Assembly: GCA_964608675.1 (NCBI GenBank)
Contig: CAZSOZ010000001.1
Span: forward strand, 221,272-285,271
DNA length: 64,000 nt
Source of the DNA: an uncultured archaeon
Lineage (GTDB): Archaea > Iainarchaeota > Iainarchaeia > Iainarchaeales > 1-14-0-10-31-34
Direction of reading: 5' to 3'
Shown here: positions 1 through 64,000 of the stretch, piece by piece
Layout: each line of letters begins with the position of its first letter
How positions within the stretch are numbered: the first letter of the stretch is position 1
Made by a program: the position numbers and the translations under genes
Notes under the pieces: generated by a model
Seen by the model: only the letters and a program-made list of their open reading frames with translations
Told to the model about the DNA's origin: nothing
The model's database searches: none

Positions 1-12
1 TAATGAGAAAAA

Positions 13-282
13 ATGGATGACAGACTTTTTTATCAGGCGCCCCCGCCAAAAACAATAATACTAAAGGAATCAAAATTTAATCCAAAAAAAGCAGAAATCA
101 AAACAGATCAGGCAATAATTTGGGAGAATAAGGATTCATTTAAGCACACAATAACAGGATTTGGAATAAACAAAGAAATTCTTCCAGGAGAACAATTCAC
201 ATACAAATTCGAAGAACCAGGAACTTATGAATACGAAAGCACTTTGCAGAAAGACATGAAAGGAACAACACTAGTAATGTAA
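13..282 (+). CDS. Small cupredoxin-fold protein; the type-1 copper ligands appear not to be conserved.
   Basis: The C-terminal region HTITGF...GTYEYESTLQKDMKG aligns to plastocyanin GxYxFYCxPHxxxGMxG, but the Cys is replaced by Glu and the second His is not conserved. Confidence 0.35.
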   Translation: MDDRLFYQAPPPKTIILKESKFNPKKAEIKTDQAIIWENKDSFKHTITGFGINKEILPGEQFTYKFEEPGTYEYESTLQKDMKGTTLVM

Positions 283-315
283 TATTATACATAACTTTTT
301 TTAGGAGGAAGTTAA

Positions 316-771
316 ATGAAAATAGAATCCAAAAATTTTTCTGATACTGAATTTATTCCCCAAAGATTTTCTTGTGAGGGAGAAGACATTAACCCTGAAT
401 TAAAGATTTCAGGTATTCCTGAAAAAACAAAAGCCTTGGCTTTGATTGTTGATGACCCAGATGCTCCTTCAGGAATATTCAACCACTGGATTTTATGGAA
501 TATTCCAGTTAAAGAAAGAGAAAAAATAATTGAAGAAAATTCGGTTCCAGGGCTGAGAGGAATGAACGGCTTTGGAAAATTGGATTACGGCGGGCCGTGC
601 CCGCCAAGCGGAACACACAGATATTATTTTAGAGTTTATGCATTAAAAGAAAAATTAGATTTAGGGGAAGGAAATTCAAGACAAGAATTAAAGAAAGCAA
701 TGCAGGAAAAAATAATTGAACAATCAGAGTTAATGGGAAAATATCAAAAAAAAAACAATAAAATTAAATAA
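316..771 (+). CDS. Phosphatidylethanolamine-binding protein (PEBP/YbhB/YbcL family).
   Basis: Motifs DDPDAPSG, FNHWILWNIP and GGPCPPSGTHRYYFRVYAL are present, and a GGAGG ribosome-binding site lies upstream. Confidence 0.7.
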   Translation: MKIESKNFSDTEFIPQRFSCEGEDINPELKISGIPEKTKALALIVDDPDAPSGIFNHWILWNIPVKEREKIIEENSVPGLRGMNGFGKLDYGGPCPPSGTHRYYFRVYALKEKLDLGEGNSRQELKKAMQEKIIEQSELMGKYQKKNNKIK

Positions 772-863
772 AAAAAACAAAAATTACTAAAATTATTGAA
801 TTTTCACAAAAAAATCAATTAAAAGCTTTAAATTAAAAAAATTCCTTATTTAATTGATTAAAA

Positions 864-1088
864 ATGCCGTACAAAAAAACAAATGAATTGCCTGAAAGCA
901 TCAAAAGTAATCTTCCAAAAGAAGCACAAAAAATCTTTAAGGAAGCATACAATAATGCATGGAAGGAATACAAAGACCCAAAAAAAAGACAGGGAAACAC
1001 TTCAAGAGAAGGGGCATCAAGAAGAGTTGCATGGAGTGCAGTCAAAAAAAAATACAAAAAAAGCAAAGGAAAATGGGTAAAAAAATAG
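864..1088 (+). CDS. ChaB-family protein.
   Basis: MPYKKTNELPESIKSNLPKEAQKIFKEAYNNAWKEYKD...SREGASRRVAWSAVKKKY closely parallels the E. coli ChaB N-terminus (MPYKTKSDLPESVK...AQDIYKEAFNSAW...REE.AHKVAWAAVK). Confidence 0.7.
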   Translation: MPYKKTNELPESIKSNLPKEAQKIFKEAYNNAWKEYKDPKKRQGNTSREGASRRVAWSAVKKKYKKSKGKWVKK

Positions 1089-1136
1089 TGTTTTTTAATA
1101 TTAATTAACGAAAAAACAAATCTTTATATACATCTA

Positions 1137-1787
1137 GTGAGTATTTTTTTCATGCCAAGAAGAAGAAGGCCAAAGCCCGCAGGCAAAAACATCAAAGTTG
1201 AACAAAAAAAACAAAAAGAAATAAAATCAATGTTAAAAAAACAAAAAGAAAAGAACAAAGATTATCTTTCAACTGTATTAAAAAAAACAATCCAGGGCTC
1301 AGAAAAAAAAGAAGGAAGAAATGCCGCAGCCCATTTAGGAGTAAAACCAAAAAGCAATGCTCCAAGAATAAAAAAATATCCAAAATTAACGCTGTTTAAA
1401 CCGGTTCGCCTGCCTTCAGGCAATTATGTGGTTTCATTAAAAGCTAATTTGAAGGCGGTGACTCCTGAAAAATTAACCGGAAAAAAAATTCATTTTCCAT
1501 GGGGAATTGTAAAAAAAAGTGTAAAACCAAAAAGAAAGAGCGTTGAATTATGGGAACAAAAAAACATTACTTTGCAGGTTGAATATAATCCAAATAAAAT
1601 GCCTTCAAGGAAAGGAAAAGGAAAAATTCATATTCAAATAGCCGGGGGATCATCCAAAGTAGGCTTAACAAAAAAAGACAAATGGCGTTTTATTGAATTA
1701 TTGAAAAGAATTCATAAAGGAGAAAAACCAAAACAAACAGAAACCTTCAAAGTAACACTTGCAAAAGCATATACTGAAGTTATATAA
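1137..1787 (+). CDS. Hypothetical highly basic Lys-rich protein; the true start is probably MPRRRRPKP at 1152.
   Basis: Long ORF with no recognisable catalytic motifs. It shares the N-terminal MPRRxxP motif with ORF 5946-6170. Confidence 0.35.
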   Translation: MSIFFMPRRRRPKPAGKNIKVEQKKQKEIKSMLKKQKEKNKDYLSTVLKKTIQGSEKKEGRNAAAHLGVKPKSNAPRIKKYPKLTLFKPVRLPSGNYVVSLKANLKAVTPEKLTGKKIHFPWGIVKKSVKPKRKSVELWEQKNITLQVEYNPNKMPSRKGKGKIHIQIAGGSSKVGLTKKDKWRFIELLKRIHKGEKPKQTETFKVTLAKAYTEVI

Positions 1788-1829
1788 TTCTAACACAGTG
1801 TTTTTTATTTCTAACTCAAGGGCGTGGAA

Positions 1830-1910
1830 ATGTATGAAGAAAATTTGATTCTGGCATTGCTTTTGTGGCTTTGGTTTTTAAGGTTTGTTGGAAAAGGAGG
1901 CGTTGAATGA
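1830..1910 (+). CDS. Possible 26-aa hydrophobic micropeptide (MYEENLILALLLWLWFLRFVGKGGVE); its stop overlaps the ATG of the downstream XRE gene (ATGA).
   Basis: Read directly from the sequence; no homology support. Confidence 0.15.
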   Translation: MYEENLILALLLWLWFLRFVGKGGVE

Positions 1911-2100
1911 AAAACAGAATCAAAGAATTTCGAGCAAAATACAATTTAACTTAGGAACAGCTGGCTAAAATAGTTAAAGTTCGAAGAGAAACTATTGTTT
2001 TTCTTGAACAAGGGAAATACAATCCTTTGCTTAAACTGGCTCACGATATAGCAAAAATTTTTAATGAGCCAATTGAAAAAATTTTTGAATTTGAAGAGTA
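1907..2100 (+). pseudogene. XRE/Cro-C1 family HTH regulator with an in-frame TAG at codon 16 (1952-1954).
   Basis: A good ribosome-binding site (aaaggagg, 1893-1900) precedes the ATG at 1907. The translation [63 protein letters not shown] matches small XRE proteins (..LTQEELA..VSRQTIS.IE.GK.NPSL.LA.KIAK.F...IEEIF). The TAG sits at the conserved Gln codon (CAG), and TAG is a real stop elsewhere, for example at 8027-8029 and 20292-20294. Confidence 0.6.
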
Positions 2101-3286
2101 AATTTTTAGGAGTTCATTTCTACAGTTTTCGCCAAATAGTTTTTTTTTCGTCTATTGTTTGGATTTTAGATGATTCTTCATAGTTTGAATGCTGTCTTCT
2201 GGTTTAATGTTTTTGTTTGATATTTTGATTGGACAGTCTTATTTATTTGAAAAACCAAGTTTTATACATAACTTAGAATCCTGTTCGTCTTATTCAATGG
2301 TTCTGTTGATTAAGCCTTCCAAAAGATTTATCTGAATCAGCATAAAAAGCATGAAAAAAAGGGGAAACCAAGAATTCCGCTGAATATCTTGTGTATTGGC
2401 TTGATTTTGGCTGAAAATAGCTTAAATATGGCTCATTTTTATTAGACATAACCCGTATAAGACACATTATACGTGTTTTCCTAGAGGGGACTTAATCAAA
2501 AAACGCGAAAAATCAGCTTTACTGGAAGCAAGGAGGGTACAGACAGGAAAATAAGCATCGGCAGATTAAGAGTTATGTATACAAATTGAGGCAAATTTAA
2601 TACAGCTCAAAAAACATTAGCAAAATAGCTTTTCAGATAAAAAACTTCTCAAAATTAAAAAATTTCATAAAAAATTTTTATAAAAAAAAATTAAAATAAA
2701 ATATTCTTTTCTTTTCACACAAATTCAAAAAAATCAGAAAACACAGGAAAAAAAAACAAAAAAAAGAAAAAAAGCTTTTTTGGGGCTTTTTAGTTAATTT
2801 AGTTCATACGAAGCAGACATTTTCTAAAGTTTTTTGCTTAATTCTTTAAATTCATAAAAAATATTGCTTTTTTTTAACCTTTTTTAATTTTTTTTTAGTT
2901 ATTTGGTTTAATTAAGCTTTTTTAGGCAGTCAAATGCGTTTTTGGCTTGTTTTTTGGTTCTTTTGCTTTCCAGCAGGTTTATAACCCCCAACAACAAATA
3001 ATTATGTATAATTTTGCTACATAACTATCGGGCTTTTGGGGTTTTTATTCTCTTTTCCGTGTTCTTTTCTGCTTTTTTTTTACTTATTTTGGGGTTTGAT
3101 ATTGATTTTGATTGTGGTTGAGGGTTGAATGTTGGAACACGCAAATGCGGGATATGGAGTATTTTCTTTTTGCAAGGAAAAAAATTTGGGGCTGTTCTAA
3201 TGGAAAATGCTAATGGATTCAAATAAAGGGTTTTTTTTAGTTAAATTAAAACAAGTTTATAAACAGTTATGTATATATTTATTTTT

Positions 3287-3877
3287 ATGTTTGAATTTTT
3301 TTTTCAAAAAATTAAATTATTTTTTTTAATTTTTATTTTATTTGGATTTATTGGTTCTATTTCTTATTCTAATGTTAATTCAAATGCTTTAGTCTGCGGT
3401 GATTCAACCGGAGACGGAAAAGTCAATATTGCTGATTTATCTTTTTTGATTAATTATATTTTTTATTCAGGTCCTGTTCCTGAACCTATTGGAATAGCAA
3501 ATGTTGATAACAGCGGGGAAGTTAATATTGCTGATGCTTTTTATTTATCCAATTATATTTTTTATTCTGGTCCTGCGCCTAATTGTCCGGTAATTCAGCC
3601 AATAATTGTTATTCCTGAAGAAGGCCAAACTTTAAGTTCTCCTGTTTATGTTGCTGTTGAAAATCAAGGCATTGCTGATTCTTCTGAAATTAATGCTGTT
3701 AAGCTTTATTATTCTCTTGATAATTCAGATTGGGTTTATTTGCAGACTGATACTTCTGCGTCTGAGAATTTGTGGGAGTTTTCTGTTGAGCTTGAACCTG
3801 GTTTTAAATATATTATGGTTATTATGGAGTCAACTGAAGCCAGAACTTCTCCTTCTGTCTTAATCGAAGTAATCTGA
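3287..3877 (+). CDS. Secreted protein with two dockerin-type Ca-binding repeats.
   Basis: A signal peptide (KIKLFFLIFILFGFIGSISYS) is followed by GDSTGDGKVNIADLSFLINYIF and NVDNSGEVNIADAFYLSNYIF, which match dockerin type I repeats. The ORF track starts at 3269; the ATG at 3287 is the more plausible start. Confidence 0.6.
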   Translation: MFEFFFQKIKLFFLIFILFGFIGSISYSNVNSNALVCGDSTGDGKVNIADLSFLINYIFYSGPVPEPIGIANVDNSGEVNIADAFYLSNYIFYSGPAPNCPVIQPIIVIPEEGQTLSSPVYVAVENQGIADSSEINAVKLYYSLDNSDWVYLQTDTSASENLWEFSVELEPGFKYIMVIMESTEARTSPSVLIEVI

Positions 3878-3879
3878 TT

Positions 3880-4512
3880 TTATTTTATTCTTTTTTTGTG
3901 AAAATCTTTAATGAATGAATTCATTACATTTTTTCTTATGTCTGTAAGGGTTTTTTCATTTGTTTCTTCCATATCTATCATTTTTCCTTTTCTTGTTTGA
4001 ATTATTATGTTTCCTCCATCGTGGGATATTGTAGAGAATTCAACCAGCAAATCAATTCCGTTGTATTTTATTCTTGTTAAATAAGTTTTTTCTGAATAAA
4101 TTCTTCTGCCTATTTTGCGTTTATAGGTTTCTATAAATTCTTGGCTTGGCTTGCTTAATTGTTTAATTTCGCCTACTGGGGGAATTATTTTTTCCGAATG
4201 TATGTTTCCTGTCCGGCTTGTTATTTTTAATCCTGTTTTTTTGAGTGTTTCTTCTTGTTTTTTTCTTTTTTTGTTTGCTTTTGATATTAGTGTTTGAATT
4301 TGTCTTAAGGGTTTTGGGGTATTTCTTAAATATTTTGGTTTTCTATTGATTTTTTTCATATAACTAATTTTGTTTTTTTTATTAATAAATTTTTGCGTTT
4401 TCTTTTTTTTTGTGCTTGTTTTTAATTTCTTTTGTTCTTCCTTTATTGCATGAATTATCTTGATACTGCGGTTCTCGCTGCAAAAAAAGCAGGAAAAATT
4501 ATTTCTTCTCAT
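3880..4512 (-). CDS. Hypothetical basic protein; the start is probably an internal Met near 4359, which avoids overlap with the IMPase gene.
   Basis: ORF only; Lys/Arg-rich; no motif recognised. Confidence 0.3.
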   Translation of the reverse strand: MRRNNFSCFFCSENRSIKIIHAIKEEQKKLKTSTKKKKTQKFINKKNKISYMKKINRKPKYLRNTPKPLRQIQTLISKANKKRKKQEETLKKTGLKITSRTGNIHSEKIIPPVGEIKQLSKPSQEFIETYKRKIGRRIYSEKTYLTRIKYNGIDLLVEFSTISHDGGNIIIQTRKGKMIDMEETNEKTLTDIRKNVMNSFIKDFHKKRIK

Positions 4513-5229
4513 AGGGGGAAATTTACTGATCTTTCAAAAGTTAAATATAAGGGAGAAAGGGATATTGTGACTGAAGTTGATTTTGAAGCAGAAAAAATCA
4601 TTAAAGAAACAATTCTCAAAAGTTTTCCTTCTCATGAAATTCTTGCAGAGGAAACTCCAAGAGGTTATGAATTAGCTGACAATCTTTGGGTTGTGGATCC
4701 TTTGGACGGCACAGTTAATTTTGCTCACAATTACCCTAATTTTTGTGTTTCTATTGCTTTTAAACAGCAGGAGCAGACTCTTGTTGGGGTAATTTTTAAT
4801 CCGGTTTTGAATGAATTGTTTACTGCTGTTAAAGGAAAAGGCGCTTTTTTGAATGAAAAAAAAATTTTTGTTTCAAAAAACGCTGATTTAATTCGCATTC
4901 TGCTTAACACAGGTTTTTCTTATAATCGCGGAGAAAAAATGGAGTTTACTTTGAATGCAGTAAGAAGAATGCTTTATAAAATAAAAGACATTCGAAGAAG
5001 CGGTTCTGCAGCATTAGATTTAGCTTGTGTTGCCTGCGGAAGGACTGATGCTTATCTTGAATATCATTTAAAGCCGTGGGATTTATGTGCAGGAGCTTTA
5101 TTGGTTGAAGAAGCAGGAGGAAAAGTTTCTGATCCGGCGGGCTCTCAATTAAAGTCCCTTCCAATTGACTGCTTTGCTTCAAACAGCTTAATTCATGAAA
5201 AGCTTTTAAAAATAATAAACGAAAAATAA
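4450..5229 (+). CDS. suhB: Inositol monophosphatase / fructose-1,6-bisphosphatase family protein.
   Basis: Motifs WVVDPLDGTVNF, EEAGG and a conserved start MNYLDTAVLAAKKAGKII. The ORF track begins at 4432. Confidence 0.8.
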   Translation: MNYLDTAVLAAKKAGKIISSHRGKFTDLSKVKYKGERDIVTEVDFEAEKIIKETILKSFPSHEILAEETPRGYELADNLWVVDPLDGTVNFAHNYPNFCVSIAFKQQEQTLVGVIFNPVLNELFTAVKGKGAFLNEKKIFVSKNADLIRILLNTGFSYNRGEKMEFTLNAVRRMLYKIKDIRRSGSAALDLACVACGRTDAYLEYHLKPWDLCAGALLVEEAGGKVSDPAGSQLKSLPIDCFASNSLIHEKLLKIINEK

Positions 5230-5239
5230 TTATGTATAA

Positions 5240-5848
5240 TTAGAGTTTTATTTCTTCGAATGAGTCCATTGATACGTTTTCTCTTACTCTGTTTTCTTTT
5301 ATTTTTGTGTCTGATTCAATTACTTTGTCTGAAAATTGAGCAAATGCTTTCAATAGTTTTGGATCTAATTCTTGTTTTAAGTAAACTAGTATTCCTCCTG
5401 TACTGTTTTCTTTTAGTTTTCCTGTTGTATGGTGCACGAACTTCAAAACTGATTTTTCATTGTTATAAATCAGTAAAGTGTTGATTGAATCCAGTATTAA
5501 ATAATCTATTTTTGTTTTTTCCATTAATTTCAGTATCGCTAAACTGATTTGAGTCAGTGAATTTGGGTTGTCTATGTATTGTGTTTTTTCGTCACTCCAG
5601 CTTATTTTTCCTTTTGAAATGCTTTTGCTTATGCAGTCAATAAAATAAATGTTTTTTTGATTGATTTTTTTTTCTTTTATTTCTTTTTCCAGTGTTTTTT
5701 TTGTTTTGTTCACTGAAACAAAACATATTGATTTCTTTTTTAATGAAATTCCTTTCAGGATATTCATTATTCTTTCCTTATAGTTTTCATCTGGAACAAC
5801 CAGAATAATGTTTTGAATTTTTTCCAGTTCTTTAACTATTTTGTTCAT
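5240..5848 (-). CDS. KaiC/RecA-superfamily-like protein lacking a Walker A motif; a paralog of 30065-30628 and 30625-31542.
   Basis: It has a Walker-B-like YLILDSINTLLIYNNEKSVLKFVHHTTGKLKENSTGGILVY but no GxxGxGK[ST]. It is collinear with the two ORFs at 30.0-31.5 kb. Confidence 0.4.
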   Translation of the reverse strand: MNKIVKELEKIQNIILVVPDENYKERIMNILKGISLKKKSICFVSVNKTKKTLEKEIKEKKINQKNIYFIDCISKSISKGKISWSDEKTQYIDNPNSLTQISLAILKLMEKTKIDYLILDSINTLLIYNNEKSVLKFVHHTTGKLKENSTGGILVYLKQELDPKLLKAFAQFSDKVIESDTKIKENRVRENVSMDSFEEIKL

Positions 5849-5945
5849 GTTATTAATGAATAGTTTAATTCCTTTAAATACTTTTATTTGTTTTGCTTTA
5901 TTTTACCGCAAAGTATTTTAAACGTTTATTTTTAGTTTTTTTATT

Positions 5946-6170
5946 ATGCCTAGAAGAAAAAAGCCTGTTGAAGGCAAAATAATAAATAAAAGAGAGGATA
6001 ATGTCTGGAGAGAATGGTACAGCAAACTTACTCCTGCAGATCACGATAAAATGCTTGCTAAATTAGGTTTAGATGAAGAAGACAGAGAAGAATTTTTTGA
6101 GGAATCCAATATAGGGAAACCCCAAACCAAGCCAAAAACAAAAAGCAAAAAAGGAAAGAAAAAAAAGTAA
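5946..6170 (+). CDS. Small basic protein (MPRRKKP...), unknown function.
   Basis: ORF with a Lys-rich C-terminal tail. Confidence 0.3.
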   Translation: MPRRKKPVEGKIINKREDNVWREWYSKLTPADHDKMLAKLGLDEEDREEFFEESNIGKPQTKPKTKSKKGKKKK

Positions 6171-6560
6171 TTATTTTATTTGCAGTTCAACTGTTTTTTT
6201 GAATTTTTTTGAAGGATAACTGTAGCCTGATTCTTCTATGGTTATTTCTGTTGCAATAACTGCAATTTCTTGTTCTCCTTTTATTGCATAATTTTTTGGA
6301 AATACATCAATGTTTATTGTTTTTGTTTCTCCTGAATTAAGTTTTCCTAATTCTATTTGTTCTTTTTCTGCGTTGGTTTTGTTTAATCCCAGCTGGTTTC
6401 CGGCAATTATTTCCAGCCTTACTTTTTTTTCCTGCGGATAACGGTTAATTACTTCTATATTCATTCTTACAGGTTTTTTCTCCTGTAAGTCAAGTTTGAA
6501 TGGCACAAAATGCGTGTTAATTGCAATACTCAAAATCTTCCCCTCCTTTAAACAAATCAA
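6171..6560 (-). CDS. Hypothetical protein.
   Basis: ORF only. Confidence 0.3.
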   Translation of the reverse strand: MICLKEGKILSIAINTHFVPFKLDLQEKKPVRMNIEVINRYPQEKKVRLEIIAGNQLGLNKTNAEKEQIELGKLNSGETKTINIDVFPKNYAIKGEQEIAVIATEITIEESGYSYPSKKFKKTVELQIK

Positions 6561-6698
6561 GAATCAGTAAAATTATATGACATAAACTTAATTTAAATCT
6601 TTATTTTTTTTTGTTTTTTCCAAAAAGAATATAAATAAGTAAAAGAATAATCTATTAGAAAAGGAAAAACTATTTTTCCTTGTTTTTTTTGTGGAATT

Positions 6699-7175
6699 AT
6701 GTCTGAACTGCCTGAAAGCTCTCTTGTAAGAAAAACTTTCACAATTAGAACAATGGACTTGCCACCGAACGTAAAATTAACTAAACGTTCAATGCTCCGC
6801 TGGTTTGCTTTGGCTTTTGGTTTAATTTCTGAAAAGGAATCCCGCACAACAGTTCTTGAAGTTCTTGATGCGCTTTTTTATCTTAATCTTTCAAAAAAAG
6901 CTAATCCGACTGTTTTGGAAATTCAGGAGTACCTTAAAAAAAAGCATTTAAAGAAAATTTCTGAAAAATTACTGCGTTATCATTTAAACCGCATGAAGGA
7001 CACTGATTTGCTTGTCAGAAAGAAGCAAATGTATTTATTTAATCCTGCTCCTTTTGCAGAGCGTGATGACTTCAAGGCTTCTTTTAATCATTATATTACA
7101 AAGAACATTAATCATACTTTAATGAATTTAGAGGATGTTTTTTCTCAGCTGGCTGTAAGTTATAAAAAGAAGTAA
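6699..7175 (+). CDS. Hypothetical protein, possibly a winged-helix DNA-binding protein.
   Basis: ORF; weak pattern only. Confidence 0.3.
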   Translation: MSELPESSLVRKTFTIRTMDLPPNVKLTKRSMLRWFALAFGLISEKESRTTVLEVLDALFYLNLSKKANPTVLEIQEYLKKKHLKKISEKLLRYHLNRMKDTDLLVRKKQMYLFNPAPFAERDDFKASFNHYITKNINHTLMNLEDVFSQLAVSYKKK

Positions 7176-7192
7176 TCTCTTTTTTTTTTTGT

Positions 7193-8029
7193 ATGGCTTT
7201 CAAAAAAATTTCAATTGTTGTTTCAAAAACTGATCCAGCAGGCTTAAATATTGCAGAACACTTAATTAAAAAATTTGATTTCAAGCAAACAGAAAAACAA
7301 TTTAATTTTAATTCAGTTTATTTTTTTTCTTCAGAAAAAACGTTATTTGAATTGGTTTTCATTAACCAAAAACAGGTTTTTGCTGATTACTTGAATGAAT
7401 TAGATTCAGATTTAATTGTTTTTGCTTCCAAGCATTCAAGCAAAACAAAAAAACCTTGTTTAACTGTTCATTCAACAGGAAATTTTTCTAAAGCCGAATT
7501 AGGAGGAAAAACTAGAACTCTTTCTTTGGCATCTTCTTTTGTAATGAAAAATTTTTATTTAAATTTACTAAAAAAAGCCAAAAAAAGAAATTTTTTTCCG
7601 GTTTTTTTGGAGCAAACTCATCACGGTCCATTTCTTTTAAAACCTTCTGTGTTTATTGAAATTGGCAGTTCGGAGGAAGAATGGCAAAACCAAATTGCAG
7701 GAGAAATTTTGGCTGAAACAATAATAAATTCTTTTGAAAAATTTAATTCAAATTTTAGCACTGCTGTTGGAGTTGGAGGAACTCATTATTGTCCTGAATT
7801 CTCCAAAATAGAGGAAAGAACTCAGATTGCACTTTCTCACATTCTTTCAAAATATTATGTTGATGAAGTTGATTTGCGTTTGTTCAGGCAAATGCTGGAG
7901 AAAACCTTTGAAAAAGTTGATTTGGTTTTAATTGACTGGAAAGGTTTGACCAGCAGACAAAGAAACAAAATAATTTCTTTTTGCAAAGAACTCAGTCTTG
8001 ACTGGAAAAAAACAAGGGATTTTTTATAG
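7193..8029 (+). CDS. dtdA: D-aminoacyl-tRNA deacylase, archaeal type (DTD2).
   Basis: FASKHSSKTKKPCLTVHSTGNF, QTHHGP and FIEIGSSEEEW match Pyrococcus DTD2 (FASRHSSK..PALTTHVTGNW, ATHHGP, FFIEIGSSEEEW). About 278 aa, ending at a TAG stop. Confidence 0.85.
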   Translation: MAFKKISIVVSKTDPAGLNIAEHLIKKFDFKQTEKQFNFNSVYFFSSEKTLFELVFINQKQVFADYLNELDSDLIVFASKHSSKTKKPCLTVHSTGNFSKAELGGKTRTLSLASSFVMKNFYLNLLKKAKKRNFFPVFLEQTHHGPFLLKPSVFIEIGSSEEEWQNQIAGEILAETIINSFEKFNSNFSTAVGVGGTHYCPEFSKIEERTQIALSHILSKYYVDEVDLRLFRQMLEKTFEKVDLVLIDWKGLTSRQRNKIISFCKELSLDWKKTRDFL

Positions 8030-9826
8030 TCATTTTTTTTCCATCATTTTTTTTGCTTTTTTTGTTATGCTTTCTGCGTCCATTCCAAATCTTTTTTTGA
8101 TTTCTGCAGGAGCATCATAATCAATGTAGTCATCTGGAGCGCCAATTCTGTGCAGTTCAACATCTATTCCTTTTTCTTCAAGCATTTCTAATACTGCAGA
8201 ACCAAATCCGCCAGGCAATACATTTTCTTCTATTGTGATTGCTTTTCCTGTTTTTTTCAGACTCTCAATTAACATTTTTTCATCTAATGGTTTTGCAAAT
8301 CTTGCATTAATTACTTCTGCTGTAATTCCTTCTTTTTTTAGCAATGCTGCTGCTTCTTTTGTTTCTTTTAACATGAATCCAATACTTATTAATGAAATGT
8401 CTTTTCCTTCCTGAATTAATTCTGCTTTTCCTATTTCTAATGGTTTTGATTCTTTCATTTCAACTCCTATTGGAGTTCCTTTTGGGTACCTTACACTTAT
8501 TGGTCCTTTGTCGTATTTGTATGCTGTTAAAACCATGTCTCCTAATTCGTTTTCGTCTTTTGGAGCCATTACAACCATGTTTGGAATAATTCTTAAATAA
8601 CTTAAATCAAGTATTCCTCCTTGTGTTGGTCCGTCTCCTGTTATTGCAGATTTTGGAACCAAAAATTTTACTGGAAGATTCTGCAATGCTACATCATGAG
8701 CTATTTGGTCAAATCCTCTCTGTAAAAAAGGACTGTAAATTATTACAAAAGGTTTTACGCCTTCTGCTGCCAGTCCGGCTGCAAAAGTTACTGCGTGTTC
8801 TTCTGCTATTCCTACATCATAAAATCTTTCAGGGAATTTTTCTCCGAATTTAATTAGTCCTGTTCCTGCAGGCATTGCGGCTGTTATTGCAACTACTTTG
8901 TCGTCTTTTTCTGCTAATTTAATTACATCTTCTACTGCTGTTTTTTCAACTGAAACAGGTTTTTTTTTGGCAGGTTCTCCTGTTTCAATGTCGAATGCAG
9001 GGTGTTCGTGCCATCTTGCTTTGTCGTTTTCCATGTAAGGCATTCCTTTTCCTTTTATGGTTACTACGTGAAGCATTCTTGGCCCTGATAAATCTCTTAT
9101 TCTTTCTAATTCGCTTACTAGTTTTTCTACGTTGTGGCCGTCTATTGGTCCAAAATAATGTATTCCCATTTTTTCAAATATTGTTCCTACATCTCTTCTT
9201 GCTTTTTCTTCGTCTGCAAACATTGAAAGTTTTTTTAAGTGCTTGTACATTGCTCCTACATTTGGTGAAATGCTCATTTTGTTGTCATTTAAAATTATTA
9301 TCATGTCTGTTTGGTTGTATCCAATGTTGTTTAATGCTTCATAACACATTCCTCCTCCTAAAGCGCCGTCGCCTGTTATTGCAAGTACTTCGTATTCTTT
9401 TTTGTTTCTTTTTCTTGCTTCAGCTATTCCCATGGCTCCGCTTAAAGCAGTTGAAGCATGTCCTGCACTCCATATATCATAAGGTGTTTCTCCTCTGACA
9501 GTAAATCTTGGGATTCCTTTTGGAATGCAGATTGTGTGAAAGTATTTTCTTCTTCCTGTTAAAATTTTGTGGGTATAACTTTGATGGCTTGTATCAAACA
9601 AAATTTTGTCTTCAGGGCAATTGAATACGTAATGCAAGGCAACAGTTAATTCCACTACTCCTAAGTTTGCTCCAATATGTCCTCCGTTTATTGAACAAGT
9701 GTGAAGCAAAACTTCTCTTATTTCTTTTGATAATTCATTTAACTGTTCTACTTTTAATTTTTTTAAGTCTTCAGGACTGTCAATTTTTTCAAGTAATTTT
9801 GTTTTTGGAATATTGTTTTCTGCCAA
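8030..9826 (-). CDS. dxs: 1-deoxy-D-xylulose-5-phosphate synthase.
   Basis: GGHIGANLGVVELTVALHYVF...DTSHQSYTHKILTGRR; thiamine diphosphate motif GDGALGGGMCYEALNNIG; 598 aa. Confidence 0.9.
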   Translation of the reverse strand: MAENNIPKTKLLEKIDSPEDLKKLKVEQLNELSKEIREVLLHTCSINGGHIGANLGVVELTVALHYVFNCPEDKILFDTSHQSYTHKILTGRRKYFHTICIPKGIPRFTVRGETPYDIWSAGHASTALSGAMGIAEARKRNKKEYEVLAITGDGALGGGMCYEALNNIGYNQTDMIIILNDNKMSISPNVGAMYKHLKKLSMFADEEKARRDVGTIFEKMGIHYFGPIDGHNVEKLVSELERIRDLSGPRMLHVVTIKGKGMPYMENDKARWHEHPAFDIETGEPAKKKPVSVEKTAVEDVIKLAEKDDKVVAITAAMPAGTGLIKFGEKFPERFYDVGIAEEHAVTFAAGLAAEGVKPFVIIYSPFLQRGFDQIAHDVALQNLPVKFLVPKSAITGDGPTQGGILDLSYLRIIPNMVVMAPKDENELGDMVLTAYKYDKGPISVRYPKGTPIGVEMKESKPLEIGKAELIQEGKDISLISIGFMLKETKEAAALLKKEGITAEVINARFAKPLDEKMLIESLKKTGKAITIEENVLPGGFGSAVLEMLEEKGIDVELHRIGAPDDYIDYDAPAEIKKRFGMDAESITKKAKKMMEKK

Positions 9827-9926
9827 TAAAACACCTCTTTTTTTTTGCTTTTAATCTAACAATAATCTAGCTCAAAGTATTTAAAGCTTACGTTAATTTA
9901 AAAACCATATTTCGTCAAAAAGCGAA

Positions 9927-10448
9927 TTATTTCTTTTTCTTTTCTGTTATTTTTTTTATGTCTTTATGGATTGCGGTTACTACTGAAAAAACTTGTATTC
10001 CTTCTCCTCTTCCAAAAGGAGTAAGTTTTTCTCCTGTGGTTGCAATTATTCCTACTTGGTCTGGTTCTATTTTTAGTATTTCTGCTACTTTTTCTTTTAT
10101 TTCATCTGAAATTGGGTCGATTTTTGGTTTTTTGCATTCGATTGTTATTCCAACAGTAGTAATAACATAATTCATTTCTTTTAGTTTTTTTAATGGTTCT
10201 TTTAAGTATTCTTTTGAATCAGTTATTCCTTCTTCTTTGCATAATTTGTCTGCATGATTTCCTAGGCTTTTCCAGCCGATTATTTGTGCAATTGAATTAA
10301 ATAAAGAATGAAGTATTACGTCTGCATCTGAATTTCCTTTAAGGCCTCTTTCTCCTTTGATTTCTACTCCGCCTAAATACAGTTTTCTTTTTTCATGTAC
10401 ATGAGAAAACCTATGCGAATCTTGTCCTAATCCTACTTTGAAAGGCAT
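9927..10448 (-). CDS. ispF: 2-C-methyl-D-erythritol 2,4-cyclodiphosphate synthase.
   Basis: VGLGQDSHRF...GGVEI...GLKGNSDADVILHSL. Confidence 0.8.
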   Translation of the reverse strand: MPFKVGLGQDSHRFSHVHEKRKLYLGGVEIKGERGLKGNSDADVILHSLFNSIAQIIGWKSLGNHADKLCKEEGITDSKEYLKEPLKKLKEMNYVITTVGITIECKKPKIDPISDEIKEKVAEILKIEPDQVGIIATTGEKLTPFGRGEGIQVFSVVTAIHKDIKKITEKKKK

Positions 10449-10491
10449 AATATCCCGCTAAATTATGTATAAAACATTTTTTATACGCTTC

Positions 10492-11190
10492 TTAATTCTG
10501 TTCCTCTTTTTCTATTATTTTTTCTGCTAATTCCAGGTCTTCTTTTGTTGTAATTTTTATGTTGTCGTATGAACATTCAACAATTTTTATTTTTCCGTGA
10601 ATTCTTTCAACTAATTGCACGTCGTCTGTTCCGTAAAATCCATCTTTGTGTGCTTTTTCAAATGCTTTTACTGCAATATGAAAAATTATTGCCTGAGGGG
10701 TTTGCATTTGCCATAATTCTTTTCTTTTTAGGGTTTCTTTTACAAGCAAATCTTCATTAACTCTTTTGATTGTGTCTTTAACTCTTTGTGCTGCAACGCT
10801 TGCCCCAAATTTTTTTGCTTCTTGTATGCATTCTTTTATTGTTTTTTCTTTTACAAAAGGGTTAGCTGCATTATGAATTAATACAACATCTTCTTCTTTT
10901 GCTATTTCTTTTAGTTTTTTTATTCCGTTCCAGACAGAATCCTGCCTTTTTTCCCCGCCTTCCACAACAGCAATAATTTTTTTGAATTTTTCTCTTTCAG
11001 TTATTTTTTTTATTTCAGCAAAATCTTCTTTTGCAGCAGAAATAATTATTCCTTTAATTTTTTCTGTTTTATCAAATACTTTAATTGTTCTTGCAATTAT
11101 TTCCCTGCCTTTTATTTTGATGAAGACCTTGTTTTTTTCGTGCCCCATCCTGATTCCTTTTCCGCCTGCGCATACAACAACATAATTCAT
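10492..11190 (-). CDS. ispD: 2-C-methyl-D-erythritol 4-phosphate cytidylyltransferase.
   Basis: VVVCAGGKGIRMG N-terminal nucleotidyltransferase motif, at the size of IspD. Confidence 0.8.
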   Translation of the reverse strand: MNYVVVCAGGKGIRMGHEKNKVFIKIKGREIIARTIKVFDKTEKIKGIIISAAKEDFAEIKKITEREKFKKIIAVVEGGEKRQDSVWNGIKKLKEIAKEEDVVLIHNAANPFVKEKTIKECIQEAKKFGASVAAQRVKDTIKRVNEDLLVKETLKRKELWQMQTPQAIIFHIAVKAFEKAHKDGFYGTDDVQLVERIHGKIKIVECSYDNIKITTKEDLELAEKIIEKEEQN

Positions 11191-11251
11191 TTTTTTTTCC
11201 CTCTTTTATTATTGCCTCTTCAAAGTATTAAATTTTTTGTTTTTTTTTGGT

Positions 11252-11689
11252 TTATAGTTTTTTGTGGCTTGAAAACTTTTTTGGCGTTTTTTCAAATGAA
11301 ATTATTTTGTGTGAAAAAATCCTTGCTTTTTCCAGAATTTTTCCTGTTTTAGTTTTTCCAATTTTTGCGCTTGTTTTGAATTTTTTTGACATTCTGTTGA
11401 ATTTTAAATTTAATTTTTGGTTTCCTTTAATATAAATTATTACTTTACTTCTGATTGACATTAAAATTGCTTTTGTTACCGGTTTTTTGTTTTTCTTTTT
11501 GATTTTTTTTGCAGCTAGTTTGGCTATTGCAGTAATTATATTTGTTTTGGTTATTTCTTCTGCACTGAGGTTTTTGAATTCTTTTGGGGGGCTGGCATTA
11601 ACTAAATTGAGCATTCCTTTTCTTTTGAAACCGAATTTGTTGAAATATTCATGCACGCTTTCTTTTATGATTTGTTCTGTTTTGTCCAT
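11252..11689 (-). CDS. Hypothetical Lys-rich protein embedded in the MEP operon.
   Basis: ORF only. Confidence 0.3.
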   Translation of the reverse strand: MDKTEQIIKESVHEYFNKFGFKRKGMLNLVNASPPKEFKNLSAEEITKTNIITAIAKLAAKKIKKKNKKPVTKAILMSIRSKVIIYIKGNQKLNLKFNRMSKKFKTSAKIGKTKTGKILEKARIFSHKIISFEKTPKKFSSHKKL

Positions 11690-11706
11690 TTTTTTTCCTG
11701 ATTTTT

Positions 11707-12867
11707 TTATTCTTCTTCAATTATTTTTCTTGTTTTTTCTCTTGCTTTTTTGTCTGCTTCCAATACGGTTTCAATTGAATCAGCTTTTTTGTTTTTGTGT
11801 TCGTCGATTACTTTTTTGATGATTTCAGGGATTTTTCCGTAAACAATTTTTTTGTCTAAAAAAGCATATACAGCAATCTCATTTGCTGCATTCATTGCTG
11901 AAGGAAGTGTTCCTCCTTTTTTTCCTGCTTCAAAAGCGTATTTTAAGCAGGGAAAATTTTCATAATCAGGGGCTTCAAAAGTAAGTTGTTTTGCTTTAAT
12001 TAAATCAAGTTTTGGAAAGTTATTTGGAATTCTTTTTGGGTAGCTTAAAGCATATTGGATTGGCATGCGCATATCGTGTGTTCCAATTTGCGCCATAATG
12101 CTTCCGTCTACAAACTCTATCATTGAATGAATTAAACTTTGAGGATGTACTATTACTTCTATTTCTTCAAAATTTAAATCATATAACCATTTTGCTTCTA
12201 TTACTTCTAAGCCTTTATTCATTAATGTTGAGGAATCAATTGTTATTTTTGCTCCCATGCTCCAGGTTGGATGTCCTAAAGCTTGTTCTGGAGTAGAATT
12301 ATAGAATTCTTTTCTTTTTTTTCCTTTGAACGGCCCGCCAGAACAGGTAATAAGCACTCTGTTTACTTTGTTTCTTTCTTCTCCGTTTAAACATTGAAAT
12401 AAAGCTGAATGCTCTGAATCAATAGGCATCAAAGTAATGCCTTTTTCTTTTACTGCTTTCATTATTGGCTGGCCTCCGGCAACCAAAGTTTCTTTGTTTG
12501 CTAAAGCAATGTTTTTTCCTTTTTTGATTGCTTTCATTGTAGGTTGCATTCCAATTGAGCCTACAACTGCTATGATTGTTTGTTCAACTTCCTGCATTAC
12601 TGCAATTTCTTTCAGTCCTTTCATTCCTGAAACAATTTCGACTTCTTTTCCAATTTTTTTTTCTAATTCTTCTGCTGAGTTTTCTTCAAATAAACAGGCT
12701 TTTTCTGGCTTAAATTCTTTTATTTGTTCAATCATTTTTTCTACTTCGTTGAATGCAGCCAACCCAATTATTTTGAATTCTTTTTGATGGTTTTTAACTA
12801 CATCCAAAGTCTGGGTGCCAATGCTTCCTGTTGAACCCAAAATACTTATTTTCTTCATTTTAATCAT
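11707..12867 (-). CDS. dxr: 1-deoxy-D-xylulose-5-phosphate reductoisomerase.
   Basis: ISILGSTGSIGTQTLDV NADPH-binding motif, LANKE, CSGGPF; 386 aa. Confidence 0.85.
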   Translation of the reverse strand: MIKMKKISILGSTGSIGTQTLDVVKNHQKEFKIIGLAAFNEVEKMIEQIKEFKPEKACLFEENSAEELEKKIGKEVEIVSGMKGLKEIAVMQEVEQTIIAVVGSIGMQPTMKAIKKGKNIALANKETLVAGGQPIMKAVKEKGITLMPIDSEHSALFQCLNGEERNKVNRVLITCSGGPFKGKKRKEFYNSTPEQALGHPTWSMGAKITIDSSTLMNKGLEVIEAKWLYDLNFEEIEVIVHPQSLIHSMIEFVDGSIMAQIGTHDMRMPIQYALSYPKRIPNNFPKLDLIKAKQLTFEAPDYENFPCLKYAFEAGKKGGTLPSAMNAANEIAVYAFLDKKIVYGKIPEIIKKVIDEHKNKKADSIETVLEADKKAREKTRKIIEEE

Positions 12868-12982
12868 TAATATTTGGCTTCTTTAATTATTTAAAGGATT
12901 CTTTTTTTTTGTTTCTTCAATTTATTTAAAAATCGTTGCCTACTTTTATTTTTTCATATTTTTTATGAATTTGAGGGATGAA

Positions 12983-15622
12983 ATGAAACACATTTATTTT
13001 TTTGATGAAGGTTCAAAAGAACAAAAAAATTTGTTGGGAGGAAAAGGAAGCAATTTATGTGAAATGACTAATTTAGGTCTCCCAATTCCTAAGGGTTTTG
13101 TGATTTCAACTGAAGCATGCATTAATTTTTTTGATTCAAATGATTTTTCTGAAGGTCTTGAAACTGAATTAAATACTGCTTTGAAAAAACTTGAAGAGAG
13201 AACAGGAAAAAAATTTGATTCAAATGAAAATCCTTTGCTTGTTTCTGTTCGTAGCGGAGCAAGGGTTTCAATGCCTGGAATGATGGATACAGTTTTAAAT
13301 CTCGGCTTGAATGAAAAAACAATTCATGCAATGACGGAAAAAACTCAAAATAAACGGTTTGTTTTGGATTCTTATAGGCGGTTTATTCAAATGTTTTCTG
13401 ATGTTGTTTTGGGTTTAAATCATGATGATTTTGAAGAAGTCCTTGAAAAAGAAAAGTCTTCTGTTGGAATAAAGTTTGATTTTGAATTAAATGAACAATC
13501 TCTTGAAAAAATAATTAATGAATTCAAGGAAATAGTTGAAAAAAAGACTTTTAAGCCTTTTCCTGAAAACCCTGAAGAACAATTAATTTTGGCAGTTAAA
13601 GCGGTTTTTAGTTCTTGGAATAACAAAAGAGCTAAAACTTACAGGAAATTAAACAGTATTCCTGATGACTGGGGGACTGCAGTAATAATTCAGGAAATGG
13701 TTTTCGGCAATTTAGGAAATGATTCTGGGACAGGAGTTTGTTTTACTCGAAATCCTTCTGACGGCACAAAAGGGCTTTATGGAGAATTTCTTTTGAATGC
13801 ACAGGGGGAAGATGTTGTTGCAGGAATCAGGACACCAAAAAAAATTTCTGAATTAAAAGAAGTAATGCCTAAAATTTTCGATGAACTTTCTTCTTTTGCA
13901 GTAAAATTAGAAAAGCATTACAAGGACATGCAGGACATGGAATTCACCATAGAAAAAAACAGGCTGTTTGTTTTGCAGACAAGAAACGGCAAAAGAACTG
14001 CTCCTGCTGCAATCAGGATTGCAGTTGAAATGGTTGAAGAACAATTAATTTCAAAACAGGCGGCTTTAATGAAAATTGATTCTTTGCATTTAAATCAGCT
14101 TCTCCATAAAAGAATTGATTCTAATCAGGAATTAAATGAAATTGCTTTTGGCTTGAATGCTTCTCCTGGAGCTGCAACAGGAAAAATTGTTTTTGATTCA
14201 GACAAAGCTGTTGAATTAGGAGAAAAAGAAAACGTGATTTTGGTTAGAAAGGAAACTTCTCCTGATGACATTCATGGAATGCATGCATCAAAAGGAATTC
14301 TTACTTCTCGCGGGGGAATGACAAGCCATGCCGCGGTTGTTGCACGAGGAATGGGAAAACCGTGTGTTGCTGGATGTGAAGAAATAAAAATTGATTATTC
14401 TGCTAAAGAAATGAAGGCAAAAAATTCTGTTTTAAGGGAAGGAGATTTTATTTCAATTGACGGAACAACAGGAAAAGTGTTTTCAGGTGAACTAAAATTA
14501 GTTGAACCCAAACCAGATGAATTTTTTTCGCGGATTCTTTCATGGAGCGATGAAATAAAAGAATTAGCAGTTAGAACTAATGCAGATACTCCAAAAGACG
14601 CAAGAAAAGCAAGGGAATTAGGTGCAAAAGGAATTGGTTTATGCAGAACTGAACACATGTTTTTTGAGCCTGAAAGGCTTCCTATTGTTCAGAAAATGAT
14701 TTTGTCTTCTTCTGTTGATGAAAGAAAAAAATACTTGAATGAACTTGAAAAAATGCAGAGAGAAGACTTTGAAGGAATTCTTGAAGCAATGAATTCTTTT
14801 CCTGTTACAATTCGTTTAATTGATCCTCCTTTGCATGAATTTTTGCCTTCAAGAGAACATTTAATTAAGAAAATCGCTGAATTGAAGCATTCAGCTAATT
14901 TAGAAGACGGAAATAAATTAATTGCTGAATTACAGGAAAAAGAATCTTTGTTGAAGGAAGTCGAGGATTTAAGTGAATCAAATCCAATGCTTGGTTTTCG
15001 GGGATGCAGGCTGGGAATAATTTATCCTGAAATAATTGAAATGCAGACTAAAGCTGTTGCTGAAGCAGTAAAAAACTTAAAGAAAAAAGGTTTGAATCCT
15101 AAACCTGAAATAATGGTTCCTTTGGTTGGAATAGCAAAAGAGCTTGAGATTTCAAGAAAAACAATTGAAAAAATTTTAAAGGAAATTTTGCCTGATGAAA
15201 GCATTCCAATCGGCACAATGATTGAACTGCCTAGAGCAGCTTTAACTGCAGATGAAATTTCAAATCACGCTGATTTTTTTTCTTTCGGCACAAATGATTT
15301 AACTCAGACAACTTTTGGTTTTTCTCGTGATGATGTTGAAGGAAAATTTTTGAATAAGTATGTTGAACAAAAAATTCTTGAAATTTCTCCTTTTGTTTCT
15401 CTTGACGTAAAAGGAGTGGGAAAATTAATGGAAATAGCAGTTGGGCATGCAAGAAAAGCAAAACCTGAAATAAAATTAGGAATTTGCGGTGAGCACGGAG
15501 GGGACCCTGATTCAATTGAATTCTGCCACAAACTTAAATTAGATTATGTTTCTTGTTCTCCTTTCAGAGTGCCAATTGCAAGATTGTCTGCTGCACAGGC
15601 AAGCATTAGAAAGAAACAATAA
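12983..15622 (+). CDS. ppdK: Pyruvate, phosphate dikinase.
   Basis: GGMTSHAAVVARGMGKPCV phospho-His motif and a PEP-utilising C-terminal domain. The likely start is MKHIYFFDEG at 12983, preceded by gagggatga; the ORF track gives 12965. Confidence 0.9.
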   Translation: MKHIYFFDEGSKEQKNLLGGKGSNLCEMTNLGLPIPKGFVISTEACINFFDSNDFSEGLETELNTALKKLEERTGKKFDSNENPLLVSVRSGARVSMPGMMDTVLNLGLNEKTIHAMTEKTQNKRFVLDSYRRFIQMFSDVVLGLNHDDFEEVLEKEKSSVGIKFDFELNEQSLEKIINEFKEIVEKKTFKPFPENPEEQLILAVKAVFSSWNNKRAKTYRKLNSIPDDWGTAVIIQEMVFGNLGNDSGTGVCFTRNPSDGTKGLYGEFLLNAQGEDVVAGIRTPKKISELKEVMPKIFDELSSFAVKLEKHYKDMQDMEFTIEKNRLFVLQTRNGKRTAPAAIRIAVEMVEEQLISKQAALMKIDSLHLNQLLHKRIDSNQELNEIAFGLNASPGAATGKIVFDSDKAVELGEKENVILVRKETSPDDIHGMHASKGILTSRGGMTSHAAVVARGMGKPCVAGCEEIKIDYSAKEMKAKNSVLREGDFISIDGTTGKVFSGELKLVEPKPDEFFSRILSWSDEIKELAVRTNADTPKDARKARELGAKGIGLCRTEHMFFEPERLPIVQKMILSSSVDERKKYLNELEKMQREDFEGILEAMNSFPVTIRLIDPPLHEFLPSREHLIKKIAELKHSANLEDGNKLIAELQEKESLLKEVEDLSESNPMLGFRGCRLGIIYPEIIEMQTKAVAEAVKNLKKKGLNPKPEIMVPLVGIAKELEISRKTIEKILKEILPDESIPIGTMIELPRAALTADEISNHADFFSFGTNDLTQTTFGFSRDDVEGKFLNKYVEQKILEISPFVSLDVKGVGKLMEIAVGHARKAKPEIKLGICGEHGGDPDSIEFCHKLKLDYVSCSPFRVPIARLSAAQASIRKKQ

Positions 15623-15877
15623 TTATTTTTTTCTTTTTTTCATTATAGGGGGTCCTTCGTATTTGCAGTTTCTGCAGTAATAATCTTTTATTTCCCTGAA
15701 ATAAATTTTTGCAGGCATCTGGGTTAAAGTCATATCAGTTGAACCACATTTAGGGCAGGTTGGAATAAGGTTTTCTTCTTTTGATGCTTCCAGAATTTTT
15801 TTGTCAAAATCTTTTATTTTTTCTTCAAATTCTTCTTTATTTTCTTTATTCATTAATGTGCAATCTTTTTTTTTCAT
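15623..15877 (-). CDS. Small zinc-ribbon protein.
   Basis: CPKCGS...CRNCKY form a CxxC...CxxC pair. Confidence 0.4.
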   Translation of the reverse strand: MKKKDCTLMNKENKEEFEEKIKDFDKKILEASKEENLIPTCPKCGSTDMTLTQMPAKIYFREIKDYYCRNCKYEGPPIMKKRKK

Positions 15878-15987
15878 TTACAGCATCTTAAAATTGAAGG
15901 AACTTGTTTTTCTTTTTTTGTTTCTTTAATTATTTTTTTGTTTAATTCTTTTATTTTTTCTTCAAATTTTTCGTTCATTTTTTCACT

Positions 15988-16263
15988 TTATTGATTGCAT
16001 ACAAAGCAAGTATCTGTAATTAATTCAGTCCAGTCAATTCTTCTTTTAAGTTCTCTTATTTCTTTTTTGAATTCTTTTCTTACTAAATATTTTGTGGGAA
16101 AACTTTTTTCTTTTTCAATTTTTTGTTTTTTCAGCAGTTCTTTTATTATTTCTCTTGTTTCGTTGAAGCCAAAAAAAGTTTTTTCCTGCAGTTCTTCAAT
16201 TGTTTTTGGCTTATCTAATAAAATAACTAATGCTTCTTTTTCTTTCAGTGAAAGTCCAGACAT
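15988..16263 (-). CDS. Small hypothetical protein, possibly winged-helix.
   Basis: ORF only. Confidence 0.3.
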   Translation of the reverse strand: MSGLSLKEKEALVILLDKPKTIEELQEKTFFGFNETREIIKELLKKQKIEKEKSFPTKYLVRKEFKKEIRELKRRIDWTELITDTCFVCNQ

Positions 16264-16268
16264 ATTAA

Positions 16269-16685
16269 TCAGTAATTTGAGTTTGCTCTTCTTTTAATGT
16301 AATCCACTCTTATTTCTAATGCTTTGCTCATTTCGTTTTTGTCTTTTAATTCGTTCATTTTTTTTCCCAGAGTTTTGTCTCCAATTATGTTTGAAACCCA
16401 TTCTCCGAAATCATTTTTTTCTTGGTTAACGTGGCTTTTGAATGTTTCTTCATCCATTTCTTTTAAGTGTTCAGATAATTCACATAAATTTTTTACTGAA
16501 ATACTGTTATTTAAATAAAAATAATGATCAGGGTGTTTTACATTGCTTAACAGTACTGCAGCGCATTCGCTTCCGTTTGTTCTTTGCAGTTCGTATTTTG
16601 ATACTTCAGAAGAAAAAACATTAAACTCTTTTTTTAGTTTTGCAAAAACATTTTTCCAGAATCTAAATTCCATTAAATCACCCAA
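16269..16685 (-). CDS. Hypothetical protein.
   Basis: ORF only. Confidence 0.3.
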   Translation of the reverse strand: MGDLMEFRFWKNVFAKLKKEFNVFSSEVSKYELQRTNGSECAAVLLSNVKHPDHYFYLNNSISVKNLCELSEHLKEMDEETFKSHVNQEKNDFGEWVSNIIGDKTLGKKMNELKDKNEMSKALEIRVDYIKRRANSNY

Positions 16686-16727
16686 TAAATCATAATACTT
16701 ACTCTCTTATTGTATTTAAATTTTTGG

Positions 16728-17690
16728 TTATTTTTTTTCGTGTTTTTCTGCAAATTTTTCTGCTTTTTTTAATGAAAGAAGCCCGTTGTGCGCGCCTATT
16801 GTTTTTATTACTGAGCAGGCGTTAGCGGTTCCTATTTTTAGTGCTTCAGGAATTTTCTTTTTTGCAGTTAATGCAGAAATGAATCCTGTTGAAAAAGAAT
16901 CTCCTGCTCCTGTAACGTCTTTTCTTTCAACATCATAAGCTTTTTGTTTAAAGAATTTTTTTCCGTTAAATGCAGTGCTTCCTTTTCTTCCATCAGTCAT
17001 TACAACTAAATTAACTTTCATTTGATTTAATTCTCTTATTGCATCTCTTTCGTTTTTCTTTTTTGTCCATTCAGTAATTTCATCTTTGTTTAAAATAATT
17101 AAATAACAGTTTTTTATCATGTTTTTTAGTTTGTGTAACCCTAATTTTCTTTGAGATGCTCCTGGATTAAATGCAAGCTTTATATTGTTTTTTTTGCAGA
17201 ACGCGCTTATTTTTTCCAGAAATTTTATGCTGGTTCCGAATGAACTCAAATAAATCCAGTTCATTTTTTTTAGTTTTCTCCAGGGAACCTTTTTTTCATC
17301 CCAGTTATTGTTGGCGCCTCTGTAAGTCATTATTGTTCTGTCTCCTTTTGGTTTTCTGAAAATAACTGAAAAGCCTGTTTCTTTTTCTGAGGCAACTGCA
17401 AGAATTTTTATTTTTTCTATTTTAAGCAGGTTTTCTATTTTTTTTGCAGTTGAATCGTTTCCAAGTGAAATTACTGCGTGTGCATCAAAGCCCATTTTTT
17501 TGAATCCAACAGAAGTATTTAATGCACCTCCCCCGAAATCAAAGTGAATTTCGTCTATATCAAATTTTTTGCCCAGTTTTAAGCATAAATCTGTTCCTTT
17601 TTCTGTTTTGCTTTTTCTGAAATGAAATTCGCTTGTTTTAACAAAAATATCCTGTGTGGCTGAACCAATGCATGCAATTTTTTTATTCAT
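16728..17690 (-). CDS. PfkB-family carbohydrate kinase (ribokinase-like).
   Basis: GGGALNTSVGF and DVTGAGDSFSTGFISAL, the PfkB signature regions. Confidence 0.7.
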   Translation of the reverse strand: MNKKIACIGSATQDIFVKTSEFHFRKSKTEKGTDLCLKLGKKFDIDEIHFDFGGGALNTSVGFKKMGFDAHAVISLGNDSTAKKIENLLKIEKIKILAVASEKETGFSVIFRKPKGDRTIMTYRGANNNWDEKKVPWRKLKKMNWIYLSSFGTSIKFLEKISAFCKKNNIKLAFNPGASQRKLGLHKLKNMIKNCYLIILNKDEITEWTKKKNERDAIRELNQMKVNLVVMTDGRKGSTAFNGKKFFKQKAYDVERKDVTGAGDSFSTGFISALTAKKKIPEALKIGTANACSVIKTIGAHNGLLSLKKAEKFAEKHEKK

Positions 17691-17889
17691 CTTTTAGAAT
17701 AACACAGAAATCTTATTTATTCTTTGTGCAAAAAAAAAAACAGTTATTTATGTATAATTTTTTGTTTTTTTATTAGTTTTCTTTAATGCAAACCTTTTTA
17801 TTTGAGTTAAGGAGTATATTATTTGCAGTGTTTTTACAGCTTTTTTTCACGCAGCTGCTGCATAATTATGAAGAAATCATGCAATTAAG

Positions 17890-19116
17890 TTGAGTTATAT
17901 GAAGGTATTAATGCTGGGCTGGGAGTTTCCTCCTTTTAAATCCGGAGGACTTGGAACTTATTTGTATGGCTTTACTAAATCTCTTGCAGGAAAAGGCGCA
18001 GAAATCACTTTTGTTATGCCTTCAACCGGCCTTAAAATTAATCCTGGTTTCATTAATTTAATTCAAGCTGATGACAACTATTCTCATTTGGATGTAGTTG
18101 AAATTGAAGGTTTTGGTTTGCATCCTTATATTCCTTCTCTTTCTTTTAATTCTTCTTCGACTGTTTTGAATGATTCTCCTTCTTCTGATAAAAGCATTAA
18201 TGCTTATGGAATGAATTTCTTTCAGAAAGTAAAGAATTACACTAATTCTGCTGTCAACAGAATGCAGTCTGTTTATTGTGATGTAATTCACTGCCATGAC
18301 TGGATGACTTTTCCTTCAGGTATTGCATTAAAGGAAAGAAAAAAAAAGCCTTTGGTTGTCACAATTCATTCAACTGAATATGACAGGACAGGAAACCTTT
18401 CTCCTAATCATGTGATATGTGAAATTGAAAGAAAAGGCATGCATTCAGCTGATAAAGTAATTACAATCAGCAATTTCATGAAAAAGCAGTTAATTGAAAA
18501 ATATGATGTTCCTGAACAAAAAATTTGCGTTGTATATAACGGTATAGATAAATCTTCTTATGTTGTTCAAGAAAAAACTTTTTTTCCGTTGAACGAAAAA
18601 ATTGTTTTGTTTTTAGGGCGTTTGACTATTCAAAAAGGCCCTGACTGGTTTCTTGAAGCAGCTTATCAAGTCCTTCAATTTCGTCCTAACACGCGTTTTG
18701 TGGTTGTAGGAAACGGAGACATGTTTTCTCAGTTAATTAATAAAGCTATTTCTATGGGGATTTCTGATAAAATTGTTTTTGCAGGCTTTCAGGATGACGT
18801 AAGAAAATTTTATTCTGTTGCTGATTTGTTTGTAATGCCTTCGGTTTCTGAGCCTTTTGGCTTGACTGCTTTGGAAGCTATGGCTTCAAATACTCCTGTA
18901 ATTATTTCAAAGCAGTCAGGAGTAAGCGAAGTAATAAATCATTGTTTTAAACTTGATTTCTGGGATACTCAGGAAATGACAAACAAAATTGTAGGAATCC
19001 TTGATTACCCTCCTTTATCTAATGAACTTAAAAAGAATGCTTTTAATGAACTGCAGTCTTTCAGCTGGGATACAGTTGCAGACAAATGCCTTGAAGTTTT
19101 CAGAGAGGTAATCTGA
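17890..19116 (+). CDS. glgA: Glycogen synthase, archaeal GlgA-like GT-B glycosyltransferase (GT4/GT5).
   Basis: N-terminal MKVLMLGWEFPPFKSGGLGTYLYGFTKSLAGKGAEITFVMP resembles Pyrococcus glycogen synthase (MKVLLLGFEFLPVKVGGLAEAL...). HCHDWMT and a C-terminal glycos_transf_1 EPFGLT..EAMA are also present. Confidence 0.65.
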   Translation: MSYMKVLMLGWEFPPFKSGGLGTYLYGFTKSLAGKGAEITFVMPSTGLKINPGFINLIQADDNYSHLDVVEIEGFGLHPYIPSLSFNSSSTVLNDSPSSDKSINAYGMNFFQKVKNYTNSAVNRMQSVYCDVIHCHDWMTFPSGIALKERKKKPLVVTIHSTEYDRTGNLSPNHVICEIERKGMHSADKVITISNFMKKQLIEKYDVPEQKICVVYNGIDKSSYVVQEKTFFPLNEKIVLFLGRLTIQKGPDWFLEAAYQVLQFRPNTRFVVVGNGDMFSQLINKAISMGISDKIVFAGFQDDVRKFYSVADLFVMPSVSEPFGLTALEAMASNTPVIISKQSGVSEVINHCFKLDFWDTQEMTNKIVGILDYPPLSNELKKNAFNELQSFSWDTVADKCLEVFREVI

Positions 19117-20294
19117 TGCCTTCTGTCTGTTTGTATTTTCATGTTCATCAGCCTTTGCGTTTAAAGAATTATTCTTTGTTTGATATCGGCAGGAACTCAA
19201 ATTATTTTGATGATTCTGCAAACAAGTTTTATCTTGAACGAGTTTCAAAAAAATGTTATCTTCCTACAAACAAAATGCTGTTTGATTTAATTCAAAAGCA
19301 TGAAGGAAAATTCAAATTTTGTTTTTCGATTACAGGAGTTTTTCTTGACCAATTGGAAGAAAGTTTTCCTGAAGTAGTTTCTTCTTTTCAAAAGCTTGTT
19401 GATACAGGAAACGTTGAATTATTTGATGAAACTTATTATCATTCTCTTGCTTATCTTGTTTCAAAAAAAGAATTCATTAAACAAGTAAGAATGCATTCAA
19501 AGAAATTCAGGGAAGTATTTGGAGTTAAACCTAAAATTTTTCGGAATACTGAAGCAATGTATTCTAACGATATAGCTGAAGCTGTTTCTGAAATGAATTT
19601 TAAGGGAATTGTGGCTGAAGGCCTTTCTCATATTCTTGGCTGGCGTTCTCCTAATTTTGTTTACAAAGCAAAAAATTCAGGAATTAAAGTGCTTCTCAGA
19701 AACTATAAACTGGCTGATGATATTGCTTTCCGTTTTTCTTTGCGTGATTGGAAGGAATGGCCTTTAACTGCAGATAAATACTCTTCTTGGCTTTCTTCTA
19801 ATAGAGGTCATTGCATTAATTTGTTTATGGATTACGAAACTTTTGGGGAACATCAATGGGAGTCAACTGGAATATTTAATTTTTTGTCTCATCTTCCTTC
19901 TGAAATTTTAAAATACAAAAATCTTGAATTTTCCACTGCTTCTGAAATTATTTCTGATTATCCTGCAGTAGGAGAATTTGATGTTCCGTATGTTTCTTCT
20001 TGGGCTGATGTTGACAGAGATCTTTCAGCATGGCTGGAGAACGAAATGCAGAAACAGGCTTTTAATGAAATAAAATCTTTGGAGGAAAAAATTCTTTCCT
20101 CTAAAAAAAGAAAACTTATTTCTGACTGGAGAAAACTGCAGATTTCTGATCATTTTTATTATATGTGCACTAAATGGTTTGCTGACGGTGACGTTCACAA
20201 ATATTTTAATCCTTATGATTCTCCTTATGATTCTTTTTTGAATTACATGAATGTGATTTCAGACATAAAAAACCGTTTGAAAACCGGAAGATAG
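19116..20294 (+). CDS. Glycoside hydrolase family 57 enzyme (alpha-amylase / 4-alpha-glucanotransferase / branching-enzyme type).
   Basis: The N-terminal CLYFHVHQPLRL (HxHQP) is typical of GH57. The start overlaps the stop of the preceding gene (ATGA). Confidence 0.7.
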   Translation: MPSVCLYFHVHQPLRLKNYSLFDIGRNSNYFDDSANKFYLERVSKKCYLPTNKMLFDLIQKHEGKFKFCFSITGVFLDQLEESFPEVVSSFQKLVDTGNVELFDETYYHSLAYLVSKKEFIKQVRMHSKKFREVFGVKPKIFRNTEAMYSNDIAEAVSEMNFKGIVAEGLSHILGWRSPNFVYKAKNSGIKVLLRNYKLADDIAFRFSLRDWKEWPLTADKYSSWLSSNRGHCINLFMDYETFGEHQWESTGIFNFLSHLPSEILKYKNLEFSTASEIISDYPAVGEFDVPYVSSWADVDRDLSAWLENEMQKQAFNEIKSLEEKILSSKKRKLISDWRKLQISDHFYYMCTKWFADGDVHKYFNPYDSPYDSFLNYMNVISDIKNRLKTGR

Positions 20295-20349
20295 ATTTAA
20301 TAATTTATTTTGTGCATTATTTATAGTTTATTTTTTTAGGGGGTATTAA

Positions 20350-20544
20350 ATGGATTCAAGTGAATATTTTGGAAGCAAGGCAGGAACTGTTTGGGGGGCA
20401 TTAAACAATAATAAACCAATGACTGCAATTCAAATAAAAAAAGCAACTAAACTAAAATCAGAGCATGTTTTTGCTGCTTTGGGCTGGCTTGCAAGAGAAG
20501 GAAAAATAGGGATTTCAAAAAACAGGTTTTATTTAACTGAATAA
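20350..20544 (+). CDS. Small winged-helix-like protein.
   Basis: 64-aa ORF with a GGGGT ribosome-binding site upstream. Confidence 0.3.
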   Translation: MDSSEYFGSKAGTVWGALNNNKPMTAIQIKKATKLKSEHVFAALGWLAREGKIGISKNRFYLTE

Positions 20545-20585
20545 CTTTTTTTTTGATTGATTTTTTTTCTTTTATTTGTTTTTAG

Positions 20586-22367
20586 TTATTTTTCGTATGC
20601 TTTAAGGTAGTTTTCAATTAGGTTTCCCCAGTCAGCTAATCCAGAGTATTCTTTTGCCTTTATTTTTTTCTGCATTCTTTCCTGTTTTGAAAAAGAATAC
20701 ATTTCGTACATGGTTTTTTTCATTTCCTGCACTTCTTCTGAATATGTTTTTCCTTTTCTTTTTAATACTTGAATGCTTCCTTTTGCTTTTTTTCCAAGTT
20801 TTTCTTCTATGAACTGCCCAAAACCGCCTAAATTTGTTGTCACTGAAGGAACTCCTAATGCAGCTGTTTCTAACGGCGTATAACCCCATGGCTCGTAGTA
20901 TGATGGAAACACTCCATAATGAGAGCCTATTATTGCTTCATAATAATTTAATCCTATTAATCCGTCTGCTGTGCTTAAGTAAGTGGGGTAATAGATTATT
21001 TTCACTTTGTCTTCTTCTCTGTTTAATAAATTATTCTTTTTTATTGCTTTGATTATTTCGTTTTCGTTTACATCAAAGGCACTTAATGGAGGCGTAAAGT
21101 CTTTTTTGCTTTTTAATTTTAACAGCATTTTTTTTGCGTTCATTAAAAAGTTTTTTTCAAATAAGTCGTCTTCCATTTTTTTTCCTTCCATTAAATTTCT
21201 GAATAATTTTTTGTGTATTTTTGGAAGCTCTCTTTCAATCATATCTTCTATTGTCTGGTGTATTGCCATGTTTTCCATTACTGCAATATTTCTTGCAGTG
21301 GTTTCTTCTGCAACCCATAAAAAAGCAACAACAATTTTGTCTTGTTTTTCTTTTTTTAATTGTTTGTTTAATTCTCCTAAACCGTCAATAAACAAGTCTA
21401 TTCCTTTGTTGTGGACTTCGTGTCTTCCTGCAATAAAATAAAAAATCGTGTTTTTTATGTTAAAATAATAATACGGATAAAAGTATGCTTCAACGAATTC
21501 TCTTATTCTATTTCTGTATTGTTTGTGTAAAATGCTTAAGTCTTCCATTATCGGAAATTTTTCCATGTCTAGTCCGTTTGGAAGAATTAAATCGCATTTT
21601 TTTCCTAAAAGAAATTCTGCTTCTCTTGCTACGGCTTTGCTTACGCTTGTAAATACATCTGCATTCCATGCACACGTTTTTTCCAGCAAAAATTTTGCCT
21701 GCATTCCATAATCGTATGCAAGCTGTGCGTCAGCTGGCTTTTTTTCTTTGAATCCTTTTTCTATTAATTCATATAAATCCTGTTTTTTTGATTCTGCTAT
21801 AGTTCTTCCTAAAGCTGTTGCGTGGGTTGTAAAAATTGTTTTTGTTTTGCTTTTTATTTTTTTTAAGTGAAGCAGTCCTGTTCCGCTTAAGTATTCATGA
21901 AAGTGTGCAATTATTTTCTTTTTTCCAAAAACATTATTTTTTTCGAGTTTTTCTATGGTTAATCCAACTGCTTTTGCCCAGACTATTGGTTCATCAAACC
22001 AGTCGTTTGCTCCTAATGAATCTATTTTGAATTCATCCCATAACTCTTTTTTTATTTCGTTTGTTTTATTTTTTAAATTTGAATGGTCTATGAGAATGCA
22101 TTCAGGGCTTTTTTCTGCCATCACCCAGTTTCCGTAATGGCATTTTATTCCAAATTCTTTTTCTAATTCCACAAAACTTTGATGGAATTTTTCTGGAATT
22201 TTTTTTTCTTCAAATTCTGTTTTAGCTTTTTTTTCGTAGTAAGGCCCTATTTCATAAAATTCTGGAATTCTTTCAATCATTCTTGCTGCCTTGCTGGTTA
22301 AAACCGTGTGAATTCCTCCGTATTTGTTGCCAACTTCATAGCTTGCTTCTAACACAACATAATCCAT
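20586..22367 (-). CDS. GT3-family (eukaryote-like) glycogen/starch synthase.
   Basis: The N-terminus MDYVVLEASYEVGNKYGGIHTVLTSKA matches the GT3 glycogen synthase signature (E.ANKVGGIYTVI.TKA); 593 aa. Confidence 0.6.
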   Translation of the reverse strand: MDYVVLEASYEVGNKYGGIHTVLTSKAARMIERIPEFYEIGPYYEKKAKTEFEEKKIPEKFHQSFVELEKEFGIKCHYGNWVMAEKSPECILIDHSNLKNKTNEIKKELWDEFKIDSLGANDWFDEPIVWAKAVGLTIEKLEKNNVFGKKKIIAHFHEYLSGTGLLHLKKIKSKTKTIFTTHATALGRTIAESKKQDLYELIEKGFKEKKPADAQLAYDYGMQAKFLLEKTCAWNADVFTSVSKAVAREAEFLLGKKCDLILPNGLDMEKFPIMEDLSILHKQYRNRIREFVEAYFYPYYYFNIKNTIFYFIAGRHEVHNKGIDLFIDGLGELNKQLKKEKQDKIVVAFLWVAEETTARNIAVMENMAIHQTIEDMIERELPKIHKKLFRNLMEGKKMEDDLFEKNFLMNAKKMLLKLKSKKDFTPPLSAFDVNENEIIKAIKKNNLLNREEDKVKIIYYPTYLSTADGLIGLNYYEAIIGSHYGVFPSYYEPWGYTPLETAALGVPSVTTNLGGFGQFIEEKLGKKAKGSIQVLKRKGKTYSEEVQEMKKTMYEMYSFSKQERMQKKIKAKEYSGLADWGNLIENYLKAYEK

Positions 22368-22442
22368 TAATTCACCGTTTTAATCCATTAATAATCAGGC
22401 TTTTCTTTTATTAAATTTATCTTATTAAAAAAAGAGTTTTTT

Positions 22443-22736
22443 TTACCGAATGTTTGGTTTATCGCATGCTTGATAATAATTATCTTTTGTTCCATCTGAA
22501 TTAATTGTATAACAATAACACCACCCTATGTTTCCGTTGTTTGAATGATCTTCTCCAAAACATTTTTCTCCTGAACAAGTTCTGGTGCTTCCATTCTCGC
22601 ATTCCACAGTAATACTTTTATTTAAAGGAACAATTGATTTTATTACAGGTTCTTCAATTATTTTCATTTCATTAAAAGAACCTGAAACAATAACCACTAA
22701 AAACAAGACAATTATTACTATAAAAATTTTTTTCAT
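22443..22736 (-). CDS. Small secreted Cys-rich protein (8 Cys).
   Basis: A signal peptide KKIFIVIIVLFLVVIVSGS, then a Cys-rich mature region (CENGSTRTCSGEKCFGEDHSNNGNIGWCYCYTINSDGTKDNYYQAC). Confidence 0.4.
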   Translation of the reverse strand: MKKIFIVIIVLFLVVIVSGSFNEMKIIEEPVIKSIVPLNKSITVECENGSTRTCSGEKCFGEDHSNNGNIGWCYCYTINSDGTKDNYYQACDKPNIR

Positions 22737-22813
22737 TTACTCCCCTCAAATAATATTTTCTTTTTTTTTTATATTTAAATAAATTCTATTTAAATTAGAT
22801 TTATCTATAGAGT

Positions 22814-23800
22814 TCAAGCTTTTTTTAGTTCTTCTGCTGCTTGTTCTGGCGGCACTTCAATTAATACGATTCCTGTGCCTTTTTCTATTCCTCCGTAAAC
22901 TTTTTTGACGTTTGGCTGAATTTTTAAATGAAAGCAGTAAGCAGGATTTTTTTTCGTTAATTCATGCAAAAAATAATTGTATGGGGGATTACCTAATTTT
23001 TTTAGTTTGTTTAAAACAAGTTTTATTGCTTCAGCTAAATCTTCTAAAACTTCTTCGTTCATTTCAGTTAAATTTGAGTATTGTTTTTTTGGCATAATCC
23101 ATGTTTCATAAGTCCATTTTGGCGCAAAAGCAGTAAAGACAACAAAATTTTTGTTTTCAAAGATTTTTCTTTCACTTTTGTTTTCGTTTTCTGCTATTTT
23201 CAAGAAAACATTTTTTTTGTGTTTTTCATAAAAATCTTCTGCTTTTTTTATTTCTCTTTGAATTAAGTTTGGAATAAAAGGAAAAGTAATTATCTGTGAA
23301 TGATTGTGTGAAAGAGAGGCACCGCATTCTTTTCCAAAGTTTTTTATTATTAAAACATGTTTTACTCCTTTTCTTTTTTGTAATTCGTTTTCTCTTTCCT
23401 TGTAAGCATTAAATAATTCTTTCATTTCTTTTTTTGTTAGTTCTGATAATTCTTTTGAATGAACGTTTGTTTCTACTATTATTTCATGGTAGCCAAACGC
23501 ATTTCCGTATTCCAATAACTCTTTTTTTTCTTTTTTAAATTCTTTTTTTGACTGCATGGCAGAAAATTTGTTGTTAAATCCTCTTAAGTCCCATTTTATT
23601 TTGTTTCCTGTCCTGAAAATTTCTGGAGGAGTCTGTTTTTCGTTTCCCAGACAAAAAGGGCAGTTTAAGTCAATTTCTTTTTTTTCTTTTTCAATTGTTT
23701 TTTCTCTTTGATGGTCAAATGGTCTTTTGCTCCTGTTTTTTGAAATAATTACCCATTCATCCAGCAAATAGTCTTTTCTTAATTCATTTATTTTTTCCAT
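22814..23800 (-). CDS. HIT-superfamily hexose-1-phosphate nucleotidyltransferase (GalT-like).
   Basis: CPFCLGNE zinc/HIT-type motif and SHNHSQI (HxHxQ-like) in a 328-aa protein. Confidence 0.6.
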   Translation of the reverse strand: MEKINELRKDYLLDEWVIISKNRSKRPFDHQREKTIEKEKKEIDLNCPFCLGNEKQTPPEIFRTGNKIKWDLRGFNNKFSAMQSKKEFKKEKKELLEYGNAFGYHEIIVETNVHSKELSELTKKEMKELFNAYKERENELQKRKGVKHVLIIKNFGKECGASLSHNHSQIITFPFIPNLIQREIKKAEDFYEKHKKNVFLKIAENENKSERKIFENKNFVVFTAFAPKWTYETWIMPKKQYSNLTEMNEEVLEDLAEAIKLVLNKLKKLGNPPYNYFLHELTKKNPAYCFHLKIQPNVKKVYGGIEKGTGIVLIEVPPEQAAEELKKA

Positions 23801-23845
23801 AATCTCTTTAAGACTTTGTTTTTTATATTTCTATTGGTTTTTTGA

Positions 23846-25213
23846 ATGAAAGTTAACCCTAATATTTTCAGGCAGTATGATATAAGAGGTTTAGTTAACG
23901 AAGAACTTTCAGGAAACTTCAGTGAATTTTTAGGAAAAGCAATAGGAACTTATTTAATTGAAAACGGCGGAAAAATTGCAGTAGTAGGCCATGATAACAG
24001 GCCGTCTTCTCCTTCTTTTGCAAAGAATTTAATTAAAGGTCTTGTTTCAACTGGAATCGAAGTCCTTGATGTTGGTTTGGTTCCTACTCCTGCTTATTAT
24101 TTTTCGGTTATTTATTTTGAAGCTCATGGCGGTGCAATGATTACTGGTTCTCATAATCCTTCTGAATTCAACGGCTTTAAGATTTCAAAAGGAAACCATG
24201 CAGTTTTTGGAGAAGAAATTCAAAAAATAAGGCAATTAATGGAAAAAGAAAATTTTATTGAAGGAAAAGGAAGCGTAATAAAAAAGAGTGTTTTGAAAAT
24301 TTATGCTGAAACCATTTTAAAGAAAGTTTCGTTGAAGAAAAAATTAAAGGTTGTATTGGACTGCGGGAATGGAGTAGGAAGCGTTATTGCTCCTGAAATT
24401 TTAAGAAAACTTAATACAAATTTAACTGAATTATATTGTGTTTCGGACGGAACTTTTCCTAATCATCATCCTGATCCAACTTTGCCTTCTACTTTGACTG
24501 ATTTGATTGCAAAAGTAAAGGAACTGAATGCTGATATAGGGATTGCTTTGGATGGTGATGCAGACAGAATCGGTGTTGTAGATGAAAAAGGAAATATTTT
24601 ATGGGGAGACCAGTTAATGATTTTGTTTTCTCGTGAATTGTTAGAAAAAATTCCTGGCGCAAAAATTTTAGTTGAAGTCAAATGCTCTCAGGCTTTAATT
24701 GATGACATTAAAAATCATAAAGGCCGGCCAGTTTTGTCTCCTACAGGACATAGCATTATTGAAGCAAAAATGGTTGAAGAGCATGCTTATATTGCAGGAG
24801 AAATGTCTGGCCACATGTTTTTTAGAGATGAATATTTTGGTTTTGATGACGCAATTTATGCTTCTGCCAGAATTTTAAGGATTCTTTCTAATTCAGATAA
24901 AAAGCTTTCTGAAATGCTTGCTGATGCACCAAAATATTTTTCTTCTCCTGAAATCAGAGTCGAGTGTTCTGATGAAGAAAAATTTGAAGTAGTAAAAAAA
25001 GTTGGAGACTTTTTTAAGGAAAACCATAAAGTAATTGGAGTGGATGGAGCAAGAGTATTGTTTGAAGATGGATGGGGTTTAATTCGTGCTTCAAACACTC
25101 AGCCTGTTCTTGTTTTAAGGTTTGAAGCAAAAACAAAACAGTTTTTAGAGGAAATCAAATCAAAATTCCGCCAAAAATTAAATGAATTTGAATGCGTTAA
25201 ATTAAACTTCTGA
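23846..25213 (+). CDS. Phosphoglucomutase / phosphomannomutase.
   Basis: ITGSHNPSEFNGFK active-site Ser loop and GIALDGDADR metal-binding loop. Confidence 0.8.
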   Translation: MKVNPNIFRQYDIRGLVNEELSGNFSEFLGKAIGTYLIENGGKIAVVGHDNRPSSPSFAKNLIKGLVSTGIEVLDVGLVPTPAYYFSVIYFEAHGGAMITGSHNPSEFNGFKISKGNHAVFGEEIQKIRQLMEKENFIEGKGSVIKKSVLKIYAETILKKVSLKKKLKVVLDCGNGVGSVIAPEILRKLNTNLTELYCVSDGTFPNHHPDPTLPSTLTDLIAKVKELNADIGIALDGDADRIGVVDEKGNILWGDQLMILFSRELLEKIPGAKILVEVKCSQALIDDIKNHKGRPVLSPTGHSIIEAKMVEEHAYIAGEMSGHMFFRDEYFGFDDAIYASARILRILSNSDKKLSEMLADAPKYFSSPEIRVECSDEEKFEVVKKVGDFFKENHKVIGVDGARVLFEDGWGLIRASNTQPVLVLRFEAKTKQFLEEIKSKFRQKLNEFECVKLNF

Positions 25214-25365
25214 TTTTTTTCTTTTTTAACGCTAACGTATCTCTAAAAAGTTTTAAGTTTTTCTGCTAGCGAAGATAAATTTTTTTTTTTAAAGCATTTC
25301 CTTTGCGTGTATTTGTATATTTTTACAAGCTCTTTTATATTATATAAAAAGCTTTTTTCTTTAAA

Positions 25366-27210
25366 TCAGTAAAATTCGGTTTTAATTTTCTTGTTTGTTG
25401 TTTTAGCTAGAATTTTGCCTTTCTTCTTTTCAACAATTAATTCAAATAAAGTGTTTCCTATTCTGATTTTTCTTTTAATGAATTTAATGCTTTCAGGAAG
25501 TTTTGGTTGTAAAAAAATTTTTTTTTCAAATGCATTTAATTTTATTCCAAGCATGAATTCATCTATTGCTTTTACTGCAAGTGCGTGGCCCCATAACTGC
25601 ATTCCACATCCTTTTAGTTCTCCTTTTGAATTCCAACATTCTCCTATTCCTCCAACACAGTCTTGATTTAAGTCTTCTGAAAATTTCATTAAATATTCTA
25701 ATGCTTTTTCTTTTCTTTCTGCTTTGAATTCACTGCACGCCATCCATCCATTACATAAACTCCAGCTTAATCCTGTGTGATAGCCTTCGTTAAATTTTTT
25801 TTCTTTTCTGCTTAAAGTCAGAATTCCTTTTTTTGAGTTGAATTCTTCTGATTCAAATAATTCAATTTCTTTTTTTGTTGCAGGTTTCTGCATTAAGTAA
25901 ACTAATGGATTGCAGGTTTTTATGAATTCATTTTTTTCATTTAATAAATCTCTGTAAACTGAATTTTTTTCAAAGTTTTTTATTATTTTTCTGTTTAATT
26001 CAACTGCTTTTTTTTCTGTTTCGTGTACTTCTTTTTCTTTTTCCTTTAATACAAGCAGGTTTCTGATTGAATGCAGGGCTTTCAGATAGAGTGCCTGTAT
26101 TTCTATTCCTGCTCCTTTTCTTTTAATTGAATCCATCCATGTTTCGTTTTCTTTATGAAAAATTAATCCTTGTTTTTCTTTTGTTTTAATGAAATCCATT
26201 ACTTTTTTGTATTTGATTTTTTTAAGTATTTTTTTGTTTCCTGAAGCAAAAACATAACTGCTTAATCCAATTAAAAACAAAAGTGATGCATCAATTGAAT
26301 TAAAGAAAACTTTTTTTCCTTCAATGTAATTAGGAATTTTTCCGTTTTTGTTTTTTTTCCAGAAATACAATAAAATTTTTTCTGCTTTTTCAAATTCTCC
26401 TAAAGACAGCAGTGCATTCAGACTCCATAAATTGTCTCTCCCCCAGTACTGCAGAAACCAAGGGTAGCCGGCAAAAAAATTTTTGTTGTTTTTCAGCAAA
26501 GTAATTCCTTTTGCTGAATCAGCAAACAGTCTTTTAATTTCATTGTTATTGCATTCAATTAATTTTTCTGTTTTTTTGTTTTCTTTTTCTTTTTTTTGTA
26601 TTTCTTTTTTTATGTCTTTTTCAGTTAACTTTTTTTCTTTTTCTGGAATCACTGCAAAAATTAATTGTTTTCCTTTAAGCAGGATTTTTCCAGGAACAAA
26701 ATATTTTTGTTTTTCGTTTGACGGAAAATGAGTTTCTTCTTTTTTTTCTTCAATGAAATTCATTTTTCCTTTAATTAAAAAAAAGTTTAGTTTTCCTAAG
26801 TCATTTGAAATTTTTATTTTGTTTTTCTTTTTGTTTGTTTTTATTTGATATTTTCTTTGAGTTAAATTTTCTTCTCTTTTCCTTATGTTTACTGCTAATT
26901 TAAGTTCTGTTTCTTTTTCTTTCAAAAAATTTATTTTTACATACAAGCCTGTCTTGTTTTTTGGAATAAATAAGGTTTCGGTTGAATTATCGTTATACGA
27001 GTGAACTGCTTTAATGTAATTGTATTCGGTTTTTTTGCATTTGTTTTCTTTCATTCCTTTAATTGAATAATATTCCAAGTATTTGTTTGAATTTTTCCAT
27101 AATCCTGTCCATTTTGTTTTGAAGCCGTTATCACAGTATCTTGAAAAAAAGCCTTTGTTTCCTGATAGAACATAATATTTTTGTTCTTTGTTTTCTGTAA
27201 TTGAATGCAT
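25366..27210 (-). CDS. Glycogen debranching enzyme (amylo-alpha-1,6-glucosidase, GDE_C type).
   Basis: FFAGYPWFLQYWGRDNLWSLNALLSLGEFEKAEKIL matches the GDE_C signature (GYPWF..WGRD); 614 aa. Confidence 0.7.
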   Translation of the reverse strand: MHSITENKEQKYYVLSGNKGFFSRYCDNGFKTKWTGLWKNSNKYLEYYSIKGMKENKCKKTEYNYIKAVHSYNDNSTETLFIPKNKTGLYVKINFLKEKETELKLAVNIRKREENLTQRKYQIKTNKKKNKIKISNDLGKLNFFLIKGKMNFIEEKKEETHFPSNEKQKYFVPGKILLKGKQLIFAVIPEKEKKLTEKDIKKEIQKKEKENKKTEKLIECNNNEIKRLFADSAKGITLLKNNKNFFAGYPWFLQYWGRDNLWSLNALLSLGEFEKAEKILLYFWKKNKNGKIPNYIEGKKVFFNSIDASLLFLIGLSSYVFASGNKKILKKIKYKKVMDFIKTKEKQGLIFHKENETWMDSIKRKGAGIEIQALYLKALHSIRNLLVLKEKEKEVHETEKKAVELNRKIIKNFEKNSVYRDLLNEKNEFIKTCNPLVYLMQKPATKKEIELFESEEFNSKKGILTLSRKEKKFNEGYHTGLSWSLCNGWMACSEFKAERKEKALEYLMKFSEDLNQDCVGGIGECWNSKGELKGCGMQLWGHALAVKAIDEFMLGIKLNAFEKKIFLQPKLPESIKFIKRKIRIGNTLFELIVEKKKGKILAKTTNKKIKTEFY

Positions 27211-27266
27211 TCCTTCAGATTTTTGTCTTAACTTGATTTAAATTTATTCATCGTTTTTTGCGTTTT

Positions 27267-28685
27267 TTATTTTGAGTTTAATTGTTCTGCAATTTTTTTG
27301 TTTAATTTTTCTTTAAATTCTTTTATTTGAGCTGAATTTATTCTGCATCCTGCAGCTATTTTGTGTCCTCCGCCTTCTGCTTCTTTTCCTAATTCAAGGC
27401 AGGTTTCTTTTAGGATTTTTCCTAAATTTAATCCTTTTCTTATTAGTTCGTCTGTTGCTCTTGCGCTTACTTTAATTAATTTGTCTGATTGTTTTGCAAA
27501 AGCAATTATTGGTTTGTTTTGGCTTATCATTTCTGAACCGTAAAGCATTCCTGCAATAATTCCTACTATTTCTTCTTTAATGTTTTCTCCTGAATCAAAG
27601 AAATAAAATTCTTTTTCTTCTTTAATTCCTTGTTTTTGCACCCATTCTATGCCTCCTCTTAATTGTCTTCTGTGTTCTAAAAGAAGATCCATTGCATTTT
27701 GATAAGCATTAATTCTGTCTCCCATGCAGACTATTAATCCTATTTCAGGCATTCCGTGCCTTCCGCAGGCATTTAAAAGTGTGGCAAATTCTTTTGCATC
27801 TCTTAAGGGGCTTTCTGGGTTTTCTTTCAGCAGAGTGTATGTTTCTCCTATAATGTTTTTTGCCCTGTTTTCTGTGAAGCCTTTTTCAATTAAATGCATT
27901 ATTAAATATGAAGTTAATTTCTTTTTTTCTTCAAAGCTTAAATCAGAGTATGTTTTCCATTTTTCTTTTTCTTTTAATTGAATTCCTTTTTCTGAAATGA
28001 ATTCAGAACTGGCTTTTTCGTTTGCAGCCAAACCAGGAAAAACAGGACTGGTGGAATAAGAAATAAACTGGGTTAAAGGCCTTGAAATTTTTCCGTAGAC
28101 TCTTAAATCGTTTTCTTTTTTTATTAATCCTGTTTCTTCTGCATCTTTTAAAATTTCTTGATTTAACCCTTCAAGTTTTCCTTTGTAATCCTGCATGTCT
28201 CCTACTGCCCCTACTACTCCTAAAACACTTAAGTCTTTGTTTTTTTCTGAAATTTCTTTTGCAACTAAGTATGCCATTCCTGCTCCTGAAATTTCTTTTC
28301 CTCCGTCAAAACCAAACAAAAATGGATTTGAATGAAATTTGTATTCTGTTTTTTCGGGCAGATGGTGGTCTATCACAAAAAAATTTTTTTTAAGTTTTTC
28401 TTCAAGAAGATTTATTTGTCCTGAACCAAAATCAACAAAAACCCAGTTTTTTCCTTTATCTTTTATTTTTTGTATTGTTTCTGAATACAACTGTTTTACT
28501 GTAATGTTTTCAAATTTTTTGTTTTCTCTTTCTAGTGTTTTTGCCATTATTGCTCCTGCACATAATCCGTCTGCATCATGATGATTTATAATAACAAATT
28601 CGTTTCTTTTGAGGATTTCTTCTGCAATCTCTTTGTTTCTTTTTTTTAGTTCCTGAAAATTTCCCATAAAAAATTTCTTTTCCAT
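27267..28685 (-). CDS. DHH/DHHA1 phosphoesterase, archaeal RecJ/GAN (Cdc45-like) type.
   Basis: NHHDADGLCAGAIM (DHH motifs I-II), VIDHH, and C-terminal GGGHKIAAGCRI (DHHA1). About 470 aa, like archaeal GAN. Confidence 0.7.
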   Translation of the reverse strand: MEKKFFMGNFQELKKRNKEIAEEILKRNEFVIINHHDADGLCAGAIMAKTLERENKKFENITVKQLYSETIQKIKDKGKNWVFVDFGSGQINLLEEKLKKNFFVIDHHLPEKTEYKFHSNPFLFGFDGGKEISGAGMAYLVAKEISEKNKDLSVLGVVGAVGDMQDYKGKLEGLNQEILKDAEETGLIKKENDLRVYGKISRPLTQFISYSTSPVFPGLAANEKASSEFISEKGIQLKEKEKWKTYSDLSFEEKKKLTSYLIMHLIEKGFTENRAKNIIGETYTLLKENPESPLRDAKEFATLLNACGRHGMPEIGLIVCMGDRINAYQNAMDLLLEHRRQLRGGIEWVQKQGIKEEKEFYFFDSGENIKEEIVGIIAGMLYGSEMISQNKPIIAFAKQSDKLIKVSARATDELIRKGLNLGKILKETCLELGKEAEGGGHKIAAGCRINSAQIKEFKEKLNKKIAEQLNSK

Positions 28686-28726
28686 TAACCGTTTAATTCT
28701 TTTCCTTCTTTTATTTAATTGATTTC

Positions 28727-30034
28727 ATGGATTTTTTGGATAAACTTTTTGGAAAAAAGCAGAAAGAAACAAAAAAAGAGCACGTTATTTTGGAATTCAG
28801 AGAAATCCCTGAGTTTTCCAGAAAAATTTATTTTGATTCTTTTAATGAAATAGAAAAAGAAGTTTTTTCAGGAATTTCTGAAATAAAGCATTTTCTTAAT
28901 TCGCTTAAGTCTTCTTTGAATTCTCTTGAAGAGCAGAAAGTAGAGCAGGATAAAGGCCATAAAAAATTAAGAAAAATTGCGGCTACAAGCAAGAAAACGT
29001 TTATTGATAAAATGAGAAATTTAATTTCCAAGCTTTCTCCTCCTTCAAAATCTGATTTCATTGAATTGAATTCTTATTTTGAGAATTCAATCCAAATTCT
29101 TGAATCTGAAATTAATTCCTTTGGAAAAAACATCGCATATACAGGGATTGTTTTGAAAGATTCAGTTCAGGATGTAGGAAAAAAAATAAGGGAACTTAAT
29201 TCTTCTTTCAGGGAAACCAAAAAATTGTTTGATTCAAAAAAAGAACTCAATTTGTTTCCTGAGATAACCAGTTTGTTTCATCAGACAGAAGAAAATATTG
29301 CTCAAAAAAAGACATCAGTTTCTGCCGAAAAAGAAGTCATGCAAAAAATTTATTCAGCTGAAGAAGAATTAACGAAAACCAAAAAAAAGTTAGCTGAAAC
29401 AAAAAATTCTATTGAAGCAAAACAATATGATGAACTTTTAAAGCAGAAAAGTTCTTTAATGGAAGAAAAACAAAAATTAAAAATAAGCCTTGTTGAATTG
29501 TTTTATCCTGTTGAAAAACTTTTAAGGGGTTTCAGAAAACTGGTTGAATCAAAACATTTTGTGCTGAATGAAGATGAAAGAATTCTGTTAAATAATTATC
29601 TTTCAAACCCTGTTCTTGCTTTAAAAAAAGACAGCAGAGCAGAAACCCTAAAAAAAATATTTAATTACATTAAAGAATTAGCTGAAGAAGGAAAAATTTC
29701 TCTTAAACCAAAAGAAAAAGAAAAAAGAATGAATGCTTTGAATGAACTGCTTGAATTTGATTTTTTTGAGAAATTTTTCTGGAAGCTGAACGAATTAGAC
29801 AAAAACTTAAATGAAATTCAGTCCAGAATAAATTCTTTGGACGTTTCTTCAAAAATTTTTTCTCTTGAAAACCGACTTGAATCACTTGAGCATTCAATAA
29901 AAAACTATTCAAATGAATTAGAAAAACAAAAAAACAAAACAAAAGAAATTTCAAACAAAATTTCTTCTTTTAAGAATTCTCTTGAAGAAAAAATTTCAAT
30001 TTTTTCAGGAAAAGAAATTGAAATAAAACACTAA
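28727..30034 (+). CDS. Long coiled-coil protein of unknown function.
   Basis: 435 aa, Lys/Glu/Leu/Ser-rich with heptad-like periodicity; no catalytic motifs. Confidence 0.4.
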   Translation: MDFLDKLFGKKQKETKKEHVILEFREIPEFSRKIYFDSFNEIEKEVFSGISEIKHFLNSLKSSLNSLEEQKVEQDKGHKKLRKIAATSKKTFIDKMRNLISKLSPPSKSDFIELNSYFENSIQILESEINSFGKNIAYTGIVLKDSVQDVGKKIRELNSSFRETKKLFDSKKELNLFPEITSLFHQTEENIAQKKTSVSAEKEVMQKIYSAEEELTKTKKKLAETKNSIEAKQYDELLKQKSSLMEEKQKLKISLVELFYPVEKLLRGFRKLVESKHFVLNEDERILLNNYLSNPVLALKKDSRAETLKKIFNYIKELAEEGKISLKPKEKEKRMNALNELLEFDFFEKFFWKLNELDKNLNEIQSRINSLDVSSKIFSLENRLESLEHSIKNYSNELEKQKNKTKEISNKISSFKNSLEEKISIFSGKEIEIKH

Positions 30035-30064
30035 TTTTTTATTCTTGAAAGACTTATTCTTATT

Positions 30065-30628
30065 ATGGCTTTTTCTTTAAGCAGTCTTGAAATAAAAGAA
30101 AACAAAAGTGTTTTGTTTTCAGGCAGGTCTTTTCAGGCAAAAAAATTAATTGAATTAATCTTAAAAGAGCAAAAAAATCAGAAAAATATTCTTGTTGTTT
30201 TGGATCCGGCAAACTATTCTTCTTTAATGAACGATTTTTTTGTTGTTTCAAAAAAAGCTTTTGGAAGAAATTCAGTTGTAGTGGATGATTATTGTCTTTC
30301 TGAAATTTCTTCTGCAGTACATTCAGTTGAAAGAAAATCTGATTCAAAAGGAATTCTTTTGTTTGATTCTCTTTCTTCTTTGCTTTCATTTAATCCTTCA
30401 AACGCAGTTTATTCTTTTCTTTTTTTTGAATCAAGAAAAGCAAAAGAATTAAATTATTCTTTAATTGTGTTTATTGATGAAAGGCTTCATGATACTGCTG
30501 TTTTAATGAACATAAAAAAAATAATGGATTATAATTTCTTTTTTGAATTCAAGGAAAAAAAATTGTTTATAGAAAAAACTGCTTTTCCTTTTAATTCAAT
30601 CAAAAAAAATTATTCTTTTAATGTTTAG
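30065..30628 (+). CDS. KaiC/RecA-like fold protein without a Walker A motif (paralog family).
   Basis: ILLFDSLSSLLSFNPSNAVYSFLFFESRKAKELNYSLIVFIDE is collinear with the Walker B region of 5240-5848 and 30625-31542. Confidence 0.4.
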   Translation: MAFSLSSLEIKENKSVLFSGRSFQAKKLIELILKEQKNQKNILVVLDPANYSSLMNDFFVVSKKAFGRNSVVVDDYCLSEISSAVHSVERKSDSKGILLFDSLSSLLSFNPSNAVYSFLFFESRKAKELNYSLIVFIDERLHDTAVLMNIKKIMDYNFFFEFKEKKLFIEKTAFPFNSIKKNYSFNV

Positions 30629-31542
30629 AGTATTTGAAGGACTCTGTCGCAGAACTGGCTTAATGAATTAACTACTCCTTTATGTTCTTCTGATTTGACC
30701 ATTAAAAGAACTCCTTTCATTTTCCAGTCCCTTAGTTTTCCTATAACTAAATGAATAAATCTTTCAACTGAAGCAATATCGTTGTAAATTAACAAAGTGC
30801 TAATTGAATCAAAAACCAAAAATTTAGGTTTTTCTTTTTGTTTAACATATACTTCATCTATTGCAACACTTAATGCAGTTAAATCTCGAGGAGATTCAAT
30901 GAATTCAACGTTAGGATTAAAAGAAGCTTCTTTTCCTGTTCCTTTGCTTATTGCGTCAACAAAAATTAGTTTTTCTATATCTATTTTTTCTCTTTTAAGT
31001 GTTTCTTTCATGAAGTCAAAAGACCTATTCAAAGTTATGTATAATCCTTTTCCTTGTGTGTGGTTTATTAACAGTCTGATTAATTCGTAATTTATTTTTG
31101 AATAATTTGTTGGTTCCACTAAAAGCAGTGCAGTGAATTGTTCTTTTGGCAGTTCTTCTAAATATCTTAAAATTGTTAAGTCTATTCCTCTTCTCGGGCT
31201 TATTAATTCCTGCAGTGCTTCTTCTGGACGCATTTCTTTTTTTAAATCAGTTTTCATTTCAATGTTTTTTTTTCTTTTGTCTTTTTTTGTTACATAGGTT
31301 CTTATCTGTTTTTCAGGTTTTGTCAGAAGTTTTTCCAGTTCTTTAATTGAATCACCGTCTTTTCCGTTTTTTTTTGCTTCTTTGATTATTTCTTTTTTTC
31401 TTTCTTTTCCCAGGCTCTTTATTTGTTCTGTTAATTTCTGAAATCCTTCTTTTTTTTTTGCCTTCTTTTTTTTATTTTCTTTTTTCTTTTTTCCTTTTTT
31501 CTTGCTTTTCTTTTTTTTCTTTTTCATTTCAGATGTCCTCAA
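30625..31542 (-). CDS. KaiC/RecA-like protein without Walker A, carrying a poly-Lys N-terminal extension.
   Basis: N-terminus MKKKKKKSKKKGKKKKENKKKKAKKK, and a C-terminal FLVFDSISTLLIYNDIASVERFIHLVIGKLRDWKMKGVLLMV (Walker-B-like). It overlaps the downstream KaiC-like ATPase gene by 14 nt. Confidence 0.45.
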   Translation of the reverse strand: MRTSEMKKKKKKSKKKGKKKKENKKKKAKKKEGFQKLTEQIKSLGKERKKEIIKEAKKNGKDGDSIKELEKLLTKPEKQIRTYVTKKDKRKKNIEMKTDLKKEMRPEEALQELISPRRGIDLTILRYLEELPKEQFTALLLVEPTNYSKINYELIRLLINHTQGKGLYITLNRSFDFMKETLKREKIDIEKLIFVDAISKGTGKEASFNPNVEFIESPRDLTALSVAIDEVYVKQKEKPKFLVFDSISTLLIYNDIASVERFIHLVIGKLRDWKMKGVLLMVKSEEHKGVVNSLSQFCDRVLQIL

Positions 31543-32227
31543 ACAATTCCTGTTTTGATAAAACCTTTAATCCTGTCGGCCCGATTGTAACGGGATGAAG
31601 TTTTTCTGATATTTTTGTTCCTCTCATTTTTAGTATTCCTAAACTTCTTACAAACCTGTTTTCTATTTTTGTGTGATACAATAAAATTACTCCGTCTGCA
31701 ACATATTCTTCTAATCCAAACAAGCTTCTTGTTTTATCTAAATTTATTTCGTTTGTTATTACTGTTGTGCAGTCAATTTGTTTTAGCATTTTTCCAAGAC
31801 TCATTATTCTTTTTCTTGCATCCAGTTCTCTGTCAAAGTAAAGCCTGAAAATTACTCCTGGATCAATTACCAGTCTTTTTGCATTAATGGTTTGAATTGA
31901 ATCTTCAATCAAATTTTTGAGTTTGTCAAAATCATATAATTCCACTACTTCTATTATCAGCATTTTTTTCTGAATTAATTCTTCTAATTGGTATCCGAAT
32001 TCTTTTCCATTTCTTATTATTTCGTCGTATGTTTCTTCTAATGAAATGTATATTGCTGGTTCATTGAATTCTATTGCTCCTTTATATAAGTATTCCAGAC
32101 AAAAGCAGGTTTTTCCTGAACCTGGGTCTCCTGCTAATACAACAAGGTTTCCTCTTGGAATTCCTCCATCCATTAATTCATCTAAGCCTGGAACCCCTGT
32201 TTGCGTTCTGTCAGCTAATCTAGGCAT
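31529..32227 (-). CDS. KaiC-like RecA-superfamily ATPase, resembling FlaH/ArlH.
   Basis: GVPGLDELMDGGIPRGNLVVLAGDPGSGKTCFCLEY (Walker A) and RLVIDPG (Walker B); 232 aa, the single-domain size of FlaH. Confidence 0.65.
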   Translation of the reverse strand: MPRLADRTQTGVPGLDELMDGGIPRGNLVVLAGDPGSGKTCFCLEYLYKGAIEFNEPAIYISLEETYDEIIRNGKEFGYQLEELIQKKMLIIEVVELYDFDKLKNLIEDSIQTINAKRLVIDPGVIFRLYFDRELDARKRIMSLGKMLKQIDCTTVITNEINLDKTRSLFGLEEYVADGVILLYHTKIENRFVRSLGILKMRGTKISEKLHPVTIGPTGLKVLSKQELFEDI

Positions 32228-32377
32228 AAATTTTTCACTTCTAAATAAATAAGTTAAAGGTATTTAAAATAACTTGTTTAATTTTATTTTTTTCATAATT
32301 GTTTATTTTCTTAAACCGCAAAACATTTAAATACAACAATCTTTCTTATACTATTCAATAATTGTTTTTTTAACTTA

Positions 32378-32384
32378 AAGGAGG
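32378..32384 (+). promoter_or_regulatory. Shine-Dalgarno site (AAGGAGG) 7 nt upstream of the major pilin ATG.
   Basis: aaaggaggaagataaATG, read directly. Confidence 0.5.
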
Positions 32385-32391
32385 AAGATAA

Positions 32392-32835
32392 ATGTTTAAG
32401 AATAACAAAGGACAATCCGCACTTGAATATTTGATGACATATGGATGGGCTTTGGTTGTAATTGTAATTGTAATTGCAGCCTTGTTTGCTTTCGGTGTCT
32501 TCAATACTCCAAAGAACTGTACACAAACCGGCGGCCAGATGTTGATAAAAAACTATGATTTCAATAGCGGTTTAATACAATTGCAAATTACAAACGGAAC
32601 ACCTAATACAGTAGAAATCACTGGTTTTGATTCTACAACAGGCATTGATAGTTGGTCTGGAGGAGATCCTTGGGTTACACACACCAGTTCTGACTTAGCA
32701 AAAAATGACACTAACACATTCTTTTTAGTGCCGTCATCCGCTTTGTCTGGAAGCATTACTGAAGAAATCACAATGACTTATACATCAGGCGGATTAACTA
32801 AAACAGAAAAAACAACTTGTAGTGGACCAGTTTAA
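32392..32835 (+). CDS. Major type IV pilin / Flp-like pilin with a class III signal peptide.
   Basis: MFKNNKGQSALEYLMTYGWALVVIVIVIAALFA has a short basic N-region, G|QSALEY (Glu at +5 after the Gly, EY as in Flp/archaeal pilins) and a hydrophobic helix. The mature part is Thr/Ser/Gly-rich with N-x-T/S sequons; 147 aa. Confidence 0.7.
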   Translation: MFKNNKGQSALEYLMTYGWALVVIVIVIAALFAFGVFNTPKNCTQTGGQMLIKNYDFNSGLIQLQITNGTPNTVEITGFDSTTGIDSWSGGDPWVTHTSSDLAKNDTNTFFLVPSSALSGSITEEITMTYTSGGLTKTEKTTCSGPV

Positions 32836-33025
32836 ATAACTCCACTCTTTTTTTCTTTTTTTTTTAATTATTTCAGTTATTGCTTTCTTTAAATAACTTA
32901 ACTTTTTTTTTGAATAAGCAAAAAAAAGCCTTTGTTTTTGATTGCTATAGATCTCTGTGAGTGCCAAACAGATTAACGTTAAATTGTCTTTCAATTTATT
33001 TGATTTAAATCAATTTTGCTGAAAA

Positions 33026-33065
33026 GCTATAGTTACAGGAGCTATAGCTACAGGAATTTACAGGA
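33026..33065. repeat. Short tandem direct repeat, 15 nt x about 2.6 (gctatagttacagga / gctatagctacagga / atttacagga), in the convergent intergenic region.
   Basis: Read directly. It lies between the pilin stop and the 3' end of the pilus operon; a related gctatag occurs at about 32944. Confidence 0.5.
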
Positions 33066-33182
33066 TTTGATTGCTGATTCTTTAAAGGAAAAAATTTTTC
33101 AAAAACCTGTTTTTTAAATTGAATCAAAAAATAAATTCCAATTCTTTAATTCCCTTATTTTTTTTTGCCTGTTTTTTTTTTA

Positions 33183-34172
33183 TTATATTAATGACTTGAA
33201 TGTGTTTTCTAAAAACAGTGAAACAATAAAATAAATTGCATATGATGCAATAAGCATTACTGGAATGTATTTTATTCCTCCTTTTTCGCTTCTTGAATTA
33301 ATTATTCCTATTGTAAGAGACCCAAAAACAGAGATTACTGCTAAAGTCACTAAAGAAAAAACAAAAATGAATTCAGGCTGTATTGCCATTCCTCCTGCAC
33401 CTATTCCTAATCCTCCCTGCGAGGAAGCTAATGCAACTGATTCTTCTGATATTGTTCCAATGCTTCCCATTTGCTTTGACATTATTTTCACGATGAATGA
33501 ACTGATTCCAAACATTAATGGCGCTCCAATCATTGAAGCAAAGAAAATAAGTATTACATACATTGAAACATTTCCTTTTACTTCTTCTTGTAATGCGTTT
33601 TGTTCCCTTAAATCGTCTGATAATTGAAGAAGCAGGTTTGCCATTTCTCCTCCGGATTTCATTCCTTCTGTTATTAGCCAGATTGTTTTTTGAAATGTTT
33701 TTGATTTTATGCTGTTTGTCATTTCTTTTAATGCTGTTTCAGTTCTTTCTCCTGCCATCATTTTTTTGCTTGCTTTTTTGAATTCTATTTCTAATGGGCC
33801 AAATTCAGGTCTTGCAGAAATAAGCAAAGCTTTTTCTGTAGTTATTCCTGATTTCATGTTTGATGCAATTAATTGCAGGGCATCAGGCAGAATTTTTTCT
33901 ACGAATTTTCCTTTGGATTCGCCTGCCTGATTTAATAAATAGTAAATGCCCCCTGCAATCAATGCAAATCCTGCTGTAAATCCAATGAAAAAATTCAGCT
34001 GAAAAAAATAAGTTAATGCAAATCCTGATGCTATTGCTGAAGCAAAACTAAATACTGCCAGAAATCCTGTAAAATTTTTTGTTTCAATATCTATTCCTGA
34101 ATACATTAATTCTTTTGTAAATGTATCTAATACTGTTCTTGGAATCAGTTTTCCTATTTTTTCGTACATCAT
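33183..34172 (-). CDS. Type II secretion system F-domain (T2SSF) membrane protein, TadC/FlaJ-like.
   Basis: Multi-TM protein with a T2SSF-like cytoplasmic region (ASNMKSGITTEKALLISA...); 329 aa. Confidence 0.65.
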   Translation of the reverse strand: MMYEKIGKLIPRTVLDTFTKELMYSGIDIETKNFTGFLAVFSFASAIASGFALTYFFQLNFFIGFTAGFALIAGGIYYLLNQAGESKGKFVEKILPDALQLIASNMKSGITTEKALLISARPEFGPLEIEFKKASKKMMAGERTETALKEMTNSIKSKTFQKTIWLITEGMKSGGEMANLLLQLSDDLREQNALQEEVKGNVSMYVILIFFASMIGAPLMFGISSFIVKIMSKQMGSIGTISEESVALASSQGGLGIGAGGMAIQPEFIFVFSLVTLAVISVFGSLTIGIINSRSEKGGIKYIPVMLIASYAIYFIVSLFLENTFKSLI

Positions 34173-34179
34173 TTTTTTT

Positions 34180-35076
34180 TCATCCCATTAAATTTGGTGT
34201 TTTTGATTTTAATATTCCTAAATACATGAATTCTCCTACTGCAATAAAAATCAACAAAATCCAGAATAACATTTCTCCTAACTGCATTTGAGGAAACGAA
34301 CTTAACACAATAAGGAATGTGACTCCTAATGAAGGAATTATTACTCCTAACATCATGTACATTAATGAAAGAATTTTCATTGAATTTCCGTATTTTGTGA
34401 TTTGGAGTTTTTCTTCTCTTATCATTGTTGAAACCAGTTCTTCCATTACTGAGCTTACATCTGATCCTGCTTTCATTCCGTTTATTATCTGCCAAATGCT
34501 TCTCCTGAAAAAAAGTGAAGGATTGTATCTTGCAATTTTTTCTAATGCAATTTCTTCTATTGTTCCTGTTTCAATTTCTTTTACGGCTTTTCTGAATTCA
34601 TTTGATAATGCGCCGTAATCTCCTTCTGCTATTATATTCAGGGAATCAAACAGGGAAACCCCTGATTTTATTTCCACTGCCATTGTTCTTAAAGCAAAAA
34701 TTAAATTCCTTTCAACTTCTCTTATTTTTTGTTTTCCTTTCATTTTTGGATATAATGCAGTTTGCATCATCACAAATCCGCTGAAAAGAGCGCCTCCTAT
34801 TAAGGCTGCAAGCAAATAACTGTCCGGAAGCAATCGTATTCCAATAAGCAAAGCCAAAATGAATCCTATTACAAAATAGATTGCCCCCATTGTTAGAATT
34901 ATTGCTGAATATTCTTTTTCGTTGTATTCCAGTTCTGCCTGATATAATTCAAGTTTAAGGTAAGGAAAGAATTTTGAAATCTTTAATCCTATTCCATAAA
35001 ATTTTTTTGAAATAGTTTTAATTAGAGAAAGGGGAAGAAAATTAAATGGAATCATTTTGTTTTTTTTTGTTTTCAT
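34180..35076 (-). CDS. T2SSF-domain membrane protein, TadB/FlaJ-like.
   Basis: TM segments and the T2SSF region ALRTMAVEIKSGVSLFDSLNIIAEGDYGALSNEF...; 298 aa. Confidence 0.65.
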   Translation of the reverse strand: MKTKKNKMIPFNFLPLSLIKTISKKFYGIGLKISKFFPYLKLELYQAELEYNEKEYSAIILTMGAIYFVIGFILALLIGIRLLPDSYLLAALIGGALFSGFVMMQTALYPKMKGKQKIREVERNLIFALRTMAVEIKSGVSLFDSLNIIAEGDYGALSNEFRKAVKEIETGTIEEIALEKIARYNPSLFFRRSIWQIINGMKAGSDVSSVMEELVSTMIREEKLQITKYGNSMKILSLMYMMLGVIIPSLGVTFLIVLSSFPQMQLGEMLFWILLIFIAVGEFMYLGILKSKTPNLMG

Positions 35077-35088
35077 TTTTTTTTTACC

Positions 35089-36591
35089 TCAAAAATCAGG
35101 CTTCCTGTTTTTTTCTGCTAATTCAATTATTTCATCTTTGTCTCTGTAATATTTTGCCATTATTTTTCCTACTTTTTCAATTTTTTTTATTTTGTTTTTT
35201 ACCAGCCAGTCAAGAATTATTTTTTTTGTTTTTAGTTCTTTTGACATTTCCTGTCTGCTGAATCCTGTATGCAGACCTAATTCATCAAATAACCTTATGC
35301 TTTCTGAATGTTTTTCTATGGTGTCTGTTGCTCCTTTCCATCGGTATAAAACATTTGCTTTAACTTCTTCTTGGCTTCCTCTTCTTTCAGTAATGTATTC
35401 TGCTATCTGCAGAACTCTTCTTACATTTAGTCTTCTGTTTCTGAACATAACTACATTCAAGTGTACTGAATCCAGCATTGTTTTTGGAACTTCAATTGGA
35501 GGATTTGTAAGCCTTCTTACAGTTTCTGCTGCAGTATTTGCATGAAAAGTAGTGTAAGCTGAATGCCCGGTGTGCATTGCTTCAAATAATACTTCTGCTT
35601 CTCTCTGCCTTCTTATTTCCCCTACAATCAGTCTGTCCGGACGCATTCTCAAAGAATTTACCAGCAAATTAAGCATGGTTACTTCTCCTTTTCCTTCAAC
35701 GTTGGGTTCTCTTGTTGTTAAGGGAACCCAGTGAAGGTAAGGAGGCAAACTTAATTCTCTTGTGTCTTCAATACTTAATATTCTTTGATTGGGTTGAATA
35801 AAAGGCAGGCACACATTTAAAGAAGTTGTTTTTCCTGAACCTGTTCCTCCTGAAAAAATAATGTTTAGTTCGTATTCCATTGCAAGCCAGATTAAAGACA
35901 TTATTTCTGTGTTGACTGTTTTGTTTTCCACAAAATCTGTTACAGTATAAGGTTGTCTTCTGAATCTTCTGATTGTAATAGTGTTTCCTTTGCTTGAAAT
36001 AGGAAACAAGGTTGCATTTGCTCTGTCTCCTGTAATTAAGTGTGCGTCCAGCAAAGGATTTAATACAGTAATCTGCTTTCCTATTCTTCTGGCAATAATG
36101 CTTGCATAATTTTGGATTTCGCTTTCAGGACTCACATAAACGTTTGTTTTCAGCCATCCGAATCCTTTATGGTAAACCCACACAGGGTCAACAGAACTGT
36201 TTATAACTATTTCTTCAATGTTTCCGTCATTTAGCAGGAATTCAATTTTTCCTAATCCAAGCATTTCTTCTAAAAGAAGCCCTATCAATAAATCCCTTGA
36301 ACCTTCCCCTATGTCTGGGAGTTCTCTGTCAAGTATTTTTTCTGCTTTTCCCTGAAATTTTTTTTTCAGCGAATCAACAAAATCAGGGTCCATCATTCTT
36401 TCTGCTTGTATGGTTGAATCAGTTATAATGCTTCTTTTTAGGTTTTCTAATACTGCTTCTGTTCCTTCTCCGAATTCAGGGAAATTAAGAAAATAAATTC
36501 TTACAAATTCATTTTCTTTTTCAAGTATGTTTACTTCAATTTCTGTTTCAATTGATTTCACTTTATATGTTTTTAGTACTTTTTCTTTCAT
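35089..36591 (-). CDS. Type IV pilus / secretion ATPase of the FlaI/TadA(CpaF)/VirB11 family.
   Basis: IIFSGGTGSGKTTSLN Walker A, RLIVGEIR Walker-B/Asp box, and His box EAMHTGHSAYTTFHANTA. The N-terminal domain is about 230 aa; total 500 aa. Confidence 0.85.
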   Translation of the reverse strand: MKEKVLKTYKVKSIETEIEVNILEKENEFVRIYFLNFPEFGEGTEAVLENLKRSIITDSTIQAERMMDPDFVDSLKKKFQGKAEKILDRELPDIGEGSRDLLIGLLLEEMLGLGKIEFLLNDGNIEEIVINSSVDPVWVYHKGFGWLKTNVYVSPESEIQNYASIIARRIGKQITVLNPLLDAHLITGDRANATLFPISSKGNTITIRRFRRQPYTVTDFVENKTVNTEIMSLIWLAMEYELNIIFSGGTGSGKTTSLNVCLPFIQPNQRILSIEDTRELSLPPYLHWVPLTTREPNVEGKGEVTMLNLLVNSLRMRPDRLIVGEIRRQREAEVLFEAMHTGHSAYTTFHANTAAETVRRLTNPPIEVPKTMLDSVHLNVVMFRNRRLNVRRVLQIAEYITERRGSQEEVKANVLYRWKGATDTIEKHSESIRLFDELGLHTGFSRQEMSKELKTKKIILDWLVKNKIKKIEKVGKIMAKYYRDKDEIIELAEKNRKPDF

Positions 36592-38358
<1,767 letters not shown>

Positions 38359-38402
38359 TTTATATTCCCATTTATATGTTGTTGTTTATCCTTTTTATTT
38401 TT

Positions 38403-39503
38403 TCATGTCGCTTTAGTTATTGCACTTGGATTAGATTCGTTTCCATACCAGTCCACTGCAGTTAAATAAAAGTAATTTGTCTGCCATAATTCCAGCTCTT
38501 TTCCTGTTTCTTCTTTTGAGGAAACTGCGTTCAGAACATATGCAGTGAATGCCTGGCTGTCTTCTTTGCTTCTGTAAATCCTGTATTCTTTTAAATCTTC
38601 TTCTGGGTTTGCATTCCATGCAATAAGTATTTTGCCGTCTGTTTTTCTTGCAGTTATTCCTGTTGGAGCAGAGGGAGCAATCGAATCATTTTTTACTTTT
38701 ATTCCTGTGATTTCAAAAACTTTTCCTGTGTTTTTTATTTCAATTATATATTCTCCTTCTTTTTCAGGAGCAGTTAATTCTGCTGAAAAAATTTTTGAAC
38801 AGGAACTGCATAAATTTTTTGTTATTTTTTGGGTTTTTTGTGTTGAATTATTTTTAATCCATTCAACAATAAAATTGAATTCTTTTGCAGGAATTTTTTC
38901 TGCATCTACAATTAAACTAATTTTTTGGTTTGGTTTAACAAATTTTTTTTCTATTGAAATTCTTTTTATTTCAAATGTTTCTTGATGAATGCATTTTCCG
39001 TTAATGCATTCTCCTTCGTTGCATCCGCATTTTTCGCAGTTTTTTTCCAGTTTTCCGTTATTGCAGTAATTTGGCTTTTGTTTTGAACATTCTCCAAACA
39101 AAGTTCCGTCAATGCATTTTTTTTCTGTTTCAATTACAGTTATTTTCTTTTTTTTGTTTATTTGGTTTCCGTTATCCAGAATCATTTTCATTTCAATCAT
39201 GTAAACTCCTGTTTTCTGAAAGATTTCTGTGAATTCAACTGAGCATTCTGTTTTACTGCATTCTTTTTCTTTTGTTTTTTCTGGAGACAAGTAAACTATT
39301 TTTTTTATGAGGAAAGAACTTTCTGCATTTACTTCAAATAATGCTTTTTCTCCTTTCTCAAAGCTTTCTTTTGATTTAATTTCAATTTTTGATTCAGTGG
39401 TTATTCCTTTAACATTAATTATTCCTGCAGAACTCAAAGTAAAAAAAACCCCTAAAAAAACTGTTATTGAAAGAATTATTGAAAAAATATTTTTTATTTC
39501 CAT
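38403..39503 (-). CDS. Secreted or membrane-anchored protein with a Cys-rich module and a C-terminal fibronectin-III-like domain.
   Basis: N-terminal hydrophobic signal; CIDGTLFGECSKQKPNYCNNGKLEKNCEKCGCNEGECINGKCIHQ; the C-terminal PSAPTGITARKTDGKILIAWNANPEEDLKEYRIYRS...YFYLTAVDWYGNESNPS is FN3-like. Confidence 0.45.
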   Translation of the reverse strand: MEIKNIFSIILSITVFLGVFFTLSSAGIINVKGITTESKIEIKSKESFEKGEKALFEVNAESSFLIKKIVYLSPEKTKEKECSKTECSVEFTEIFQKTGVYMIEMKMILDNGNQINKKKKITVIETEKKCIDGTLFGECSKQKPNYCNNGKLEKNCEKCGCNEGECINGKCIHQETFEIKRISIEKKFVKPNQKISLIVDAEKIPAKEFNFIVEWIKNNSTQKTQKITKNLCSSCSKIFSAELTAPEKEGEYIIEIKNTGKVFEITGIKVKNDSIAPSAPTGITARKTDGKILIAWNANPEEDLKEYRIYRSKEDSQAFTAYVLNAVSSKEETGKELELWQTNYFYLTAVDWYGNESNPSAITKAT

Positions 39504-39510
39504 TTTTTTT

Positions 39511-40473
39511 TCACTTGTTTGTTTTTTCTATATTAAATCTGCTGTCAGTCAAAGTTATGTTTAAGTCATTTAATTTTATTTCTTCTATTTCTGAAGTAAA
39601 CAAAAACTGGACTTTTGCTTGAATTTGTGTTCCTGAATGCCTTATTTCAACATTGTTTTCATTGAAAAAAATTTTTATTTCTTCTGAATTGCATCCTGCA
39701 CCAACACACAAAAAAGTTATTTCGTGGTCTGATGTTGAATCAAAATGCTTGCTTGTTTTTCTGGTATCTGAATTTAAATCGCATTCTGAACAGTTTTCAT
39801 CCAGCAAATTTACTTCAATAAAAGGACTTAACTGCATGGGATTATAGCTTTCCTGATAACAGTTTTGATCTCCTCCGTAATCACATGACAAAAAATTGTA
39901 GTCTTCTGAAGACGAAACAGAAATATTTATGTCAATCTTTCTGATTAAATCTATATCAAAATTTTCTTCGCATTCATTTGAGCCATGAAAGTGCATTGAA
40001 TTGTAGTCTGTTAAAGTGTATTTTTGGCATTGTGGTTTTATAATTAAATTAATGTTTTCATCTATTCCCCCCCATAAACTGTTTTTTGGGGCTTCTACTT
40101 CAACTTCTATTAAATCATAAATTGCTGAATCACTGCTTTCAGCAAAAATTTCATATGCATTAATAAAATCAAAAAAGCTTTTGGTTTGAACTTCTTTTAA
40201 GGGAAGTTTTTGAGTAAAACTGACAGTTCTTTCTTCAATTGAATAAGTAAACGGAACAAGCCTTTCAAAATAAGTTTTTGTTGTTCCTGTCCTGTAAAAA
40301 TCTTTTATAAAACCTATGTTTGAATACTTGTATTTTACTTGGTCAACGGCGTTTGAAGCAAATGACTTTTTTTCTGCTTCCAGATACTGGCTGTTTATTT
40401 TGAATGCAAAACCTAACAGCATTAAAGACAAAACCAATCCCATTAAAACAAAAAATAATCCTTTGTTTTTCAT
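39511..40473 (-). CDS. Secreted protein with a possible class-III-like (pilin-like) N-terminus.
   Basis: MKNKG|LFFVLMGLVLSLMLLGFAF: short basic N-region, Gly, then a 20-aa hydrophobic stretch. It overlaps the upstream gene by 4 nt. Confidence 0.35.
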   Translation of the reverse strand: MKNKGLFFVLMGLVLSLMLLGFAFKINSQYLEAEKKSFASNAVDQVKYKYSNIGFIKDFYRTGTTKTYFERLVPFTYSIEERTVSFTQKLPLKEVQTKSFFDFINAYEIFAESSDSAIYDLIEVEVEAPKNSLWGGIDENINLIIKPQCQKYTLTDYNSMHFHGSNECEENFDIDLIRKIDINISVSSSEDYNFLSCDYGGDQNCYQESYNPMQLSPFIEVNLLDENCSECDLNSDTRKTSKHFDSTSDHEITFLCVGAGCNSEEIKIFFNENNVEIRHSGTQIQAKVQFLFTSEIEEIKLNDLNITLTDSRFNIEKTNK

Positions 40474-43196
40474 TTAATCCAGCCCCTGTATTCTATTACA
40501 TAAAATTCTGTTTTTGGAGAAGCATAACAATGAATGGAATCAAGATTATTTGTAGGGCATTCACTTAAATTTCCGTTTGGATTGACTTCCACGCAGATTA
40601 TTCCTTGTGTAGCAATATATTCATCTAAATAAAGTATTGTTGAAAAACTGCAGTCTGAGTCATTTCCTCCGCATAATTCAGGCACAAGATAATGATTTCC
40701 AAGAAGAATTCTTCCTGCTCCTGTACTGCAAACTGAATCATTTCCTAAATAAAAATTCAAATCAGTTTCTCCTGTGTTCAAATCTCCAATATTTGATACA
40801 TTTACATCAATAAAAATGTCTGTTTCGCTTAATATTTCTCCACTGATTATTTCAACTGCAATATCTCTTTTTTTGAATGGAATTGGAACAGTGAATGCAT
40901 TCCAGTCAATTATTTGTGTTGTTCCGTTTTCATCCACATAAGACAAATAACTTCCTTGTCCGGGAAAAACAATTGAATCTGTTTCGCATCCTAAATTTGA
41001 ATCACATGCAATATTAATTGTATAACTTCCGTGCCAAGGATTTTCAGGAGAAATGTTTCCTGCATCAAAAACAAGGTTTCCGTCAATAATTGTAGCGTTT
41101 CCGTCATCAATTATCGTAATATTTTGAGGCATTATAATTGTTACGTTGGAGTCTGTTGCTTGAGCCTGAATTTCATCTGCAATCAAATTATAGATGTCCA
41201 TTAATGCATTTGCGTCTTCTGCAAAGTAATAATTGGCATCAGTTGCATTAGCAATATTCTGTAATTCTGTTTCATCCACGTCTCCTCCAAATCCAATAGT
41301 ATAAATTTTTATTCCTAAATCTGCTGCGTCTTCTGCTGCCTGCAACGAATCCCCTGAATTTGACTGTCCGTCTGACAGCAAGACTTGGAATTTTAATGCA
41401 TATTCCGCGGTTCTTTCTGAAATTAATTCTTCTGTTCCTTCTCTTATTCCTTGTTCGATGTTTGTTCCTCCTCCGGGCAACAGGGAATTTACATCTGTCT
41501 GTAATGCAAGTTTGTTTGAATCATCTAATTTTTTTAATTGTGAATCCAGAAAAGAAGAAGTATGAAAGCTGGCTACTCCTATTTGGTCTGATGCTTTCCA
41601 TTCATTGAAATCAATAAATGTAGCAGCAGAAGCCTGAACTGCATCCATTTTTGTTCCAGAACTTAAATCCAAAGTAATTAAACCCATTGAATCAGCCGCA
41701 ATAAATGCATACCCGTTTTCGACTCTTACATCATTATATTCGTAAGGAGTCCTGTAAATTCTGTTCAATAAAGGATTATCTACATCGCTTACATCAATGG
41801 AATACAAGCCTCCTGATTCATCTGCAATATATGCAGTGTTTCCGACTACATCAACTCCTCTTGCGTTGTCTGCAGTATTATAGTTCCCTCTTGCACTAAT
41901 ATTGCTTGGATCACTTACATCAAAAACGTCCAGTCCTCTTGAACCATTTGCAACAAACACATAGTTTCCTGAAACTTTTACTCTGTAAGCTTGTCCGCCT
42001 AAATCCATTGAATCCTCAAAAGTTAAATTGTTTGGGTCACTGGCATTTAATACAACAAATCCGTCATTGTAATTTCCTATATATAAATAAGTTCCATCTG
42101 AATCAATTCCAAACGCAGTTCCAGAAGTATCATAATTGTCCTGATGATTTATATTTCCTGGATCGCTTGCATCATATGAATCAACTCCTCTTGAACCGTT
42201 TGCAGCATACAATTGATTCCCTATTTTTACAACCCCATAAGAATAGTTTCCTGATAAATCAACTCTGTCTGTTTCAAACATGTCTGTAGGATCGCTTATA
42301 TCTATTGATCTTATTCCTGAAGTGTAATCTGCCACATATGCATAATTTCCTTCAATAAAAACATCAAAAGCAATATATGTGTCTTGCCTGTCTCCATATA
42401 ATATGTCTAATGGATTGCTTACATTAAAACTGTATATTCCATAATAATAATCTGCAAGGAAAGCATAATTTCCTGAAACATCAACTGCCTGAGAATTATA
42501 TGCGTCGTATTCTCCTCCCCAGCTCATTGAACCGCTTTTGTCTATAACAAGCATTATGTCTACAGGCCTTCGGTATCCAGGGGGAAAAGCAGCAGTCAAA
42601 TTAACTATAATATTTTGATCGCATTCAAGTTCTGTGTCAGGAACCGTATTTACATCGAAAACAAAATTAAGGTCTTCTCCCATGAAATCAAAAAATATTT
42701 TTCCTGTGTCAAAAACAAATTTTTGTTCTGATTGCATTAAACCCAGAATATTTGTATCACATTCTCCTGGAGGCTGTTTTTTTACAATTAATTTTTTTCC
42801 GTAGAAAACAGTTTTATTTTCAGGGACTTCTGATCCAAAAGAGAATTCATTAAAATCTGTTCCAAAACAATCATTAAAAGTCTGGTTGTTTCTGCATTTA
42901 ATTGAATTCAAATCAAATTGTTTTACGCTTACATTTAAGTCAAGGTAATCAGGAAAAAATCCTTCAAGTTTATTGTAAATATTTTCAGCTGAAGCAGATG
43001 TATTTGCATCCATTTGACTTATAAGAAACCCTGTTTGTTCCATTGCATTGAATGCGTCGTTTAATTCCTGTCCAATGTTTCTTTCAGCTTTTTCTTCAGA
43101 AAAAAATAATCCTGCAGACAAAATTATTCCTGAAACTAAAACTAATGCAAGAATAGCATCAAAACTAAATGTAAACCCTTTATTCCCATAATTCAT
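40470..43196 (-). CDS. Giant pilin-like adhesin: class III signal peptide, then a vWA domain interrupted by an LVIVD-repeat beta-propeller, then a C-terminal Cys-containing domain.
   Basis: Likely start MNYGNKG|FTFSFDAILALVLVSGIILSAGLFF; the ORF track extends to 43241. MIDAS DIMLVIDKSGSMSW is followed by about 300 aa of LVIVD-like repeats (YAFLADYYYGIYSFNVSNPLD, YAYVADYTSGIRSIDISDPTD, YVFVANGSRGLDVFDVSDPSN, TAYIADESGGLYSIDVSDVDNP, YAFIAADSMGLITLDLSSG). The vWA then resumes (GGGTNIEQGI, LLSDGQSN, IYTIGFGGD). Confidence 0.7.
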   Translation of the reverse strand: MNYGNKGFTFSFDAILALVLVSGIILSAGLFFSEEKAERNIGQELNDAFNAMEQTGFLISQMDANTSASAENIYNKLEGFFPDYLDLNVSVKQFDLNSIKCRNNQTFNDCFGTDFNEFSFGSEVPENKTVFYGKKLIVKKQPPGECDTNILGLMQSEQKFVFDTGKIFFDFMGEDLNFVFDVNTVPDTELECDQNIIVNLTAAFPPGYRRPVDIMLVIDKSGSMSWGGEYDAYNSQAVDVSGNYAFLADYYYGIYSFNVSNPLDILYGDRQDTYIAFDVFIEGNYAYVADYTSGIRSIDISDPTDMFETDRVDLSGNYSYGVVKIGNQLYAANGSRGVDSYDASDPGNINHQDNYDTSGTAFGIDSDGTYLYIGNYNDGFVVLNASDPNNLTFEDSMDLGGQAYRVKVSGNYVFVANGSRGLDVFDVSDPSNISARGNYNTADNARGVDVVGNTAYIADESGGLYSIDVSDVDNPLLNRIYRTPYEYNDVRVENGYAFIAADSMGLITLDLSSGTKMDAVQASAATFIDFNEWKASDQIGVASFHTSSFLDSQLKKLDDSNKLALQTDVNSLLPGGGTNIEQGIREGTEELISERTAEYALKFQVLLSDGQSNSGDSLQAAEDAADLGIKIYTIGFGGDVDETELQNIANATDANYYFAEDANALMDIYNLIADEIQAQATDSNVTIIMPQNITIIDDGNATIIDGNLVFDAGNISPENPWHGSYTINIACDSNLGCETDSIVFPGQGSYLSYVDENGTTQIIDWNAFTVPIPFKKRDIAVEIISGEILSETDIFIDVNVSNIGDLNTGETDLNFYLGNDSVCSTGAGRILLGNHYLVPELCGGNDSDCSFSTILYLDEYIATQGIICVEVNPNGNLSECPTNNLDSIHCYASPKTEFYVIEYRGWIK

Positions 43197-43734
43197 AAAC
43201 TTGTAATTCAATTTGAGCTTCACTTCCTCTATAATTAACAATTCTTTTGGTTGAAATCAAATATTCTGTCTGGCTTGCAGGACTTAATCCTGCACTAATT
43301 ATTATTACTCCTTGAGTTAAAACAAAATAATAATCATATCCTTCCAATCCAAGGAGTTCCCTGCTTTTATTGTAGTCAAGATTTGAAAAAGCTGTCAGTT
43401 TGTCTTCGCTTATCTGATTTCTTTCCATTAATCCAATTCTTTCAATATGGCTTTCACTTAAATCCTCCCAGTTTTCAGGATAGCCTTTTGTTTCAGTTAA
43501 TTCTTTTAAAACAAAAAAAGAAGAATGATTGATTTCATTTAATTCCATGTTTCTAGTAAAATCTTTTGTGTTTTTGTTTACTGCTGAAAGAACAGAAGTA
43601 AAAATTAAAACAAAAATAAAAAACCCCATAACTAAATCAATCATGCTTGACTGTCCTCGTTTGCTTTTATGCAGGAATAAGAAAGTGCTTTTAGTCAAGC
43701 ACAAGGATTTCTTAGATTTTTTCAATTTCAACAA
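43180..43734 (-). CDS. Pilin-like protein (minor pilin / pseudopilin) with a class III signal peptide.
   Basis: KRGQSSMIDLVMGFFIFVLIFTSVLSA: G|QSS followed by a hydrophobic helix; 184 aa. Confidence 0.5.
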   Translation of the reverse strand: MLKLKKSKKSLCLTKSTFLFLHKSKRGQSSMIDLVMGFFIFVLIFTSVLSAVNKNTKDFTRNMELNEINHSSFFVLKELTETKGYPENWEDLSESHIERIGLMERNQISEDKLTAFSNLDYNKSRELLGLEGYDYYFVLTQGVIIISAGLSPASQTEYLISTKRIVNYRGSEAQIELQVYELWE

Positions 43735-44068
43735 CTCCGTTTAAATCTTTTATTCTTACATTTCCTTTTGTAATAAAAATTTCTTGGGCTATTCCATAAT
43801 AACTGCAGGAAATTCCTTCAACATCAATCCACCCTTCACCTACATTAAAGTCTTTTTCTGCATAAAATTCAACGGTTGTTTTTTTTCCTGAAGCATAAAC
43901 TGAACTGATTATATCTGAGATTTTTCTGCATTCAGCTTTTGATTCAAGATAATCTGCCATTATTTCAATTTCATTATTTTTTTCAAAACTATATGCTGCA
44001 ATTACTGCAAAAGATAAAAGCAGTACAACTGCTCCAATAATTATTTCCATTGAAACCTGGCCTTTCAT
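43712..44068 (-). CDS. Pilin-like protein with a class III signal peptide.
   Basis: MKGQVSMEIIIGAVVLLLSFAVIAA has the QxSxE motif immediately after Gly; 118 aa. Confidence 0.6.
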   Translation of the reverse strand: MKGQVSMEIIIGAVVLLLSFAVIAAYSFEKNNEIEIMADYLESKAECRKISDIISSVYASGKKTTVEFYAEKDFNVGEGWIDVEGISCSYYGIAQEIFITKGNVRIKDLNGVVEIEKI

Positions 44069-44078
44069 TTAAATCATT

Positions 44079-44507
44079 TCAGCTAATTTCAGTGAAAGTG
44101 ACATTTGAATCAGTGGATTCAACTGCAATAAAATGAAATCCTTCTTCTGTTGAAAAACTTGTTGGTTCAAGTTCTGCTTTGCTTATATCATAAACTTCAT
44201 AAGTGCTTACTAAAGAAGTCATTTCAATTATTACTTGGCTGCCAATTGTATAAAAATTTGTTACTCCTGAAGGAAGTTCTGCTTCAACTACAATAATGCT
44301 TCCGTTTCTTGTGCTTACTTCATCTGCAGCATTAACTAATTCCCTTAAAGAATAATAAGTTGTATTAAATCTCTCGTTTTCATTCACAGTAATTATTGCA
44401 AAAACAAACATTATTCCTACAATAAGCATAACAATTGCAGTAAGACTTACGTATTCAACAGAAATCTGCCCTTTATTCAAAAAACCACTTTCCTTATTTA
44501 GAAACAA
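44079..44507 (-). CDS. Pilin-like protein with a class III signal peptide; first gene of the operon, with an apparent TTG start.
   Basis: LNKGQISVEYVSLTAIVMLIVGIMFVFA has QxSxEY; 142 aa. Confidence 0.6.
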   Translation of the reverse strand: MFLNKESGFLNKGQISVEYVSLTAIVMLIVGIMFVFAIITVNENERFNTTYYSLRELVNAADEVSTRNGSIIVVEAELPSGVTNFYTIGSQVIIEMTSLVSTYEVYDISKAELEPTSFSTEEGFHFIAVESTDSNVTFTEIS

Positions 44508-44605
44508 TCTTTATCAATATAAATCTTTTCAGCTAAAAAAATAAACTATTTTCAAAAAGCAATCGCCCAAAAAAACTGCTTTCGTTCGTCAATTAACGTA
44601 ATTTT

Positions 44606-45544
44606 TTGTTTTTCGTTATATTTTTAGTTTGCTCTGCAAAAATATATTTAATGTTTTCAGTTAAAAGCAAGGCATCAGAAGAACAGGAATTATGGAAAAA
44701 AATAGAGGACTTAGAAAATTCCCTTAAAAAAGCTGAATCTGCCAATAAACCTGAAATCGAAATTCAGTTAGCAAAACTTAAATTTCAGTTATCTGAACTT
44801 CAGAAGCCTTCAAAAAAAAGAAATCTTGATTTTGAAGTTGAACTGCAAAAAAAGCAGTCTCAATACAATGATTTATATGAAAAATACTCTAAATTAAGGC
44901 AGGCAGTAGGTTCAGTAAGTTCTGTTTCTGAAATAGAAGAAAAGCAGAAAGAAAAAGAACTAAAAGACAAACTGCATAAATTTCTTCTCAAAAAATATGC
45001 TGACATAATAAATGAAACCGAAAAAAAAACTATTGGAGAAATAAAAGGTCTTATTGATCCAGATGATTTAAGCATTCAGTCTCTTTTGGCAGAATTAATT
45101 ACAGAAAATTATTCTTTCAGCAAAAATTATCTTTCAATGGCAAAAGAAGCCTATGATTTTGTTTTAAAAGAAATTTCTTTTGTTGAATCAGATATAAAAA
45201 TCAATTTTTGGCTTACTCCTACTGAAATAATAAAAAACAAATTTGCAGACGATGAAGATTTAGCTGTGTTTTTATGCACTTTGCTTTATGCTTTAGGAGA
45301 CGAAAACGCGTTTGTGATTGTAGCTGAAATGGAAAACCTTTCAAGCCATGCTTTTGTTATTACTGAACACAAAAACAAATTTTATTTGTTTGACTCTTCA
45401 CAGAAAAAATCTTTTAATGAATTTTCAGGAAAAAAAGAAGAAATATTAGAAAATTATTCTTTCAGGGACTCAAAAATCAAGAGATTTTTATACAGATTTA
45501 ATGCATTAGAATACGAGCAGTTTCCTGAAGAAAGAACAGAATGA
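44606..45544 (+). CDS. Coiled-coil protein with a C-terminal transglutaminase-like (Cys-His-Asp) core.
   Basis: DLAVFLCTLLYALGDENAFVIVAEMENLSSHAFVITEHKNKFYLFDS has Cys, His and Asp in the order and spacing of transglutaminase-like/papain-like cores. The N-terminal 120 aa is coiled-coil. Confidence 0.35.
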   Translation: MFFVIFLVCSAKIYLMFSVKSKASEEQELWKKIEDLENSLKKAESANKPEIEIQLAKLKFQLSELQKPSKKRNLDFEVELQKKQSQYNDLYEKYSKLRQAVGSVSSVSEIEEKQKEKELKDKLHKFLLKKYADIINETEKKTIGEIKGLIDPDDLSIQSLLAELITENYSFSKNYLSMAKEAYDFVLKEISFVESDIKINFWLTPTEIIKNKFADDEDLAVFLCTLLYALGDENAFVIVAEMENLSSHAFVITEHKNKFYLFDSSQKKSFNEFSGKKEEILENYSFRDSKIKRFLYRFNALEYEQFPEERTE

Positions 45545-45626
45545 ATTATGTAGCCTTTTCATTTTATTTTTAAACCTTTTTTTCTTTTTCTATTATGTTT
45601 GTTTTCATAAAAATTATGAAACGACT

Positions 45627-45737
45627 CTTTTCTTTTTTCCGAAAAAGAAAAGTGCAAGCTGCAATTTAATCCCAAAAGGATTAAGTGCACACAAAAACTG
45701 AAAAAGTTTTTGTAGTGCCTAAAAGAAAAAAGGCACT
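45627..45737 (+). promoter_or_regulatory. Cluster of three hairpins in the 5' region of gap-pgk.
   Basis: An 11-bp stem cttttcttttt/aaaaagaaaag (45627-45652); a 7-bp stem aaaaact/agttttt (about 45692-45710); and a 7-bp stem agtgcct/aggcact (45714-45737). Confidence 0.3.
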
Positions 45738-45770
45738 AGTTCATAAAAATAATAATTTTTTCAGGGGGAT

Positions 45771-46751
45771 TTGATGATTAAAGTTGCAATAAATGGTTTT
45801 GGAAGAATTGGAAGGATTATTTTAAGAGAGGGATTAAACAGAAAAAACATTGATTTTGTTGCAGTAAATGATTTGACTGACAATAAAAATTTGGCGCATT
45901 TATTCAAGCATGATTCAGTTCACGGAACCTTTCAGGGAGAAGTTTCTTTTGATGAAAACAGCATTTCTGTTAACGGAAAAAAAATAAAGGTTTTTTCAGA
46001 ACCCAACCCTGAAAAACTTCCCTGGAAAGAGCTTGGAGTTCAAGCAGTATTTGAATGCACAGGAAAATTAAGAAAAAACGAGGATTTTAAAAAGCATTTA
46101 ATGGCCGGAGCAAAAAAAGTAATTGTTTCTGCTCCTGCTGAAGGAGTTGATTCAACTGTTGTTTTAGGTGTAAATGATTCAAAGGAATGGACTTCTTTAT
46201 CTAATGCTTCCTGTACTACCAACTGTCTTGCTCCAGTTGCAATGGTTTTGGAAAAAGAATTTGGAATTGTTTCAGGAATGATGAACACAATTCATGCTTA
46301 CACAAGCGATCAAAGACTTTTGGATGCTCCTCATAAGGATTTAAGGAGAGCAAGAGCTGCTGCTTTATCAATTATTCCTACAACTACTGGAGCAACAAAA
46401 GCAGTAGGAAAAGTTCTTCCTTCTGTTGAAGGAAAACTGGACGGAGTATCTTTAAGGGTGCCTGTTCCTGCAGGGTCGATAACAGATTTTGTTTGTGTGT
46501 TAAAAAAAGAAGCAACTGTTGAAGAAGTTAATTCAGCTTTAAAGAAGGCATCTGAAACTTATTTGAAAGGCATACTTGAATATACTGAAGAACCTTTGGT
46601 TTCAAGAGACATTATTGGAAACAAGCATTCAAGCATTGTTGATTCTTCTTTAACTCAAGTAGTAAACAAAAATATGGTGAGAGTTCTTTCGTGGTATGAT
46701 AATGAATGGGGGTATTCTGCAAGAATGCTTGACTTAATTGAAAAAATTTGA
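45771..46751 (+). CDS. gap: Glyceraldehyde-3-phosphate dehydrogenase, type I (bacterial/eukaryotic type).
   Basis: INGFGRIGR and SNASCTTNCLAP (active-site Cys); 326 aa; GGGGGA ribosome-binding site upstream. Confidence 0.9.
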   Translation: MMIKVAINGFGRIGRIILREGLNRKNIDFVAVNDLTDNKNLAHLFKHDSVHGTFQGEVSFDENSISVNGKKIKVFSEPNPEKLPWKELGVQAVFECTGKLRKNEDFKKHLMAGAKKVIVSAPAEGVDSTVVLGVNDSKEWTSLSNASCTTNCLAPVAMVLEKEFGIVSGMMNTIHAYTSDQRLLDAPHKDLRRARAAALSIIPTTTGATKAVGKVLPSVEGKLDGVSLRVPVPAGSITDFVCVLKKEATVEEVNSALKKASETYLKGILEYTEEPLVSRDIIGNKHSSIVDSSLTQVVNKNMVRVLSWYDNEWGYSARMLDLIEKI

Positions 46752-46760
46752 GGAAAAAAA

Positions 46761-47969
46761 ATGCTGAAACCGATTTCTGAAATTCAAATAAAAGGAAAAA
46801 CAATTTTAGTAAGAGCAGACTTAAATTCTTCTGTTAAAAACAGAAAAATTATTTCAGGCCAAAGACTTAAAGAGCATTCTAAGACACTTTTAATGCTTTC
46901 CTCTAAAAAAGCAAAAACAGTTGTTCTTTCTCATCAGGGAAGAAAAGAACGCGATGACTTTATTTCATTAAAAAATCATCTTTCAATTTTAGAAGAACTA
47001 ACAGGAAAAAAAATTCAATTCAGTTCATGGAAAGAAAATTTCAAACAAAAAATTTCTGCTTTAAAGGAAGAAGAAATTCTGTTAATGGAAAACACAAGGT
47101 TTTTGGAATTTGAGTCAGAAGAAAAAACTCCTGAAGAACACTCAAAGCAGAAAATAATTCAGGAACTTGCATCGGTTGCTGATGCGTTTGTTTTGGATGC
47201 ATTAAGTGTTTCTCACAGAAGCCATGCTTCTGTTGTAGGTTTTATTCCTTTAATTCCTTCTTTTTCCGGTCCAGTTTTGGATTCAGAATTAATTAATCTT
47301 GATAAAGCCCTTAATTTTAAGGAATCTCCAAGAGTTCTTTTTTTAGGAGGAGCAAAACCCGAGGATTCCATAAAAACTCTTTCTTTTTTTCTGAAAGAAA
47401 ACAAAACAGACAAAGCCCTTCTTTCAGGGATTTTAGGAGAACTTTTTTTGTCTGCTCAAGGAATAAAATTTGGTGCAAAAGACTCTTTTTTTGAATCAAA
47501 GAATTATTTTGAGTTAATTCCTGAAATAAAAGAAATTCATAGTTCATTCAAAGAAAAAATTTTTTTGCCCGAAGATTTTGCTTTAAACAAAAACAAAAAA
47601 AGAAAAAATCTTTCTGCTGAAAACCTGCCTTCAGATTTTGAAACAAAAGACATCGGAAAAAAAACAATTCAAAAATTTTCAGAGGAAATAAAAAAAGCTA
47701 AAATGATTGTATTTAACGGCCCGCCGGGAGTTTTTGAAGAAAAAGAATTTTCTTTGGGAACAAAATCAGTTTTTCAGGCCATGAAAGAAAACTCATGCTT
47801 TACTTTTTTAGGAGGAGGAGACACAGGAACTGCTTTAATTTCTTTAGGGTTTTCTCCTTGTGATTTTTCTTTTGTTTCTTTGAGTGGAAAAGCTTCTTTA
47901 AAGTATTTGTCAGGAAAAAAATTGGTTGCAGTTGAAGCATTAAAGCAATCAAAACTAAAATTAAAATAA
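46761..47969 (+). CDS. pgk: Phosphoglycerate kinase.
   Basis: GKTILVRADLN, VLSHQGR and FNGPPGVFEEKEFSLGT; 9 nt after gap. Confidence 0.8.
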   Translation: MLKPISEIQIKGKTILVRADLNSSVKNRKIISGQRLKEHSKTLLMLSSKKAKTVVLSHQGRKERDDFISLKNHLSILEELTGKKIQFSSWKENFKQKISALKEEEILLMENTRFLEFESEEKTPEEHSKQKIIQELASVADAFVLDALSVSHRSHASVVGFIPLIPSFSGPVLDSELINLDKALNFKESPRVLFLGGAKPEDSIKTLSFFLKENKTDKALLSGILGELFLSAQGIKFGAKDSFFESKNYFELIPEIKEIHSSFKEKIFLPEDFALNKNKKRKNLSAENLPSDFETKDIGKKTIQKFSEEIKKAKMIVFNGPPGVFEEKEFSLGTKSVFQAMKENSCFTFLGGGDTGTALISLGFSPCDFSFVSLSGKASLKYLSGKKLVAVEALKQSKLKLK

Positions 47970-48019
47970 TTTTTTTAAAGCTGAATAATTAATTTTTTTT
48001 TCTAAACTTAATTTTTTTT

Positions 48020-48523
48020 TTATGTTCCACAGACTTCTTCAATACAATCACAGTTTCCATCGCATGCCTCAAAATCATTTTCTGTATTGCAGGTTTCGTC
48101 TGTACAATCACAGCCGTATTCTGCGCAATACTGTGATTCACATGAAGGATTGTTCATTTTGTTGGTTAATTCTCCTATTTCGTTGTAAACACAAGGCTCT
48201 ATTGCATCAGGTCCTTCGCAGTTGTCATAAACAACAAAATTATAGATTCCTATTGCAGAGTACACTAAACTTAAAATCATAATTAAAGTAAAAATCCATG
48301 AAATTACTTCAAAGTGTTTGAAAACAATTCCTCCTATTTTAGGATTTCTTTTCATTATTTTTCCAGTTAACTTCATTTTCATTTTCTTGTCAAAAGATGT
48401 TTCACATTTTCTTAAAGTAATTCTTCGGAAAACACAGTCAAATGCTTCTTTTGCATAATCCTTGTATTTAGCTGAAAAAACTCCCAATAATGCAAAAACA
48501 ATTAAGGCAATAAAACAAATCAT
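48020..48523 (-). CDS. Small two-TM membrane protein with a Cys-rich C-terminal domain.
   Basis: TM helices at the N-terminus and mid-protein; the C-terminus is CEGPDAIEPCVYN...CESQYCAEYGCDCTDETCNTENDFEACDGNCDCIEEVCGT. Confidence 0.4.
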   Translation of the reverse strand: MICFIALIVFALLGVFSAKYKDYAKEAFDCVFRRITLRKCETSFDKKMKMKLTGKIMKRNPKIGGIVFKHFEVISWIFTLIMILSLVYSAIGIYNFVVYDNCEGPDAIEPCVYNEIGELTNKMNNPSCESQYCAEYGCDCTDETCNTENDFEACDGNCDCIEEVCGT

Positions 48524-48588
48524 TCAATCACTTTTTAGAAATAAATATTACTGCAGGAATCCTTTTTAATTGAATTTACCTGCTTAGT

Positions 48589-51273
48589 TCATTCAATTAA
48601 TACTGCCGGCTTTAATGGAAAAGCATTTCCTGCTTTTTTCTCTGAACTTTTTTCTGCTTCAATTAATTCAATTTCTGCGTTGAATTTTTCTTTTAATTTT
48701 TTTAGGTTTTCTTTTAAGGCTTTTATTTCATTTATTTCAATTAATTCCTGTGTTTCATTCAGTTTTTTTACTGCAGTCTGAACAAATCCTTTTGCTTCTT
48801 TTGCATGCTGTTTTCCTTCTTTTGTCTGCATTGCTTTTTTCATTCCAAACCCAAATTCAATTCTGTTGTTTTCCTGCTTTAATTTTTCTTCAAACAATTT
48901 TTTCATTAGAATCCATTTCCATTCAGGTGCAGTAAAAATTTTTATTCTGCTTATTTTTTGTTTTCCTGCAAGCTCTTTAATTTGTTCAACATCAGATTCC
49001 AGATTTTCAATGAATTCCTGTTGTTTTTCTATTTGAACGTAAATTTTTTTTTCTTCTGCTTTCGGCCATTCCTGTAAGCTGGCAAAACCTTTTCCTTTAA
49101 GTTTTTCCCATAATTCTTCACTTAAATGAGGTGCAAAAGGATTCAGCATTAAAACAAGTTTTTCAATTCCTTCTCTGAAAACAGGGCTTTCTTTTTTTTC
49201 AAATTTTCCCAGTTCACTGCTTAACTGGCTTAATTCTGAAACAGCTTTGTTTAACTGCAGGCTTTCAGTGTATTCAGTGCATTTTTTTATTGTTCTTTGA
49301 ATTTTTGAAAGCAGTAATTTTTCTTTTGAATCAAGTTTTGTTTTTATTTTTTCTTTTTTTGGGTTTTCTTTGATGATTGAATAAATTCTGTTTAAAAACT
49401 TGAATGAATTTTCTGTTCCTTTTGAATTCCATTCCATTTCGCTTTCCGGATTGCTTGCAGACAAAATAAACACTCTTGCAGTATCTGCTCCAAATCTTTG
49501 AATTATTTCTCCTGGGTCAACTATATTTCCCAGGCTTTTGCTCATTGCTTTTCCGTCTTTTAAAACCATTCCTTGTGTAAGGAGTTTTTCAAAAGGTTCA
49601 TCAATTTTTATTAAACCCAAATCTCTTATTGCTTTAGTGAAAAACCTTGCATACATTAAATGAAGTATTGCGTGTTCTATTCCTCCAATGTACTGGTTTA
49701 CAGGCATCCAGTATTCTGCTTCTTTTTTGTCAAACATTTTGTCTGTTTTAGGAGAGCAGTACCTTAAAAAATACCAGCTTGAATCAAAAAAAGTGTCCAT
49801 AGTGTCTGTTTCTCTTCTGGCTTTTCCTTTGCATTTTGGGCATTCTGTTTCAACAAATTCTTTAACTGAATCCAGAGGATTTCCTTTTCCTGTAAATTCT
49901 GCGTTTTCAGGAAGCTTAATCGGAAGATTTTTTTCTTGAACCAACTGAATCCCGCATTTTTTACAGTAAACAACAGGAATTGGTGTTCCCCAAAACCTCT
50001 GCCTTGAAATCAGCCAGTCCCTCAACTTATAATTTACGGTTTTTTTTCCTATTTTTTTTTCTTCTAAAAAATCACTTATTTTTTCTTTTGCTTTTTCTGA
50101 ATTCATTCCATTAAACTCTTTTGAGTTAACCATTATTCCTTCTTCAGTGAAAGCTTCTTTCATTTCTTCTGCTTTTAGTTTTTTTTCTTTGGGCTGAATT
50201 ACAACTTTAATTGGCAGACCATATTTTTTTGCAAACAAAAAATCTCTTTGGTCGTGCGCTGGAACAGCCATTACTGCTCCTGTACCGTATTCCATTACAG
50301 CGTAATCAGCAACAAAAATTTTGCATTCTTCTCCATTAACAGGATTAATGAAATGTTTTCCGATAAACATTCCTTTTTTTTCCAGTCCTTCTGATGTTCT
50401 TTCAATTATTGTCTGTTTTTTTACTTCCTTTAAGAATTCATTTAATTTTTCTTTGTATTTTGTTCCTTTAACCCATTCTTTTATTTTTTCGTGTTCCGGC
50501 GCAAACACTAAATAAGTTATTCCAAAAATTGTGTCTGGCCGTGTAGTAAAAGTTGAAATTGTTTCTCCTGTTTCTTTTACTTTAAAATAAATTTCAGTTC
50601 CCTTGCTTTTTCCAATCCAGTTTTTTTGCATTACTTTAACTCTTTCAGGCCAATCCTTTAATTTTTTTAAGTCTTCTAATAGTTCATCTGCATAATCAGT
50701 TATTTTCAGAAACCATTGCTCTAATTCTTTTTCTCCTGCAATACTTTTGCATCTCCAGCATTTTCCGTTTTCAACCTGCTCGTTTGCTAAAACTGTTCTG
50801 CATTCTTTGCACCAGTTTACTTTTGATTTTTTTTTGTAAGCCAGACCTTTTTTGTAAAATTCTCTGAACAGCCATTGATTCCATTTATAGTATTCTGGAT
50901 CGGCTGTAGCAAAGCTTCTGTTCCAGTCATAACTGAATCCAAGCATTTTTTGTTGTTCTTTCATTTCTTGAATTCTTTGGTAAGTCCATTTTTTTGGGTT
51001 TACTTTGCTTTTGATTGCCGCGTTTTCTGCAGGCAAACCTAAGGCATCATATCCCATTGGATACAATACATTAAATCCTTTCATTCTTTTGAATCTTGCA
51101 AGCGCGTCTCCGATTGAATAATTCCTTACATGCCCCATATGCAGTTTTCCTGAAGGATAAGGGAACATTTCCAGTACATAATATTTTTTTTTCTTTGAAT
51201 CAGTTTTTACTTCAAAAACTTTTTTTTCTTTCCATTTTTTCTGCCATTTTTCTTCAATTTTTTTATGGTTCAT
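48589..51273 (-). CDS. leuS: Leucyl-tRNA synthetase, bacterial type.
   Basis: [48 protein letters not shown] is near-identical in pattern to E. coli LeuRS; KMSKS (KMSKSLGN) is present; 894 aa with a Lys/Glu-rich C-terminal tail. Confidence 0.9.
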
Positions 51274-51382
51274 TTTTTCACTTTTTTTTTAGCCTGTTTA
51301 TTTATTGGTTTAAGAAAAAGTTTTAATAGTCATTTAATTTTCTTGTGCATTTAAAAGCTTTTTTCTGTTTCTTTTTTTTTAG

Positions 51383-51571
51383 GTGATTTTTTTGGTTGAA
51401 CAAAGATTTCCTGAATATAACCCTGAAATTTGCGCTTATTGTGGTGCATGTGTTGCAGTTTGTCCTGCATTGGCTTTGGATTTAAAGGAAAAAAGAATTG
51501 TTTTTTATGAAGACAAATGCATTAAATGTCTTGCTTGTGCTAAAATTTGTCCTGTTGGAGCATTAAAGTAA
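51383..51571 (+). CDS. 2x[4Fe-4S] ferredoxin.
   Basis: CAYCGACVAVCP and CIKCLACAKICP, two CxxCxxCxxxCP motifs; 62 aa. Confidence 0.7.
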   Translation: MIFLVEQRFPEYNPEICAYCGACVAVCPALALDLKEKRIVFYEDKCIKCLACAKICPVGALK

Positions 51572-51585
51572 TTTGGTGAAAAGAA

Positions 51586-52788
51586 ATGGAAAAGGAGTTT
51601 GACGTAATTGTTGTTGGAGGAGGTCCTGCTGGATTGCGGACAGCAGAAAAAACAGCAGAAAAAGGCCTTAAAGTTTTATTGCTTGAAAAAGATCAGGAAA
51701 TAGGAAGCCCTGTAAGATGCGGGGAAGGCCTTGGGTTAGGCTGGTTTAACAGACTGGGAATTGAACCAAAACCTGAATTTGCTGTACAGCCAATGTATGG
51801 AGCAGTCTTGTATTCTCCTTCAGGAAAAGAATTAATTGTAAGGTTTGATAAAATTTCAGGTTATATTATTGAAAGAAGAATTTTTGAAAAATTTCTTGCA
51901 AGACAAGCTTCAAGGAAAGGAGCAAAAATTCTTGCAAAAGCAACTGCCTTAAATGTTTTAAAAGAAGGAAATCAAGTTATTGGAATTAAAGCTTTAATTG
52001 ACGGAAAAGAAGAAGAACTAAAAGCTAAAATTGTTGTTGCTGCTGACGGAGTTGAATCTGTTATTGCAAGAAAAGCAGGTTTAAACACTACAAACAATCT
52101 TTATCATGTGGATTCAGGATACCAGTATGAAATGGCAGGAATTAAAATAAAGCACTCTGATTTAATTGCATTATATTTTTCAAACCAGCACGCTCCAAGA
52201 GGATACGTCTGGATTTTTCCTAAAGGAAAAGATTATGCTAATGTAGGCGTTGGAATTCTTGGTTCTGATACCAAAACAGCAAAAAAATACTTGGATGAAT
52301 GGCTTGAAACACAGCCTGAACTAAAAAATGCAAGCAAAGTAGTTGTTAATGCTGGCTGTATTCCTGTTGGAGGCTTTTTGGATAAAATGACTTCTCATGG
52401 TTTAATTGTTGTAGGAGATGCAGCTCATCAGGTTAATCCAATTCATGGAGGCGGAATGGGTATTGCGATGGAAGCAGCAGATGTTGCTTCAGAAGTAATA
52501 AAAGAAGCTTTTAATTCAAATGATTTTTCTGACAAAAAACTTTCAGAGTATACTTCCAGATGGTATCAAAAAAGAGGAAATAAACTAAAAAACATTTTAA
52601 AGAAAAGAAAAATGCTTGAATCAATTTCTGATGAAGATTTTGAAGTTTTGGTTAATTCTTTAAGTGGGGAAGACGTATTAAAATTGGCGGAAGGCGAATT
52701 AATGGAGTCAGCAAAACTGCTGACAAAAAAACTTGTGAAAAACCCAAAACTTGCAATGCTTATGGTTAAATACCTTAAAGAAAAATAA
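51586..52788 (+). CDS. Geranylgeranyl reductase family flavoprotein (archaeal lipid saturation type).
   Basis: DVIVVGGGPAGLRTAEKTAEKGLKVLLLEKDQEIGSPVRCGEGLG FAD-binding region, about 400 aa, directly downstream of the ferredoxin. Confidence 0.75.
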   Translation: MEKEFDVIVVGGGPAGLRTAEKTAEKGLKVLLLEKDQEIGSPVRCGEGLGLGWFNRLGIEPKPEFAVQPMYGAVLYSPSGKELIVRFDKISGYIIERRIFEKFLARQASRKGAKILAKATALNVLKEGNQVIGIKALIDGKEEELKAKIVVAADGVESVIARKAGLNTTNNLYHVDSGYQYEMAGIKIKHSDLIALYFSNQHAPRGYVWIFPKGKDYANVGVGILGSDTKTAKKYLDEWLETQPELKNASKVVVNAGCIPVGGFLDKMTSHGLIVVGDAAHQVNPIHGGGMGIAMEAADVASEVIKEAFNSNDFSDKKLSEYTSRWYQKRGNKLKNILKKRKMLESISDEDFEVLVNSLSGEDVLKLAEGELMESAKLLTKKLVKNPKLAMLMVKYLKEK

Positions 52789-52789
52789 T

Positions 52790-53332
52790 TCAGCTGTATA
52801 ATTCTGTTATTTCATTTAATTTTATTTGCTGAGTGTTATAAATTTTTATTGCAGTTAATTCTTCTTTATTATTTTTAATTAATTCAACGTTAAATCTTTC
52901 TTTGGTTATTTCTTCATATTGATTAAAATTCTTTAATTCAATTGTTTTTTTCTGTTCTATTAATACTTTGTTTTTTTCTGTAAAAGTTATTTCTGCGTTT
53001 TTATGAAACCATACTCCGTTAACGCTTTCTCCTGTTTTCAGGTTTTTTTCTAATTCAACCAGATAACCAAATTCATATCTATCAATCAATCCTCTTTTGT
53101 TTATTTTAATAAAAATGCTTTCTCCTTTTTTAATAAATCCAAGGTCTTTTTCTGTTAAAATTATTTTTTTTTCTTTTTCTAATTCAATTGCTTTGTTTCT
53201 TAAAGCAACAGGATAATTGAATTCAGTTTCATTTACTGCAATTGATTTGCCGGTAGGTTCTGCAGGCTCTGTAATGCATCCTAAAAAAAATAAAACAAGA
53301 ACAATAACAAAATAATTTGTTTTTTTCATCAA
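52790..53332 (-). CDS. Putative lipoprotein / secreted protein.
   Basis: MMKKTNYFVIVLVLFFLGC is a signal peptide with a Cys at a lipobox-like position. Confidence 0.4.
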   Translation of the reverse strand: MMKKTNYFVIVLVLFFLGCITEPAEPTGKSIAVNETEFNYPVALRNKAIELEKEKKIILTEKDLGFIKKGESIFIKINKRGLIDRYEFGYLVELEKNLKTGESVNGVWFHKNAEITFTEKNKVLIEQKKTIELKNFNQYEEITKERFNVELIKNNKEELTAIKIYNTQQIKLNEITELYS

Positions 53333-53421
53333 TTACTCCTCAAGCAAAATTATGTATTAATCTGTGTTTTTTGTTGTTTTTATATTTATTGTTTTAATTC
53401 TTTTTGGGGTTTGAATAATTT

Positions 53422-54528
53422 ATGCAGTTATTGGATTTAACTTTGAGTTATTTTTTAATGGAAGCAAAACCTTTTTTTGAGGAATCTTTTGTAAATAAAA
53501 TTCAGGAACTGGACAAAGACAAATTCAAATTAAAGCTTAGAACAAAACAAGGCATAAAAAACCTTTTTTTATTTCCTTCTGCGTTGTTTTTTTCTGACTA
53601 CAAAATTAATGCAAGAAAGCAGACTTCAGGTTTTGGGGCCTTTTTAAGAAAAAGAATTGAAGGAAAAAAAATGCTTTCAGTAGAACAGCACAACTCAGAC
53701 AGAATAATAAAAATTGAATTTTATGATTATTTTTTGATTCTTGAATTATTTTTGAACGGAAACATTATTTTAACAGACAAAAACTTTGAAATAATTTCTG
53801 CATTAAAAAAAGAAGAAACAAAAAACAGGAAAATTTCAAAGAAACAAAAGTATGTTTTCCCTGAATCAGGAAAACTTGACCCAAAAAAAATGTTTTTTGA
53901 AGAATTTTTCGAAAAATTAAAAGAACAAGACAAGGATTCTGTTTCAGCGCTTGTTTCGTGTGTTGAAATTTCTCCTGTTATTGCAAAAGAAGTTTTTTTC
54001 AAATTAAATTTAAAGGAAACCAATCCAGACAAAATTACTGCAAAAAAAATTTTTGATGAAATAAAAGAAATTTATTCATTAAAACAAAAATCTGAACCAG
54101 TAATCATTCAGAAAGAAAAACAAAAATTTCTTCTTCCTTTTCCTTTGTTTTCAGAAAAAAATTTCATTAAAGTGAATTCTATTAATTCTGCTTTGGATGA
54201 CTTTTATTCAAAAAAATTTTTTTCTTCAAAACAACCTGAAAAAAAACCAAAAAAACTTATTGCCTTACAGCACAGTTTTGCTGAACAGCATGCATCAGAA
54301 AAAAAACTTTTAAATCAGATTGAATTAAACCGAAAAAAAGCAGAATCAATTTATGCAAACAGTCTTTTAATACAGCAGGCAATTGATTCCATAAAAAAAG
54401 GCTTTTTAAAAGAATTAAAGGAAAAAGAAATAAAACAAAAAATAAATTCCTTTCTAAAGGAAAAAAACAGCAGGTTAACTCTGGTGTCTTTAACTAAAAA
54501 CAAAGCAATAATTGAATTAAAAGAGTAA
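53422..54528 (+). CDS. NFACT-N (FbpA/Rqc2 N-terminal)-like protein; uncertain.
   Basis: The N-terminal pattern FVNKIQELDKDKFKLKLRTKQGIKNLFLFPSALFFSD resembles the NFACT-N consensus (G.RI.KI.Q.....L.L.LR....K..LLIS). Confidence 0.3.
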   Translation: MQLLDLTLSYFLMEAKPFFEESFVNKIQELDKDKFKLKLRTKQGIKNLFLFPSALFFSDYKINARKQTSGFGAFLRKRIEGKKMLSVEQHNSDRIIKIEFYDYFLILELFLNGNIILTDKNFEIISALKKEETKNRKISKKQKYVFPESGKLDPKKMFFEEFFEKLKEQDKDSVSALVSCVEISPVIAKEVFFKLNLKETNPDKITAKKIFDEIKEIYSLKQKSEPVIIQKEKQKFLLPFPLFSEKNFIKVNSINSALDDFYSKKFFSSKQPEKKPKKLIALQHSFAEQHASEKKLLNQIELNRKKAESIYANSLLIQQAIDSIKKGFLKELKEKEIKQKINSFLKEKNSRLTLVSLTKNKAIIELKE

Positions 54529-54535
54529 AGCTGAA

Positions 54536-54802
54536 TTATTCTTCTACTGCGCTTAATTCTCTTTCGTCAACTATAAAAACATCGCTTACTGCTGTGACAG
54601 CAGAATAAGGAATGTTTATTACTCTGTCTTTTGTTCCTACTCTTTTAATTACTTTGCTGTCCCTGTCAACTTCTACTAAAAGGGTTTCAATTTCGCCTGT
54701 TATTTCATTTACTGTTAAGTCTGTTAGTTTTCCTACTTCGTCTCCTCTGTTTGTAATAACTCTTTTGGTAGCAAGCTGTCTTGCAACAGTATATTTATAC
54801 AT
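54536..54802 (-). CDS. PRC-barrel domain protein.
   Basis: 88 aa; the pattern RGDEVGKLTDLTVNEITGEIETLLVEV is typical of archaeal PRC barrels. Confidence 0.55.
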   Translation of the reverse strand: MYKYTVARQLATKRVITNRGDEVGKLTDLTVNEITGEIETLLVEVDRDSKVIKRVGTKDRVINIPYSAVTAVSDVFIVDERELSAVEE

Positions 54803-55033
54803 TCAAAAAACCATCCAATTTTTTTTTCTATAATTTATAAAGTATTTACATATTTATAAATCTTCCGCTGAAATCCTCTATACATAAAATTTTCCTTAAA
54901 AATCTGCATTTAAAGCCGTTTTCAGGCGTTTTTGTTTTTCCGGTTTTTTTACCAAAAAAAATCAAAACAACGTTATGTATACTTGTGTTTTTTTCTTTTT
55001 TTTCTTTTTTTCAGTTAAGTTTTTTAAGTTCTT

Positions 55034-55300
55034 TTGCGTTATTTTTGCATGGCTAAATCTGAATCATCAACTAAATCTAAAGCTTTTCCTGTTAAATTTG
55101 TTTTAATTTTTGTTTTTGGGTTTGTTTTAGGGGTTTTAATTCAGTTCATGTTTATTCAGCCAATGCTTGATAATGCTCCTTCATTTAAATCTTCTCTTGC
55201 TGACTGTGAAACAAGCAAAGAAATCTGTGATAAAGAAGTCAAATCATATTTTGAGTGCTTTCAAAAACATTCAATTAATCCTAATACTGATTGTTCCTGA
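55034..55300 (+). CDS. Small membrane protein.
   Basis: One TM helix (FVLIFVFGFVLGVLIQFMF). Confidence 0.3.
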   Translation: MRYFCMAKSESSTKSKAFPVKFVLIFVFGFVLGVLIQFMFIQPMLDNAPSFKSSLADCETSKEICDKEVKSYFECFQKHSINPNTDCS

Positions 55301-55877
55301 CTTCGATTACTTTTCTTTTTTTTTCTTTGAAAATTTGCGCCTGAAAGCATTTTATTATGCATTCTTTTTGTTTCCAGTCTTTTTTGTTTAATCCTGCTTT
55401 AATGCAGGTCTGTTCTAAAAATTCTTCTGGATTCCATTTCCATTCAACTGCAACTTGAGGCAAAAGAAGACCTGAACGCCCGTTCATTTCAATTATCAAG
55501 CCGTCTTTTCCTATTCTGATTTTTTTGCCGGCCTTTGATTTGCTTTCTTTTATTTCTTTTGGAGAACTTAAAACAGAAATCTCTATTTCAATTTCTTCAA
55601 GTTCTTCTGCTTTCAAGGATTCAAACCTTGGGTCATTGAATCCGGCTGAAACGCCTGCTTCAATTACTGCAGTCCATAAAGGCATGACAGGATAAGGAAA
55701 TCCAACGCATCCTCTTAATTCTCCTTTTTTGTGCAGGGAAACAAACACTCCTTGTTTTTCAGAATATTTTTTTGGAGGAATTTCTTTCATTATTGTTCTT
55801 GTTGCAAGAAAATATTTAATGCTTTTTCTTGCCAGTTCAATCAGTTTTTTTCCTTCTTCTAAAGATAATTCTGCCAT
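55281..55877 (-). CDS. AMMECR1-domain protein.
   Basis: GELRGCVGFPYPVMPLWTAVIEAGVSAGFNDPRF contains the AMMECR1 signature (LRGCIG); 198 aa. Confidence 0.7.
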   Translation of the reverse strand: MAELSLEEGKKLIELARKSIKYFLATRTIMKEIPPKKYSEKQGVFVSLHKKGELRGCVGFPYPVMPLWTAVIEAGVSAGFNDPRFESLKAEELEEIEIEISVLSSPKEIKESKSKAGKKIRIGKDGLIIEMNGRSGLLLPQVAVEWKWNPEEFLEQTCIKAGLNKKDWKQKECIIKCFQAQIFKEKKRKVIEVRNNQY

Positions 55878-55995
55878 TTAATTAAAATTACTGCAAACCT
55901 GTTTTAATTCTTTTTTTTTGGCTGTCCAAAAAGCAGTTAGTTCGTCAATCAACGTTTGAATTCTTTTTTATTTATTTTTAAAGCAAAAATCAAAA

Positions 55996-58900
55996 ATGAA
56001 ATTAAATTTCCTTTTAATTTTAATTCTTTTGTTTTTGTTTTCTGGCTGTTCAGAGGAAAAACTTGAATACAAAAACGCGTGCCTTTCTCTGACTTCTTAT
56101 TCTTTTCAGGAAATTCCTGAATGCAGTTCTCAGGAAGACTGCTTTAAAGAAGTTGAAAAACACTTGTTTGATTTTAAGCAAACTTTTTCTTTTGAATCTT
56201 CTGATAAACTTCATTCTTATAAAAATAATCTTGCTTCTTCTTGGCTTTATTTTAATAAATCCCTTAAGCTGGTAAAGGAACTAAACCGTTTGTGTTATTC
56301 TGATGATTTTTCTTTTCTGCCGGAAAAAACCAATGAACTGGTTTTTTCTTTGGAAAAAGCATTTGAATTTTCAGATAAAGCAAGCCTTGATTCTTTTTCT
56401 TTTCTTTTAACAGAAAAAAATTTTCTGAACAAACAAAACATTGAATTAATTCCTGAAGAGCTTTTGTTTGATGATTTTATTTTATTTAATCACAATCTGA
56501 ATGAATTGTCTACTCCTGAAATATACAAGTCTTCTGGTTCTTATGTTTCAAAATATTTTAATGCTTCAGCAGAATTCAATGATTTTTCCTCTAAATTTGG
56601 TTTTTATTCTCTTTATTTGAATGAATTCACTTCCTCTGACTTAATTAATTTTTATCAAAAAGACGCTCTTGATTCAGTTAAATCAAATAAATTTTATGTT
56701 CCACTGATGAAAAAAACTTTTTCTTCGGTTTCTTCCTTTATTTTCGGCTTAAATGACTTAAAAAGAACTGTTTCTGTTCTTAATTCAATTCCTTCAAACA
56801 AACTGTTTTTTTTGTATGGAAATTTTGTTTCTCCAAAAAATTCTGTTGCATCAGAATTTTCTCTGCTCGTTAAAAAAGTTTCAGAGCACAAGTTGTCTTT
56901 AAATGAATCAAATAATTCTTTGGTTTTGGAAATTGAATCTGATTTTAATGAAATTTCTTTTAAGCTTGACGAGCTCTCTGTTTCTTCTGTAAGCAGATTT
57001 GATTCAAATATAACTTCTTTTCTTTTTGAGGAACTGAATGCTTCTTTTATTTCAGAAAACAAAAACGAAATTTTTTCTGCTGAAACTTTTGTTTTTGAAT
57101 CAAGAAAAAAGCTTTCACTGCTTAAATCAAAGTTCAATGAATTAAAAAGAAAGGATTCTTTTAATGAAATTTCTTTGGGAAAAAAATCTTCCCTGCTTAA
57201 GCAAATTAAAGCTGAAACTCTTTCCCTGAAAGAAGACATTGGTTTTTTTGCAGGAGCCTTTATTGATGAATTAATTGTTTTATGCAGTACAAAAACAGAA
57301 TTAATTTCTTCAGAATTAAACCAAAAAGATTTTTCTTCTTTTTCTTGGGAAATAACTTCTCTTGCCTCCAGAACTGCAGTAAAAATTGATTTATTTGAAG
57401 ATGCTTCAAAAGAACAAAAAATTATTTACTGTAAGGACACCATTCTCCTCAAAAAACAGCTTGATTCTGCTTTAGAAAACCAGGAAAAATTTCTTTTAAG
57501 TTCTTCTGAGTCCCTGAACGAATGCATTTCTTCCCTTGAAAAAATTTTTTATTCAAAAAATCTTTCAGTTTTTGTTGATTCTTTTTATTCCCTTAAATCC
57601 ATGCAAAAAAACAGGCTTCCTTTTTCTTATCTTTTGGATTCCTGTTCAGACCTCAAAAAAAGAATAACTGTTTACCTTTATTCTTATGATGAAGAAATAA
57701 TTCAGGCAAACGATTTTTACATCAAATCAGAAAAAATTTTATCAAATCTTTCCTTTTTATCAAAAATTTATCCCGAATTCTTTAATTCAGTCAAAACAAC
57801 CAATTTTATTTCTGATTTTGATGAAATTTCACTTGATTTTTCTTTAAAAAAACTTAAACCTGAATTTTTTCCTTTTTCTTCTGAAAAACTTTCTTTAATC
57901 AAAAAATTTAATCAAAAAATAAATTCTTTTTTTTCTTCTTCTTTTGGACAATTCCTTTCATTTAATTATTCAATAAAATCTTTTCCTTTAGAGCAGGCGG
58001 TTCTAGGAAAAACTTTTTTGGTTAAACAAAAAATCTTTTTTCCCAATCCTTTGAATGAACCAATTAACCTTGAATTCTCTTTTCTTTCTCCTTTTCTTTC
58101 TTCTGAAAATAAATTAATTCATTCATGCATTAAAGAGATAACTAAAAGCAAGTCTAATTCAAGAATTTTAGTTTCTTGTTTTCCTGAGGAAGGGCTTTTG
58201 TTTGAATCAGACAAAAATTTACTGCTTTCTTTTTTTGATTCTTTTCCTGAATTAATTGAAGCAAACCAGAATTCTGTTTTGTTTTCTAAATCCCTGAAAA
58301 TTGATTCTTTTTCACAAATTTCTTCTTTGAAGGCAGTTGTTCCTTTGGAATTTAATTCTGATAATGCTTTTGCTGTATTTAATTCACAGAAAATTCCTGT
58401 TGAAATAAAAGAAAAAAACGCGGTTTTTTATTTGGAGGAACTTAATTCAGAGCCTTTGATTGAATTATTTTTTTCTGTTTCCAAACCTGTTTCTTTTGAA
58501 TTTTCCGAGAAATCAAGAAAAAAACTTGATGAAAACACTTTTTTGGTTTTTTTTGATTTACAGTTAAAAAACAATCTGGCTTTTGATTTTGATTCAATTA
58601 AAATTTTTCTTCCTTTAAATGACTCTGATTCAATTCTTGAAGCAAAATTAACAGATTTTTCTTCTGAAATAAAAGTTTATTCTTTGGGAAAAAAATTTTT
58701 TTTTAAAACCTCTTTAAATAAACTTGAGTCAAAAAAATTTTTTCTTGAAATAAAAATAAAAGACTTTGATGAATACAAAAAATCATTGAAGAATTCTCTT
58801 TTATCTGAAATTTCATTGATTGAAGACCCTGTTTTCAGAAAAAATTTTCAGACAAAAATTAATTCTGCTGATTCCTTTGAAGAATTAATTGAATTAAATG

Positions 58901-59988
58901 CCAAACTTTCTTCTTTTCTGGAAGAAAAAAATTCTTTTATGAATTCAGAGTTTTTGTCTCTTAAGTCGTTGGTTGAAGAAAAAATTACAGGACTCAAAGA
59001 AACTGTTGCTTTTTTTGATTCAACAGGATTTTATTCTGAATCAAATGAATTAAAATCAAAAATTCTGAAAGCTGAATCTGATTTAATCAAAGCTGTTTCT
59101 GTTTCTAAAGAAAAAGGAACAGAACTGCTTCTTTCTGTTAATTCTTTTTTGGAGGAAGTTTCTGACAAAAACCTTGAAGCATTTCTTTTAAACAAAAGAA
59201 ACTTTGTTTTAGAAAAAACAGCGGGTTCAAATGAATTAATTGCTTTGCTGAACAGCAAAAAAATTTTTGACTTAAAGAACGCCCTGCTTGAACAAGACAC
59301 TAATTTTTTGTCTTTTTTTTCAAAAAAAGATTATTTTAATTCTGCTCTTTCTTTGAATTTAATGCAGTCTGATTCAAAAAAACTTCTTGAATTAATTTCC
59401 AAAGAAATCCAGCTTAAAAAACAAAAATTGAATGAAAAAAAAATTTTTTTCAAAGAAAAAAAGCAGTTAACTGAAATGCTTTTTTCTTCTCTTGAAAACG
59501 CTTTATCTGAAAGCAAATTTTATCTTTCTCCTATTTCAAAGTCAAGACTTAAATTTTTAAGAAATGAATTTGATTCAATTAATTTTTCTTTTAAGGACAG
59601 CAGTTCTCCTGAAAGCCTGCTTTCAGCTGAATTGCTTGCAGAACAATCAGACAAAGAATTAAATGCAATCCATGAAGAACTTTCTTTTTCTTTGAATAAA
59701 TTAAAAGAAGACGCAAAAGTTTTCTTGTTGTCTGCAAAAATTTCAGGAAAAAATATTTCTTCTGCACAAACTCTTTTTGAGGAAGGAAAATACATTGATT
59801 CAATTAATGCTTCTTTTTTTTCAGCTGAATCCTCTCCAACAGCTTTTGCTTTTCTTTCTTCTTTTGAAGTCCCTTTGCAGGTTTATCCTCTTCTTATTAT
59901 AATTCTTTTTGTTGCAGGAAAAAAATTTTTTATTAAAAAAAAGAAGAAAAGAAAGCCTAAAAAGAAACATTTAAAGAGTTTGGAATAA
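55996..59988 (+). CDS. Giant (1330 aa) low-complexity surface protein with an N-terminal lipoprotein-like signal, a C-terminal TM anchor and a poly-Lys tail.
   Basis: MKLNFLLILILLFLFSGC signal with Cys; the body is extremely Ser/Phe/Leu/Lys/Glu/Asn-rich and predicted helical; the C-terminus is PLQVYPLLIIILFVAGKKFFIKKKKKRKPKKKHLKSLE. Confidence 0.6.
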   Translation: MKLNFLLILILLFLFSGCSEEKLEYKNACLSLTSYSFQEIPECSSQEDCFKEVEKHLFDFKQTFSFESSDKLHSYKNNLASSWLYFNKSLKLVKELNRLCYSDDFSFLPEKTNELVFSLEKAFEFSDKASLDSFSFLLTEKNFLNKQNIELIPEELLFDDFILFNHNLNELSTPEIYKSSGSYVSKYFNASAEFNDFSSKFGFYSLYLNEFTSSDLINFYQKDALDSVKSNKFYVPLMKKTFSSVSSFIFGLNDLKRTVSVLNSIPSNKLFFLYGNFVSPKNSVASEFSLLVKKVSEHKLSLNESNNSLVLEIESDFNEISFKLDELSVSSVSRFDSNITSFLFEELNASFISENKNEIFSAETFVFESRKKLSLLKSKFNELKRKDSFNEISLGKKSSLLKQIKAETLSLKEDIGFFAGAFIDELIVLCSTKTELISSELNQKDFSSFSWEITSLASRTAVKIDLFEDASKEQKIIYCKDTILLKKQLDSALENQEKFLLSSSESLNECISSLEKIFYSKNLSVFVDSFYSLKSMQKNRLPFSYLLDSCSDLKKRITVYLYSYDEEIIQANDFYIKSEKILSNLSFLSKIYPEFFNSVKTTNFISDFDEISLDFSLKKLKPEFFPFSSEKLSLIKKFNQKINSFFSSSFGQFLSFNYSIKSFPLEQAVLGKTFLVKQKIFFPNPLNEPINLEFSFLSPFLSSENKLIHSCIKEITKSKSNSRILVSCFPEEGLLFESDKNLLLSFFDSFPELIEANQNSVLFSKSLKIDSFSQISSLKAVVPLEFNSDNAFAVFNSQKIPVEIKEKNAVFYLEELNSEPLIELFFSVSKPVSFEFSEKSRKKLDENTFLVFFDLQLKNNLAFDFDSIKIFLPLNDSDSILEAKLTDFSSEIKVYSLGKKFFFKTSLNKLESKKFFLEIKIKDFDEYKKSLKNSLLSEISLIEDPVFRKNFQTKINSADSFEELIELNAKLSSFLEEKNSFMNSEFLSLKSLVEEKITGLKETVAFFDSTGFYSESNELKSKILKAESDLIKAVSVSKEKGTELLLSVNSFLEEVSDKNLEAFLLNKRNFVLEKTAGSNELIALLNSKKIFDLKNALLEQDTNFLSFFSKKDYFNSALSLNLMQSDSKKLLELISKEIQLKKQKLNEKKIFFKEKKQLTEMLFSSLENALSESKFYLSPISKSRLKFLRNEFDSINFSFKDSSSPESLLSAELLAEQSDKELNAIHEELSFSLNKLKEDAKVFLLSAKISGKNISSAQTLFEEGKYIDSINASFFSAESSPTAFAFLSSFEVPLQVYPLLIIILFVAGKKFFIKKKKKRKPKKKHLKSLE

Positions 59989-60027
59989 AAGAAAGGAATA
60001 TTTAAATAGTGCTTTGCTTTTATTTTT

Positions 60028-60930
60028 GTGATGCCAGAAAAAAAGGATTTAAAGTACAGTATTATGGATAAAGCTTTGGGAGTAAAGCAGTCTGTTTCTA
60101 AATCAATTCCTTCTGTTCAATCCCTTAAAAAAAAACCTGTTTCAAAATCAAAGCCTGCTCCAAAGCCTGTAAAGAAATCTGTTCAAGAAAAAAACCATAG
60201 TTCTTTGATTGGAATTGCAGTTATTTTTTTGATTGTGGTTGTTGCATTAATTTTTGTTTTGGATGATTCTCTTGATTTAGATTTAGTTGATGCAGGAAAA
60301 GAAAATCAGCCTTCTTCTGCTGATGAAATTCCTGAAAACCAAGAAGAAATCAAACTTTCTTTTGATGAAAGATACACTGAATGTGCAAGCAAGCCTTTGG
60401 TTCAGCATAAAGATGAATGCCTTCAAAATCTTGCAGTTGAATTTAACAAAGAATTCTTGTGTGATGAATTAACTAATCTTGATTTAGAGAAATGCAGAAG
60501 GCTTGTCTGGAAAGCTAATGCAGTGGTTTCTTTGGAAATAGAAAAATGCAGTGAGCTTTTAACTGAATTAGATAAAATTGAATGCATTAAAGAAATTGCT
60601 TTATTGTCTTCTGATAAAACAATCTGCAGTAAAATAACTGAAGTGGTTTCTTCTGCTGATTTAACTCAGGTTAATTCATGTTATATTGCTTTGGCAGTTC
60701 AGGAAAAAGATTTGTCTGTTTGTGATTTAATTGAGGGAAGCATGAAGGACACCTGTAAATTTAATACTGCTGTTGTTATTTCTAATCCTGATTTATGCAT
60801 TGGATTTGAAGTTCCTACTATAAGAAATGACTGTATTGCAAGAATCGCAAAAAACTTGAATGATGTTTCTTTGTGCAACAGAATAAGCAGTTCAATTCAA
60901 AAAAATAAGTGCATTAAAGATTTATCTTAA
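60028..60930 (+). CDS. Membrane-anchored protein with a Lys/Pro-rich N-terminus, one TM and an extracellular domain of degenerate Cys-containing repeats.
   Basis: TM LIGIAVIFLIVVVALIFVL, then about 9 repeats of a roughly 20-aa unit with paired Cys (..C..L...L.K..C.K..). Confidence 0.45.
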   Translation: MMPEKKDLKYSIMDKALGVKQSVSKSIPSVQSLKKKPVSKSKPAPKPVKKSVQEKNHSSLIGIAVIFLIVVVALIFVLDDSLDLDLVDAGKENQPSSADEIPENQEEIKLSFDERYTECASKPLVQHKDECLQNLAVEFNKEFLCDELTNLDLEKCRRLVWKANAVVSLEIEKCSELLTELDKIECIKEIALLSSDKTICSKITEVVSSADLTQVNSCYIALAVQEKDLSVCDLIEGSMKDTCKFNTAVVISNPDLCIGFEVPTIRNDCIARIAKNLNDVSLCNRISSSIQKNKCIKDLS

Positions 60931-62082
60931 ATATAAATACAAGTAAATTGCTACTCCAAATAAAACAAAAAGCATTCCTGCAATTAATTCCTGTTTTATT
61001 TCTTCTTTTTCAAATATTATTTCAGTTTTTTCGCAGGAAACTTTTTTTCCTTCAAATTCCAGTGTGCATCCTAATTCAAATTTTCCTGCAGTGTTTGATT
61101 TAATTTTTGTTTTAAAGTAAACTATTTGTTTTGGGTGAATTGACGCAAATTTTTTTTCATTTTTTTTTAATTCAATTCCCTTTCCTAAAACAGTTATTTT
61201 TGCATTATGCACTGTTTCAAGTGAATTGTTTATTATCACTATTTCTATTTCGCTTTCTTCTTTTATTTGATTTATTTGTTTTTTCAGCATAATTATTGGT
61301 TCAAGTTTTTTTTTGTATTCTTTTGGAAGTATTTCAGGATAATTTGATTTAATTGTTTTTTCTTCTTTGAATTCATTCAAATAAACTGCTACTGCATTCG
61401 GAAGAAGTCTTGTATTTGGGTTTTTCAGCCTGTAAGTGAATTCCAGTGAAATTTCTTTTCCTGCCTGAATTTCCCCTGAAAACGAACTTTTTCCTTTTAT
61501 TAATTCAATGTCTTTTCGTTCTTTGTCTCCGTCAGTTATTTTCACAAAAGTTGATTCATTTCCGTAATTTTTTAAAGTGGTTTTCACGTGTATTTCCTGT
61601 CCTACTACTAATTCTTTTGATACAACTTTTTTTGTAAAACTGCCTTCAGGAAAAAAAGCAGTCTTATAATTTCCTATTATTGAATCATTGTAAACATTTA
61701 TTTTTGGAATGGAATCAGATGAATTTCCGCATATTCTGAGTTCATTTTTTGTTTTTAATTCTTCTTTTTTTAGTGTTATTCTTTGAAATTCGTTTCCTGT
61801 TCCTGATTCAATAATTGAAATCAGTTTATTATTTAATTCAACTGTAATGTTTGCGTCTCCTTTAATGTTTGGAGTAAAAGTATAATGCACTGAAATAATA
61901 GTGAATTCCTCTGAATTAAATTCATCATAAAAAATTATTTTCATGCATTCCTGTGCGTTAGCTTCATGTATTTTAAGTTCTTCTTCATAGCCTATCGAAA
62001 AAAAAGTTTTTTCTTTTATTGTTTCTCCGCTGACTATTCCTGTTAAAAGCACAGCAAGAATTACAAGCATTTTTTTGTTCAT
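60922..62082 (-). CDS. Secreted surface protein with a C-terminal TM anchor.
   Basis: N-terminal signal MNKKMLVILAVLLTGIVSG and C-terminal LIAGMLFVLFGVAIYLYLYLR. Confidence 0.4.
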   Translation of the reverse strand: MNKKMLVILAVLLTGIVSGETIKEKTFFSIGYEEELKIHEANAQECMKIIFYDEFNSEEFTIISVHYTFTPNIKGDANITVELNNKLISIIESGTGNEFQRITLKKEELKTKNELRICGNSSDSIPKINVYNDSIIGNYKTAFFPEGSFTKKVVSKELVVGQEIHVKTTLKNYGNESTFVKITDGDKERKDIELIKGKSSFSGEIQAGKEISLEFTYRLKNPNTRLLPNAVAVYLNEFKEEKTIKSNYPEILPKEYKKKLEPIIMLKKQINQIKEESEIEIVIINNSLETVHNAKITVLGKGIELKKNEKKFASIHPKQIVYFKTKIKSNTAGKFELGCTLEFEGKKVSCEKTEIIFEKEEIKQELIAGMLFVLFGVAIYLYLYLR

Positions 62083-62552
62083 TTTTTCCCTTTAATTTTT
62101 TTAAGTATTTGTTGTATGGAACTCTTTAAATTTTTCTCGTTTTTTATTTCAATTATTTTTTTATAGTTTTTTTCTGCTTTTTTTTTGCAGTAATTTGTTT
62201 CCTCACAGTAAAGATTGTCCTGAATTTTTATTTCAGTATAGCCTCTTTTTCTAAGCCTTTTTTCAAGAATCTTTCTTTTTGTTCTTAAAACAAAAAATAA
62301 ATCTGTATTTATTTTCATTTCGCATAAAGTGTGGCCTTCAATTATTATGTTTTCTTTTTTTTTCAGGAATTCATTCATTTTTTTCTGGAATTTTTTTAAG
62401 TCTATTTCAACTTCGCTTCCTTTTCTTTTGCCTGTTTTTGTTTTTAAAGCAAAATCTTTTTCGTTTACTGTTTTCCAGTTTAATTTTTCCTTTAATTTTT
62501 CTGCTAAAACCGTTTTTCCTGTTCCAGGAATCCCTGTAATTAAAACCTTCAT
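62079..62552 (-). CDS. Adenylate-kinase-like P-loop kinase (AK6/Fap7-like).
   Basis: MKVLITGIPGTGKTVLAEKL P-loop at the N-terminus; 157 aa. Confidence 0.55.
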   Translation of the reverse strand: MKVLITGIPGTGKTVLAEKLKEKLNWKTVNEKDFALKTKTGKRKGSEVEIDLKKFQKKMNEFLKKKENIIIEGHTLCEMKINTDLFFVLRTKRKILEKRLRKRGYTEIKIQDNLYCEETNYCKKKAEKNYKKIIEIKNEKNLKSSIQQILKKIKGKK

Positions 62553-63028
62553 TTTTTCACTTTTATTCTGTTTAATATTCCTCTAAAAAGAGAGCAAACA
62601 ACTATTGGCATTTTAGTTAATTCAAATTCTATTGAATTAATTTTTTTTCCGTTTATTTCAACGGCTTTTCCTATTATTTCATTTTTTTTTACAAGTGAAT
62701 CAAAATGCTTTGAATTGTCTCCTTTAACCAAAAATTTTTCTTTTTTTCTTTTCAGCATTCTGTGTAATAAAAATTTTTGGTTTCTGTAAAACATTATTAT
62801 GTCTCCTGTTTTTAGTTTTTCTGATTCAATTAACTTGATTTTTATTCTTGAATTTTCGTTGATTAAAGGAAGCATGCTTGTCCCTTTTGTTTGTACTTCA
62901 ATTGTTTTTCCTTTATTGTTTTTTTTAAACAAATCAACTGCCTGAATAAATGTTTTTTCTTTCATTTCATTCACAACTGAATTTTCTCTGCCTTTCAGAA
63001 ACAAAATTGAGATTTCCAAGTTTTTCAT
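62549..63028 (-). CDS. Signal peptidase I (S26B, Sec11-like archaeal type); the start is probably an internal Met.
   Basis: KGTSMLPLI (catalytic Ser region, like GSMEP), GDIIMFY...LLHRM (His) and KGDNSKHFDSLV...IGKAV (box D/E-like). Confidence 0.55.
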   Translation of the reverse strand: MKNLEISILFLKGRENSVVNEMKEKTFIQAVDLFKKNNKGKTIEVQTKGTSMLPLINENSRIKIKLIESEKLKTGDIIMFYRNQKFLLHRMLKRKKEKFLVKGDNSKHFDSLVKKNEIIGKAVEINGKKINSIEFELTKMPIVVCSLFRGILNRIKVKK

Positions 63029-63878
63029 TAAATGAAAGAAGGATATGCGGATTTTCTGCTTGCACGTAATAAATTTCTCTTAATTTTTTTTCTACTAACA
63101 GATTTATTTTGTATGCTTCCCTTCCTTCAAAGAAAATTTTTTTATCGAACTCAAATTTTATTTCTTTGTTTGGAACCATGAATTCTTTTGTTTCAATAAA
63201 TTCATCGAAATTGAATTGTCCTCCTTCATAATATAAGAAAAACAAGGGAAGCACAATATCTCTTTCAGTTAAATCAAAAAAATTTTTTTCTTTTAATCCT
63301 TTTTCAAGTGCGTTTTTACAGGATTCTGAATAATTTAATTTAATTACTTTTGAGTTCTTGATCAGGATTTTTCCAAAAATTCTTTCTTTTGGAAACGAAA
63401 CAGCAATAACTCCTTCAATAAAGTTTTCATTTTTGTCCAAAACAAAAAAATTATAGTCTACGCTGAAATTAGAGTCAATTTTTTCATACAAAAAGTAATA
63501 TTCCTGTCCTTTTTTGAATTCAATTTTCTTTAAAGGATTTATTTTTATTTCAAATTCTTTTGTTTTTCCGTCTGAAGGCATTATTTTCAAGAGAAAATTC
63601 ATTCCTGTGATTATACACGGAAAAGAAATTTCGTTTAATCCTTTTCTTAAATCAAAATAATTAACGCATTTTAATTCTTTTTCATTAAATACTTCTATTC
63701 TGGCTTTTTTTAATTCTTTTTGGGAAACAATATTCAATTCAACTATTTTTTTTTCAAAGTCAAATGAATAACTATTTAATTCCAGTTCATAGTCATTTAA
63801 TTTATTTTCTGGTTTTTTCTGAATGCATCCAAAAGCCAGCAAAAAAACAACCAATAAAAATAATGCTTTTTTTTTCAT
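62967..63878 (-). CDS. Putative lipoprotein / secreted protein.
   Basis: MKKKALFLLVVFLLAFGC is a signal peptide with a lipobox-like Cys. Confidence 0.4.
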   Translation of the reverse strand: MKKKALFLLVVFLLAFGCIQKKPENKLNDYELELNSYSFDFEKKIVELNIVSQKELKKARIEVFNEKELKCVNYFDLRKGLNEISFPCIITGMNFLLKIMPSDGKTKEFEIKINPLKKIEFKKGQEYYFLYEKIDSNFSVDYNFFVLDKNENFIEGVIAVSFPKERIFGKILIKNSKVIKLNYSESCKNALEKGLKEKNFFDLTERDIVLPLFFLYYEGGQFNFDEFIETKEFMVPNKEIKFEFDKKIFFEGREAYKINLLVEKKLREIYYVQAENPHILLSFNEKLGNLNFVSERQRKFSCE

Positions 63879-64000
63879 TAAAAGAAATAGTGTTCTTTCT
63901 CTTTTTTAATATAACATTTACTAACTAATTTGTTTTTTTGAAGTTAATTTAGCCAATTACAAAGTAAAGCCGGTTTGTGGAGAAGCAGATATAAACATAC

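Follow-up and report, generated by a model that had tools for sequence, protein, structure and literature searches.

The XRE-family gene at positions 1907-2101 (plus strand) of the window, by which we mean the whole 64,000-nucleotide stretch of DNA analysed here, is probably a recently inactivated CylR2-like repressor gene that lies within a decaying two-gene module of a DPANN archaeon. Its 64-codon frame is interrupted by an in-frame TAG at codon 16 (1952-1954, plus strand) and carries an unusual Leu at codon 41. Upstream, a 26-codon micro-ORF takes the place of the membrane protein gene that several relatives keep, and downstream a fragment is left of a convergent neighbour. Taken together, the nonsense codon, the Ser41 to Leu replacement, the partner relic and the neighbour fragment suggest to us that the locus is a two-gene regulatory module in the course of being lost. 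The process is one of ordinary gene decay, with no change of the genetic code.

The XRE gene has a GGAGG ribosome-binding site at 1896-1900 (plus strand), as read directly from the sequence, an ATG at 1907-1909 and a TAA stop at 2099-2101, and its frame contains no frameshift; the ribosome-binding site and start codon, both described as good in the original prediction, are thus confirmed. When codon 16 is taken as Gln, the product matches Pfam HTH_3 (PF01381) with 45.3 bits against a cut-off of 23, residues 5-58 being aligned to profile positions 1-54 of 55, and it also matches HTH_19, in good agreement with the Cro/C1 helix-turn-helix that had been recognized in the translation. The assignment to this family also draws on the orthologues and the CylR2 match discussed below. 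An uninterrupted helix-turn-helix ORF is absent, the TAG breaking the frame at codon 16, and the next in-frame start past it is the TTG of codon 41, from which the product would be 24 aa long.

A scan of species-representative genomes gave 80 loci, and the comparison with relatives was based on 87 loci in all. One member of the set, L003, represents the locus of the window itself in another assembly, which leaves 86 others. Position 16 is Gln in all 86 and a stop in the window; the amber codon therefore does fall at a conserved Gln, as claimed beforehand, and the comparison with orthologues that had been suggested as a check found no relative with a stop at this codon. Position 41 is likewise Ser in 86 of 86 loci and Leu in the window (TTG, 2027-2029, plus strand), which the alignment of relatives marks as a second lesion. 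The 82 distinct sequences in the set share 23 columns with a conservation of at least 97%. At these columns 72 sequences never deviate, nine deviate once, mostly by a conservative change, and the window copy alone deviates twice, once by a stop and once by a radical replacement. The original prediction had described the TAG as a single C to T change. This is correct relative to CAG, the codon in one of the six closest relatives, and fails relative to CAA, the codon in the other five. At codon 41, L090 has TCG, from which a single C to T change is sufficient to give the TTG of the window.

A search of a large protein collection returned thousands of XRE relatives of 62-66 aa, the closest of them, from archaeal MAGs, being 85-92% identical; with intact orthologues the window XRE protein shares 92-95% amino-acid identity. 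The dN/dS of the window gene against its relatives is 0.03-0.09, with dS above 1 and synonymous sites saturated. These low values point to strong constraint through nearly all of the history of the gene, such that the inactivation would be recent on that scale, that is, recent relative to the split from the nearest sequenced relatives.

Immediately upstream lies the 26-codon micro-ORF MYEENLILALLLWLWFLRFVGKGGVE (1830-1910, plus strand), whose TGA (1908-1910) overlaps the XRE ATG as ATGA, exactly the arrangement of a 26-aa hydrophobic ORF and start codon that had been noted at the outset. In L001, L002, L004, L006 and L091, this position is occupied by a partner gene that encodes a multi-pass membrane protein of 112-143 aa and ends at or overlaps the XRE start, and an ORF of at least 80 aa ends at the XRE start in 64 of the 87 loci. 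The partner of L004 matches DUF3796 with 33.2 bits (cut-off 24.8), and weak DUF2178 matches are on record for the partners of L004 and L091. An intact multi-pass partner gene directly upstream of the XRE gene is absent from the window, where only the 26-codon relic is found, and the micro-ORF is unique to this genome; relatives have either the 112-143 aa membrane protein at that place or nothing. As a separate observation, the XRE gene of L091 is preceded by a tandem of two distinct partner genes (2321-3163), one of the L006/L001 type with an EDELS..KAGYY motif (97 aa) and one of the L004 type with an SDERIE motif (108 aa), the DUF3796 match being that of the L004 partner itself; two such unlike partners indicate that at least two partner types exist.

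We read the micro-ORF as an in-frame deletion relic of the partner gene, from which about 113 codons would have been lost, and not as a toxin. It retains the promoter of the partner gene, and its start coincides with the position of the partner ATG after the second operator-like site (O2, below) in L004 and L006, and the start contexts may be compared directly (TTCTAACtcaagggcgtggaaATG in the window, TTCTAACttgaaggaggtttggatATG in L006). The C-terminal ends that follow the hydrophobic helix are similar as well, with KGGVE* in the micro-ORF, KGNVE* in the L006 partner and KGNVQ* in the L001 partner. When anchored at the stop, the last 22 aa of the micro-ORF score 19 (L006) and 20 (L001) with BLOSUM62 against these partners, with 7 of 22 residues identical, and only 15 (L006) and 4 (L001) of 20000 composition-preserving shuffles reach these scores. 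When the ORFs in all six frames of the window were searched with a profile HMM of 46 heterogeneous partner proteins, the micro-ORF was missed; its local DNA alignment with partner genes was weak, the score being reached by 43 of 1000 and 165 of 1000 shuffles; and it has no Pfam match. Given that neither the HMM nor the DNA alignment detects it, the relic reading draws on position, on the start and end contexts and on the anchored C-terminal comparison. Loss of the partner does not by itself predict loss of the regulator, as shown by L005 and L090, in which the partner is wholly lost and the XRE gene is intact.

Upstream of the partner-XRE operon, tandem GTTA-N8-TAAC sites of 16 bp each are found, usually in two copies. 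In the window these are O1, GTTATATAATTCTAAC (1779-1794), with two mismatches to the consensus GTTAGAAATACATAAC, and O2, GTTTTTTATTTCTAAC (1800-1815), which lies 21 bp from O1 and is degenerate relative to GTTATGTATTTCTAAC in L006; O1 probably overlaps the promoter. Both sites align with sites in L001, L004, L005, L006, L090 and L091, and they are the sole matches with three or fewer mismatches in the 64-kb window. Across the set, the density of such sites is 2.14 per kb in the 700 nt that precede the XRE gene and 0.052 per kb elsewhere, a 41-fold enrichment, and 63 of 81 non-redundant loci have them. A few of these 81 loci supplied the consensus, which makes the enrichment test partly circular, and the remaining loci are still strongly enriched. 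The element is common to archaea (Methanoregula, Methanoperedens, DPANN) and bacteria (Bacteroidales, Dehalococcoidia, Patescibacteria). From the conservation of the operator-like sites upstream of this operon type, we infer that the repressor negatively autoregulates through these candidate operators.

The shorter motif GTTATRTAW, which corresponds to one half of the XRE operator consensus, occurs seven times in the window where 1.1 occurrences are expected. Five of these fall in both orientations within the first 3.3 kb, at 287-295 (minus), 1779-1787 (plus), 2264-2272 (minus), 2572-2580 (plus) and 3266-3274 (plus); the region 3001-3026 also belongs to this group, and an inverted pair is seen at 2256-2280 and 2564-2588. 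None of the other GTTATGTAT sites in the window has the full operator consensus, which is limited to 1779-1815. These GTTATRTAW copies could be a local promoter type, additional XRE half-sites or origin boxes.

The surroundings of the XRE gene are syntenic with those of relatives and show a further lesion. The gene order PEBP ... XRE ... inositol monophosphatase, DUF7090 and tRNA deacylase is common to the window and L001, L005, L006 and L007, and these syntenic relatives are DPANN MAGs labelled archaeon, Micrarchaeota or Iainarchaeum. In L004, a convergent gene encodes a 606-aa protein with a weak Peptidase_C25 match, and a pseudogene fragment of this neighbour is present in the window at 2117-2242 (minus strand), as found with blastn and tblastn. 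With blastn, the fragment is 78% identical to the L004 gene over 116 nt (E 2e-20); with tblastn, residues 465-482 of the 606-aa protein align at 78% identity with the peptide DCPIKISNKNIKPEDSIQ, which is followed by stops and a frame change. When the region 2100-3270 was compared with the neighbours in L001, L004, L005 and L006, no gene relic other than this fragment was found.

The following picture would account for these observations. The intact module would consist of a single promoter with two tandem 16-bp GTTA-N8-TAAC operators that drives the gene for a small multi-pass membrane protein (DUF2178/DUF3796-like) and, directly behind it and translationally coupled to it, the gene for the 64-aa CylR2-like XRE repressor. 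By binding the operators, the repressor presumably shuts down its own operon, and the membrane partner would modulate the repressor, as is thought for CylR1/CylR2. In the window, the membrane gene would have been cut to 26 codons by an in-frame deletion, and a CAG to TAG nonsense change at codon 16 would end the repressor before helices 2 to 5; a product that has lost these helices could not bind DNA. The repressor gene in addition has Ser41 to Leu, and of the convergent downstream gene a fragment of about 125 nt is left. Set against complete decay is the observation that, apart from its two lesions, the XRE frame is intact, as are the ribosome-binding site, the ATGA coupling and both operators, which leaves room for an allele that is leaky or still functional.

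Three options for the stop codon had been offered in the original prediction, namely a recent nonsense pseudogene, a sequencing error and readthrough, and the first is the best fitting, given S41L, the truncated partner and the fragmentary downstream neighbour. It appears improbable that the TAG is an artefact of sequencing or consensus building, or that it is a minority allele in a population that really carries CAG or CAA. It is true that a single sample (SRR7048224) was found for this organism: our search for a second one yielded only L006-like contigs in a metagenome pattern scan and only SRR7048224_23898 in exact-protein look-ups. Over 4343 bp, that Logan contig, assembled from run SRR7048224 and listed in our set as L003, shows 100% identity with the window, and it has both the TAG and the Leu41 codon (positions 1952 and 2028). 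The Logan assembly was built independently, possibly from the same reads as the window, and its TAG argues against an assembler error; moreover, substitution errors seldom persist in a consensus, and the unusual S41L and the surrounding decay fit a real mutation. The exact placement of the TAG at a Gln conserved in every relative could also suggest that TAG is translated as Gln throughout the genome or within a mobile element, as happens in some phages and ciliates (code 15-like), an explanation to which we give hardly any weight. With a G+C content of 30%, the window is 92% coding when read with the standard code, and its 53 long ORFs end on TAA (27), TGA (22) and TAG (4). The ChaB gene (864-1088) terminates on TAG exactly at the end of its Pfam domain, and the TAG-terminated tRNA deacylase gene (7193-8029) encodes 278 aa versus 279 aa for the orthologue in L001. 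This coding density under the standard code and the termination on TAG at expected ends indicate that the genome is not recoded and that TAG is a normal terminator, as had been stated from the outset. A further point against recoding is that no other interrupted gene was seen in the window. A tRNA scan of its 64 kb gave no tRNA genes of any kind.

The module had also been likened to a small-toxin/XRE-antitoxin pair or a phage-like module, in which the micro-ORF would be a small hydrophobic toxin and the XRE protein its type II antitoxin. The overlap of a small hydrophobic ORF with a helix-turn-helix gene and weak XRE matches to antitoxin models such as Y4mF/HipB speak for this idea, but these matches are far below their cut-offs, the best (TIGR03070) reaching 35.7 bits against 71.65, and they reflect the generic helix-turn-helix fold. 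Relatives carry a multi-pass membrane protein of 112-143 aa at this place and no micro-ORF, the micro-ORF of this genome matches the partner C-terminus, and no phage genes are nearby; we therefore set the toxin reading aside as very improbable and take the micro-ORF as a remnant of the partner. A gene that still works through leaky UAG readthrough, with near-cognate decoding most plausibly by tRNA-Gln giving a low level of the ancestral protein, we regard as unlikely. UAG readthrough often inserts Gln. The remaining ORF, the ribosome-binding site, the upstream coupling and both operators are preserved, dN/dS is low, and the RNA immediately 3' of the TAG has a moderately stable fold (z = -2.15), all of which would suit such a gene; negative autoregulation would raise transcription until the repressor suffices. 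In the more specific form of this argument, which we consider quite improbable, the amber codon is tolerated because low-level near-cognate readthrough inserting Gln regenerates a repressor of its own promoter, and the circuit compensates by more transcription. If so, the gene would be a nonsense-attenuated yet working regulator in a DPANN archaeon, and the 26-codon relic would be kept only to bring ribosomes to the XRE start by translational coupling. However, the stop is absent from all 86 relatives and hence is no programmed event that has been conserved; S41L suggests relaxed constraint; the downstream hairpin sits in the most conserved coding segment and lacks a known readthrough motif; and TAG acts as a true terminator in the window. 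A recent nonsense pseudogene in a decaying module is the reading that we retain.

Among characterized systems, the closest is the CylR1/CylR2 pair of the Enterococcus faecalis cytolysin operon. The XRE protein of the window matches CylR2 (1UTX) over its full length (residues 3-63 aligned to 4-64, E 1.1e-10), and the two have the Gln and an NPSL motif in common; CylR2 itself is a single-domain XRE helix-turn-helix protein of 66 aa. On the cytolysin plasmid, the cylR1 gene (94 aa, three predicted membrane helices) lies directly upstream of cylR2 and abuts it, as the partner genes do in the relatives of the window. According to a review, the cytolysin promoter is repressed by CylR2, and its induction requires CylR1, a putative membrane protein, through an unknown mechanism (PMC3709268). 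The likeness of the upstream proteins is far less clear: CylR1 has no Pfam family, for CylR1 and the archaeal partners hmmsearch (Z=1) gives E 0.0012 with 5 bits and a high bias of 12.7, hhalign assigns a probability of 1.4%, and the features common to both are limited to a (K/E)DER motif and a YYN(K/R)K-like C-terminus. The window also differs from CylR1/CylR2 in having no lantibiotic genes, in its candidate operator, which is a tandem GTTA-N8-TAAC at the module's own promoter, and in that its copy is broken. The best match to a solved structure is PDB 9K3W ("Transcriptional regulator, PbsX family", 65 aa; E 4.6e-13, residues 2-63 to 3-64), which resembles the window protein in size and shares its TQ..LA and GKY(D/N)PSL motifs; we found no paper on 9K3W in the library that was searched.

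Pairs of a DUF2178- or DUF3796-type membrane protein and a small XRE protein are widespread in archaea and bacteria and uncharacterized, and the loci of the relatives are such pairs; the window differs from them in that its partner is cut to 26 codons and its regulator has a nonsense codon. With a point nonsense change in an otherwise intact ORF and deletions in neighbouring genes, it resembles the ordinary nonsense pseudogenes of reduced or drifting prokaryotic genomes, from which it shows no essential difference. The window locus may be viewed as an intermediate stage, with both genes still intact in L006, L001 and L004 and the partner already gone in L005 and L090. The broken gene itself is of little importance beyond capturing one moment in the loss of a gene from a small archaeal genome. 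Possibly more useful is a by-product of the analysis, a highly conserved small XRE regulator with a membrane partner and a recognizable tandem operator in both archaea and bacteria, for which GTTA-N8-TAAC provides a concrete, testable DNA target in a widespread, uncharacterized CylR1/CylR2-like signalling pair.

The XRE gene sits in the largest gap of the window that is free of ORFs of at least 70 aa, 1788-3268 (1481 nt), the next largest being 347 nt; the roughly 1.2 kb of ORF-free DNA reported beside the gene is thereby borne out. Within it lies a conserved non-coding block, block A (2448-2614), with 72-79% identity to syntenic positions in L006 (6930-7078), L005 (5610-5776) and L001 (6929-7001); four genus-level relatives have it at this syntenic position. 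In block A there are a hairpin or palindrome of the form CGTATAA-N6-TTATACG, ATAGAGGGGACTT, and, much like an archaeal ORB box, TTTAGTGGAAG with a G-run behind it. We treat it as context, its membership in the module being putative. Block A has no Rfam match and no conserved ORF, and consensus RNA folding on both strands was weak, with no convincing covariation. Rfam searches gave chance-level matches only, both at gathering thresholds for the window and four relatives and at permissive settings for 2050-3300. The idea that the ORF-free DNA is a replication origin found little to build on: each locus has just one ORB-like TTTAGTGGAAG..GGGG box, and a scan of ten ORFs between 13 and 15622 revealed no orc1/cdc6 gene. 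In the window, L006 and L005 alike, block A is followed at a distance of about 400 nt by a conserved palindrome, AACCCCC..ATTATGTA-N9-TACATAAC..GGGGTT (2983-3043; L006 7498-7538, L005 6176-6207). The spacer between block A and this palindrome is AT-rich, variable in sequence and similar in length, with a palindromic AAAAAAGCTTTTTT at about 2765-2780 in the window.

Several neighbouring genes may be mentioned as well. Two lysine-rich ORFs match no family, one at 1137-1787 (216 aa) and one at 3880-4512 (minus strand, 210 aa). L001 and L006 lack the former at the syntenic position; in the window it ends within the promoter region of the module, at a place where a TTAAATA box is seen in relatives. 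A gene for a dockerin-domain protein (3269-3877) is conserved in L006; its listed ATG at 3269 falls inside a GTTATGTAT motif, and translation probably begins instead at the ATG at 3287. Farther along, an MEP/DOXP isoprenoid cluster occupies 8030-12867 on the minus strand, with Dxs (8030-9826), IspF (9927-10448), IspD (10492-11190) and Dxr (11707-12867), all of them strong Pfam matches. The MEP pathway has been described as almost absent from archaea (PMC11052028), and the presence of these genes in a genome whose closest relatives are labelled DPANN may thus reflect bacterial gene transfer or a binning issue.

Follow-up and report, generated by a model that had tools for sequence, protein, structure and literature searches.

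A bacterial-type MEP gene cluster enclosing a clade-specific gene for a small basic protein in an archaeal contig of the Iainarchaeota

Four genes of the bacterial-type MEP route to isoprenoid precursors, together with a gene of no known family, form a cluster in a 64,000-nucleotide stretch of DNA from an uncultured archaeon, hereafter called the window. The explanation that best accounts for the evidence as a whole, and which is regarded as probable, combines an archaeal host, an old transfer of MEP genes from bacteria, transcription from several promoters and a real, clade-specific gene, here called X. The borrowing of bacterial MEP genes by DPANN archaea has already been documented, and the observation is real and largely known; new are only the lineage, Iainarchaeota, and the presence inside the cluster of a small, fast-evolving gene for a very basic protein.

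The gene cluster, its enzymes and its upstream elements

The cluster occupies positions 8030-12867 of the minus strand, where dxr, the lysine-rich ORF X, ispD, ispF and dxs follow one another head to tail (Table 1), separated by spacers of 100, 43, 61 and 17 nt when counted from the dxs to the dxr side. The ORF boundaries agree exactly with those of the initial annotation, which had named the same five genes on this strand. Their MEP products would catalyze steps 1 (dxs), 2 (dxr), 3 (ispD) and 5 (ispF) of the pathway.

The enzyme identities proposed there are borne out as well, and all four proteins score above the curated equivalog cut-offs. Dxs reaches 716 bits with the equivalog model TIGR00204 (cut-off 466) and contains all three expected domains (PF13292 DXP_synthase_N, PF02779 Transket_pyr and PF02780 Transketolase_C), and its translation reads ITGDGALGGG ... 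IIILNDNKMSI, in which GDG...NDN is the thiamine-diphosphate-binding motif. Dxr matches TIGR00243 with 509 bits (cut-off 316), NF009114 with 520 bits (cut-off 461) and three Dxr Pfam domains, and its translation shows the GSTGSIG motif for NADPH binding as well as the catalytic DSEHSA motif. IspD scores 215 bits with TIGR00453 (cut-off 181) and matches PF01128 with E=1.5e-61; with the ribitol-5-phosphate cytidylyltransferase model NF001183 it reaches 134 bits, less than the cut-off of 166. IspF scores 151 bits with TIGR00151 (cut-off 116), matches PF02542 with E=3.5e-41 and displays the GxDxH motif (GQDSH) and the histidine of SDADVILH, which correspond to the Asp/His/His zinc ligands of E. coli IspF. 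On these scores and motifs, the four proteins are bona fide bacterial-type MEP enzymes.

Table 1. Genes and candidate promoter elements of the window, in window positions
Feature	Position	Strand	Remarks
DTD2 (archaeal-type D-aminoacyl-tRNA deacylase)	7193..8029	+	PF04414 E=1.8e-66
dxs (DXP synthase)	8030..9826	-	598 aa, TTG start
TTTAAATACTTTG, conserved TATA-like element	9873..9885	-	~59 nt before dxs start codon
ispF (MEcPP synthase)	9927..10448	-	173 aa
TTTTATACATAA, TATA-like element	10463..10474	-	ispD-ispF spacer; coordinates hand-counted
ispD (MEP cytidylyltransferase)	10492..11190	-	232 aa
TTTAATACTTTG, promoter-like motif	11221..11232	-	~40 nt before ispD start codon
X, lysine-rich ORF	11252..11689	-	145 aa
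dxr (1-deoxy-D-xylulose-5-phosphate reductoisomerase)	11707..12867	-	386 aa
TTTAAATA, TATA-box-like element	12888..12895	-	28 nt before dxr start codon
Pyruvate, phosphate dikinase (PPDK)	12965..15622	+	TIGR01828 1347 bits; divergent from dxr
Archaeal RecJ/GAN-type nuclease	27267..28685	-	NF053576 RecJ_archaeal 534 bits, cut-off 360; PF21763 DHH_CID
Ferredoxin	51383-51571	+	62 aa, 2x[4Fe-4S]; directly before GGR gene
Geranylgeranyl-reductase (GGR) family gene	51586-52788	+	TIGR02032 246 bits, cut-off 159

The initial annotation regarded the cluster as one operon, with which the common strand and the spacers of 17-100 nt agree. However, ispD, ispF and dxs each have a TATA-like element in front of them as well, which in the case of ispF and dxs is found again in relatives, and a single operon is therefore doubtful. 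The related loci L001, L002, L083 and L085 have a near-identical TTATACATAA ahead of ispF, and the block AACGTA.GCTTTAAATACTTTGAGCTAGATTATTG before dxs has an almost identical counterpart in L001 and close ones in L085 and L083. The element before ispD is weaker, with TTTAATA-type elements present at this place in L002 and L085 and absent from L001 and L083. For this promoter-like element, the motif TTAAATACTTTG, with one mismatch at most, occurs 9 times against 2.25 expected, a number reached in none of 100 shuffles. In addition, T-runs follow ispF upstream of TTTAAATACTTTG. The TATA-box-like element before dxr could be an archaeal promoter, and the cluster may consist of several transcription units, probably read from promoters in front of dxr, of ispF, of dxs and perhaps of ispD.

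Pathway completeness and the nature of ORF X

The genes ispE, ispG and ispH were not found within the window, where no ORF of at least 90 aa contains a GHMP-kinase, GcpE or LytB domain and where tblastn with archaeal IspE, IspG and IspH gave nothing better than E=0.017. Genes for HMG-CoA synthase or reductase, mevalonate kinase and isopentenyl-phosphate kinase were not found within the window either. Furthermore, ispE, ispG and ispH are absent from every retrieved locus of the core clade, to which the window belongs (about 10-20 kb each), and two large searches revealed no core-clade IspE or IspH among their best 120 matches. A complete route in this organism is thus inferred from relatives only. 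The contig of L172 ('Ca. Diapherotrites', GCA_043803765.1) carries all seven MEP genes in the order ispG-dxs-ispF-..-ispD-..-dxr/ispH-..-ispE and also encodes an archaeal RecJ, Rad50 and the ribosomal protein L44e; six of the seven MEP genes occur in L168 and likewise in L170, and in L088 ispH adjoins a putative archaeal histone, as judged by eye. Because a related Diapherotrites contig has the full set, the four enzymes of the window most likely work together with the products of ispE, ispG and ispH genes located elsewhere in the genome to yield IPP and DMAPP.

The same absences, together with the presence of ispH and ispE beside dxr in more distant archaeal relatives and with reports of mevalonate genes in Iainarchaeota, would also suit a clade from which ispE, ispG and ispH are missing, whether through loss or because they were never present. 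The cluster would then be a remnant or a re-purposed partial module, with IPP coming from the mevalonate route or from lipid scavenging, and with Dxs, Dxr, IspD and IspF providing DXP for cofactors or a methylerythritol-derived metabolite. This is unlikely, as no substrate is known for IspF without IspE, and the absences concern loci of about 10-20 kb and the best 120 matches. Throughout the clade, moreover, IspF, IspD and Dxr have retained 76-85% identity along with their catalytic motifs, a point in favour of ongoing selection for the complete route.

The initial annotation had singled out ORF X as an unexplained member of the cluster. It has no Pfam, NCBIfam or PDB sequence match, its AlphaFold2 model has no convincing match among PDB folds, and phmmer against 1.84 billion representatives returned only five relatives (E 5e-9 to 3e-4), which lie directly after dxr wherever the contig extends far enough to reveal the adjoining genes. 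An HMM built from the family matches in core-clade loci only, and X was probably inserted after dxr in the clade of the window alone. The protein has a pI of 10.5 and a net charge of about +30, the pI of the family ranging from 10 to 11, and family members share about 30-40% identity as against 76-85% for the neighbouring enzymes. These sequence features assign X to a rapidly evolving family of small and strongly basic proteins that is restricted to the clade and is predicted to be all-helical from an AlphaFold2 model with 7 helices (pLDDT 80.6, pTM 0.72) built from only 6 sequences.

It is very improbable that X is no gene but a chance reading frame in AT-rich spacer DNA, even though its A-rich, low-complexity sequence, the lack of a known domain, its very fast evolution, a frameshift in L001 and an interrupting insertion sequence in L083 would all fit this. 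At least seven further sequence-distinct loci (L002, L081/82, L083/84, L085, L086, L087 and the frameshifted L001) retain an ORF of 144-171 aa in this place, the alignable positions K23, G24, L28, N30, K47 and I86 are conserved, two diverged paralogues stand in tandem in both L085 and L087, and the helical model is confident despite the few sequences behind it. X is a real gene, and the best guess, held with low confidence, is that it encodes a dispensable nucleic-acid-binding or regulatory accessory protein and not a pathway enzyme.

Origin of the MEP genes and archaeal nature of the contig

The initial annotation proposed that bacterial MEP genes had been acquired horizontally and feed archaeal lipid synthesis, and it called for phylogenies to find the donor. 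In a neighbour-joining tree of Dxr, 13 archaeal sequences form one clade, inside which the core clade has a bootstrap of 60/60 and the protein of the window is 76-84% identical to its relatives in L001, L002, L083, L085 and L087. Among the loci sampled, the archaeal clade lies in the first tree beside Clostridia such as Lachnospiraceae, and this place among Clostridia/Firmicutes fits horizontal acquisition, as published for other DPANN archaea. The ancestor of the archaeal group most likely obtained its MEP genes from bacteria in this way, with Clostridia/Firmicutes-like sequences being the nearest in a limited sample. The proposed link to lipid synthesis is putative, its sole basis being the ferredoxin and GGR gene pair about 40 kb away, which are the only isoprenoid-using genes within the window.

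The grouping of all 13 archaeal Dxr sequences, and the archaeal RecJ homologue that adjoins the MEP cluster in several divergent lineages (L003, L168, L170 and L172), could also be reconciled with vertical inheritance from an early archaeal or DPANN ancestor and no bacterial source. This is highly unlikely given that the archaeal clade is nested among Firmicutes/Clostridia in the sample, that the pathway is sparse in Archaea, and that published analyses attribute its presence there to horizontal transfer. The shared RecJ neighbour does indicate that the cluster is old within the group. An old bacterial transfer is also indicated by the host-like base composition (GC of 0.30-0.34 in the cluster and 0.25-0.35 across the window) and the host-like TATA-type upstream elements.

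The proteins of the window are 76-85% identical to those of L001, the closest relative, which is collinear with positions 3269-12867, the dxs/DTD2 junction included. The genome of L001 is placed in GTDB as d__Archaea;p__Iainarchaeota;o__Iainarchaeales;f__1-14-0-10-31-34, according to its entry in the supplement of PMC8204110. On the basis of this identity and collinearity, the window is DPANN archaeal DNA of the Iainarchaeota (Diapherotrites), near GTDB family 1-14-0-10-31-34. The archaeal genes that the initial annotation had pointed to are indeed found in the same window, namely DTD2, the ferredoxin and GGR pair and the pilins, and the archaeal RecJ can be added to them. The three pilin-like ORFs (43180-44507) begin with KGQ or RGQ, to which a hydrophobic stretch is attached, as in class III-type signal peptides, and adjoin a FlaI-like ATPase gene and two T2SSF genes; only one of the three has a Pfam match, a weak one below the cut-off (PF04021, E=0.004).

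Both borders of the cluster are found elsewhere. DTD2 is convergent with dxs with 0 nt between them, a junction that recurs in L001, L083 and L085, and the PPDK/dxr arrangement is also present in L083, L085 and L087, and partly in L002. L083 and L085 show the whole order PfkB..PPDK/dxr-X-ispD-ispF-dxs/DTD2 again, whereas L002 and L087 show only a part. The window contains bacterial-type neighbours (LeuRS, TIGR00396 leuS_bact, 1005 bits; type I GAPDH; PPDK), and no rRNA, tRNA or ribosomal protein gene, which would fix the domain directly, was found within it. Nevertheless, a bacterial contig (e.g. CPR), or a chimeric or mis-binned one in which a bacterial MEP operon is joined to archaeal DNA, is extremely unlikely and already largely refuted by the recurrence of both junctions in records from different samples, the uniform base composition, the single 364,048-bp NCBI contig on which the proteins lie, the archaeal RecJ, DTD2 and pilin-like ORFs on that contig, the collinear Iainarchaeota relative, and the presence of L44e, Rad50 and a histone-like ORF on contigs that carry related MEP clusters.

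Comparison with known MEP gene clusters

MEP genes have already been published for DPANN archaea, namely Woesearchaeota, some Micrarchaeota and "a few DPANN" (PMC8204110, PMC8421398, PMC6107057, PMC12892359), and are attributed to bacterial donors, which are Firmicutes in the case of Woesearchaeota (PMC8421398). No explicit report of MEP genes in Iainarchaeota was found in the literature. According to PMC12892359, the pathway was formerly detected only in Woesearchaeales and is complete in the Micrarchaeota orders Norongarragalinales, Zaosheniarchaeales and Micrarchaeales; MEP genes of Iainarchaeota are not reported there, and a loss of G1P dehydrogenase is inferred in the common ancestor of Iainarchaeota, B1Sed10-29 and Micrarchaeota.

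The clusters of Woesearchaeota (Castelle & Banfield 2018, as cited in PMC8204110 and PMC8421398; Castelle et al. 2021; Huang et al. 2021) resemble that of the window in having co-located bacterial-type MEP genes in a small-genome DPANN archaeon, with a transfer from bacteria proposed, and in the tree the Dxr of the Woesearchaeota locus L011 is part of the same loose group of archaeal sequences. The differences are that the window belongs to Iainarchaeota and not to Woesearchaeales, that its ispD and ispF are separate and not joined into an ispDF fusion as in many Woesearchaeota of subgroup J, that the two Dxr proteins are only 51% identical, that L011 has no X gene, and that no UbiA prenyltransferase or fatty-acid genes adjoin the cluster of the window. 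The Micrarchaeota, another DPANN phylum and a near one to Iainarchaeota, have likewise acquired MEP genes by horizontal transfer (PMC12892359), and L002, a relative of the window, bears the NCBI label 'Candidatus Micrarchaeota'. In the Micrarchaeota locus L169, ispG and ispH have a different context and there is no match to the MEP enzymes of the window.

Closer in arrangement are the seven-gene L172 and two six-gene loci, L170 ('Ca. Diapherotrites', GCA_016198125.1) and L168 (MAG GCA_964592925.1), where dxs, ispF, ispD and dxr lie on one strand as in the window. Their Dxr and Dxs are 51-56% and 52-65% identical to those of the window, respectively. These clusters adjoin the archaeal RecJ gene, which is about 14 kb away from the cluster in the clade of the window, where the four-gene cluster lies between DTD2 and PPDK instead. 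They have ispH and ispE divergent from dxr, with ispG also present in L172, contain additional inserted genes (form III-like RuBisCO, YjbQ, NUDIX, SET and SnoaL) and lack X. Finally, the dxr, ispD, ispF and dxs genes of bacteria (Clostridia/Selenomonadaceae) belong to the same families and pass the same equivalog models, and the Dxr of the window shares 42-54% identity with the retrieved bacterial proteins. No X follows dxr in the retrieved bacterial loci and, unlike the bacterial genes, those of the window lie among archaeal genes and have TATA-like elements of archaeal style upstream.

Bacterial-type MEP genes in an archaeal contig

The MEP cluster consists of five minus-strand ORFs (dxr, X, ispD, ispF and dxs), which lie exactly where the initial annotation had placed them, are separated by 17, 61, 43 and 100 nt, respectively, and are followed by a convergent DTD2 gene (archaeal-type D-aminoacyl-tRNA deacylase) with 0 nt between it and dxs. 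Dxs, Dxr, IspD and IspF all exceed the NCBI curated equivalog cut-offs, and their Pfam architectures are as expected. In addition, GDG..NDN is readable in the Dxs translation, GSTGSIG and DSEHSA in that of Dxr, and GxDxH with the conserved His in that of IspF. The original observation is correct and its core reading holds, namely that bacterial-type MEP genes reside in a real archaeal genome.

Features of the window and of related loci (L001, L083 and L085, core-clade relatives; L170 and L172, more distant archaeal loci)
Feature	Locus	Coordinates	Strand	Evidence or remark
Basic ORF, 210 aa	window	3880-4512	-	pI ~10-11
Inositol-monophosphatase family gene	window	4432-5229	+	listed TTG start
Divergent spacer	window	5849-5945		two TTAAATACTTTG copies facing each other
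TTAAATACTTTG sites	window	5874-5920, 9873-9884, 11221-11232		and five other sites
DTD2	window	7193-8029	+	archaeal marker
dxs	window	8030-9826	-	716 bits, cut-off 466
ispF	window	9927-10448	-	151 bits, cut-off 116
ispD	window	10492-11190	-	215 bits, cut-off 181
X, 145-aa Lys-rich ORF	window	11252-11689	-	no Pfam or NCBIfam match
dxr	window	11707-12867	-	TIGR00243, 509 bits, cut-off 316
Glycogen/sugar block	window	16728-27210
Archaeal RecJ/GAN nuclease	window	27267-28685		NF053576, 534 bits, cut-off 360
Archaeal pilus-like locus	window	33183-44507	-
Type I GAPDH, then phosphoglycerate kinase	window	45771-47969	+	GAPDH: TIGR01534, 430 bits, cut-off 367
LeuRS	window	48589-51273	-	residues 1-746 bacterial type, TIGR00396, 1005 bits, cut-off 548
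1330-aa ORF	window	55996-59988	+	no Pfam match at E<=0.001
X, split over two reading frames	L001	1275-1720
Basic ORF, 141 aa	L001	2454-2879		pI ~10-11
Insertion sequence	L083	6488-7381		DDE_Tnp_1 transposase
Basic ORF, 136 aa	L085	9170-9580		pI ~10-11
RuBisCO large subunit and YjbQ	L170	3097-4842		between ispF and ispD
RuBisCO large subunit and YjbQ	L172	3591-5313		between ispF and ispD

Since no rRNA, tRNA, riboswitch or other Rfam RNA element was found in the window, MEP cluster included, the domain assignment depends on protein-coding genes and on comparison with relatives. The archaeal neighbours named earlier (DTD2, a ferredoxin with a geranylgeranyl reductase, and class III pilins) are all located in the window, where a 2x[4Fe-4S] ferredoxin lies directly upstream of the reductase-family gene. 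The archaeal markers also include RecJ/GAN, KaiC-like ATPases and the pilus-like locus with its FlaI-like ATPase, two T2SSF genes and three pilin-like ORFs, whose N-termini carry KGQ or RGQ followed by a hydrophobic stretch, like class III signal peptides. Bacterial-type genes are present as well (LeuRS, type I GAPDH and PPDK, the pyruvate, phosphate dikinase), and PMC8204110 describes mosaics of this kind in DPANN archaea.

When the window's Dxr was compared with one genome per GTDB species, the best match was found in 'Ca. Diapherotrites archaeon CG10_big_fil_rev_8_21_14_0_10_31_34' (L001, 84% identity), for which the supplement of PMC8204110 lists the lineage d__Archaea;p__Iainarchaeota;o__Iainarchaeales;f__1-14-0-10-31-34, and the second in an archaeon labelled Micrarchaeota (L002, 81% identity). 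L001 is collinear with window positions 3269-12867, including the junction of dxs and DTD2. The order PfkB to PPDK, then after a strand switch dxr-X-ispD-ispF-dxs, and after another DTD2, is complete in L083 and L085 and partial in four relatives from other metagenomes (L002, L084, L086 and L087). Because of this synteny, and because the window's proteins sit on an NCBI contig of 364,048 bp, a chimeric or bacterial origin is very unlikely; the junctions recur in relatives, and the contig can be taken as archaeal.

Several other genes of the window deserve mention. The C-terminal part of LeuRS (best 516-894) aligns with the C-terminus of the archaeal models TIGR00395 and NF008957, and the enzyme may be a bacterial/archaeal hybrid. 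The genes for GAPDH, of the bacterial/eukaryotic type, and phosphoglycerate kinase add to the bacterial-type genes of central metabolism that this archaeon carries. The glycogen/sugar block encodes a PfkB kinase, GT4/GT5 glycosyltransferase, GH57, GalT/HIT-like protein, phosphoglucomutase, amylo-alpha-1,6-glucosidase and a eukaryote-like glycogen synthase (PF05693, E=1e-134), and its PfkB to PPDK part keeps its synteny with the MEP cluster in every core-clade relative whose sequence reaches that far. The pilus-like locus also holds three large ORFs (588, 366 and 320 aa) without any Pfam match and a 923-aa LVIVD-repeat/VWA protein.

ispE, ispG and ispH in the window and in relatives

The MEP assignment of the initial annotation stands for dxs, dxr, ispD and ispF, which are bacterial-type, but ispE, ispG and ispH are absent from the window. 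GHMP-kinase, GcpE and LytB domains are absent from all ORFs examined in the 64-kb window, and tblastn of the window with archaeal IspE, IspG and IspH found nothing. Of the 120 best matches to profiles of archaeal IspH and IspE, none lay on a contig of 364,048 bp, and the IspH of L003, a more distant archaeal locus, retrieved from metagenomes another archaeal cluster (L088) and nothing from the core clade. The annotation of the Woesearchaeota locus L011 lists no further MEP genes on that locus.

The more distant archaeal clusters carry missing genes beside dxr. L003 has ispH followed by dxr-ispF-ispE-ispD, while in L088 ispH adjoins an ORF reading as an archaeal histone and is divergent from dxr-ispD-ispF. 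L168 carries dxs-ispF-ispD-dxr and, after a strand switch, ispH-ispE; L170 has these six genes too, interrupted by RuBisCO and YjbQ; and L172 holds seven of the seven MEP genes, including ispG, its contig also encoding archaeal RecJ, Rad50 and ribosomal protein L44e. In two 'Ca. Diapherotrites' MAGs, IspE is already identified by name in the NCBI annotation. In L003, L168, L170 and L172 the MEP cluster adjoins the same archaeal RecJ gene that is found in the window, and this RecJ-adjacent layout is apparently the older one. The four-gene cluster of the window's clade now lies between DTD2 and PPDK. The archaeal RecJ genes of L170 and L172 each carry an intein that has a LAGLIDADG domain, and part of the pilus-like locus also adjoins the MEP cluster in L168.

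Within the core clade, Dxs, Dxr, IspD and IspF are 76-85% identical, and no substrate for IspF is known without IspE; on these grounds we infer that ispE, ispG and ispH are encoded elsewhere in this genome, in which the pathway would be complete. Its link to lipid synthesis in this genome is putative. A partial module, truncated or re-purposed and lacking the three genes, would likewise leave them out of the window, and it is improbable in view of the same conservation. It is very improbable that the clade has uncoupled dxs-dxr-ispD-ispF from ispE, ispG and ispH, either in a modified MEP route with non-orthologous proteins for the missing steps or in a shortened route leading to another end product, with X as a new functional component such as a regulator or scaffold.

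Putative promoters and the orphan ORF X

The single operon proposed initially agrees with the common strand and the spacers of 17-100 nt, but TATA-like elements lie inside the cluster and T-runs follow ispF. A TTTAAATA element is found 28 nt upstream of the dxr start codon, TTTAATACTTTG lies upstream of ispD, a TT(T)TATACATAA element upstream of ispF is kept in four of four relatives examined, and the block AACGTA.GCTTTAAATACTTTGAGCTAGATTATTG upstream of dxs is near-identical in L001, with similar versions in L085 and L083. The 12-mer TTAAATACTTTG, allowing at most one mismatch, occurs nine times in the window versus 2.25 expected (0/100 shuffles reach nine), with four of the nine occurrences in gene-upstream spacers, and it may represent the promoter consensus of the organism. 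We read the cluster as being transcribed from several putative archaeal-type promoters, dxr and X probably being co-transcribed across their short spacer. As a general promoter signal TTTAAATA was rejected, since its window-wide count equals chance and only the longer TTAAATACTTTG is enriched.

A word-based search with X returned no match but the query itself, whereas phmmer, run exhaustively against 1.84 billion representatives, identified five relatives (E 5e-9 to 3e-4). Wherever a contig extends far enough to reveal the neighbours, the relative follows dxr directly and precedes ispD, in the same synteny; two contigs of ~1.3 kb, with partial genes at the flanks, are not part of this statement. 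Positional homologues occur in L001 and L002, and a family HMM matches these core-clade loci only; neither the bacterial loci retrieved nor any of the remoter archaeal MEP clusters gives a match. The family comprises two subtypes, both present in tandem in L085 and L087 in opposite order, and its members are ~26-43% identical (64% in one pair), compared to 76-85% for the flanking enzymes. The L001 copy is split, and in L083 the insertion sequence at the 3' end of X alters its C-terminus, which suggests that X is dispensable, or that these are assembly errors. X is a real, clade-specific, rapidly evolving, small basic protein that is apparently dispensable; a nucleic-acid-binding or regulatory role is our best guess, held with low confidence. 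The possibility that X is a decayed ispE was rejected, as tblastn revealed no similarity. X constitutes a minor new orphan family, and its fixed place after dxr makes it a candidate pathway-associated factor.

Another family of small and strongly basic ORFs is represented in the window, L001 and L085. The C-terminal part of the 210-aa window ORF resembles the 141-aa ORF of L001 (38% over 55 aa, E=1.6e-8), which is inserted between ispD and ispF and in turn resembles the 136-aa ORF that occupies the same place in L085; the corresponding spacer of the window has no such insertion. The listed start of the inositol-monophosphatase-family gene overlaps the 210-aa ORF by 81 nt, and its Pfam match begins at residue 10, so its true start or the extent of the neighbouring ORF is uncertain.

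Origin and relation to known DPANN pathways

In neighbour-joining trees of Dxr sequences from the retrieved loci, whose bacterial sample is biased by that retrieval, the window Dxr and six close relatives form one group (bootstrap 60/60). All 13 archaeal sequences, that of Woesearchaeota included, fall into one clade with weak support for archaeal monophyly (9/60), which in the first tree adjoins Clostridia such as Lachnospiraceae. Dxr phylogeny, one of those proposed initially as a means of naming the donor, does not establish one; the trees are compatible with the published idea of a Firmicutes donor and are not proof of it. As the GC content of the cluster equals that of its surroundings (~30% throughout the window), the transfer is not recent. 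The acquired genes are domesticated, with host-like base composition, probable archaeal-type promoters and lineage-specific gene insertions.

According to Castelle et al. 2021 (PMC8204110), the MEP pathway is widespread, with co-located genes, among 52 Woesearchaeota genomes that form a monophyletic clade; on how both pathways are distributed over many DPANN genomes they cite Castelle & Banfield 2018. That work is summarised as transfer from Firmicutes by Huang et al. 2021 (PMC8421398), who report MEP in Woesearchaeota subgroups F and J. Horizontally transferred MEP enzymes have been noted in 'a few DPANN archaea' (Hoshino & Gaucher 2018, PMC6107057), and a complete pathway, 'formerly only detected in Woesearchaeales', in three Micrarchaeota orders (2025, PMC12892359). 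By contrast, Iainarchaeota/Diapherotrites have been described with mevalonate genes (PMC6107057), and a full-text literature search found no explicit published report of MEP in Iainarchaeota. Bacterial MEP in DPANN is a known phenomenon of which the Iainarchaeota lineage is at most a new member, and what is new comes down to three things: the lineage (Iainarchaeota family 1-14-0-10-31-34), the rearrangement of the four-gene cluster and orphan family X. The finding can be of use in tracing how often, and from which donors, DPANN archaea obtained the pathway. DPANN archaea in which bacterial MEP replaces or supplements the mevalonate route are known exceptions, and the window extends their published list (Woesearchaeota and some Micrarchaeota) by an Iainarchaeota clade, leaving the current picture unchanged.

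What the first reader, a model, noticed from the sequence alone, without database searches (positions are those of the whole stretch)
16728..27210. Glycogen cluster with two non-homologous glycogen synthases and a GalT-like enzyme in place of an NDP-glucose pyrophosphorylase
The cluster holds a PfkB kinase, an archaeal GlgA-like GT5 synthase, a GH57 enzyme, a small winged-helix protein, a GT3 (eukaryote-like) glycogen synthase, a secreted Cys-rich peptide, a HIT/GalT-like hexose-1-P nucleotidyltransferase, PGM and a GDE-type debranching enzyme. No GlgC or UGPase-like pyrophosphorylase is visible. The GalT-family enzyme next to PGM may supply the NDP-glucose donor, a phosphorylase-type route. 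Two unrelated synthase families in one locus is also unusual.
Basis: partly seen in the sequence, partly recalled or inferred. Interest (0 to 1): 0.5.

Follow-up and report, generated by a model that had tools for sequence, protein, structure and literature searches.

The report
DPANN glycogen cluster with ADP-glucose-phosphorylase-like enzyme
A small archaeon carries a conserved glycogen gene cluster that includes a relative of the plant ADP-glucose phosphorylase, and the same enzyme sits next to glycogen synthase genes in many bacteria and archaea, but there is no evidence here that it replaces the usual sugar-activating enzyme.

Summary
The window comes from a low-GC DPANN archaeon close to 'Ca. 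Diapherotrites'. The cluster order is conserved in other Diapherotrites. Its core (GT5-like synthase, GH57, DUF5752-like protein, GT3 synthase, GDE) recurs in about 30 DPANN-type contigs, so the two-synthase layout is the DPANN norm.

The GalT-like protein is not a Leloir GalT or an Ap4A phosphorylase. It falls in the clade of Arabidopsis At5g18200, the only characterised ADP-glucose phosphorylase (PDB E 6e-51; NJ bootstrap 57/60). In 26 of 83 loci from many phyla it lies directly beside a glycogen synthase gene. None of the 83 has a galK. Two recent reviews of prokaryotic glycogen metabolism do not mention this link.

"In place of a pyrophosphorylase" is not shown:
- Only 64 kb of the genome is visible.
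- About 12 related DPANN clusters lack both enzymes.
- Two clusters carry a pyrophosphorylase-type gene plus a divergent HIT homologue.
- The equilibrium favours ADP-glucose breakdown.

Best reading: a glycogen-dedicated NDP-glucose/Glc-1-P interconverting HIT enzyme, direction unresolved, more likely phosphorolytic. Moderately interesting.

The parts
12965..15622 (+). Pyruvate phosphate dikinase (context gene; also beside the cluster in L001)
   Evidence: Pfam PPDK_N, PEP-utilizers and PEP-utilizers_C. 73% identical copy next to PfkB in L001.
15988..16263 (-). 91-aa possible TrmB-like winged-helix protein (weak assignment)
   Evidence: Pfam TrmB E 0.002, below cut-off. Membership of the cluster is uncertain.
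16269..16685 (-).
   Evidence: Weak Pfam DUF5752 (E 2e-4; L101 homologue E 7e-6). tblastn finds homologues, often in tandem, next to GH57/GT3 in about 28 loci.
16728..17690 (-). PfkB-family sugar kinase, substrate unknown
   Evidence: Pfam PfkB E 4e-45. All NCBIfam equivalogs score below cut-off. Conserved in L001, L002 and L087; a weaker PfkB hit (24% identity) lies in L111.
17890..19116 (+). Archaeal GlgA-like GT-B synthase (GT5/GT4 type). The likely true start is the ATG at 17899.
   Evidence: Pfam Glyco_transf_5 plus Glycos_transf_1. Best PDB hit is P. abyssi glycogen synthase 2BIS/3FRO over the full length, E 5e-25. TIGR02095 and TIGR02149 score below cut-off.
19116..20294 (+). GH57 enzyme; its start overlaps the stop of the synthase by 1 nt. 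It is 392 aa; GH57 branching enzymes, as I recall, are about 520-560 aa.
   Evidence: Pfam Glyco_hydro_57 E 5e-79. No solved structure at E <= 1e-3. Paired with the GT5-like gene in at least 22 loci.
20350..20544 (+). DUF2582 winged-helix protein, putative regulator
   Evidence: Pfam DUF2582 E 4e-18. Conserved in L001, L002, L086, L087, L089 and L111.
20586..22367 (-). GT3 (eukaryote-type) glycogen synthase core, without the eukaryotic regulatory tails
   Evidence: Pfam Glycogen_syn E 1e-134. Human GYS1, C. elegans and yeast Gsy2p E 1e-93 to 2e-99 over residues 3-591. 80 relatives fetched.
22443..22736 (-). 97-aa Cys-rich ORF with a hydrophobic N-terminus. Lineage-specific insert between the GalT-like and GT3 genes, and not a conserved part of the cluster.
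   Evidence: No Pfam or NCBIfam hit. tblastn hits only the window itself. In L001 the GalT-like/GT3 gap is 50 bp.
22814..23800 (-). GalT-branch HIT nucleotidyltransferase of the ADP-glucose phosphorylase (At5g18200) clade
   Evidence: Pfam GalP_UDP_transf, GalP_UDP_tr_C and HIT. PDB 1Z84 E 6e-51 against E. coli GalT 7e-23. NJ tree and bootstrap. Directly adjacent to a glycogen synthase gene in 26 of 83 loci.
23294..23308 (-). Codons of the H165-N-H167-S-Q169 catalytic motif (His167 is the predicted nucleotidyl-accepting histidine)
   Evidence: Read from the sequence. H165, H167 and Q169 are invariant in alignment A1 and align with HSHSQ of At5g18200.
23651..23662 (-). Codons of C47-P-F-C50, the zinc-site CxxC
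   Evidence: C47 and C50 are invariant in A1 and align with CPFC of At5g18200. The second CxxC found in most relatives is absent here.
23846..25213 (+). Phosphoglucomutase/phosphomannomutase, divergently transcribed from the GalT-like gene across a 45-bp spacer
   Evidence: Four PGM_PMM domains. PgmG 483 bits and Arch_GlmM 400 bits, both below cut-off. Same position in L001, L002 and L087.
25366..27210 (-). GDE_C-type amylo-alpha-1,6-glucosidase (GH133-like debranching enzyme)
   Evidence: Pfam GDE_C E 7e-30. Weak PDB hits to eukaryotic debranching enzyme. Neighbour of GT3 or the GalT-like gene in 22 GT3-centred loci and within 10 kb of the GalT-like gene in 11 further loci.

Best explanation
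The region is the standard glycogen (alpha-glucan) gene cluster of DPANN archaea. It holds a GT5-like synthase translationally coupled to a GH57 enzyme, a GT3 synthase, a GH133-type debranching enzyme, PGM, a PfkB kinase, and two small conserved proteins (DUF2582, DUF5752-like).

The GalT-like gene encodes a HIT nucleotidyltransferase of the ADP-glucose phosphorylase type (EC 2.7.7.36-like). By the ping-pong mechanism established for its homologues, His167 attacks the alpha-phosphate of an NDP-glucose (ADP-glucose in the characterised plant enzyme). Glc-1-P is released, and the covalent NMP-enzyme is resolved by inorganic phosphate to give NDP. The reaction is reversible.

The enzyme therefore connects the sugar-nucleotide donor pool of the neighbouring synthases to Glc-1-P, which the adjacent PGM connects to Glc-6-P. 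It is a conserved but dispensable accessory of glucan clusters, not their core.

Shown here: family membership, intact catalytic and zinc-site residues, and the genomic linkage to synthase, PGM and GDE genes.

Inferred: the substrates and the physiological direction. I consider net phosphorolysis (NDP-glucose + Pi to NDP + Glc-1-P) the more likely direction. That would mean salvage or limitation of the donor, or, together with reversal of the synthase, ATP-free release of Glc-1-P from glycogen in clusters that encode no GT35 phosphorylase. Being the sole supplier of the donor is less likely.

A plausible inferred reason for two synthases is division of labour: a self-priming GT5-type enzyme and a primer-dependent GT3 enzyme, with no glycogenin present.
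For: Gene identities.

Cluster conservation:
- Diapherotrites L001 and L002, and L086 and L087.
- Woesearchaeota L021, L036, L039 and L042.
- About 30 DPANN-type contigs in all.

Clade membership of the HIT enzyme:
- PDB 1Z84/2H39 (At5g18200) E 6e-51, 176 bits. The archaeal GalT 6K5Z scores 135 bits and E. coli GalT 84 bits.
- BLASTP bit scores 187, 156 and 107 for the same three.
- In the NJ tree At5g18200 nests among the prokaryotic sequences, with PaGalT and EcGalT outside. Bootstrap 57/60 and 58/60.
- The catalytic and zinc ligands R23, R26, C47, C50, N77, H105, N154, G160, H165, H167 and Q169 are invariant in A1.

At5g18200 is an ADP-glucose phosphorylase with Km about 7 uM for ADP-glucose and an unknown physiological role (PMC6329318; PMC4136846; PMC11066809).

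Linkage:
- A glycogen synthase gene lies within 600 bp in 26 of 83 loci, 24 of them co-directional, spanning Diapherotrites, Woesearchaeota, Bathyarchaeia and bacterial groups including WOR-3, Zixibacteria, Thermotogae, KSB1, Nitrospirae, Ignavibacteria, Anaeromyxobacteraceae and delta-proteobacterial/Thermodesulfobacteriota lineages.
- No galK was found in any locus.

Accessory status: GT3 is followed directly by GDE, with no HIT gene, in L091, L093-L096, L099, L102, L105, L107, L108, L117 and L119.

No GT35 phosphorylase was detected in any DPANN-type locus.

Priming difference between GT5 and GT3, and the absence of a recognisable glycogenin in DPANN: PMC11046441.
Against: - No biochemical data exist for any prokaryotic member.
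- The nucleotide specificity (ADP, UDP or GDP) cannot be read from the sequence with what I could access.
- Identity to At5g18200 is only 32%.
- NCBIfam's galT_1 model scores above its cut-off (132 against 102 bits), and the 32%-identical P. aerophilum enzyme is described as a GalT, so a transferase activity is not excluded.
- Co-transcription of a donor-degrading enzyme with a synthase is not obviously adaptive, and synthase reversal in vivo is speculative.
- About 30 Acidobacteriota copies sit in housekeeping contexts with no glucan genes nearby, so the family may have roles outside glycogen metabolism.
- The Keq values I use (5 without Mg2+, about 40 with Mg2+) are from my memory of McCoy et al. 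2006, which the library does not hold.
Confidence: 0.5

Rival explanations
1. First reader's model. The HIT enzyme is the only source of the sugar-nucleotide donor. It makes ADP- (or NDP-) glucose from Glc-1-P and ADP, releasing Pi, and so replaces GlgC/GalU and saves one ATP equivalent per glucose stored.
For: - No PF00483 pyrophosphorylase in the 64-kb window.
- None within 10 kb of 16 of the 17 bacterial loci where the HIT gene adjoins a bacterial-type glgA (GalU only in L077).
- In 16 of those 17 loci the HIT gene sits immediately upstream of glgA, the place glgC often occupies (my knowledge); in L030 it lies just downstream.
- PGM is adjacent.
- In DPANN clusters the slot just upstream of GDE holds either the canonical HIT gene (L021, L036, L039, L104, L111) or an NTP_transferase/LbH gene (L101, L112). 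This hints at functional equivalence.
Against: - Thermodynamics. ADP-Glc + Pi to ADP + Glc-1-P is favoured. The net reaction Glc-1-P + glucan(n) to glucan(n+1) + Pi is the reverse of glycogen phosphorylase and needs Pi/Glc-1-P below about 3.6, far from usual cytosolic ratios (established knowledge, my own).
- About 12 related clusters encode neither enzyme, so the donor supply is normally encoded elsewhere.
- L101 and L112 carry both an NTP_transferase and a divergent HIT homologue.
- Arabidopsis has both AGPase and this enzyme.
- From memory, Thermotoga maritima has glgC as well as the glgA-adjacent GalT-like gene (unverified).
Confidence: 0.2
2. The HIT enzyme is a non-homologous functional analogue of GlgC. 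It is adenylylated by ATP (releasing PPi) and transfers AMP to Glc-1-P, so it is a HIT-type ADP-glucose pyrophosphorylase.
For: - It has the same operon-position and absence-of-GlgC arguments as the first rival.
- It removes the thermodynamic objection.
- By my recollection of McCoy 2006, the plant enzyme transfers AMP from ADP-glucose to 'various phosphates'.
Against: - No GalT-branch HIT enzyme is known to use NTP/PPi efficiently, and phosphate was the best acceptor for At5g18200 (memory).
- No sequence feature here argues for it.
- L101 and L112 contain both enzyme types.
Confidence: 0.08
3. It is a genuine Leloir-type UDP-glucose:galactose-1-phosphate uridylyltransferase. Glc-1-P from galactose catabolism passes to PGM, and its presence in the glycogen cluster is incidental.
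For: - TIGR00209 galT_1 scores 132 bits, above its 102-bit cut-off, and public records name relatives 'galactose-1-phosphate uridylyltransferase'.
- The P. aerophilum enzyme, 32% identical, is treated as a GalT.
- PGM is adjacent.
Against: - No galK in the window or in any of 83 loci, and only weak GalE-like (NAD-epimerase family) hits, 27-38% identical and 4.9-5.7 kb away, in 4 loci.
- The sequence groups with At5g18200, which has ADP-glucose phosphorylase activity and, as I recall from McCoy 2006, no GalT activity. It does not group with EcGalT or PaGalT.
- The recurrent neighbour is glycogen synthase.
Confidence: 0.05

Closest known systems
Arabidopsis thaliana At5g18200, ADP-glucose phosphorylase (PDB 1Z84, 1ZWJ, 2H39; EC 2.7.7.36)
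   Same: - Full-length alignment, 32% identity, E 6e-51.
- Same double HIT-like architecture.
- Same CxxC...H...HxHxQ zinc and catalytic residues.
- Same clade in the NJ tree.
   Different: - The window protein lacks the second CxxC metal site.
- The plant enzyme is cytosolic, with unknown physiological role and no gene-cluster context.
- The activity of the archaeal protein is untested.
Class I galactose-1-phosphate uridylyltransferase (E. coli GalT 1HXP; Pyrobaculum aerophilum GalT 6K5Z)
   Same: Same HIT-superfamily branch, the same HxHxQ nucleophile motif and zinc site, and a ping-pong nucleotidyl transfer mechanism.
   Different: - Lower similarity (84 and 135 bits).
- Both fall outside the clade.
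- No galK/galE context.
- The neighbours are glycogen synthases, PGM and GDE.
Classical GlgC-GlgA-GlgB glycogen pathway and archaeal/DPANN glycogen clusters as reviewed in PMC11046441
   Same: The components are those catalogued for archaea: a GT5-type synthase, a GT3 synthase (reported as confined to DPANN and Euryarchaeota among archaea), GH57, a GH133 debranching enzyme and PGM.
   Different: - No glgC in the cluster.
- A HIT-type NDP-glucose enzyme and a DUF5752-like protein are integrated. Neither GalT, histidine triad nor ADP-glucose phosphorylase appears in the held text of that review, and neither GalT nor uridylyltransferase in PMC12525153. The reviews were not searched for DUF5752.
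- The GH57 here is 392 aa; GH57 branching enzymes, as I recall, are about 520-560 aa.
Eukaryotic glycogen synthase (GT3; human GYS1, yeast Gsy2p)
   Same: The core catalytic region aligns end to end (E about 1e-99). The KxGG and EPWGYTP motifs are conserved.
   Different: - No N- or C-terminal phosphoregulatory tails.
- By my reading of the translation against the yeast sequence as I remember it (not aligned here), the Arg cluster of the Glc-6-P site is largely replaced by Lys and other residues.
- No glycogenin partner.
- Donor specificity is unknown. Archaeal GT3 enzymes are uncharacterised.

Membership tests
ADP-glucose phosphorylase clade of GalT-branch HIT proteins (At5g18200 type) | HxHxQ nucleotidyl-histidine motif | tested here: met
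   S-H165-N-H167-S-Q169 at 23294-23308(-). Invariant in A1. Aligned with HSHSQ of At5g18200.
ADP-glucose phosphorylase clade of GalT-branch HIT proteins (At5g18200 type) | Active-site zinc ligands (CxxC plus two His) | tested here: met
   C47, C50, H105 and H165 are invariant in A1 and aligned with the plant enzyme. The second, structural CxxC is missing in the window's subclade. I do not treat that site as defining.
ADP-glucose phosphorylase clade of GalT-branch HIT proteins (At5g18200 type) | Groups with At5g18200 to the exclusion of characterised GalTs | tested here: met
   NJ tree. Bootstrap: 58/60 exclude PaGalT and 57/60 nest At5g18200 among the prokaryotic sequences. Distance method only, with two outgroups.
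ADP-glucose phosphorylase clade of GalT-branch HIT proteins (At5g18200 type) | Catalyses ADP-glucose + Pi = ADP + Glc-1-P and lacks GalT activity | not testable with these tools
   Needs an enzyme assay.
Leloir galactose-1-phosphate uridylyltransferase | Genomic or pathway association with galactokinase and UDP-glucose 4-epimerase | tested here: not met
   tblastn with E. coli GalK found 0 hits in the window and 83 loci. Weak GalE-like hits, 4.9-5.7 kb away, occur in 4 loci.
Leloir galactose-1-phosphate uridylyltransferase | Scores above the curated model cut-off | tested here: met
   TIGR00209 galT_1 scores 132.4 bits against a cut-off of 102.1. NF008724 scores 157 bits against a cut-off of 448, which is not met. 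The TIGR model evidently also covers the phosphorylase clade.
Ap4A phosphorylase (Apa1/2, Rv2613c type) | Match to the Ap4A_phos_N model, or grouping with that family | tested here: not met
   PF19327 E 0.0061, 16.5 bits against a cut-off of 23.1. No Ap4A phosphorylase among the PDB hits at E <= 0.01.
GT3 glycogen synthase | Full-length match to PF05693 and to solved eukaryotic glycogen synthases | tested here: met
   PF05693 E 1e-134 over residues 7-591. GYS1, Gsy2p and the C. elegans enzyme E 1e-93 to 2e-99.
GT3 glycogen synthase | UDP-glucose-dependent, primer-dependent alpha-1,4 elongation | not testable with these tools
   Archaeal GT3 enzymes are enzymatically uncharacterised (PMC11046441).
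GT5 archaeal GlgA glycogen synthase | Starch-synthase catalytic domain plus GT-B C-terminal domain, with an archaeal glycogen synthase as closest solved relative | tested here: met
   PF08323 E 1.6e-21 and PF00534 E 2e-35. 2BIS/3FRO aligned over the full length, E 5e-25.
GT5 archaeal GlgA glycogen synthase | Reaches a curated glycogen synthase model cut-off | tested here: not met
   TIGR02095 scores 109 bits (cut-off 328). TIGR02149 scores 135 bits (cut-off 302). A GT4-type activity such as GlgM-like or TreT-like is not excluded.
NDP-glucose pyrophosphorylase (GlgC/GalU, PF00483) as part of this organism's pathway | Gene present in the cluster or window | tested here: not met
   No PF00483 hit among the 50 ORFs of at least 150 aa scanned with Pfam or in the NTP_transferase HMM search of all stop-to-stop reading frames of at least 80 aa.
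NDP-glucose pyrophosphorylase (GlgC/GalU, PF00483) as part of this organism's pathway | Gene present or absent in the whole genome | not testable with these tools
   The source contig is not retrievable. A homologue search with a DPANN NTP_transferase gave no hit on contigs of the relevant lengths among the best 120 of 6391, which is inconclusive.

The most novel reading that the evidence does not exclude
The At5g18200-type HIT enzyme is a widespread, unrecognised step of prokaryotic glycogen metabolism that takes the place of a canonical enzyme. There are two versions.

1. It is the donor-forming step, a non-homologous replacement of GlgC/GalU. It makes NDP-glucose from Glc-1-P with ADP at low Pi, or with ATP.
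2. Paired with a reversible glycogen synthase, it forms a two-enzyme substitute for glycogen phosphorylase, releasing Glc-1-P from glycogen with only catalytic ADP.

Either version would also give a physiological role to the plant enzyme, whose function is still unknown.
Probability: 0.25. Interest if true: 0.75.

Novelty: new variant of a known kind. Interest (0 to 1): 0.5.

Why it matters
Glycogen synthesis is taught as pyrophosphorylase, then synthase, then branching enzyme. The only characterised ADP-glucose phosphorylase (At5g18200) has had no known role since 2006.

The prokaryotic members of its clade are embedded in glycogen operons. They lie directly beside GlgA in more than ten bacterial phylum-level groups and beside GT3/GDE/PGM in DPANN and Bathyarchaeia. 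That gives a concrete, testable hypothesis for the family's function.

It also exposes an annotation problem. These genes are named 'galactose-1-phosphate uridylyltransferase' in public records, which falsely implies a Leloir pathway in organisms with no galactokinase in the window or beside any of the 83 related copies examined.

If the enzyme substitutes for GlgC or for glycogen phosphorylase, reconstructions of carbon storage in DPANN and in many anaerobes would need revising.

Tried and rejected
1. Retrieving the source contig to scan the rest of the genome. The look-up of encoding contigs has no record for the window protein or for the identical P0001.

2. A contig-length fingerprint. I searched homologues of a DPANN cluster-associated NTP_transferase (L101) and looked for hits on contigs of 364048, 146652, 269766 or 103803 bp. 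There were none among the best 120 of 6391 hits, which is uninformative.

3. Non-orthologous displacement test. An NTP_transferase/LbH gene occupies the slot upstream of GDE in L101 and L112. Both loci also carry a very divergent HIT homologue (HGHMQ/HGHFQ motif). Pfam itself does not recognise that homologue. The displacement is therefore not clean, and n = 2.

4. Literature.
- No paper in the library combines galT, glgA, ADP-glucose, phosphorylase and HIT.
- None combines GalT, glycogen synthase and DPANN.
- TM0896, GSU3256 and DUF4921 gave no hits. DUF4931 appears only in one unrelated structural preprint.
- McCoy et al. 2006 is not held, so its kinetic and Keq values are quoted from memory. 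Only the Km of about 7 uM is corroborated.
- Several 'ADP-glucose phosphorylase' hits in plant papers (one checked) are slips for pyrophosphorylase.

5. Reading ADP versus UDP specificity from the sequence. I do not have reliable knowledge of the base-contacting residues, so I made no claim.

6. Assigning the GH57 enzyme to a characterised activity. There is no solved relative at E <= 1e-3, so it is left as GH57 of unknown specificity.

7. The Ap4A phosphorylase and Leloir GalT readings were considered and rejected on the evidence given in the membership tests.

Full report
**1. Observation**

Their family assignments hold (Pfam, NCBIfam):

| Coordinates | Assignment |
|---|---|
| 16728-17690(-) | PfkB kinase |
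| 17890-19116(+) | GT4/GT5-type synthase |
| 19116-20294(+) | GH57, start overlapping the synthase stop |
| 20350-20544(+) | DUF2582 winged helix |
| 20586-22367(-) | GT3 glycogen synthase (PF05693, E 1e-134) |
| 22443-22736(-) | 97-aa Cys-rich ORF, no family |
| 22814-23800(-) | GalT-like HIT protein |
| 23846-25213(+) | PGM/PMM |
| 25366-27210(-) | GDE_C |

Solved-structure searches agree. The 408-aa synthase aligns end to end with Pyrococcus abyssi GlgA. The GT3 protein aligns with human, worm and yeast glycogen synthases at about 1e-99.

I scanned all 50 ORFs of at least 150 aa in the window against Pfam. I also ran a sensitive NTP_transferase HMM over all reading frames. The only nucleotidyltransferase is IspD. 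The statement 'no GlgC/UGPase visible' is therefore true for these 64 kb and only for them.

**2. Organism and conservation**

The closest named relatives of the GalT-like protein are from 'Candidatus Diapherotrites' and other DPANN archaea. An identical protein is recorded on a 364-kb contig that I could not retrieve.

Two other Diapherotrites MAGs have GalT-like proteins 74% and 50% identical. Both carry the same genes in the same order: GDE (absent from L001, whose contig ends within PGM), PGM, GalT-like, GT3, DUF2582, GH57, GT5-like, PfkB. One of them also has the neighbouring PPDK.

I scanned metagenome contigs with a GT3 alignment and followed with tblastn. This shows a DPANN-type core of GT5-like, GH57, GT3 and GDE in about 30 contigs. 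GT5-like and GT3 occur together in at least 27 loci when the genome-derived loci are added.

Two synthases in one locus is therefore the normal DPANN layout. A 2024 review already records GT3 synthases in DPANN and notes that GT3 and GT5 are related GT-B families (PMC11046441). The two window proteins share the EPxGxxxLEA motif (E 4e-4). 'Non-homologous' is not correct.

The Cys-rich ORF is unique to this genome.

**3. What the GalT-like protein is**

- Its best solved relative is Arabidopsis At5g18200 (1Z84/2H39; E 6e-51, 176 bits). This is well ahead of the Pyrobaculum GalT (135 bits) and E. coli GalT (84 bits). BLASTP gives 187, 156 and 107 bits.
- At5g18200 is the characterised ADP-glucose phosphorylase. 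It has a Km of about 7 uM for ADP-glucose, and its physiological function is still unknown.
- I built a neighbour-joining tree of 94 sequences. At5g18200 nests among the prokaryotic sequences, while PaGalT and EcGalT lie outside. Bootstrap support is 57/60 and 58/60.
- The catalytic H165-x-H167-x-Q169 motif, the CxxC/His zinc ligands and the phosphate-binding arginines are invariant in a 21-sequence alignment.
- The window's subclade has lost a second CxxC metal site that most relatives retain.
- The Ap4A phosphorylase model scores below threshold.
- NCBIfam's galT_1 model is passed. This explains why public records name these proteins galactose-1-phosphate uridylyltransferase.

**4. Genomic linkage of the family**

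I fetched 80 loci from GTDB species genomes and searched them with the window's proteins and with E. coli GalK, GalE, GalM, GlgA, GlgB, GlgC, GlgP, GlgX and GalU.

- No locus has a galK.
- In 26 of 83 loci a glycogen synthase gene lies within 600 bp of the HIT gene, co-directional in 24.
- The adjacent synthase is bacterial GlgA in WOR-3, Zixibacteria, Thermotogae, KSB1, Nitrospirae, Ignavibacteria, Stahlbacteria, Binatia, Anaeromyxobacteraceae and several delta-proteobacterial/Thermodesulfobacteriota lineages.
- It is GT3 in Woesearchaeota and Diapherotrites.
- In Bathyarchaeia the neighbours are GT5-like or GDE.
- Unsupervised clustering of all neighbours ranks GT5/GlgA first (24 loci), then an aminotransferase family and GDE (16 loci each).
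- About 30 Acidobacteriota copies sit among housekeeping genes instead.
- In a few Desulfobacterota-like loci the order is HIT, GlgA, GAF histidine kinase, then GalU, with a response-regulator gene recurring nearby.

Two recent reviews of prokaryotic glycogen metabolism do not mention GalT, and the first also lacks the terms histidine triad and ADP-glucose phosphorylase. Targeted literature searches found nothing either.

**5. Does it stand in for a pyrophosphorylase?**

In favour:
- No NTP_transferase in the window.
- None within 10 kb of 16 of the 17 loci where the HIT gene adjoins a bacterial-type glgA (GalU only in L077).
- In 16 of those 17 loci the HIT gene sits immediately upstream of glgA, where glgC often sits (my knowledge).
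- PGM is adjacent.
- In DPANN clusters the slot upstream of GDE holds either the HIT gene or, in L101 and L112, an NTP_transferase/LbH gene.

Against:
- L101 and L112 also carry a very divergent HIT homologue (HGHMQ/HGHFQ). It is linked to the family through L111, although Pfam does not recognise it.
- About a dozen DPANN clusters have neither enzyme between or around GT3 and GDE. Donor supply is therefore usually encoded elsewhere, and its absence from a cluster is uninformative.
- Arabidopsis has both enzymes.
- The whole-genome test could not be run.

There is also a thermodynamic objection. This rests on my knowledge of group-transfer potentials and my memory of McCoy et al. 2006, which the library does not hold. 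ADP-Glc + Pi to ADP + Glc-1-P has a Keq of roughly 5-40. Coupling the reverse reaction to a synthase gives the net reaction Glc-1-P + glucan(n) to glucan(n+1) + Pi. That is glycogen phosphorylase run backwards, and it proceeds only when Pi/Glc-1-P is below about 3.6. Typical cells are one to two orders of magnitude away from this ratio.

**6. Most likely mechanism**

I conclude that the gene encodes a glycogen-dedicated NDP-glucose/Glc-1-P interconverting HIT enzyme that works through a His167-NMP intermediate. It links the synthases' donor pool to the PGM-connected hexose-phosphate pool.

Direction is inferred, not shown. Phosphorolysis is the thermodynamically natural direction, and it fits the very low Km for ADP-glucose of the plant enzyme. 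Combined with synthase reversal it would yield Glc-1-P from glycogen without ATP. I note as a possibility that these clusters encode no GT35 phosphorylase.

The supply model (about 0.2) and a HIT-type pyrophosphorylase (about 0.08) remain open. A true Leloir GalT is unlikely (about 0.05).

For the two synthases, a division of labour is a reasonable inference: a self-priming GT5-type enzyme and a primer-dependent GT3 enzyme, with no glycogenin. It follows from the properties summarised in PMC11046441. It is untested.

**7. Verdict**

- Supported: the right enzyme chemistry, a real glycogen linkage, and not an Ap4A phosphorylase.
- Not supported: replacement of a pyrophosphorylase is unproven and thermodynamically disfavoured, and the two-synthase 'oddity' is the lineage norm.

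What is new is the breadth of the association between At5g18200-type enzymes and glycogen synthase genes, together with the systematic misnaming of these genes as galT. I rate the interest at 0.5 and classify the finding as a new variant of a known kind.

Noticed in passing
window 8030-12867 (-): A bacterial-type MEP/DOXP isoprenoid pathway block in an archaeon: DXS (8030-9826), IspF (9927-10448), IspD (10492-11190) and DXR (11707-12867), all with strong Pfam hits. From memory, acquisition of this pathway from bacteria has been reported for Diapherotrites. I did not verify that here.
   Followed up: no
window 16269-16685 (-); homologues in L001, L002, L021, L036, L087, L092-L096, L101-L103, L105-L108, L112, L113, L115, L117, L119, L139: A small DUF5752-like protein of unknown function is one of the most constant members of DPANN GT3/GH57 glycogen clusters. 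It is often present as tandem copies or fused into a roughly 250-aa protein.
   Followed up: partly
window 45771-47969 (+): A GAPDH (Gp_dh_N/Gp_dh_C; from memory the bacterial/eukaryotic-type models) followed directly by PGK. PPDK lies at 12965-15622. Glycolytic/gluconeogenic genes cluster near the glycogen locus.
   Followed up: no
L101:10338-11417(-), L112:9772-10860(-), L111:9920-10945(+): A very divergent subfamily of GalT-branch HIT proteins (HGHMQ/HGHFQ/HPHVQ motifs) sits inside DPANN glycogen clusters. The L101 and L112 copies have lost one Cys of the CxxC, are invisible to Pfam at E <= 0.01, and co-occur with an NTP_transferase/LbH gene.
   Followed up: partly
L042:8130-9089 and 9962-10960; L028:8974-9984 and 10001-10993: Tandem duplicated GalT-like genes, in a Woesearchaeota MAG (next to GT3, PGM and GDE) and in an Omnitrophota MAG.
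   Followed up: no
L077:10001-15528; also L027, L032, L037: In delta-proteobacterial/Thermodesulfobacteriota loci the HIT gene is followed by GlgA, a GAF-domain histidine kinase and GalU (UDP-glucose pyrophosphorylase) within about 5 kb. An OmpR-type response-regulator family recurs about 2 kb downstream in 12 loci. This suggests regulated co-expression with a UDP-glucose-forming enzyme.
   Followed up: partly
L009, L013, L015, L025 (Bathyarchaeia): In L025 the GalT-like gene lies next to GDE, an ARMT1-like damage-control phosphatase and triose-phosphate isomerase; the phosphatase and TIM families recur in 9 and 10 loci. GDE is adjacent in all four loci. This is a different glucan/sugar-phosphate context from the one in DPANN.
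   Followed up: no
window 22443-22736 (-): A 97-aa ORF with an N-terminal hydrophobic segment and 7 cysteines is inserted between the GalT-like and GT3 genes. It has no homologue in any of 163 related loci. It may be a lineage-specific secreted peptide or a spurious ORF.
   Followed up: partly
window 31529-38358 (-) and 40470-43241 (-): A KaiC-like ATPase, two T2SSF-type membrane proteins and a T2SSE ATPase (a type IV pilus or archaellum-like assembly set), and a 923-aa LVIVD-repeat/VWA protein. Several large ORFs have no family, including a 1330-aa ORF at 55996-59988.
   Followed up: no
window 3269-3877 (+): A 202-aa protein with a dockerin type I domain (E 6e-8), in my experience unusual in an archaeon with a small genome.
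   Followed up: no

Follow-up and report, generated by a model that had tools for sequence, protein, structure and literature searches.

Why should a gene for a KaiC-type ATPase lie in a DPANN archaeon between a major pilin gene and a KaiC paralog that has lost its P-loop? Cultivated DPANN archaea are tiny symbionts that must touch a host cell directly, and their pili are obvious candidates for making that contact. We examined a 64,000-nucleotide stretch of genomic DNA (here called the window) in which an initial annotation had noted four open reading frames, all confirmed here (genes A to D in Table 1), and had proposed that an active KaiC-like ATPase is paired with P-loop-less paralogs next to a type IV pilus operon. 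Our preferred reading, with a probability of roughly 0.6, is that the locus encodes a pilus-associated KaiC module with a regulatory or accessory role. Linkage of KaiC to pili and inactivated KaiC domains have both been described already, and a module of this kind has been predicted for archaea. KaiC hubs and inactivated KaiC homologs are reportedly treated by Makarova et al. in mBio (2017).

Table 1. Features of the window discussed in the text
Feature	Coordinates	Strand	Basis
D, third iKaiC paralog, 202 aa	5240..5848	-	BLASTP against B, Pfam
cc435, coiled-coil protein, 435 aa	28727..30034	+	Iterated HMM, synteny
A, minimal iKaiC, 187 aa	30065..30628	+	Profile and fold comparisons
B, inactivated KaiC (iKaiC, DUF7504)	30625..31542	-	Pfam, motif loss, fold model
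Lysine-rich N-terminal tract of B, 20 Lys in 26 residues	31450..31527	-	Translation
C, single-domain CI-like KaiC ATPase, 232 aa	31529..32227	-	Pfam, PDB match, motifs
Divergent AT-rich intergenic region, C to pilin gene	32228..32391	.	Sequence reading
Major pilin candidate, class III signal peptide (MFKNNKG/QSALEYLMTYGWALVVIVIVIAAL)	32392..32835	+	Translation, weak Pilin_N match
Two TadC-like (T2SSF) membrane platform genes	33183..35076	-	Pfam T2SSF, E = 8.8e-15 and 2.1e-17
PilB/T2SSE-type pilus assembly ATPase, 500 aa	35089..36591	-	Pfam T2SSE, E = 3.7e-37
Remaining pilus locus	36592..44507	-	Pfam, translations

Gene C matched Pfam KaiC (PF06745; E = 9.3e-59, 199 bits against a cutoff of 26.6), and the KaiC HMM hit none of the other window ORFs. 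Its catalytic motifs are complete, comprising Walker A (GDPGSGKT), the catalytic SLEE, Walker B (RLVID), and the Lys/Arg finger (LKMRG), and each aligns in register with its counterpart in the KaiC CI domain. The CI domain scored 118 to 123 bits against C and the CII domain 47 to 63 bits; among PDB entries, KaiC matched at E = 1.2e-54 and FlaH (4wia) at E = 1.6e-6. On sequence grounds, C is an intact, single-domain KaiC of the CI-half type, in keeping with the initial annotation of a 232-residue single-domain KaiC with an intact Walker A motif.

More specific assignments of C were rejected. It fell below the cutoff of every NCBIfam archaeal KaiC subfamily. An orthologous relationship to ArlH/FlaH was ruled out (47 bits for the ArlH equivalog; cutoff, 215), and the resemblance to the FlaH-FlaI partnership suggested earlier holds as an analogy only. 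C is not a canonical circadian KaiC either, as it consists of one domain and scored 125 bits for the circ_KaiC equivalog (cutoff, 546). C would carry Glu-Tyr at the positions matching the CII phosphosites, and no KaiA or KaiB clock partners were seen among the genes adjoining the module. Anti-phage defense was also ruled out, as PADLOC gave no match except a 17-bit mad8 match of C.

Gene B follows C on the same strand. Translation of B could begin at a TTG (31542; 305 aa) or at an ATG (31527; 300 aa), of which the ATG is the most likely start; a search with the C-terminal 206 residues of B found a database entry that matches them without a difference and is 300 residues long. Because only one base separates the C stop codon from this ATG, C and B are probably cotranslated. 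The N terminus of B is indeed lysine-rich, with 20 Lys in the first 26 residues, where the initial annotation gave a 30-residue poly-lysine stretch. A basic, low-complexity linker extends past the tract to approximately residue 95, and five B orthologs have basic N termini of variable length that contain arginine as well as lysine. B scored above the DUF7504 threshold (36.9 bits; cutoff, 27), which places it among the inactivated KaiC (iKaiC) domains. It reads VEPTNYSK at the P-loop position and TLNR at the Glu-pair position, and it retains the Walker B aspartate (LVFDS). BLASTP found no significant similarity between C and B, and hhalign of the two families, with a C alignment of low diversity, returned E = 0.002 at a probability of 13%. 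Given this weak profile match, B appears to be an old, separate KaiC lineage and not a recent copy of C.

The initial annotation had C flanked by two paralogs; the actual order is C, B, A, with both paralogs on one side of C. Gene A is codirectional with cc435, starting 30 nt downstream of that gene, and is convergent with B, such that the A and B stop codons overlap; it belongs to a transcription unit other than that of C and B. BLASTP of A was not significant against B (E = 0.05) or D (E = 0.067), and A remained under all Pfam gathering thresholds (best, 16 to 17 bits). In family-level comparisons by hhalign, the A family matched the B family at E = 1.3e-6 (probability, 90.6%; 98 columns), whereas the comparison with the C family, whose alignment is of low diversity, was weak (E = 0.11). 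When all window ORFs of 60 aa or more (260 in total) were scanned, the B-family HMM matched A at 5.7e-8, and the A-family HMM recovered D (8e-6) and B (1.2e-4). KaiC, DUF7504, DUF835, and PAXNEB proteins make up the distant relatives of A. The P-loop of A is degenerate (FSGRSFQAKK), its Glu-pair position reads VLDP, and its Walker B aspartate is kept (LLFDS). Judged by these comparisons, A is a divergent, shortened KaiC relative and, being confined to the closest relatives, a clade-specific addition.

Gene D proved to be a paralog, as annotated (BLASTP with B, E = 1e-23; 32% identity over 139 aa), and met the iKaiC thresholds of both DUF7090 (32.2 bits) and DUF7504 (28.9 bits; cutoff, 27 each). 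It has VPDENYKE at the P-loop position, SVNK at the Glu-pair position, and LILDS at Walker B. D is unlinked to the module: no KaiC gene lies near it in the window, and its neighbor is an inositol monophosphatase gene. No close ortholog of D was found among the retrieved proteins and loci (best identity, 37 to 39%). Of the dead paralogs that the initial annotation paired with an active KaiC, B alone is a constant partner; A is restricted and lies in another transcription unit, and D is unlinked.

A Walker-B-like core is common to all three P-loop-less proteins, namely, FLVFDSISTLLIYN in B, YLILDSINTLLIYN in D, and ILLFDSLSSLLSFN in A. The Walker A motif is absent from A, B, and D, as is the catalytic Glu pair, and B additionally lacks the C-terminal Lys/Arg-finger hairpin. 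These losses were read motif by motif from an alignment bridged with intermediate sequences, which was used because plain MAFFT alignments (of the four proteins or of A with B) misregister the N termini; the bridged alignment bears out the shared core and missing P-loop that had been recognized earlier. The predicted structures of A and B adopt a KaiC/RecA fold with confidence, with the KaiC-type proteins PH0284, PH0250, and KaiC as top fold matches and Elp4/5/6 and XRCC2 also among the matches. Taken together, Pfam, profile, and fold comparisons gave significant similarity of A, B, and D to KaiC/RecA proteins; the initial annotation thus withstood the check set for it, and its interpretation is supported. 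A literature search found no papers naming DUF7504 or DUF7090.

The gene neighborhood was compared across 66 related loci, which were sampled via one B-family motif and stem largely from related lineages; the counts are therefore inflated by common descent. In 49 of 62 informative loci, the iKaiC gene has a KaiC gene no more than 1.5 kb away, and a major pilin gene lies beside or between the two in approximately 20 loci. Two layouts recur, K< pil> iB> (14 loci) and pil< K> iB> (6 loci); these differ by inversion of the KaiC-pilin segment, with the adjacency of pilin, KaiC, and iKaiC kept. Of the 23 loci with an orthologous KaiC and an upstream flank of 8 kb or more, 19 contain PilB. Many B-type genes from outside DPANN lack a neighboring KaiC gene.

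The most constant neighbor of the KaiC-iKaiC pair is the coiled-coil gene cc435, which in the window immediately precedes A and is oriented convergently to B. The initial annotation overlooked this gene. Iterated HMM searches placed cc435 tail-to-tail with iKaiC in 28 loci; where an orthologous KaiC and sufficient flank were present, this held for 27 of 29 loci. On account of this 27/29 frequency, the conserved core is KaiC plus dead KaiC plus the coiled-coil protein. For cc435, searches of Pfam, NCBIfam, and PDB returned only nonspecific coiled-coil matches. Its dN/dS is 0.15 to 0.43, and dN/dS indicates purifying selection on every part of the module. The trio of C, B, and cc435 is kept beside major pilin and PilB/TadC genes in divergent genomes, and the combination of an intact KaiC, a dead paralog, a pilus operon, and a major pilin is retained in many DPANN genomes and is thus no chance feature of the window.

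The adjoining pilus genes do not form an arl operon. As noted initially, an archaellum is not encoded here; the neighbors are two T2SSF genes, a T2SSE ATPase, pilins, and a von Willebrand factor A (VWA) adhesin. TTTAAATA-like elements occur in the intergenic stretch that separates C from the pilin gene, whose ATG has a GGAGG 8 nt before it. Beyond the PilB ATPase, which is a candidate target of the KaiC module, the locus continues with a charged 588-aa protein, secreted or membrane proteins of 366 and 320 aa, a 923-aa pilin-like LVIVD/VWA adhesin, and three small pilin-like proteins, in a gene order that recurs in 10 related loci. No tRNA or Rfam features were found in the window.

Several known systems resemble this arrangement in part. 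ArlH assembles as a hexamer on ArlI, in an interaction governed by the nucleotide or phosphorylation state of ArlH (10.1101/2021.03.19.436134). C is likewise a single-domain KaiC-like protein of about 230 residues encoded with a type IV filament ATPase. However, C is far closer to KaiC CI, its locus belongs to a pilus of the adhesion type (two TadC genes, a VWA adhesin) and not to an archaellum, and no dedicated dead paralog is known for ArlH. In Haloferax volcanii, cirA lies between the archaellin and motor genes on the opposite strand, and CirA affects motility and is genetically linked to pilins (PMC10983859). Compared by gene placement, this position between filament-subunit and motor genes corresponds to the K< pil> topology, although the cluster around cirA is that of an archaellum and CirA has no described iKaiC or coiled-coil partner. 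KaiC-family ATPases of arCOG01171, arCOG01174, and arCOG01175 have been tied to archaeal type IV pilus loci, with arCOG01174 paired with the alpha-helical arCOG03758 (Makarova, Koonin, and Albers 2016; PMC4858521). These are also predicted KaiC regulators in or beside pilus operons, one of them with an alpha-helical second component; by description, the present case is set apart by its partners, a P-loop-less KaiC and a 400- to 435-aa coiled-coil protein, and by its DPANN lineage. B and D resemble the iKaiC domains (DUF835, MEDS, DUF7504, and DUF7090) in scoring above the DUF7504 or DUF7090 threshold and in sharing their fold and their loss of ATPase motifs. Whereas the described iKaiC domains are mostly fused to receiver, PAS, or membrane modules, those here stand alone, in a fixed pair with an active KaiC. 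Two-domain KaiC (CI plus CII), Elp4/5/6, and Rad51 paralog complexes similarly bring catalytic and noncatalytic modules together in RecA-fold rings, but both modules are separate genes here.

The pilus association could instead reflect inherited gene order among DPANN archaea, with C, B, and cc435 acting as a general KaiC signaling hub or housekeeping module with other targets. Conservation of C is indeed housekeeping-like: homologs are 64 to 91% identical across different DPANN phylum labels, including Diapherotrites, Micrarchaeota, and "ainarchaeum," with a dN/dS of 0.06 to 0.08. No PilB was found within the flank of four of the 23 loci having 8 kb or more upstream, and in one layout, comprising seven loci, the trio stays with a DHH/RecJ-like gene and not directly with PilB. 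KaiC-like ATPases have also been proposed as general hubs, according to a citation in PMC5847659. In 14 loci, the pilin gene nevertheless separates KaiC from iKaiC, and the adjacency survives inversion. Pairs from Aenigmatarchaeota (three loci), whose KaiC is 35 to 42% identical, still lie approximately 6 kb from a pilus operon, and in genome AR10, a seemingly nonadjacent trio is actually divergent from a second pilus operon, itself headed by a KaiC paralog. We therefore consider a general hub rather unlikely.

A recombination or repair complex of the Rad51 paralog type, with an active RecA-like ATPase and degenerate paralogs acting on DNA, the lysine tail of B as a DNA-binding element, and the DHH nuclease-like neighbor as a participant, is very improbable. 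A DHH/DHH-CID gene does adjoin cc435 in the window and in 13 loci, and B does carry a polybasic tail. Yet C is a KaiC by a wide difference in E value and was rejected as a RadB/Rad51 paralog (Pfam Rad51, E = 0.0057; RadB, 38.8 bits against a cutoff of 172), the best fold matches are of KaiC type, and the DHH gene is missing from the 14 loci of another layout, in which the pilin and pilus genes are still there. That the P-loop-less genes are merely decaying duplicates with no function of their own would fit the loss of every catalytic motif and the shortening of A and its limitation to one small clade. This explanation is largely refuted and hardly credible, as the ORFs are intact and conserved in length, the predicted folds are confident, the dN/dS of these genes is 0.10 to 0.35, and the motifs DSxSTLLxYN and SQFCD are invariant in distant lineages.

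Under the preferred reading of a pilus-associated KaiC module, C would form an ATP-dependent ring, by analogy with KaiC, PH0284, and ArlH, and B would bind C as a noncatalytic partner. A stacked second ring or an adaptor would be likelier for B than a mixed C/B ring because, judging from its motifs, B could neither bind ATP nor complete a neighboring active site. The complex, possibly with cc435, may make the activity or assembly of the PilB ATPase depend on the nucleotide state of C, comparable to ArlH-ArlI; alternatively, it may control pilin expression, along the lines proposed for CirA of Haloferax volcanii. Through its lysine-rich tail, B could hold the complex at an anionic surface (membrane or nucleic acid). 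A may be a recent extra dead subunit expressed with cc435, and D may be a spare paralog. A bolder version, which we regard as distinctly doubtful, is that the trio is a previously unrecognized cytoplasmic sub-complex of the DPANN type IV pilus, functionally analogous to ArlH with ArlX/ArlCDE, in which two separately encoded rings, one of CI-like KaiC and one without P-loops, would restore the double-ring KaiC architecture in trans and gate PilB. If true, this would mean energy- or contact-dependent control of pili thought to serve attachment in host-dependent archaea.

The analysis defines a compact set of widely conserved genes, encoding an active KaiC, its dead counterpart, and a coiled-coil protein, that is tied to pilin and pilus motor genes. 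DUF7504 and DUF7090 thereby gain a genomic context and a probable partner, and C and B provide a natural example of a RecA-fold pair with one catalytic and one noncatalytic member. Because the module proteins are small and soluble, they should be expressible and reconstitutable, and they would offer a concrete test of the earlier prediction that archaeal type IV filaments are regulated by KaiC-family ATPases.

The conserved unit in this region consists of a KaiC ATPase (C), an inactivated KaiC (iKaiC) of the B type, and the gene for a 435-aa coiled-coil protein (cc435), and it is usually found inside or next to a type IV pilus locus, adjoining the major pilin gene. The window has a G+C content of ∼30%, and the nearest relatives of its proteins come from metagenome-assembled DPANN archaea labelled Diapherotrites/Iainarchaeum and Micrarchaeota.

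Features of the window (coordinates in nucleotides)
Feature	Position	Strand	Remarks
D	5240-5848	-	P-loop-less; adjoins inositol monophosphatase gene
74-aa ORF	5946-6170	+	Divergent from D
Amylo-alpha-1,6-glucosidase-family protein	25366-27210	-	Left flank of module, beyond DHH gene
DHH/DHH-CID/DHHA1 protein (RecJ/GAN-like domain set)	27267-28685	-	Left flank of module
cc435	28727-30034	+	Coiled-coil gene, left of A
A	30065-30628	+	Minimal iKaiC, left of B
B	30625-31527/31542	-	iKaiC, left of C
C	31529-32227	-	KaiC ATPase, left of pilin gene
Pilin gene	32392-32835	+	Rightmost of module region
Two T2SSF (TadC-like) genes and one T2SSE (PilB-like) ATPase gene			Rightward of pilin gene
588-aa protein	36592-38358	-	Immediately upstream of PilB
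923-aa protein	40470-43241	-	Pilin-like N terminus, LVIVD repeats, VWA domain, CARDB-like region
Gene run beyond PilB	up to 44507		Includes the 923-aa LVIVD/VWA protein and several small class III signal-peptide proteins

Protein C matched Pfam KaiC (E=9.3e-59) and solved KaiC structures (E=1e-48 to 1e-54), with 118 to 123 bits for the KaiC CI domain versus 47 to 63 bits for CII. Retained in the KaiC alignment are GDPGSGKT (Walker A), SLEE (catalytic Glu pair), RLVID (Walker B), and LKMRG (Lys/Arg segment); at what we take to be the CII phosphosite positions C carries Glu-Tyr, as in CI. The best 120 homologues listed are 64 to 91% identical and belong to DPANN bins labelled Diapherotrites, Micrarchaeota, and 'ainarchaeum'. 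Assignment of C as an ArlH/FlaH orthologue was rejected (NCBIfam ArlH model, 47 bits; cutoff, 215), and none of the NCBIfam archaeal KaiC subfamily models reached its cutoff.

The initial annotation had described B, D, and A as KaiC-like paralogs devoid of a P-loop. Paralogy is clear for B and D (E=1e-23), both of which pass the Pfam threshold of DUF7504 or DUF7090, with subthreshold KaiC and DUF835 matches, and are by that measure ordinary members of these families. Protein A is far more divergent: pairwise BLAST gave no significant match to B or D, and its paralogy emerged at the profile level, where A- and B-family profiles aligned over 98 columns (E=1.3e-6) and HMM cross-searches among the window ORFs linked A significantly to B and D. 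The predicted relationship to KaiC was borne out by a 31-protein B-family profile (E=1.5e-4 against solved KaiC), which places TLNK opposite KaiC TFEE and DSISTL opposite IDSITA, and by a combined A+B+D profile (E=4e-6). When 1.84 billion representatives were searched exhaustively by profile, just 18 relatives of A were recovered, among which the distant ones are KaiC/DUF7504/DUF7090/DUF835/PAXNEB proteins.

An alignment bridged by these distant relatives and an Undinarchaeota protein with a half-decayed P-loop (APPKAETH) confirmed the absence of Walker A from all three. Opposite GDPGSGKT of C stand VEPTNYSK (B), VPDENYKE (D), and FSGRSFQAKK (A); the Glu-pair position reads SLEE, TLNR, SVNK, and VLDP, and the Walker B position LVIDP, LVFDS, LILDS, and LLFDS, in C, B, D, and A, respectively. 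Because B ends right after the strand following SQFCD, the C-terminal hairpin, which in C bears the Lys/Arg finger, is missing from B. The lysine tract of B, variable in length and common only to closer orthologues, suggests possible binding to an anionic surface.

At 9938-12084 of an Undinarchaeota locus (L065), a 325-aa iKaiC that retains the N-terminal KaiC motif GIPGLD and has the half-decayed P-loop APPKAETH is followed by a 390-aa fusion of a KaiC-like domain (degenerate P-loop SGPGIDSS) and a small GTPase-like domain (GPEGSGKS). The DUF7504 iKaiC domain also lies mid-protein in 674- to 800-aa proteins (L018:5449-7470, L042:2171-4543, and L048:5046-7445), each adjoined by a second KaiC paralogue; their flanks gave no Pfam match except weak SHOCT. 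The 74-aa ORF next to D, with a Lys-rich C terminus (…KPKTKSKKGKKKK), had no family match.

The genes thus form two units that converge, one running from C to B and the other from cc435 to A. One base separates the C stop (TGA, 31531-31529) from the B ATG at 31527, a start that fits the 300-aa length of a database entry identical across the searched C-terminal 206 aa; 30 nt separate the cc435 stop from the A start on the same strand, and the A and B stop codons overlap. In L005, the A-like gene and the end of the cc435 homologue overlap by 4 nt.

A B-family motif scan, with one genome per species, gave 66 loci from Iainarchaeum/Diapherotrites, Micrarchaeota, Woese-, Aenigmat-, and Undinarchaeota, and Altiarchaeales, plus some methanogen, Bathyarchaeota, and Nitrososphaerales bins. 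Of 62 informative loci, 49 have a KaiC homologue no more than 1.5 kb from the iKaiC, and in 34 of those 49 its identity to C is 54% or higher; where such loci also extend 8 kb or more upstream, a PilB gene is present in 19/23. The proposed pairing of genes for an active KaiC and a P-loop-less paralogue beside type IV pilus genes and the major pilin therefore recurs in related genomes, usually linked to the pilus. The cc435 family, gathered by iterated HMM, contributes a homologue tail-to-tail with iKaiC in 28 loci; among the 29 loci having an orthologous KaiC and sufficient downstream sequence, this holds for 27. Pairwise, cc435 matched its homologue in the order-2 locus L049 (E=1e-8); against Pfam and solved structures, the family gave nothing above coiled-coil noise.

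Recurrent gene orders, from HMM labels on all ORFs (p320, p366, and p588, pilus-locus proteins named by aa length; iA, A-type gene; cc, cc435)
Order	Genes	Loci
1	VWA, p320, p366, p588, PilB, TadC, TadC >, pilin <, KaiC >, iKaiC >, iA <, cc <, DHH >	Window, L001-L006 (L003, L006 shortened by contig ends)
2	Order-1 pilus genes, then KaiC <, pilin >, iKaiC >, cc <	14 loci
3	Additional KaiC/iKaiC pair, then KaiC >, iKaiC >, cc <, mostly then DHH >	Includes AR10
4	KaiC <, iKaiC >; pilus operon ∼6 kb off	Aenigmatarchaeota

The KaiC-pilin segment is inverted between orders 1 and 2, and both keep pilin, KaiC, and iKaiC adjacent. In the complete genome of archaeon GW2011_AR10 (AR10, L016), the trio and a second pilus operon (L016:1656-8927) are divergently oriented; the operon begins with a 397-aa KaiC paralogue bearing a long N-terminal extension, followed by five class III signal-peptide proteins, PilB, and two TadC. 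Synteny between the DHH gene and cc435 is seen in 13 loci, and A-type genes are confined to L001-L005. The 923-aa protein, whose cluster-start position is kept in many loci, is likely a pilus-associated adhesin. The extremely Lys- and Glu-rich 588-aa protein has no Pfam match; by eye, its last ∼60 residues resemble the C terminus of the 272-aa protein before PilB in L049 (4202-5020), which is Pro/Ala rich and otherwise unrelated.

The PilB of the close relative L004 carries an in-frame insertion of ∼490 aa (4276-5742) between ...ILSIED and TRELSL...; its LAGLIDADG-like motifs and its ...VCHN end identify it as an intein. Similar gaps occur in the PilB matches of L001, L005, L029, and L043, and the insertion is missing from the window PilB (500 aa). 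By tblastn, ∼1.5-kb gaps split the DHH/RecJ-like gene beside cc435 in L004 (13531-15053) and L042 (9950-11412), which may be another intein.

Inactivated KaiC domains are an established concept, the iKaiC label having been given to DUF835 and MEDS (PMC5847659, citing Makarova et al. 2017), and the KaiC-pilus association is likewise in print: a strong link between KaiC-family ATPases and archaeal pilus loci has been reported, in one case including an alpha-helical partner (PMC4858521), and the motility repressor CirA is encoded by a KaiC-like gene on the opposite strand between archaellin and motor genes (PMC10983859). The likeness to ArlH-ArlI is one of analogy, based on published work (10.1101/2021.03.19.436134). 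In our literature search, three features appeared undescribed: the fixed trio of KaiC, stand-alone dead KaiC, and coiled-coil family; the way this trio is interleaved with the pilin gene in DPANN genomes; and the clade-specific minimal iKaiC A.

Conservation and selection exclude the idea that the P-loop-less genes are nonfunctional duplicates. In comparisons with the four or five closest genomes, dN/dS was 0.06 to 0.08 for C, 0.10 to 0.22 for B, 0.21 to 0.35 for A, 0.15 to 0.43 for cc435, and 0.06 to 0.12 for PilB, values that are rough because dS is high; the dead KaiC copies are maintained genes and are not decaying. The only hints of a recombination-type complex are fold matches, the DHH neighbor, and the basic tail of B; the sequence assignments contradict it, as does order 2, which lacks the DHH gene. 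It is plausible that the trio is a general KaiC hub merely syntenic with the pilus, as the sampled genomes are related, PilB is not visible in some loci, and the conservation of C resembles that of a housekeeping gene. The simplest interpretation is that KaiC, iKaiC, and cc435 form a pilus accessory or regulatory module, in which B, having neither a nucleotide site nor the finger that completes a neighbor's site, would more likely act as a stacked ring or adaptor than as a mixed-ring subunit.
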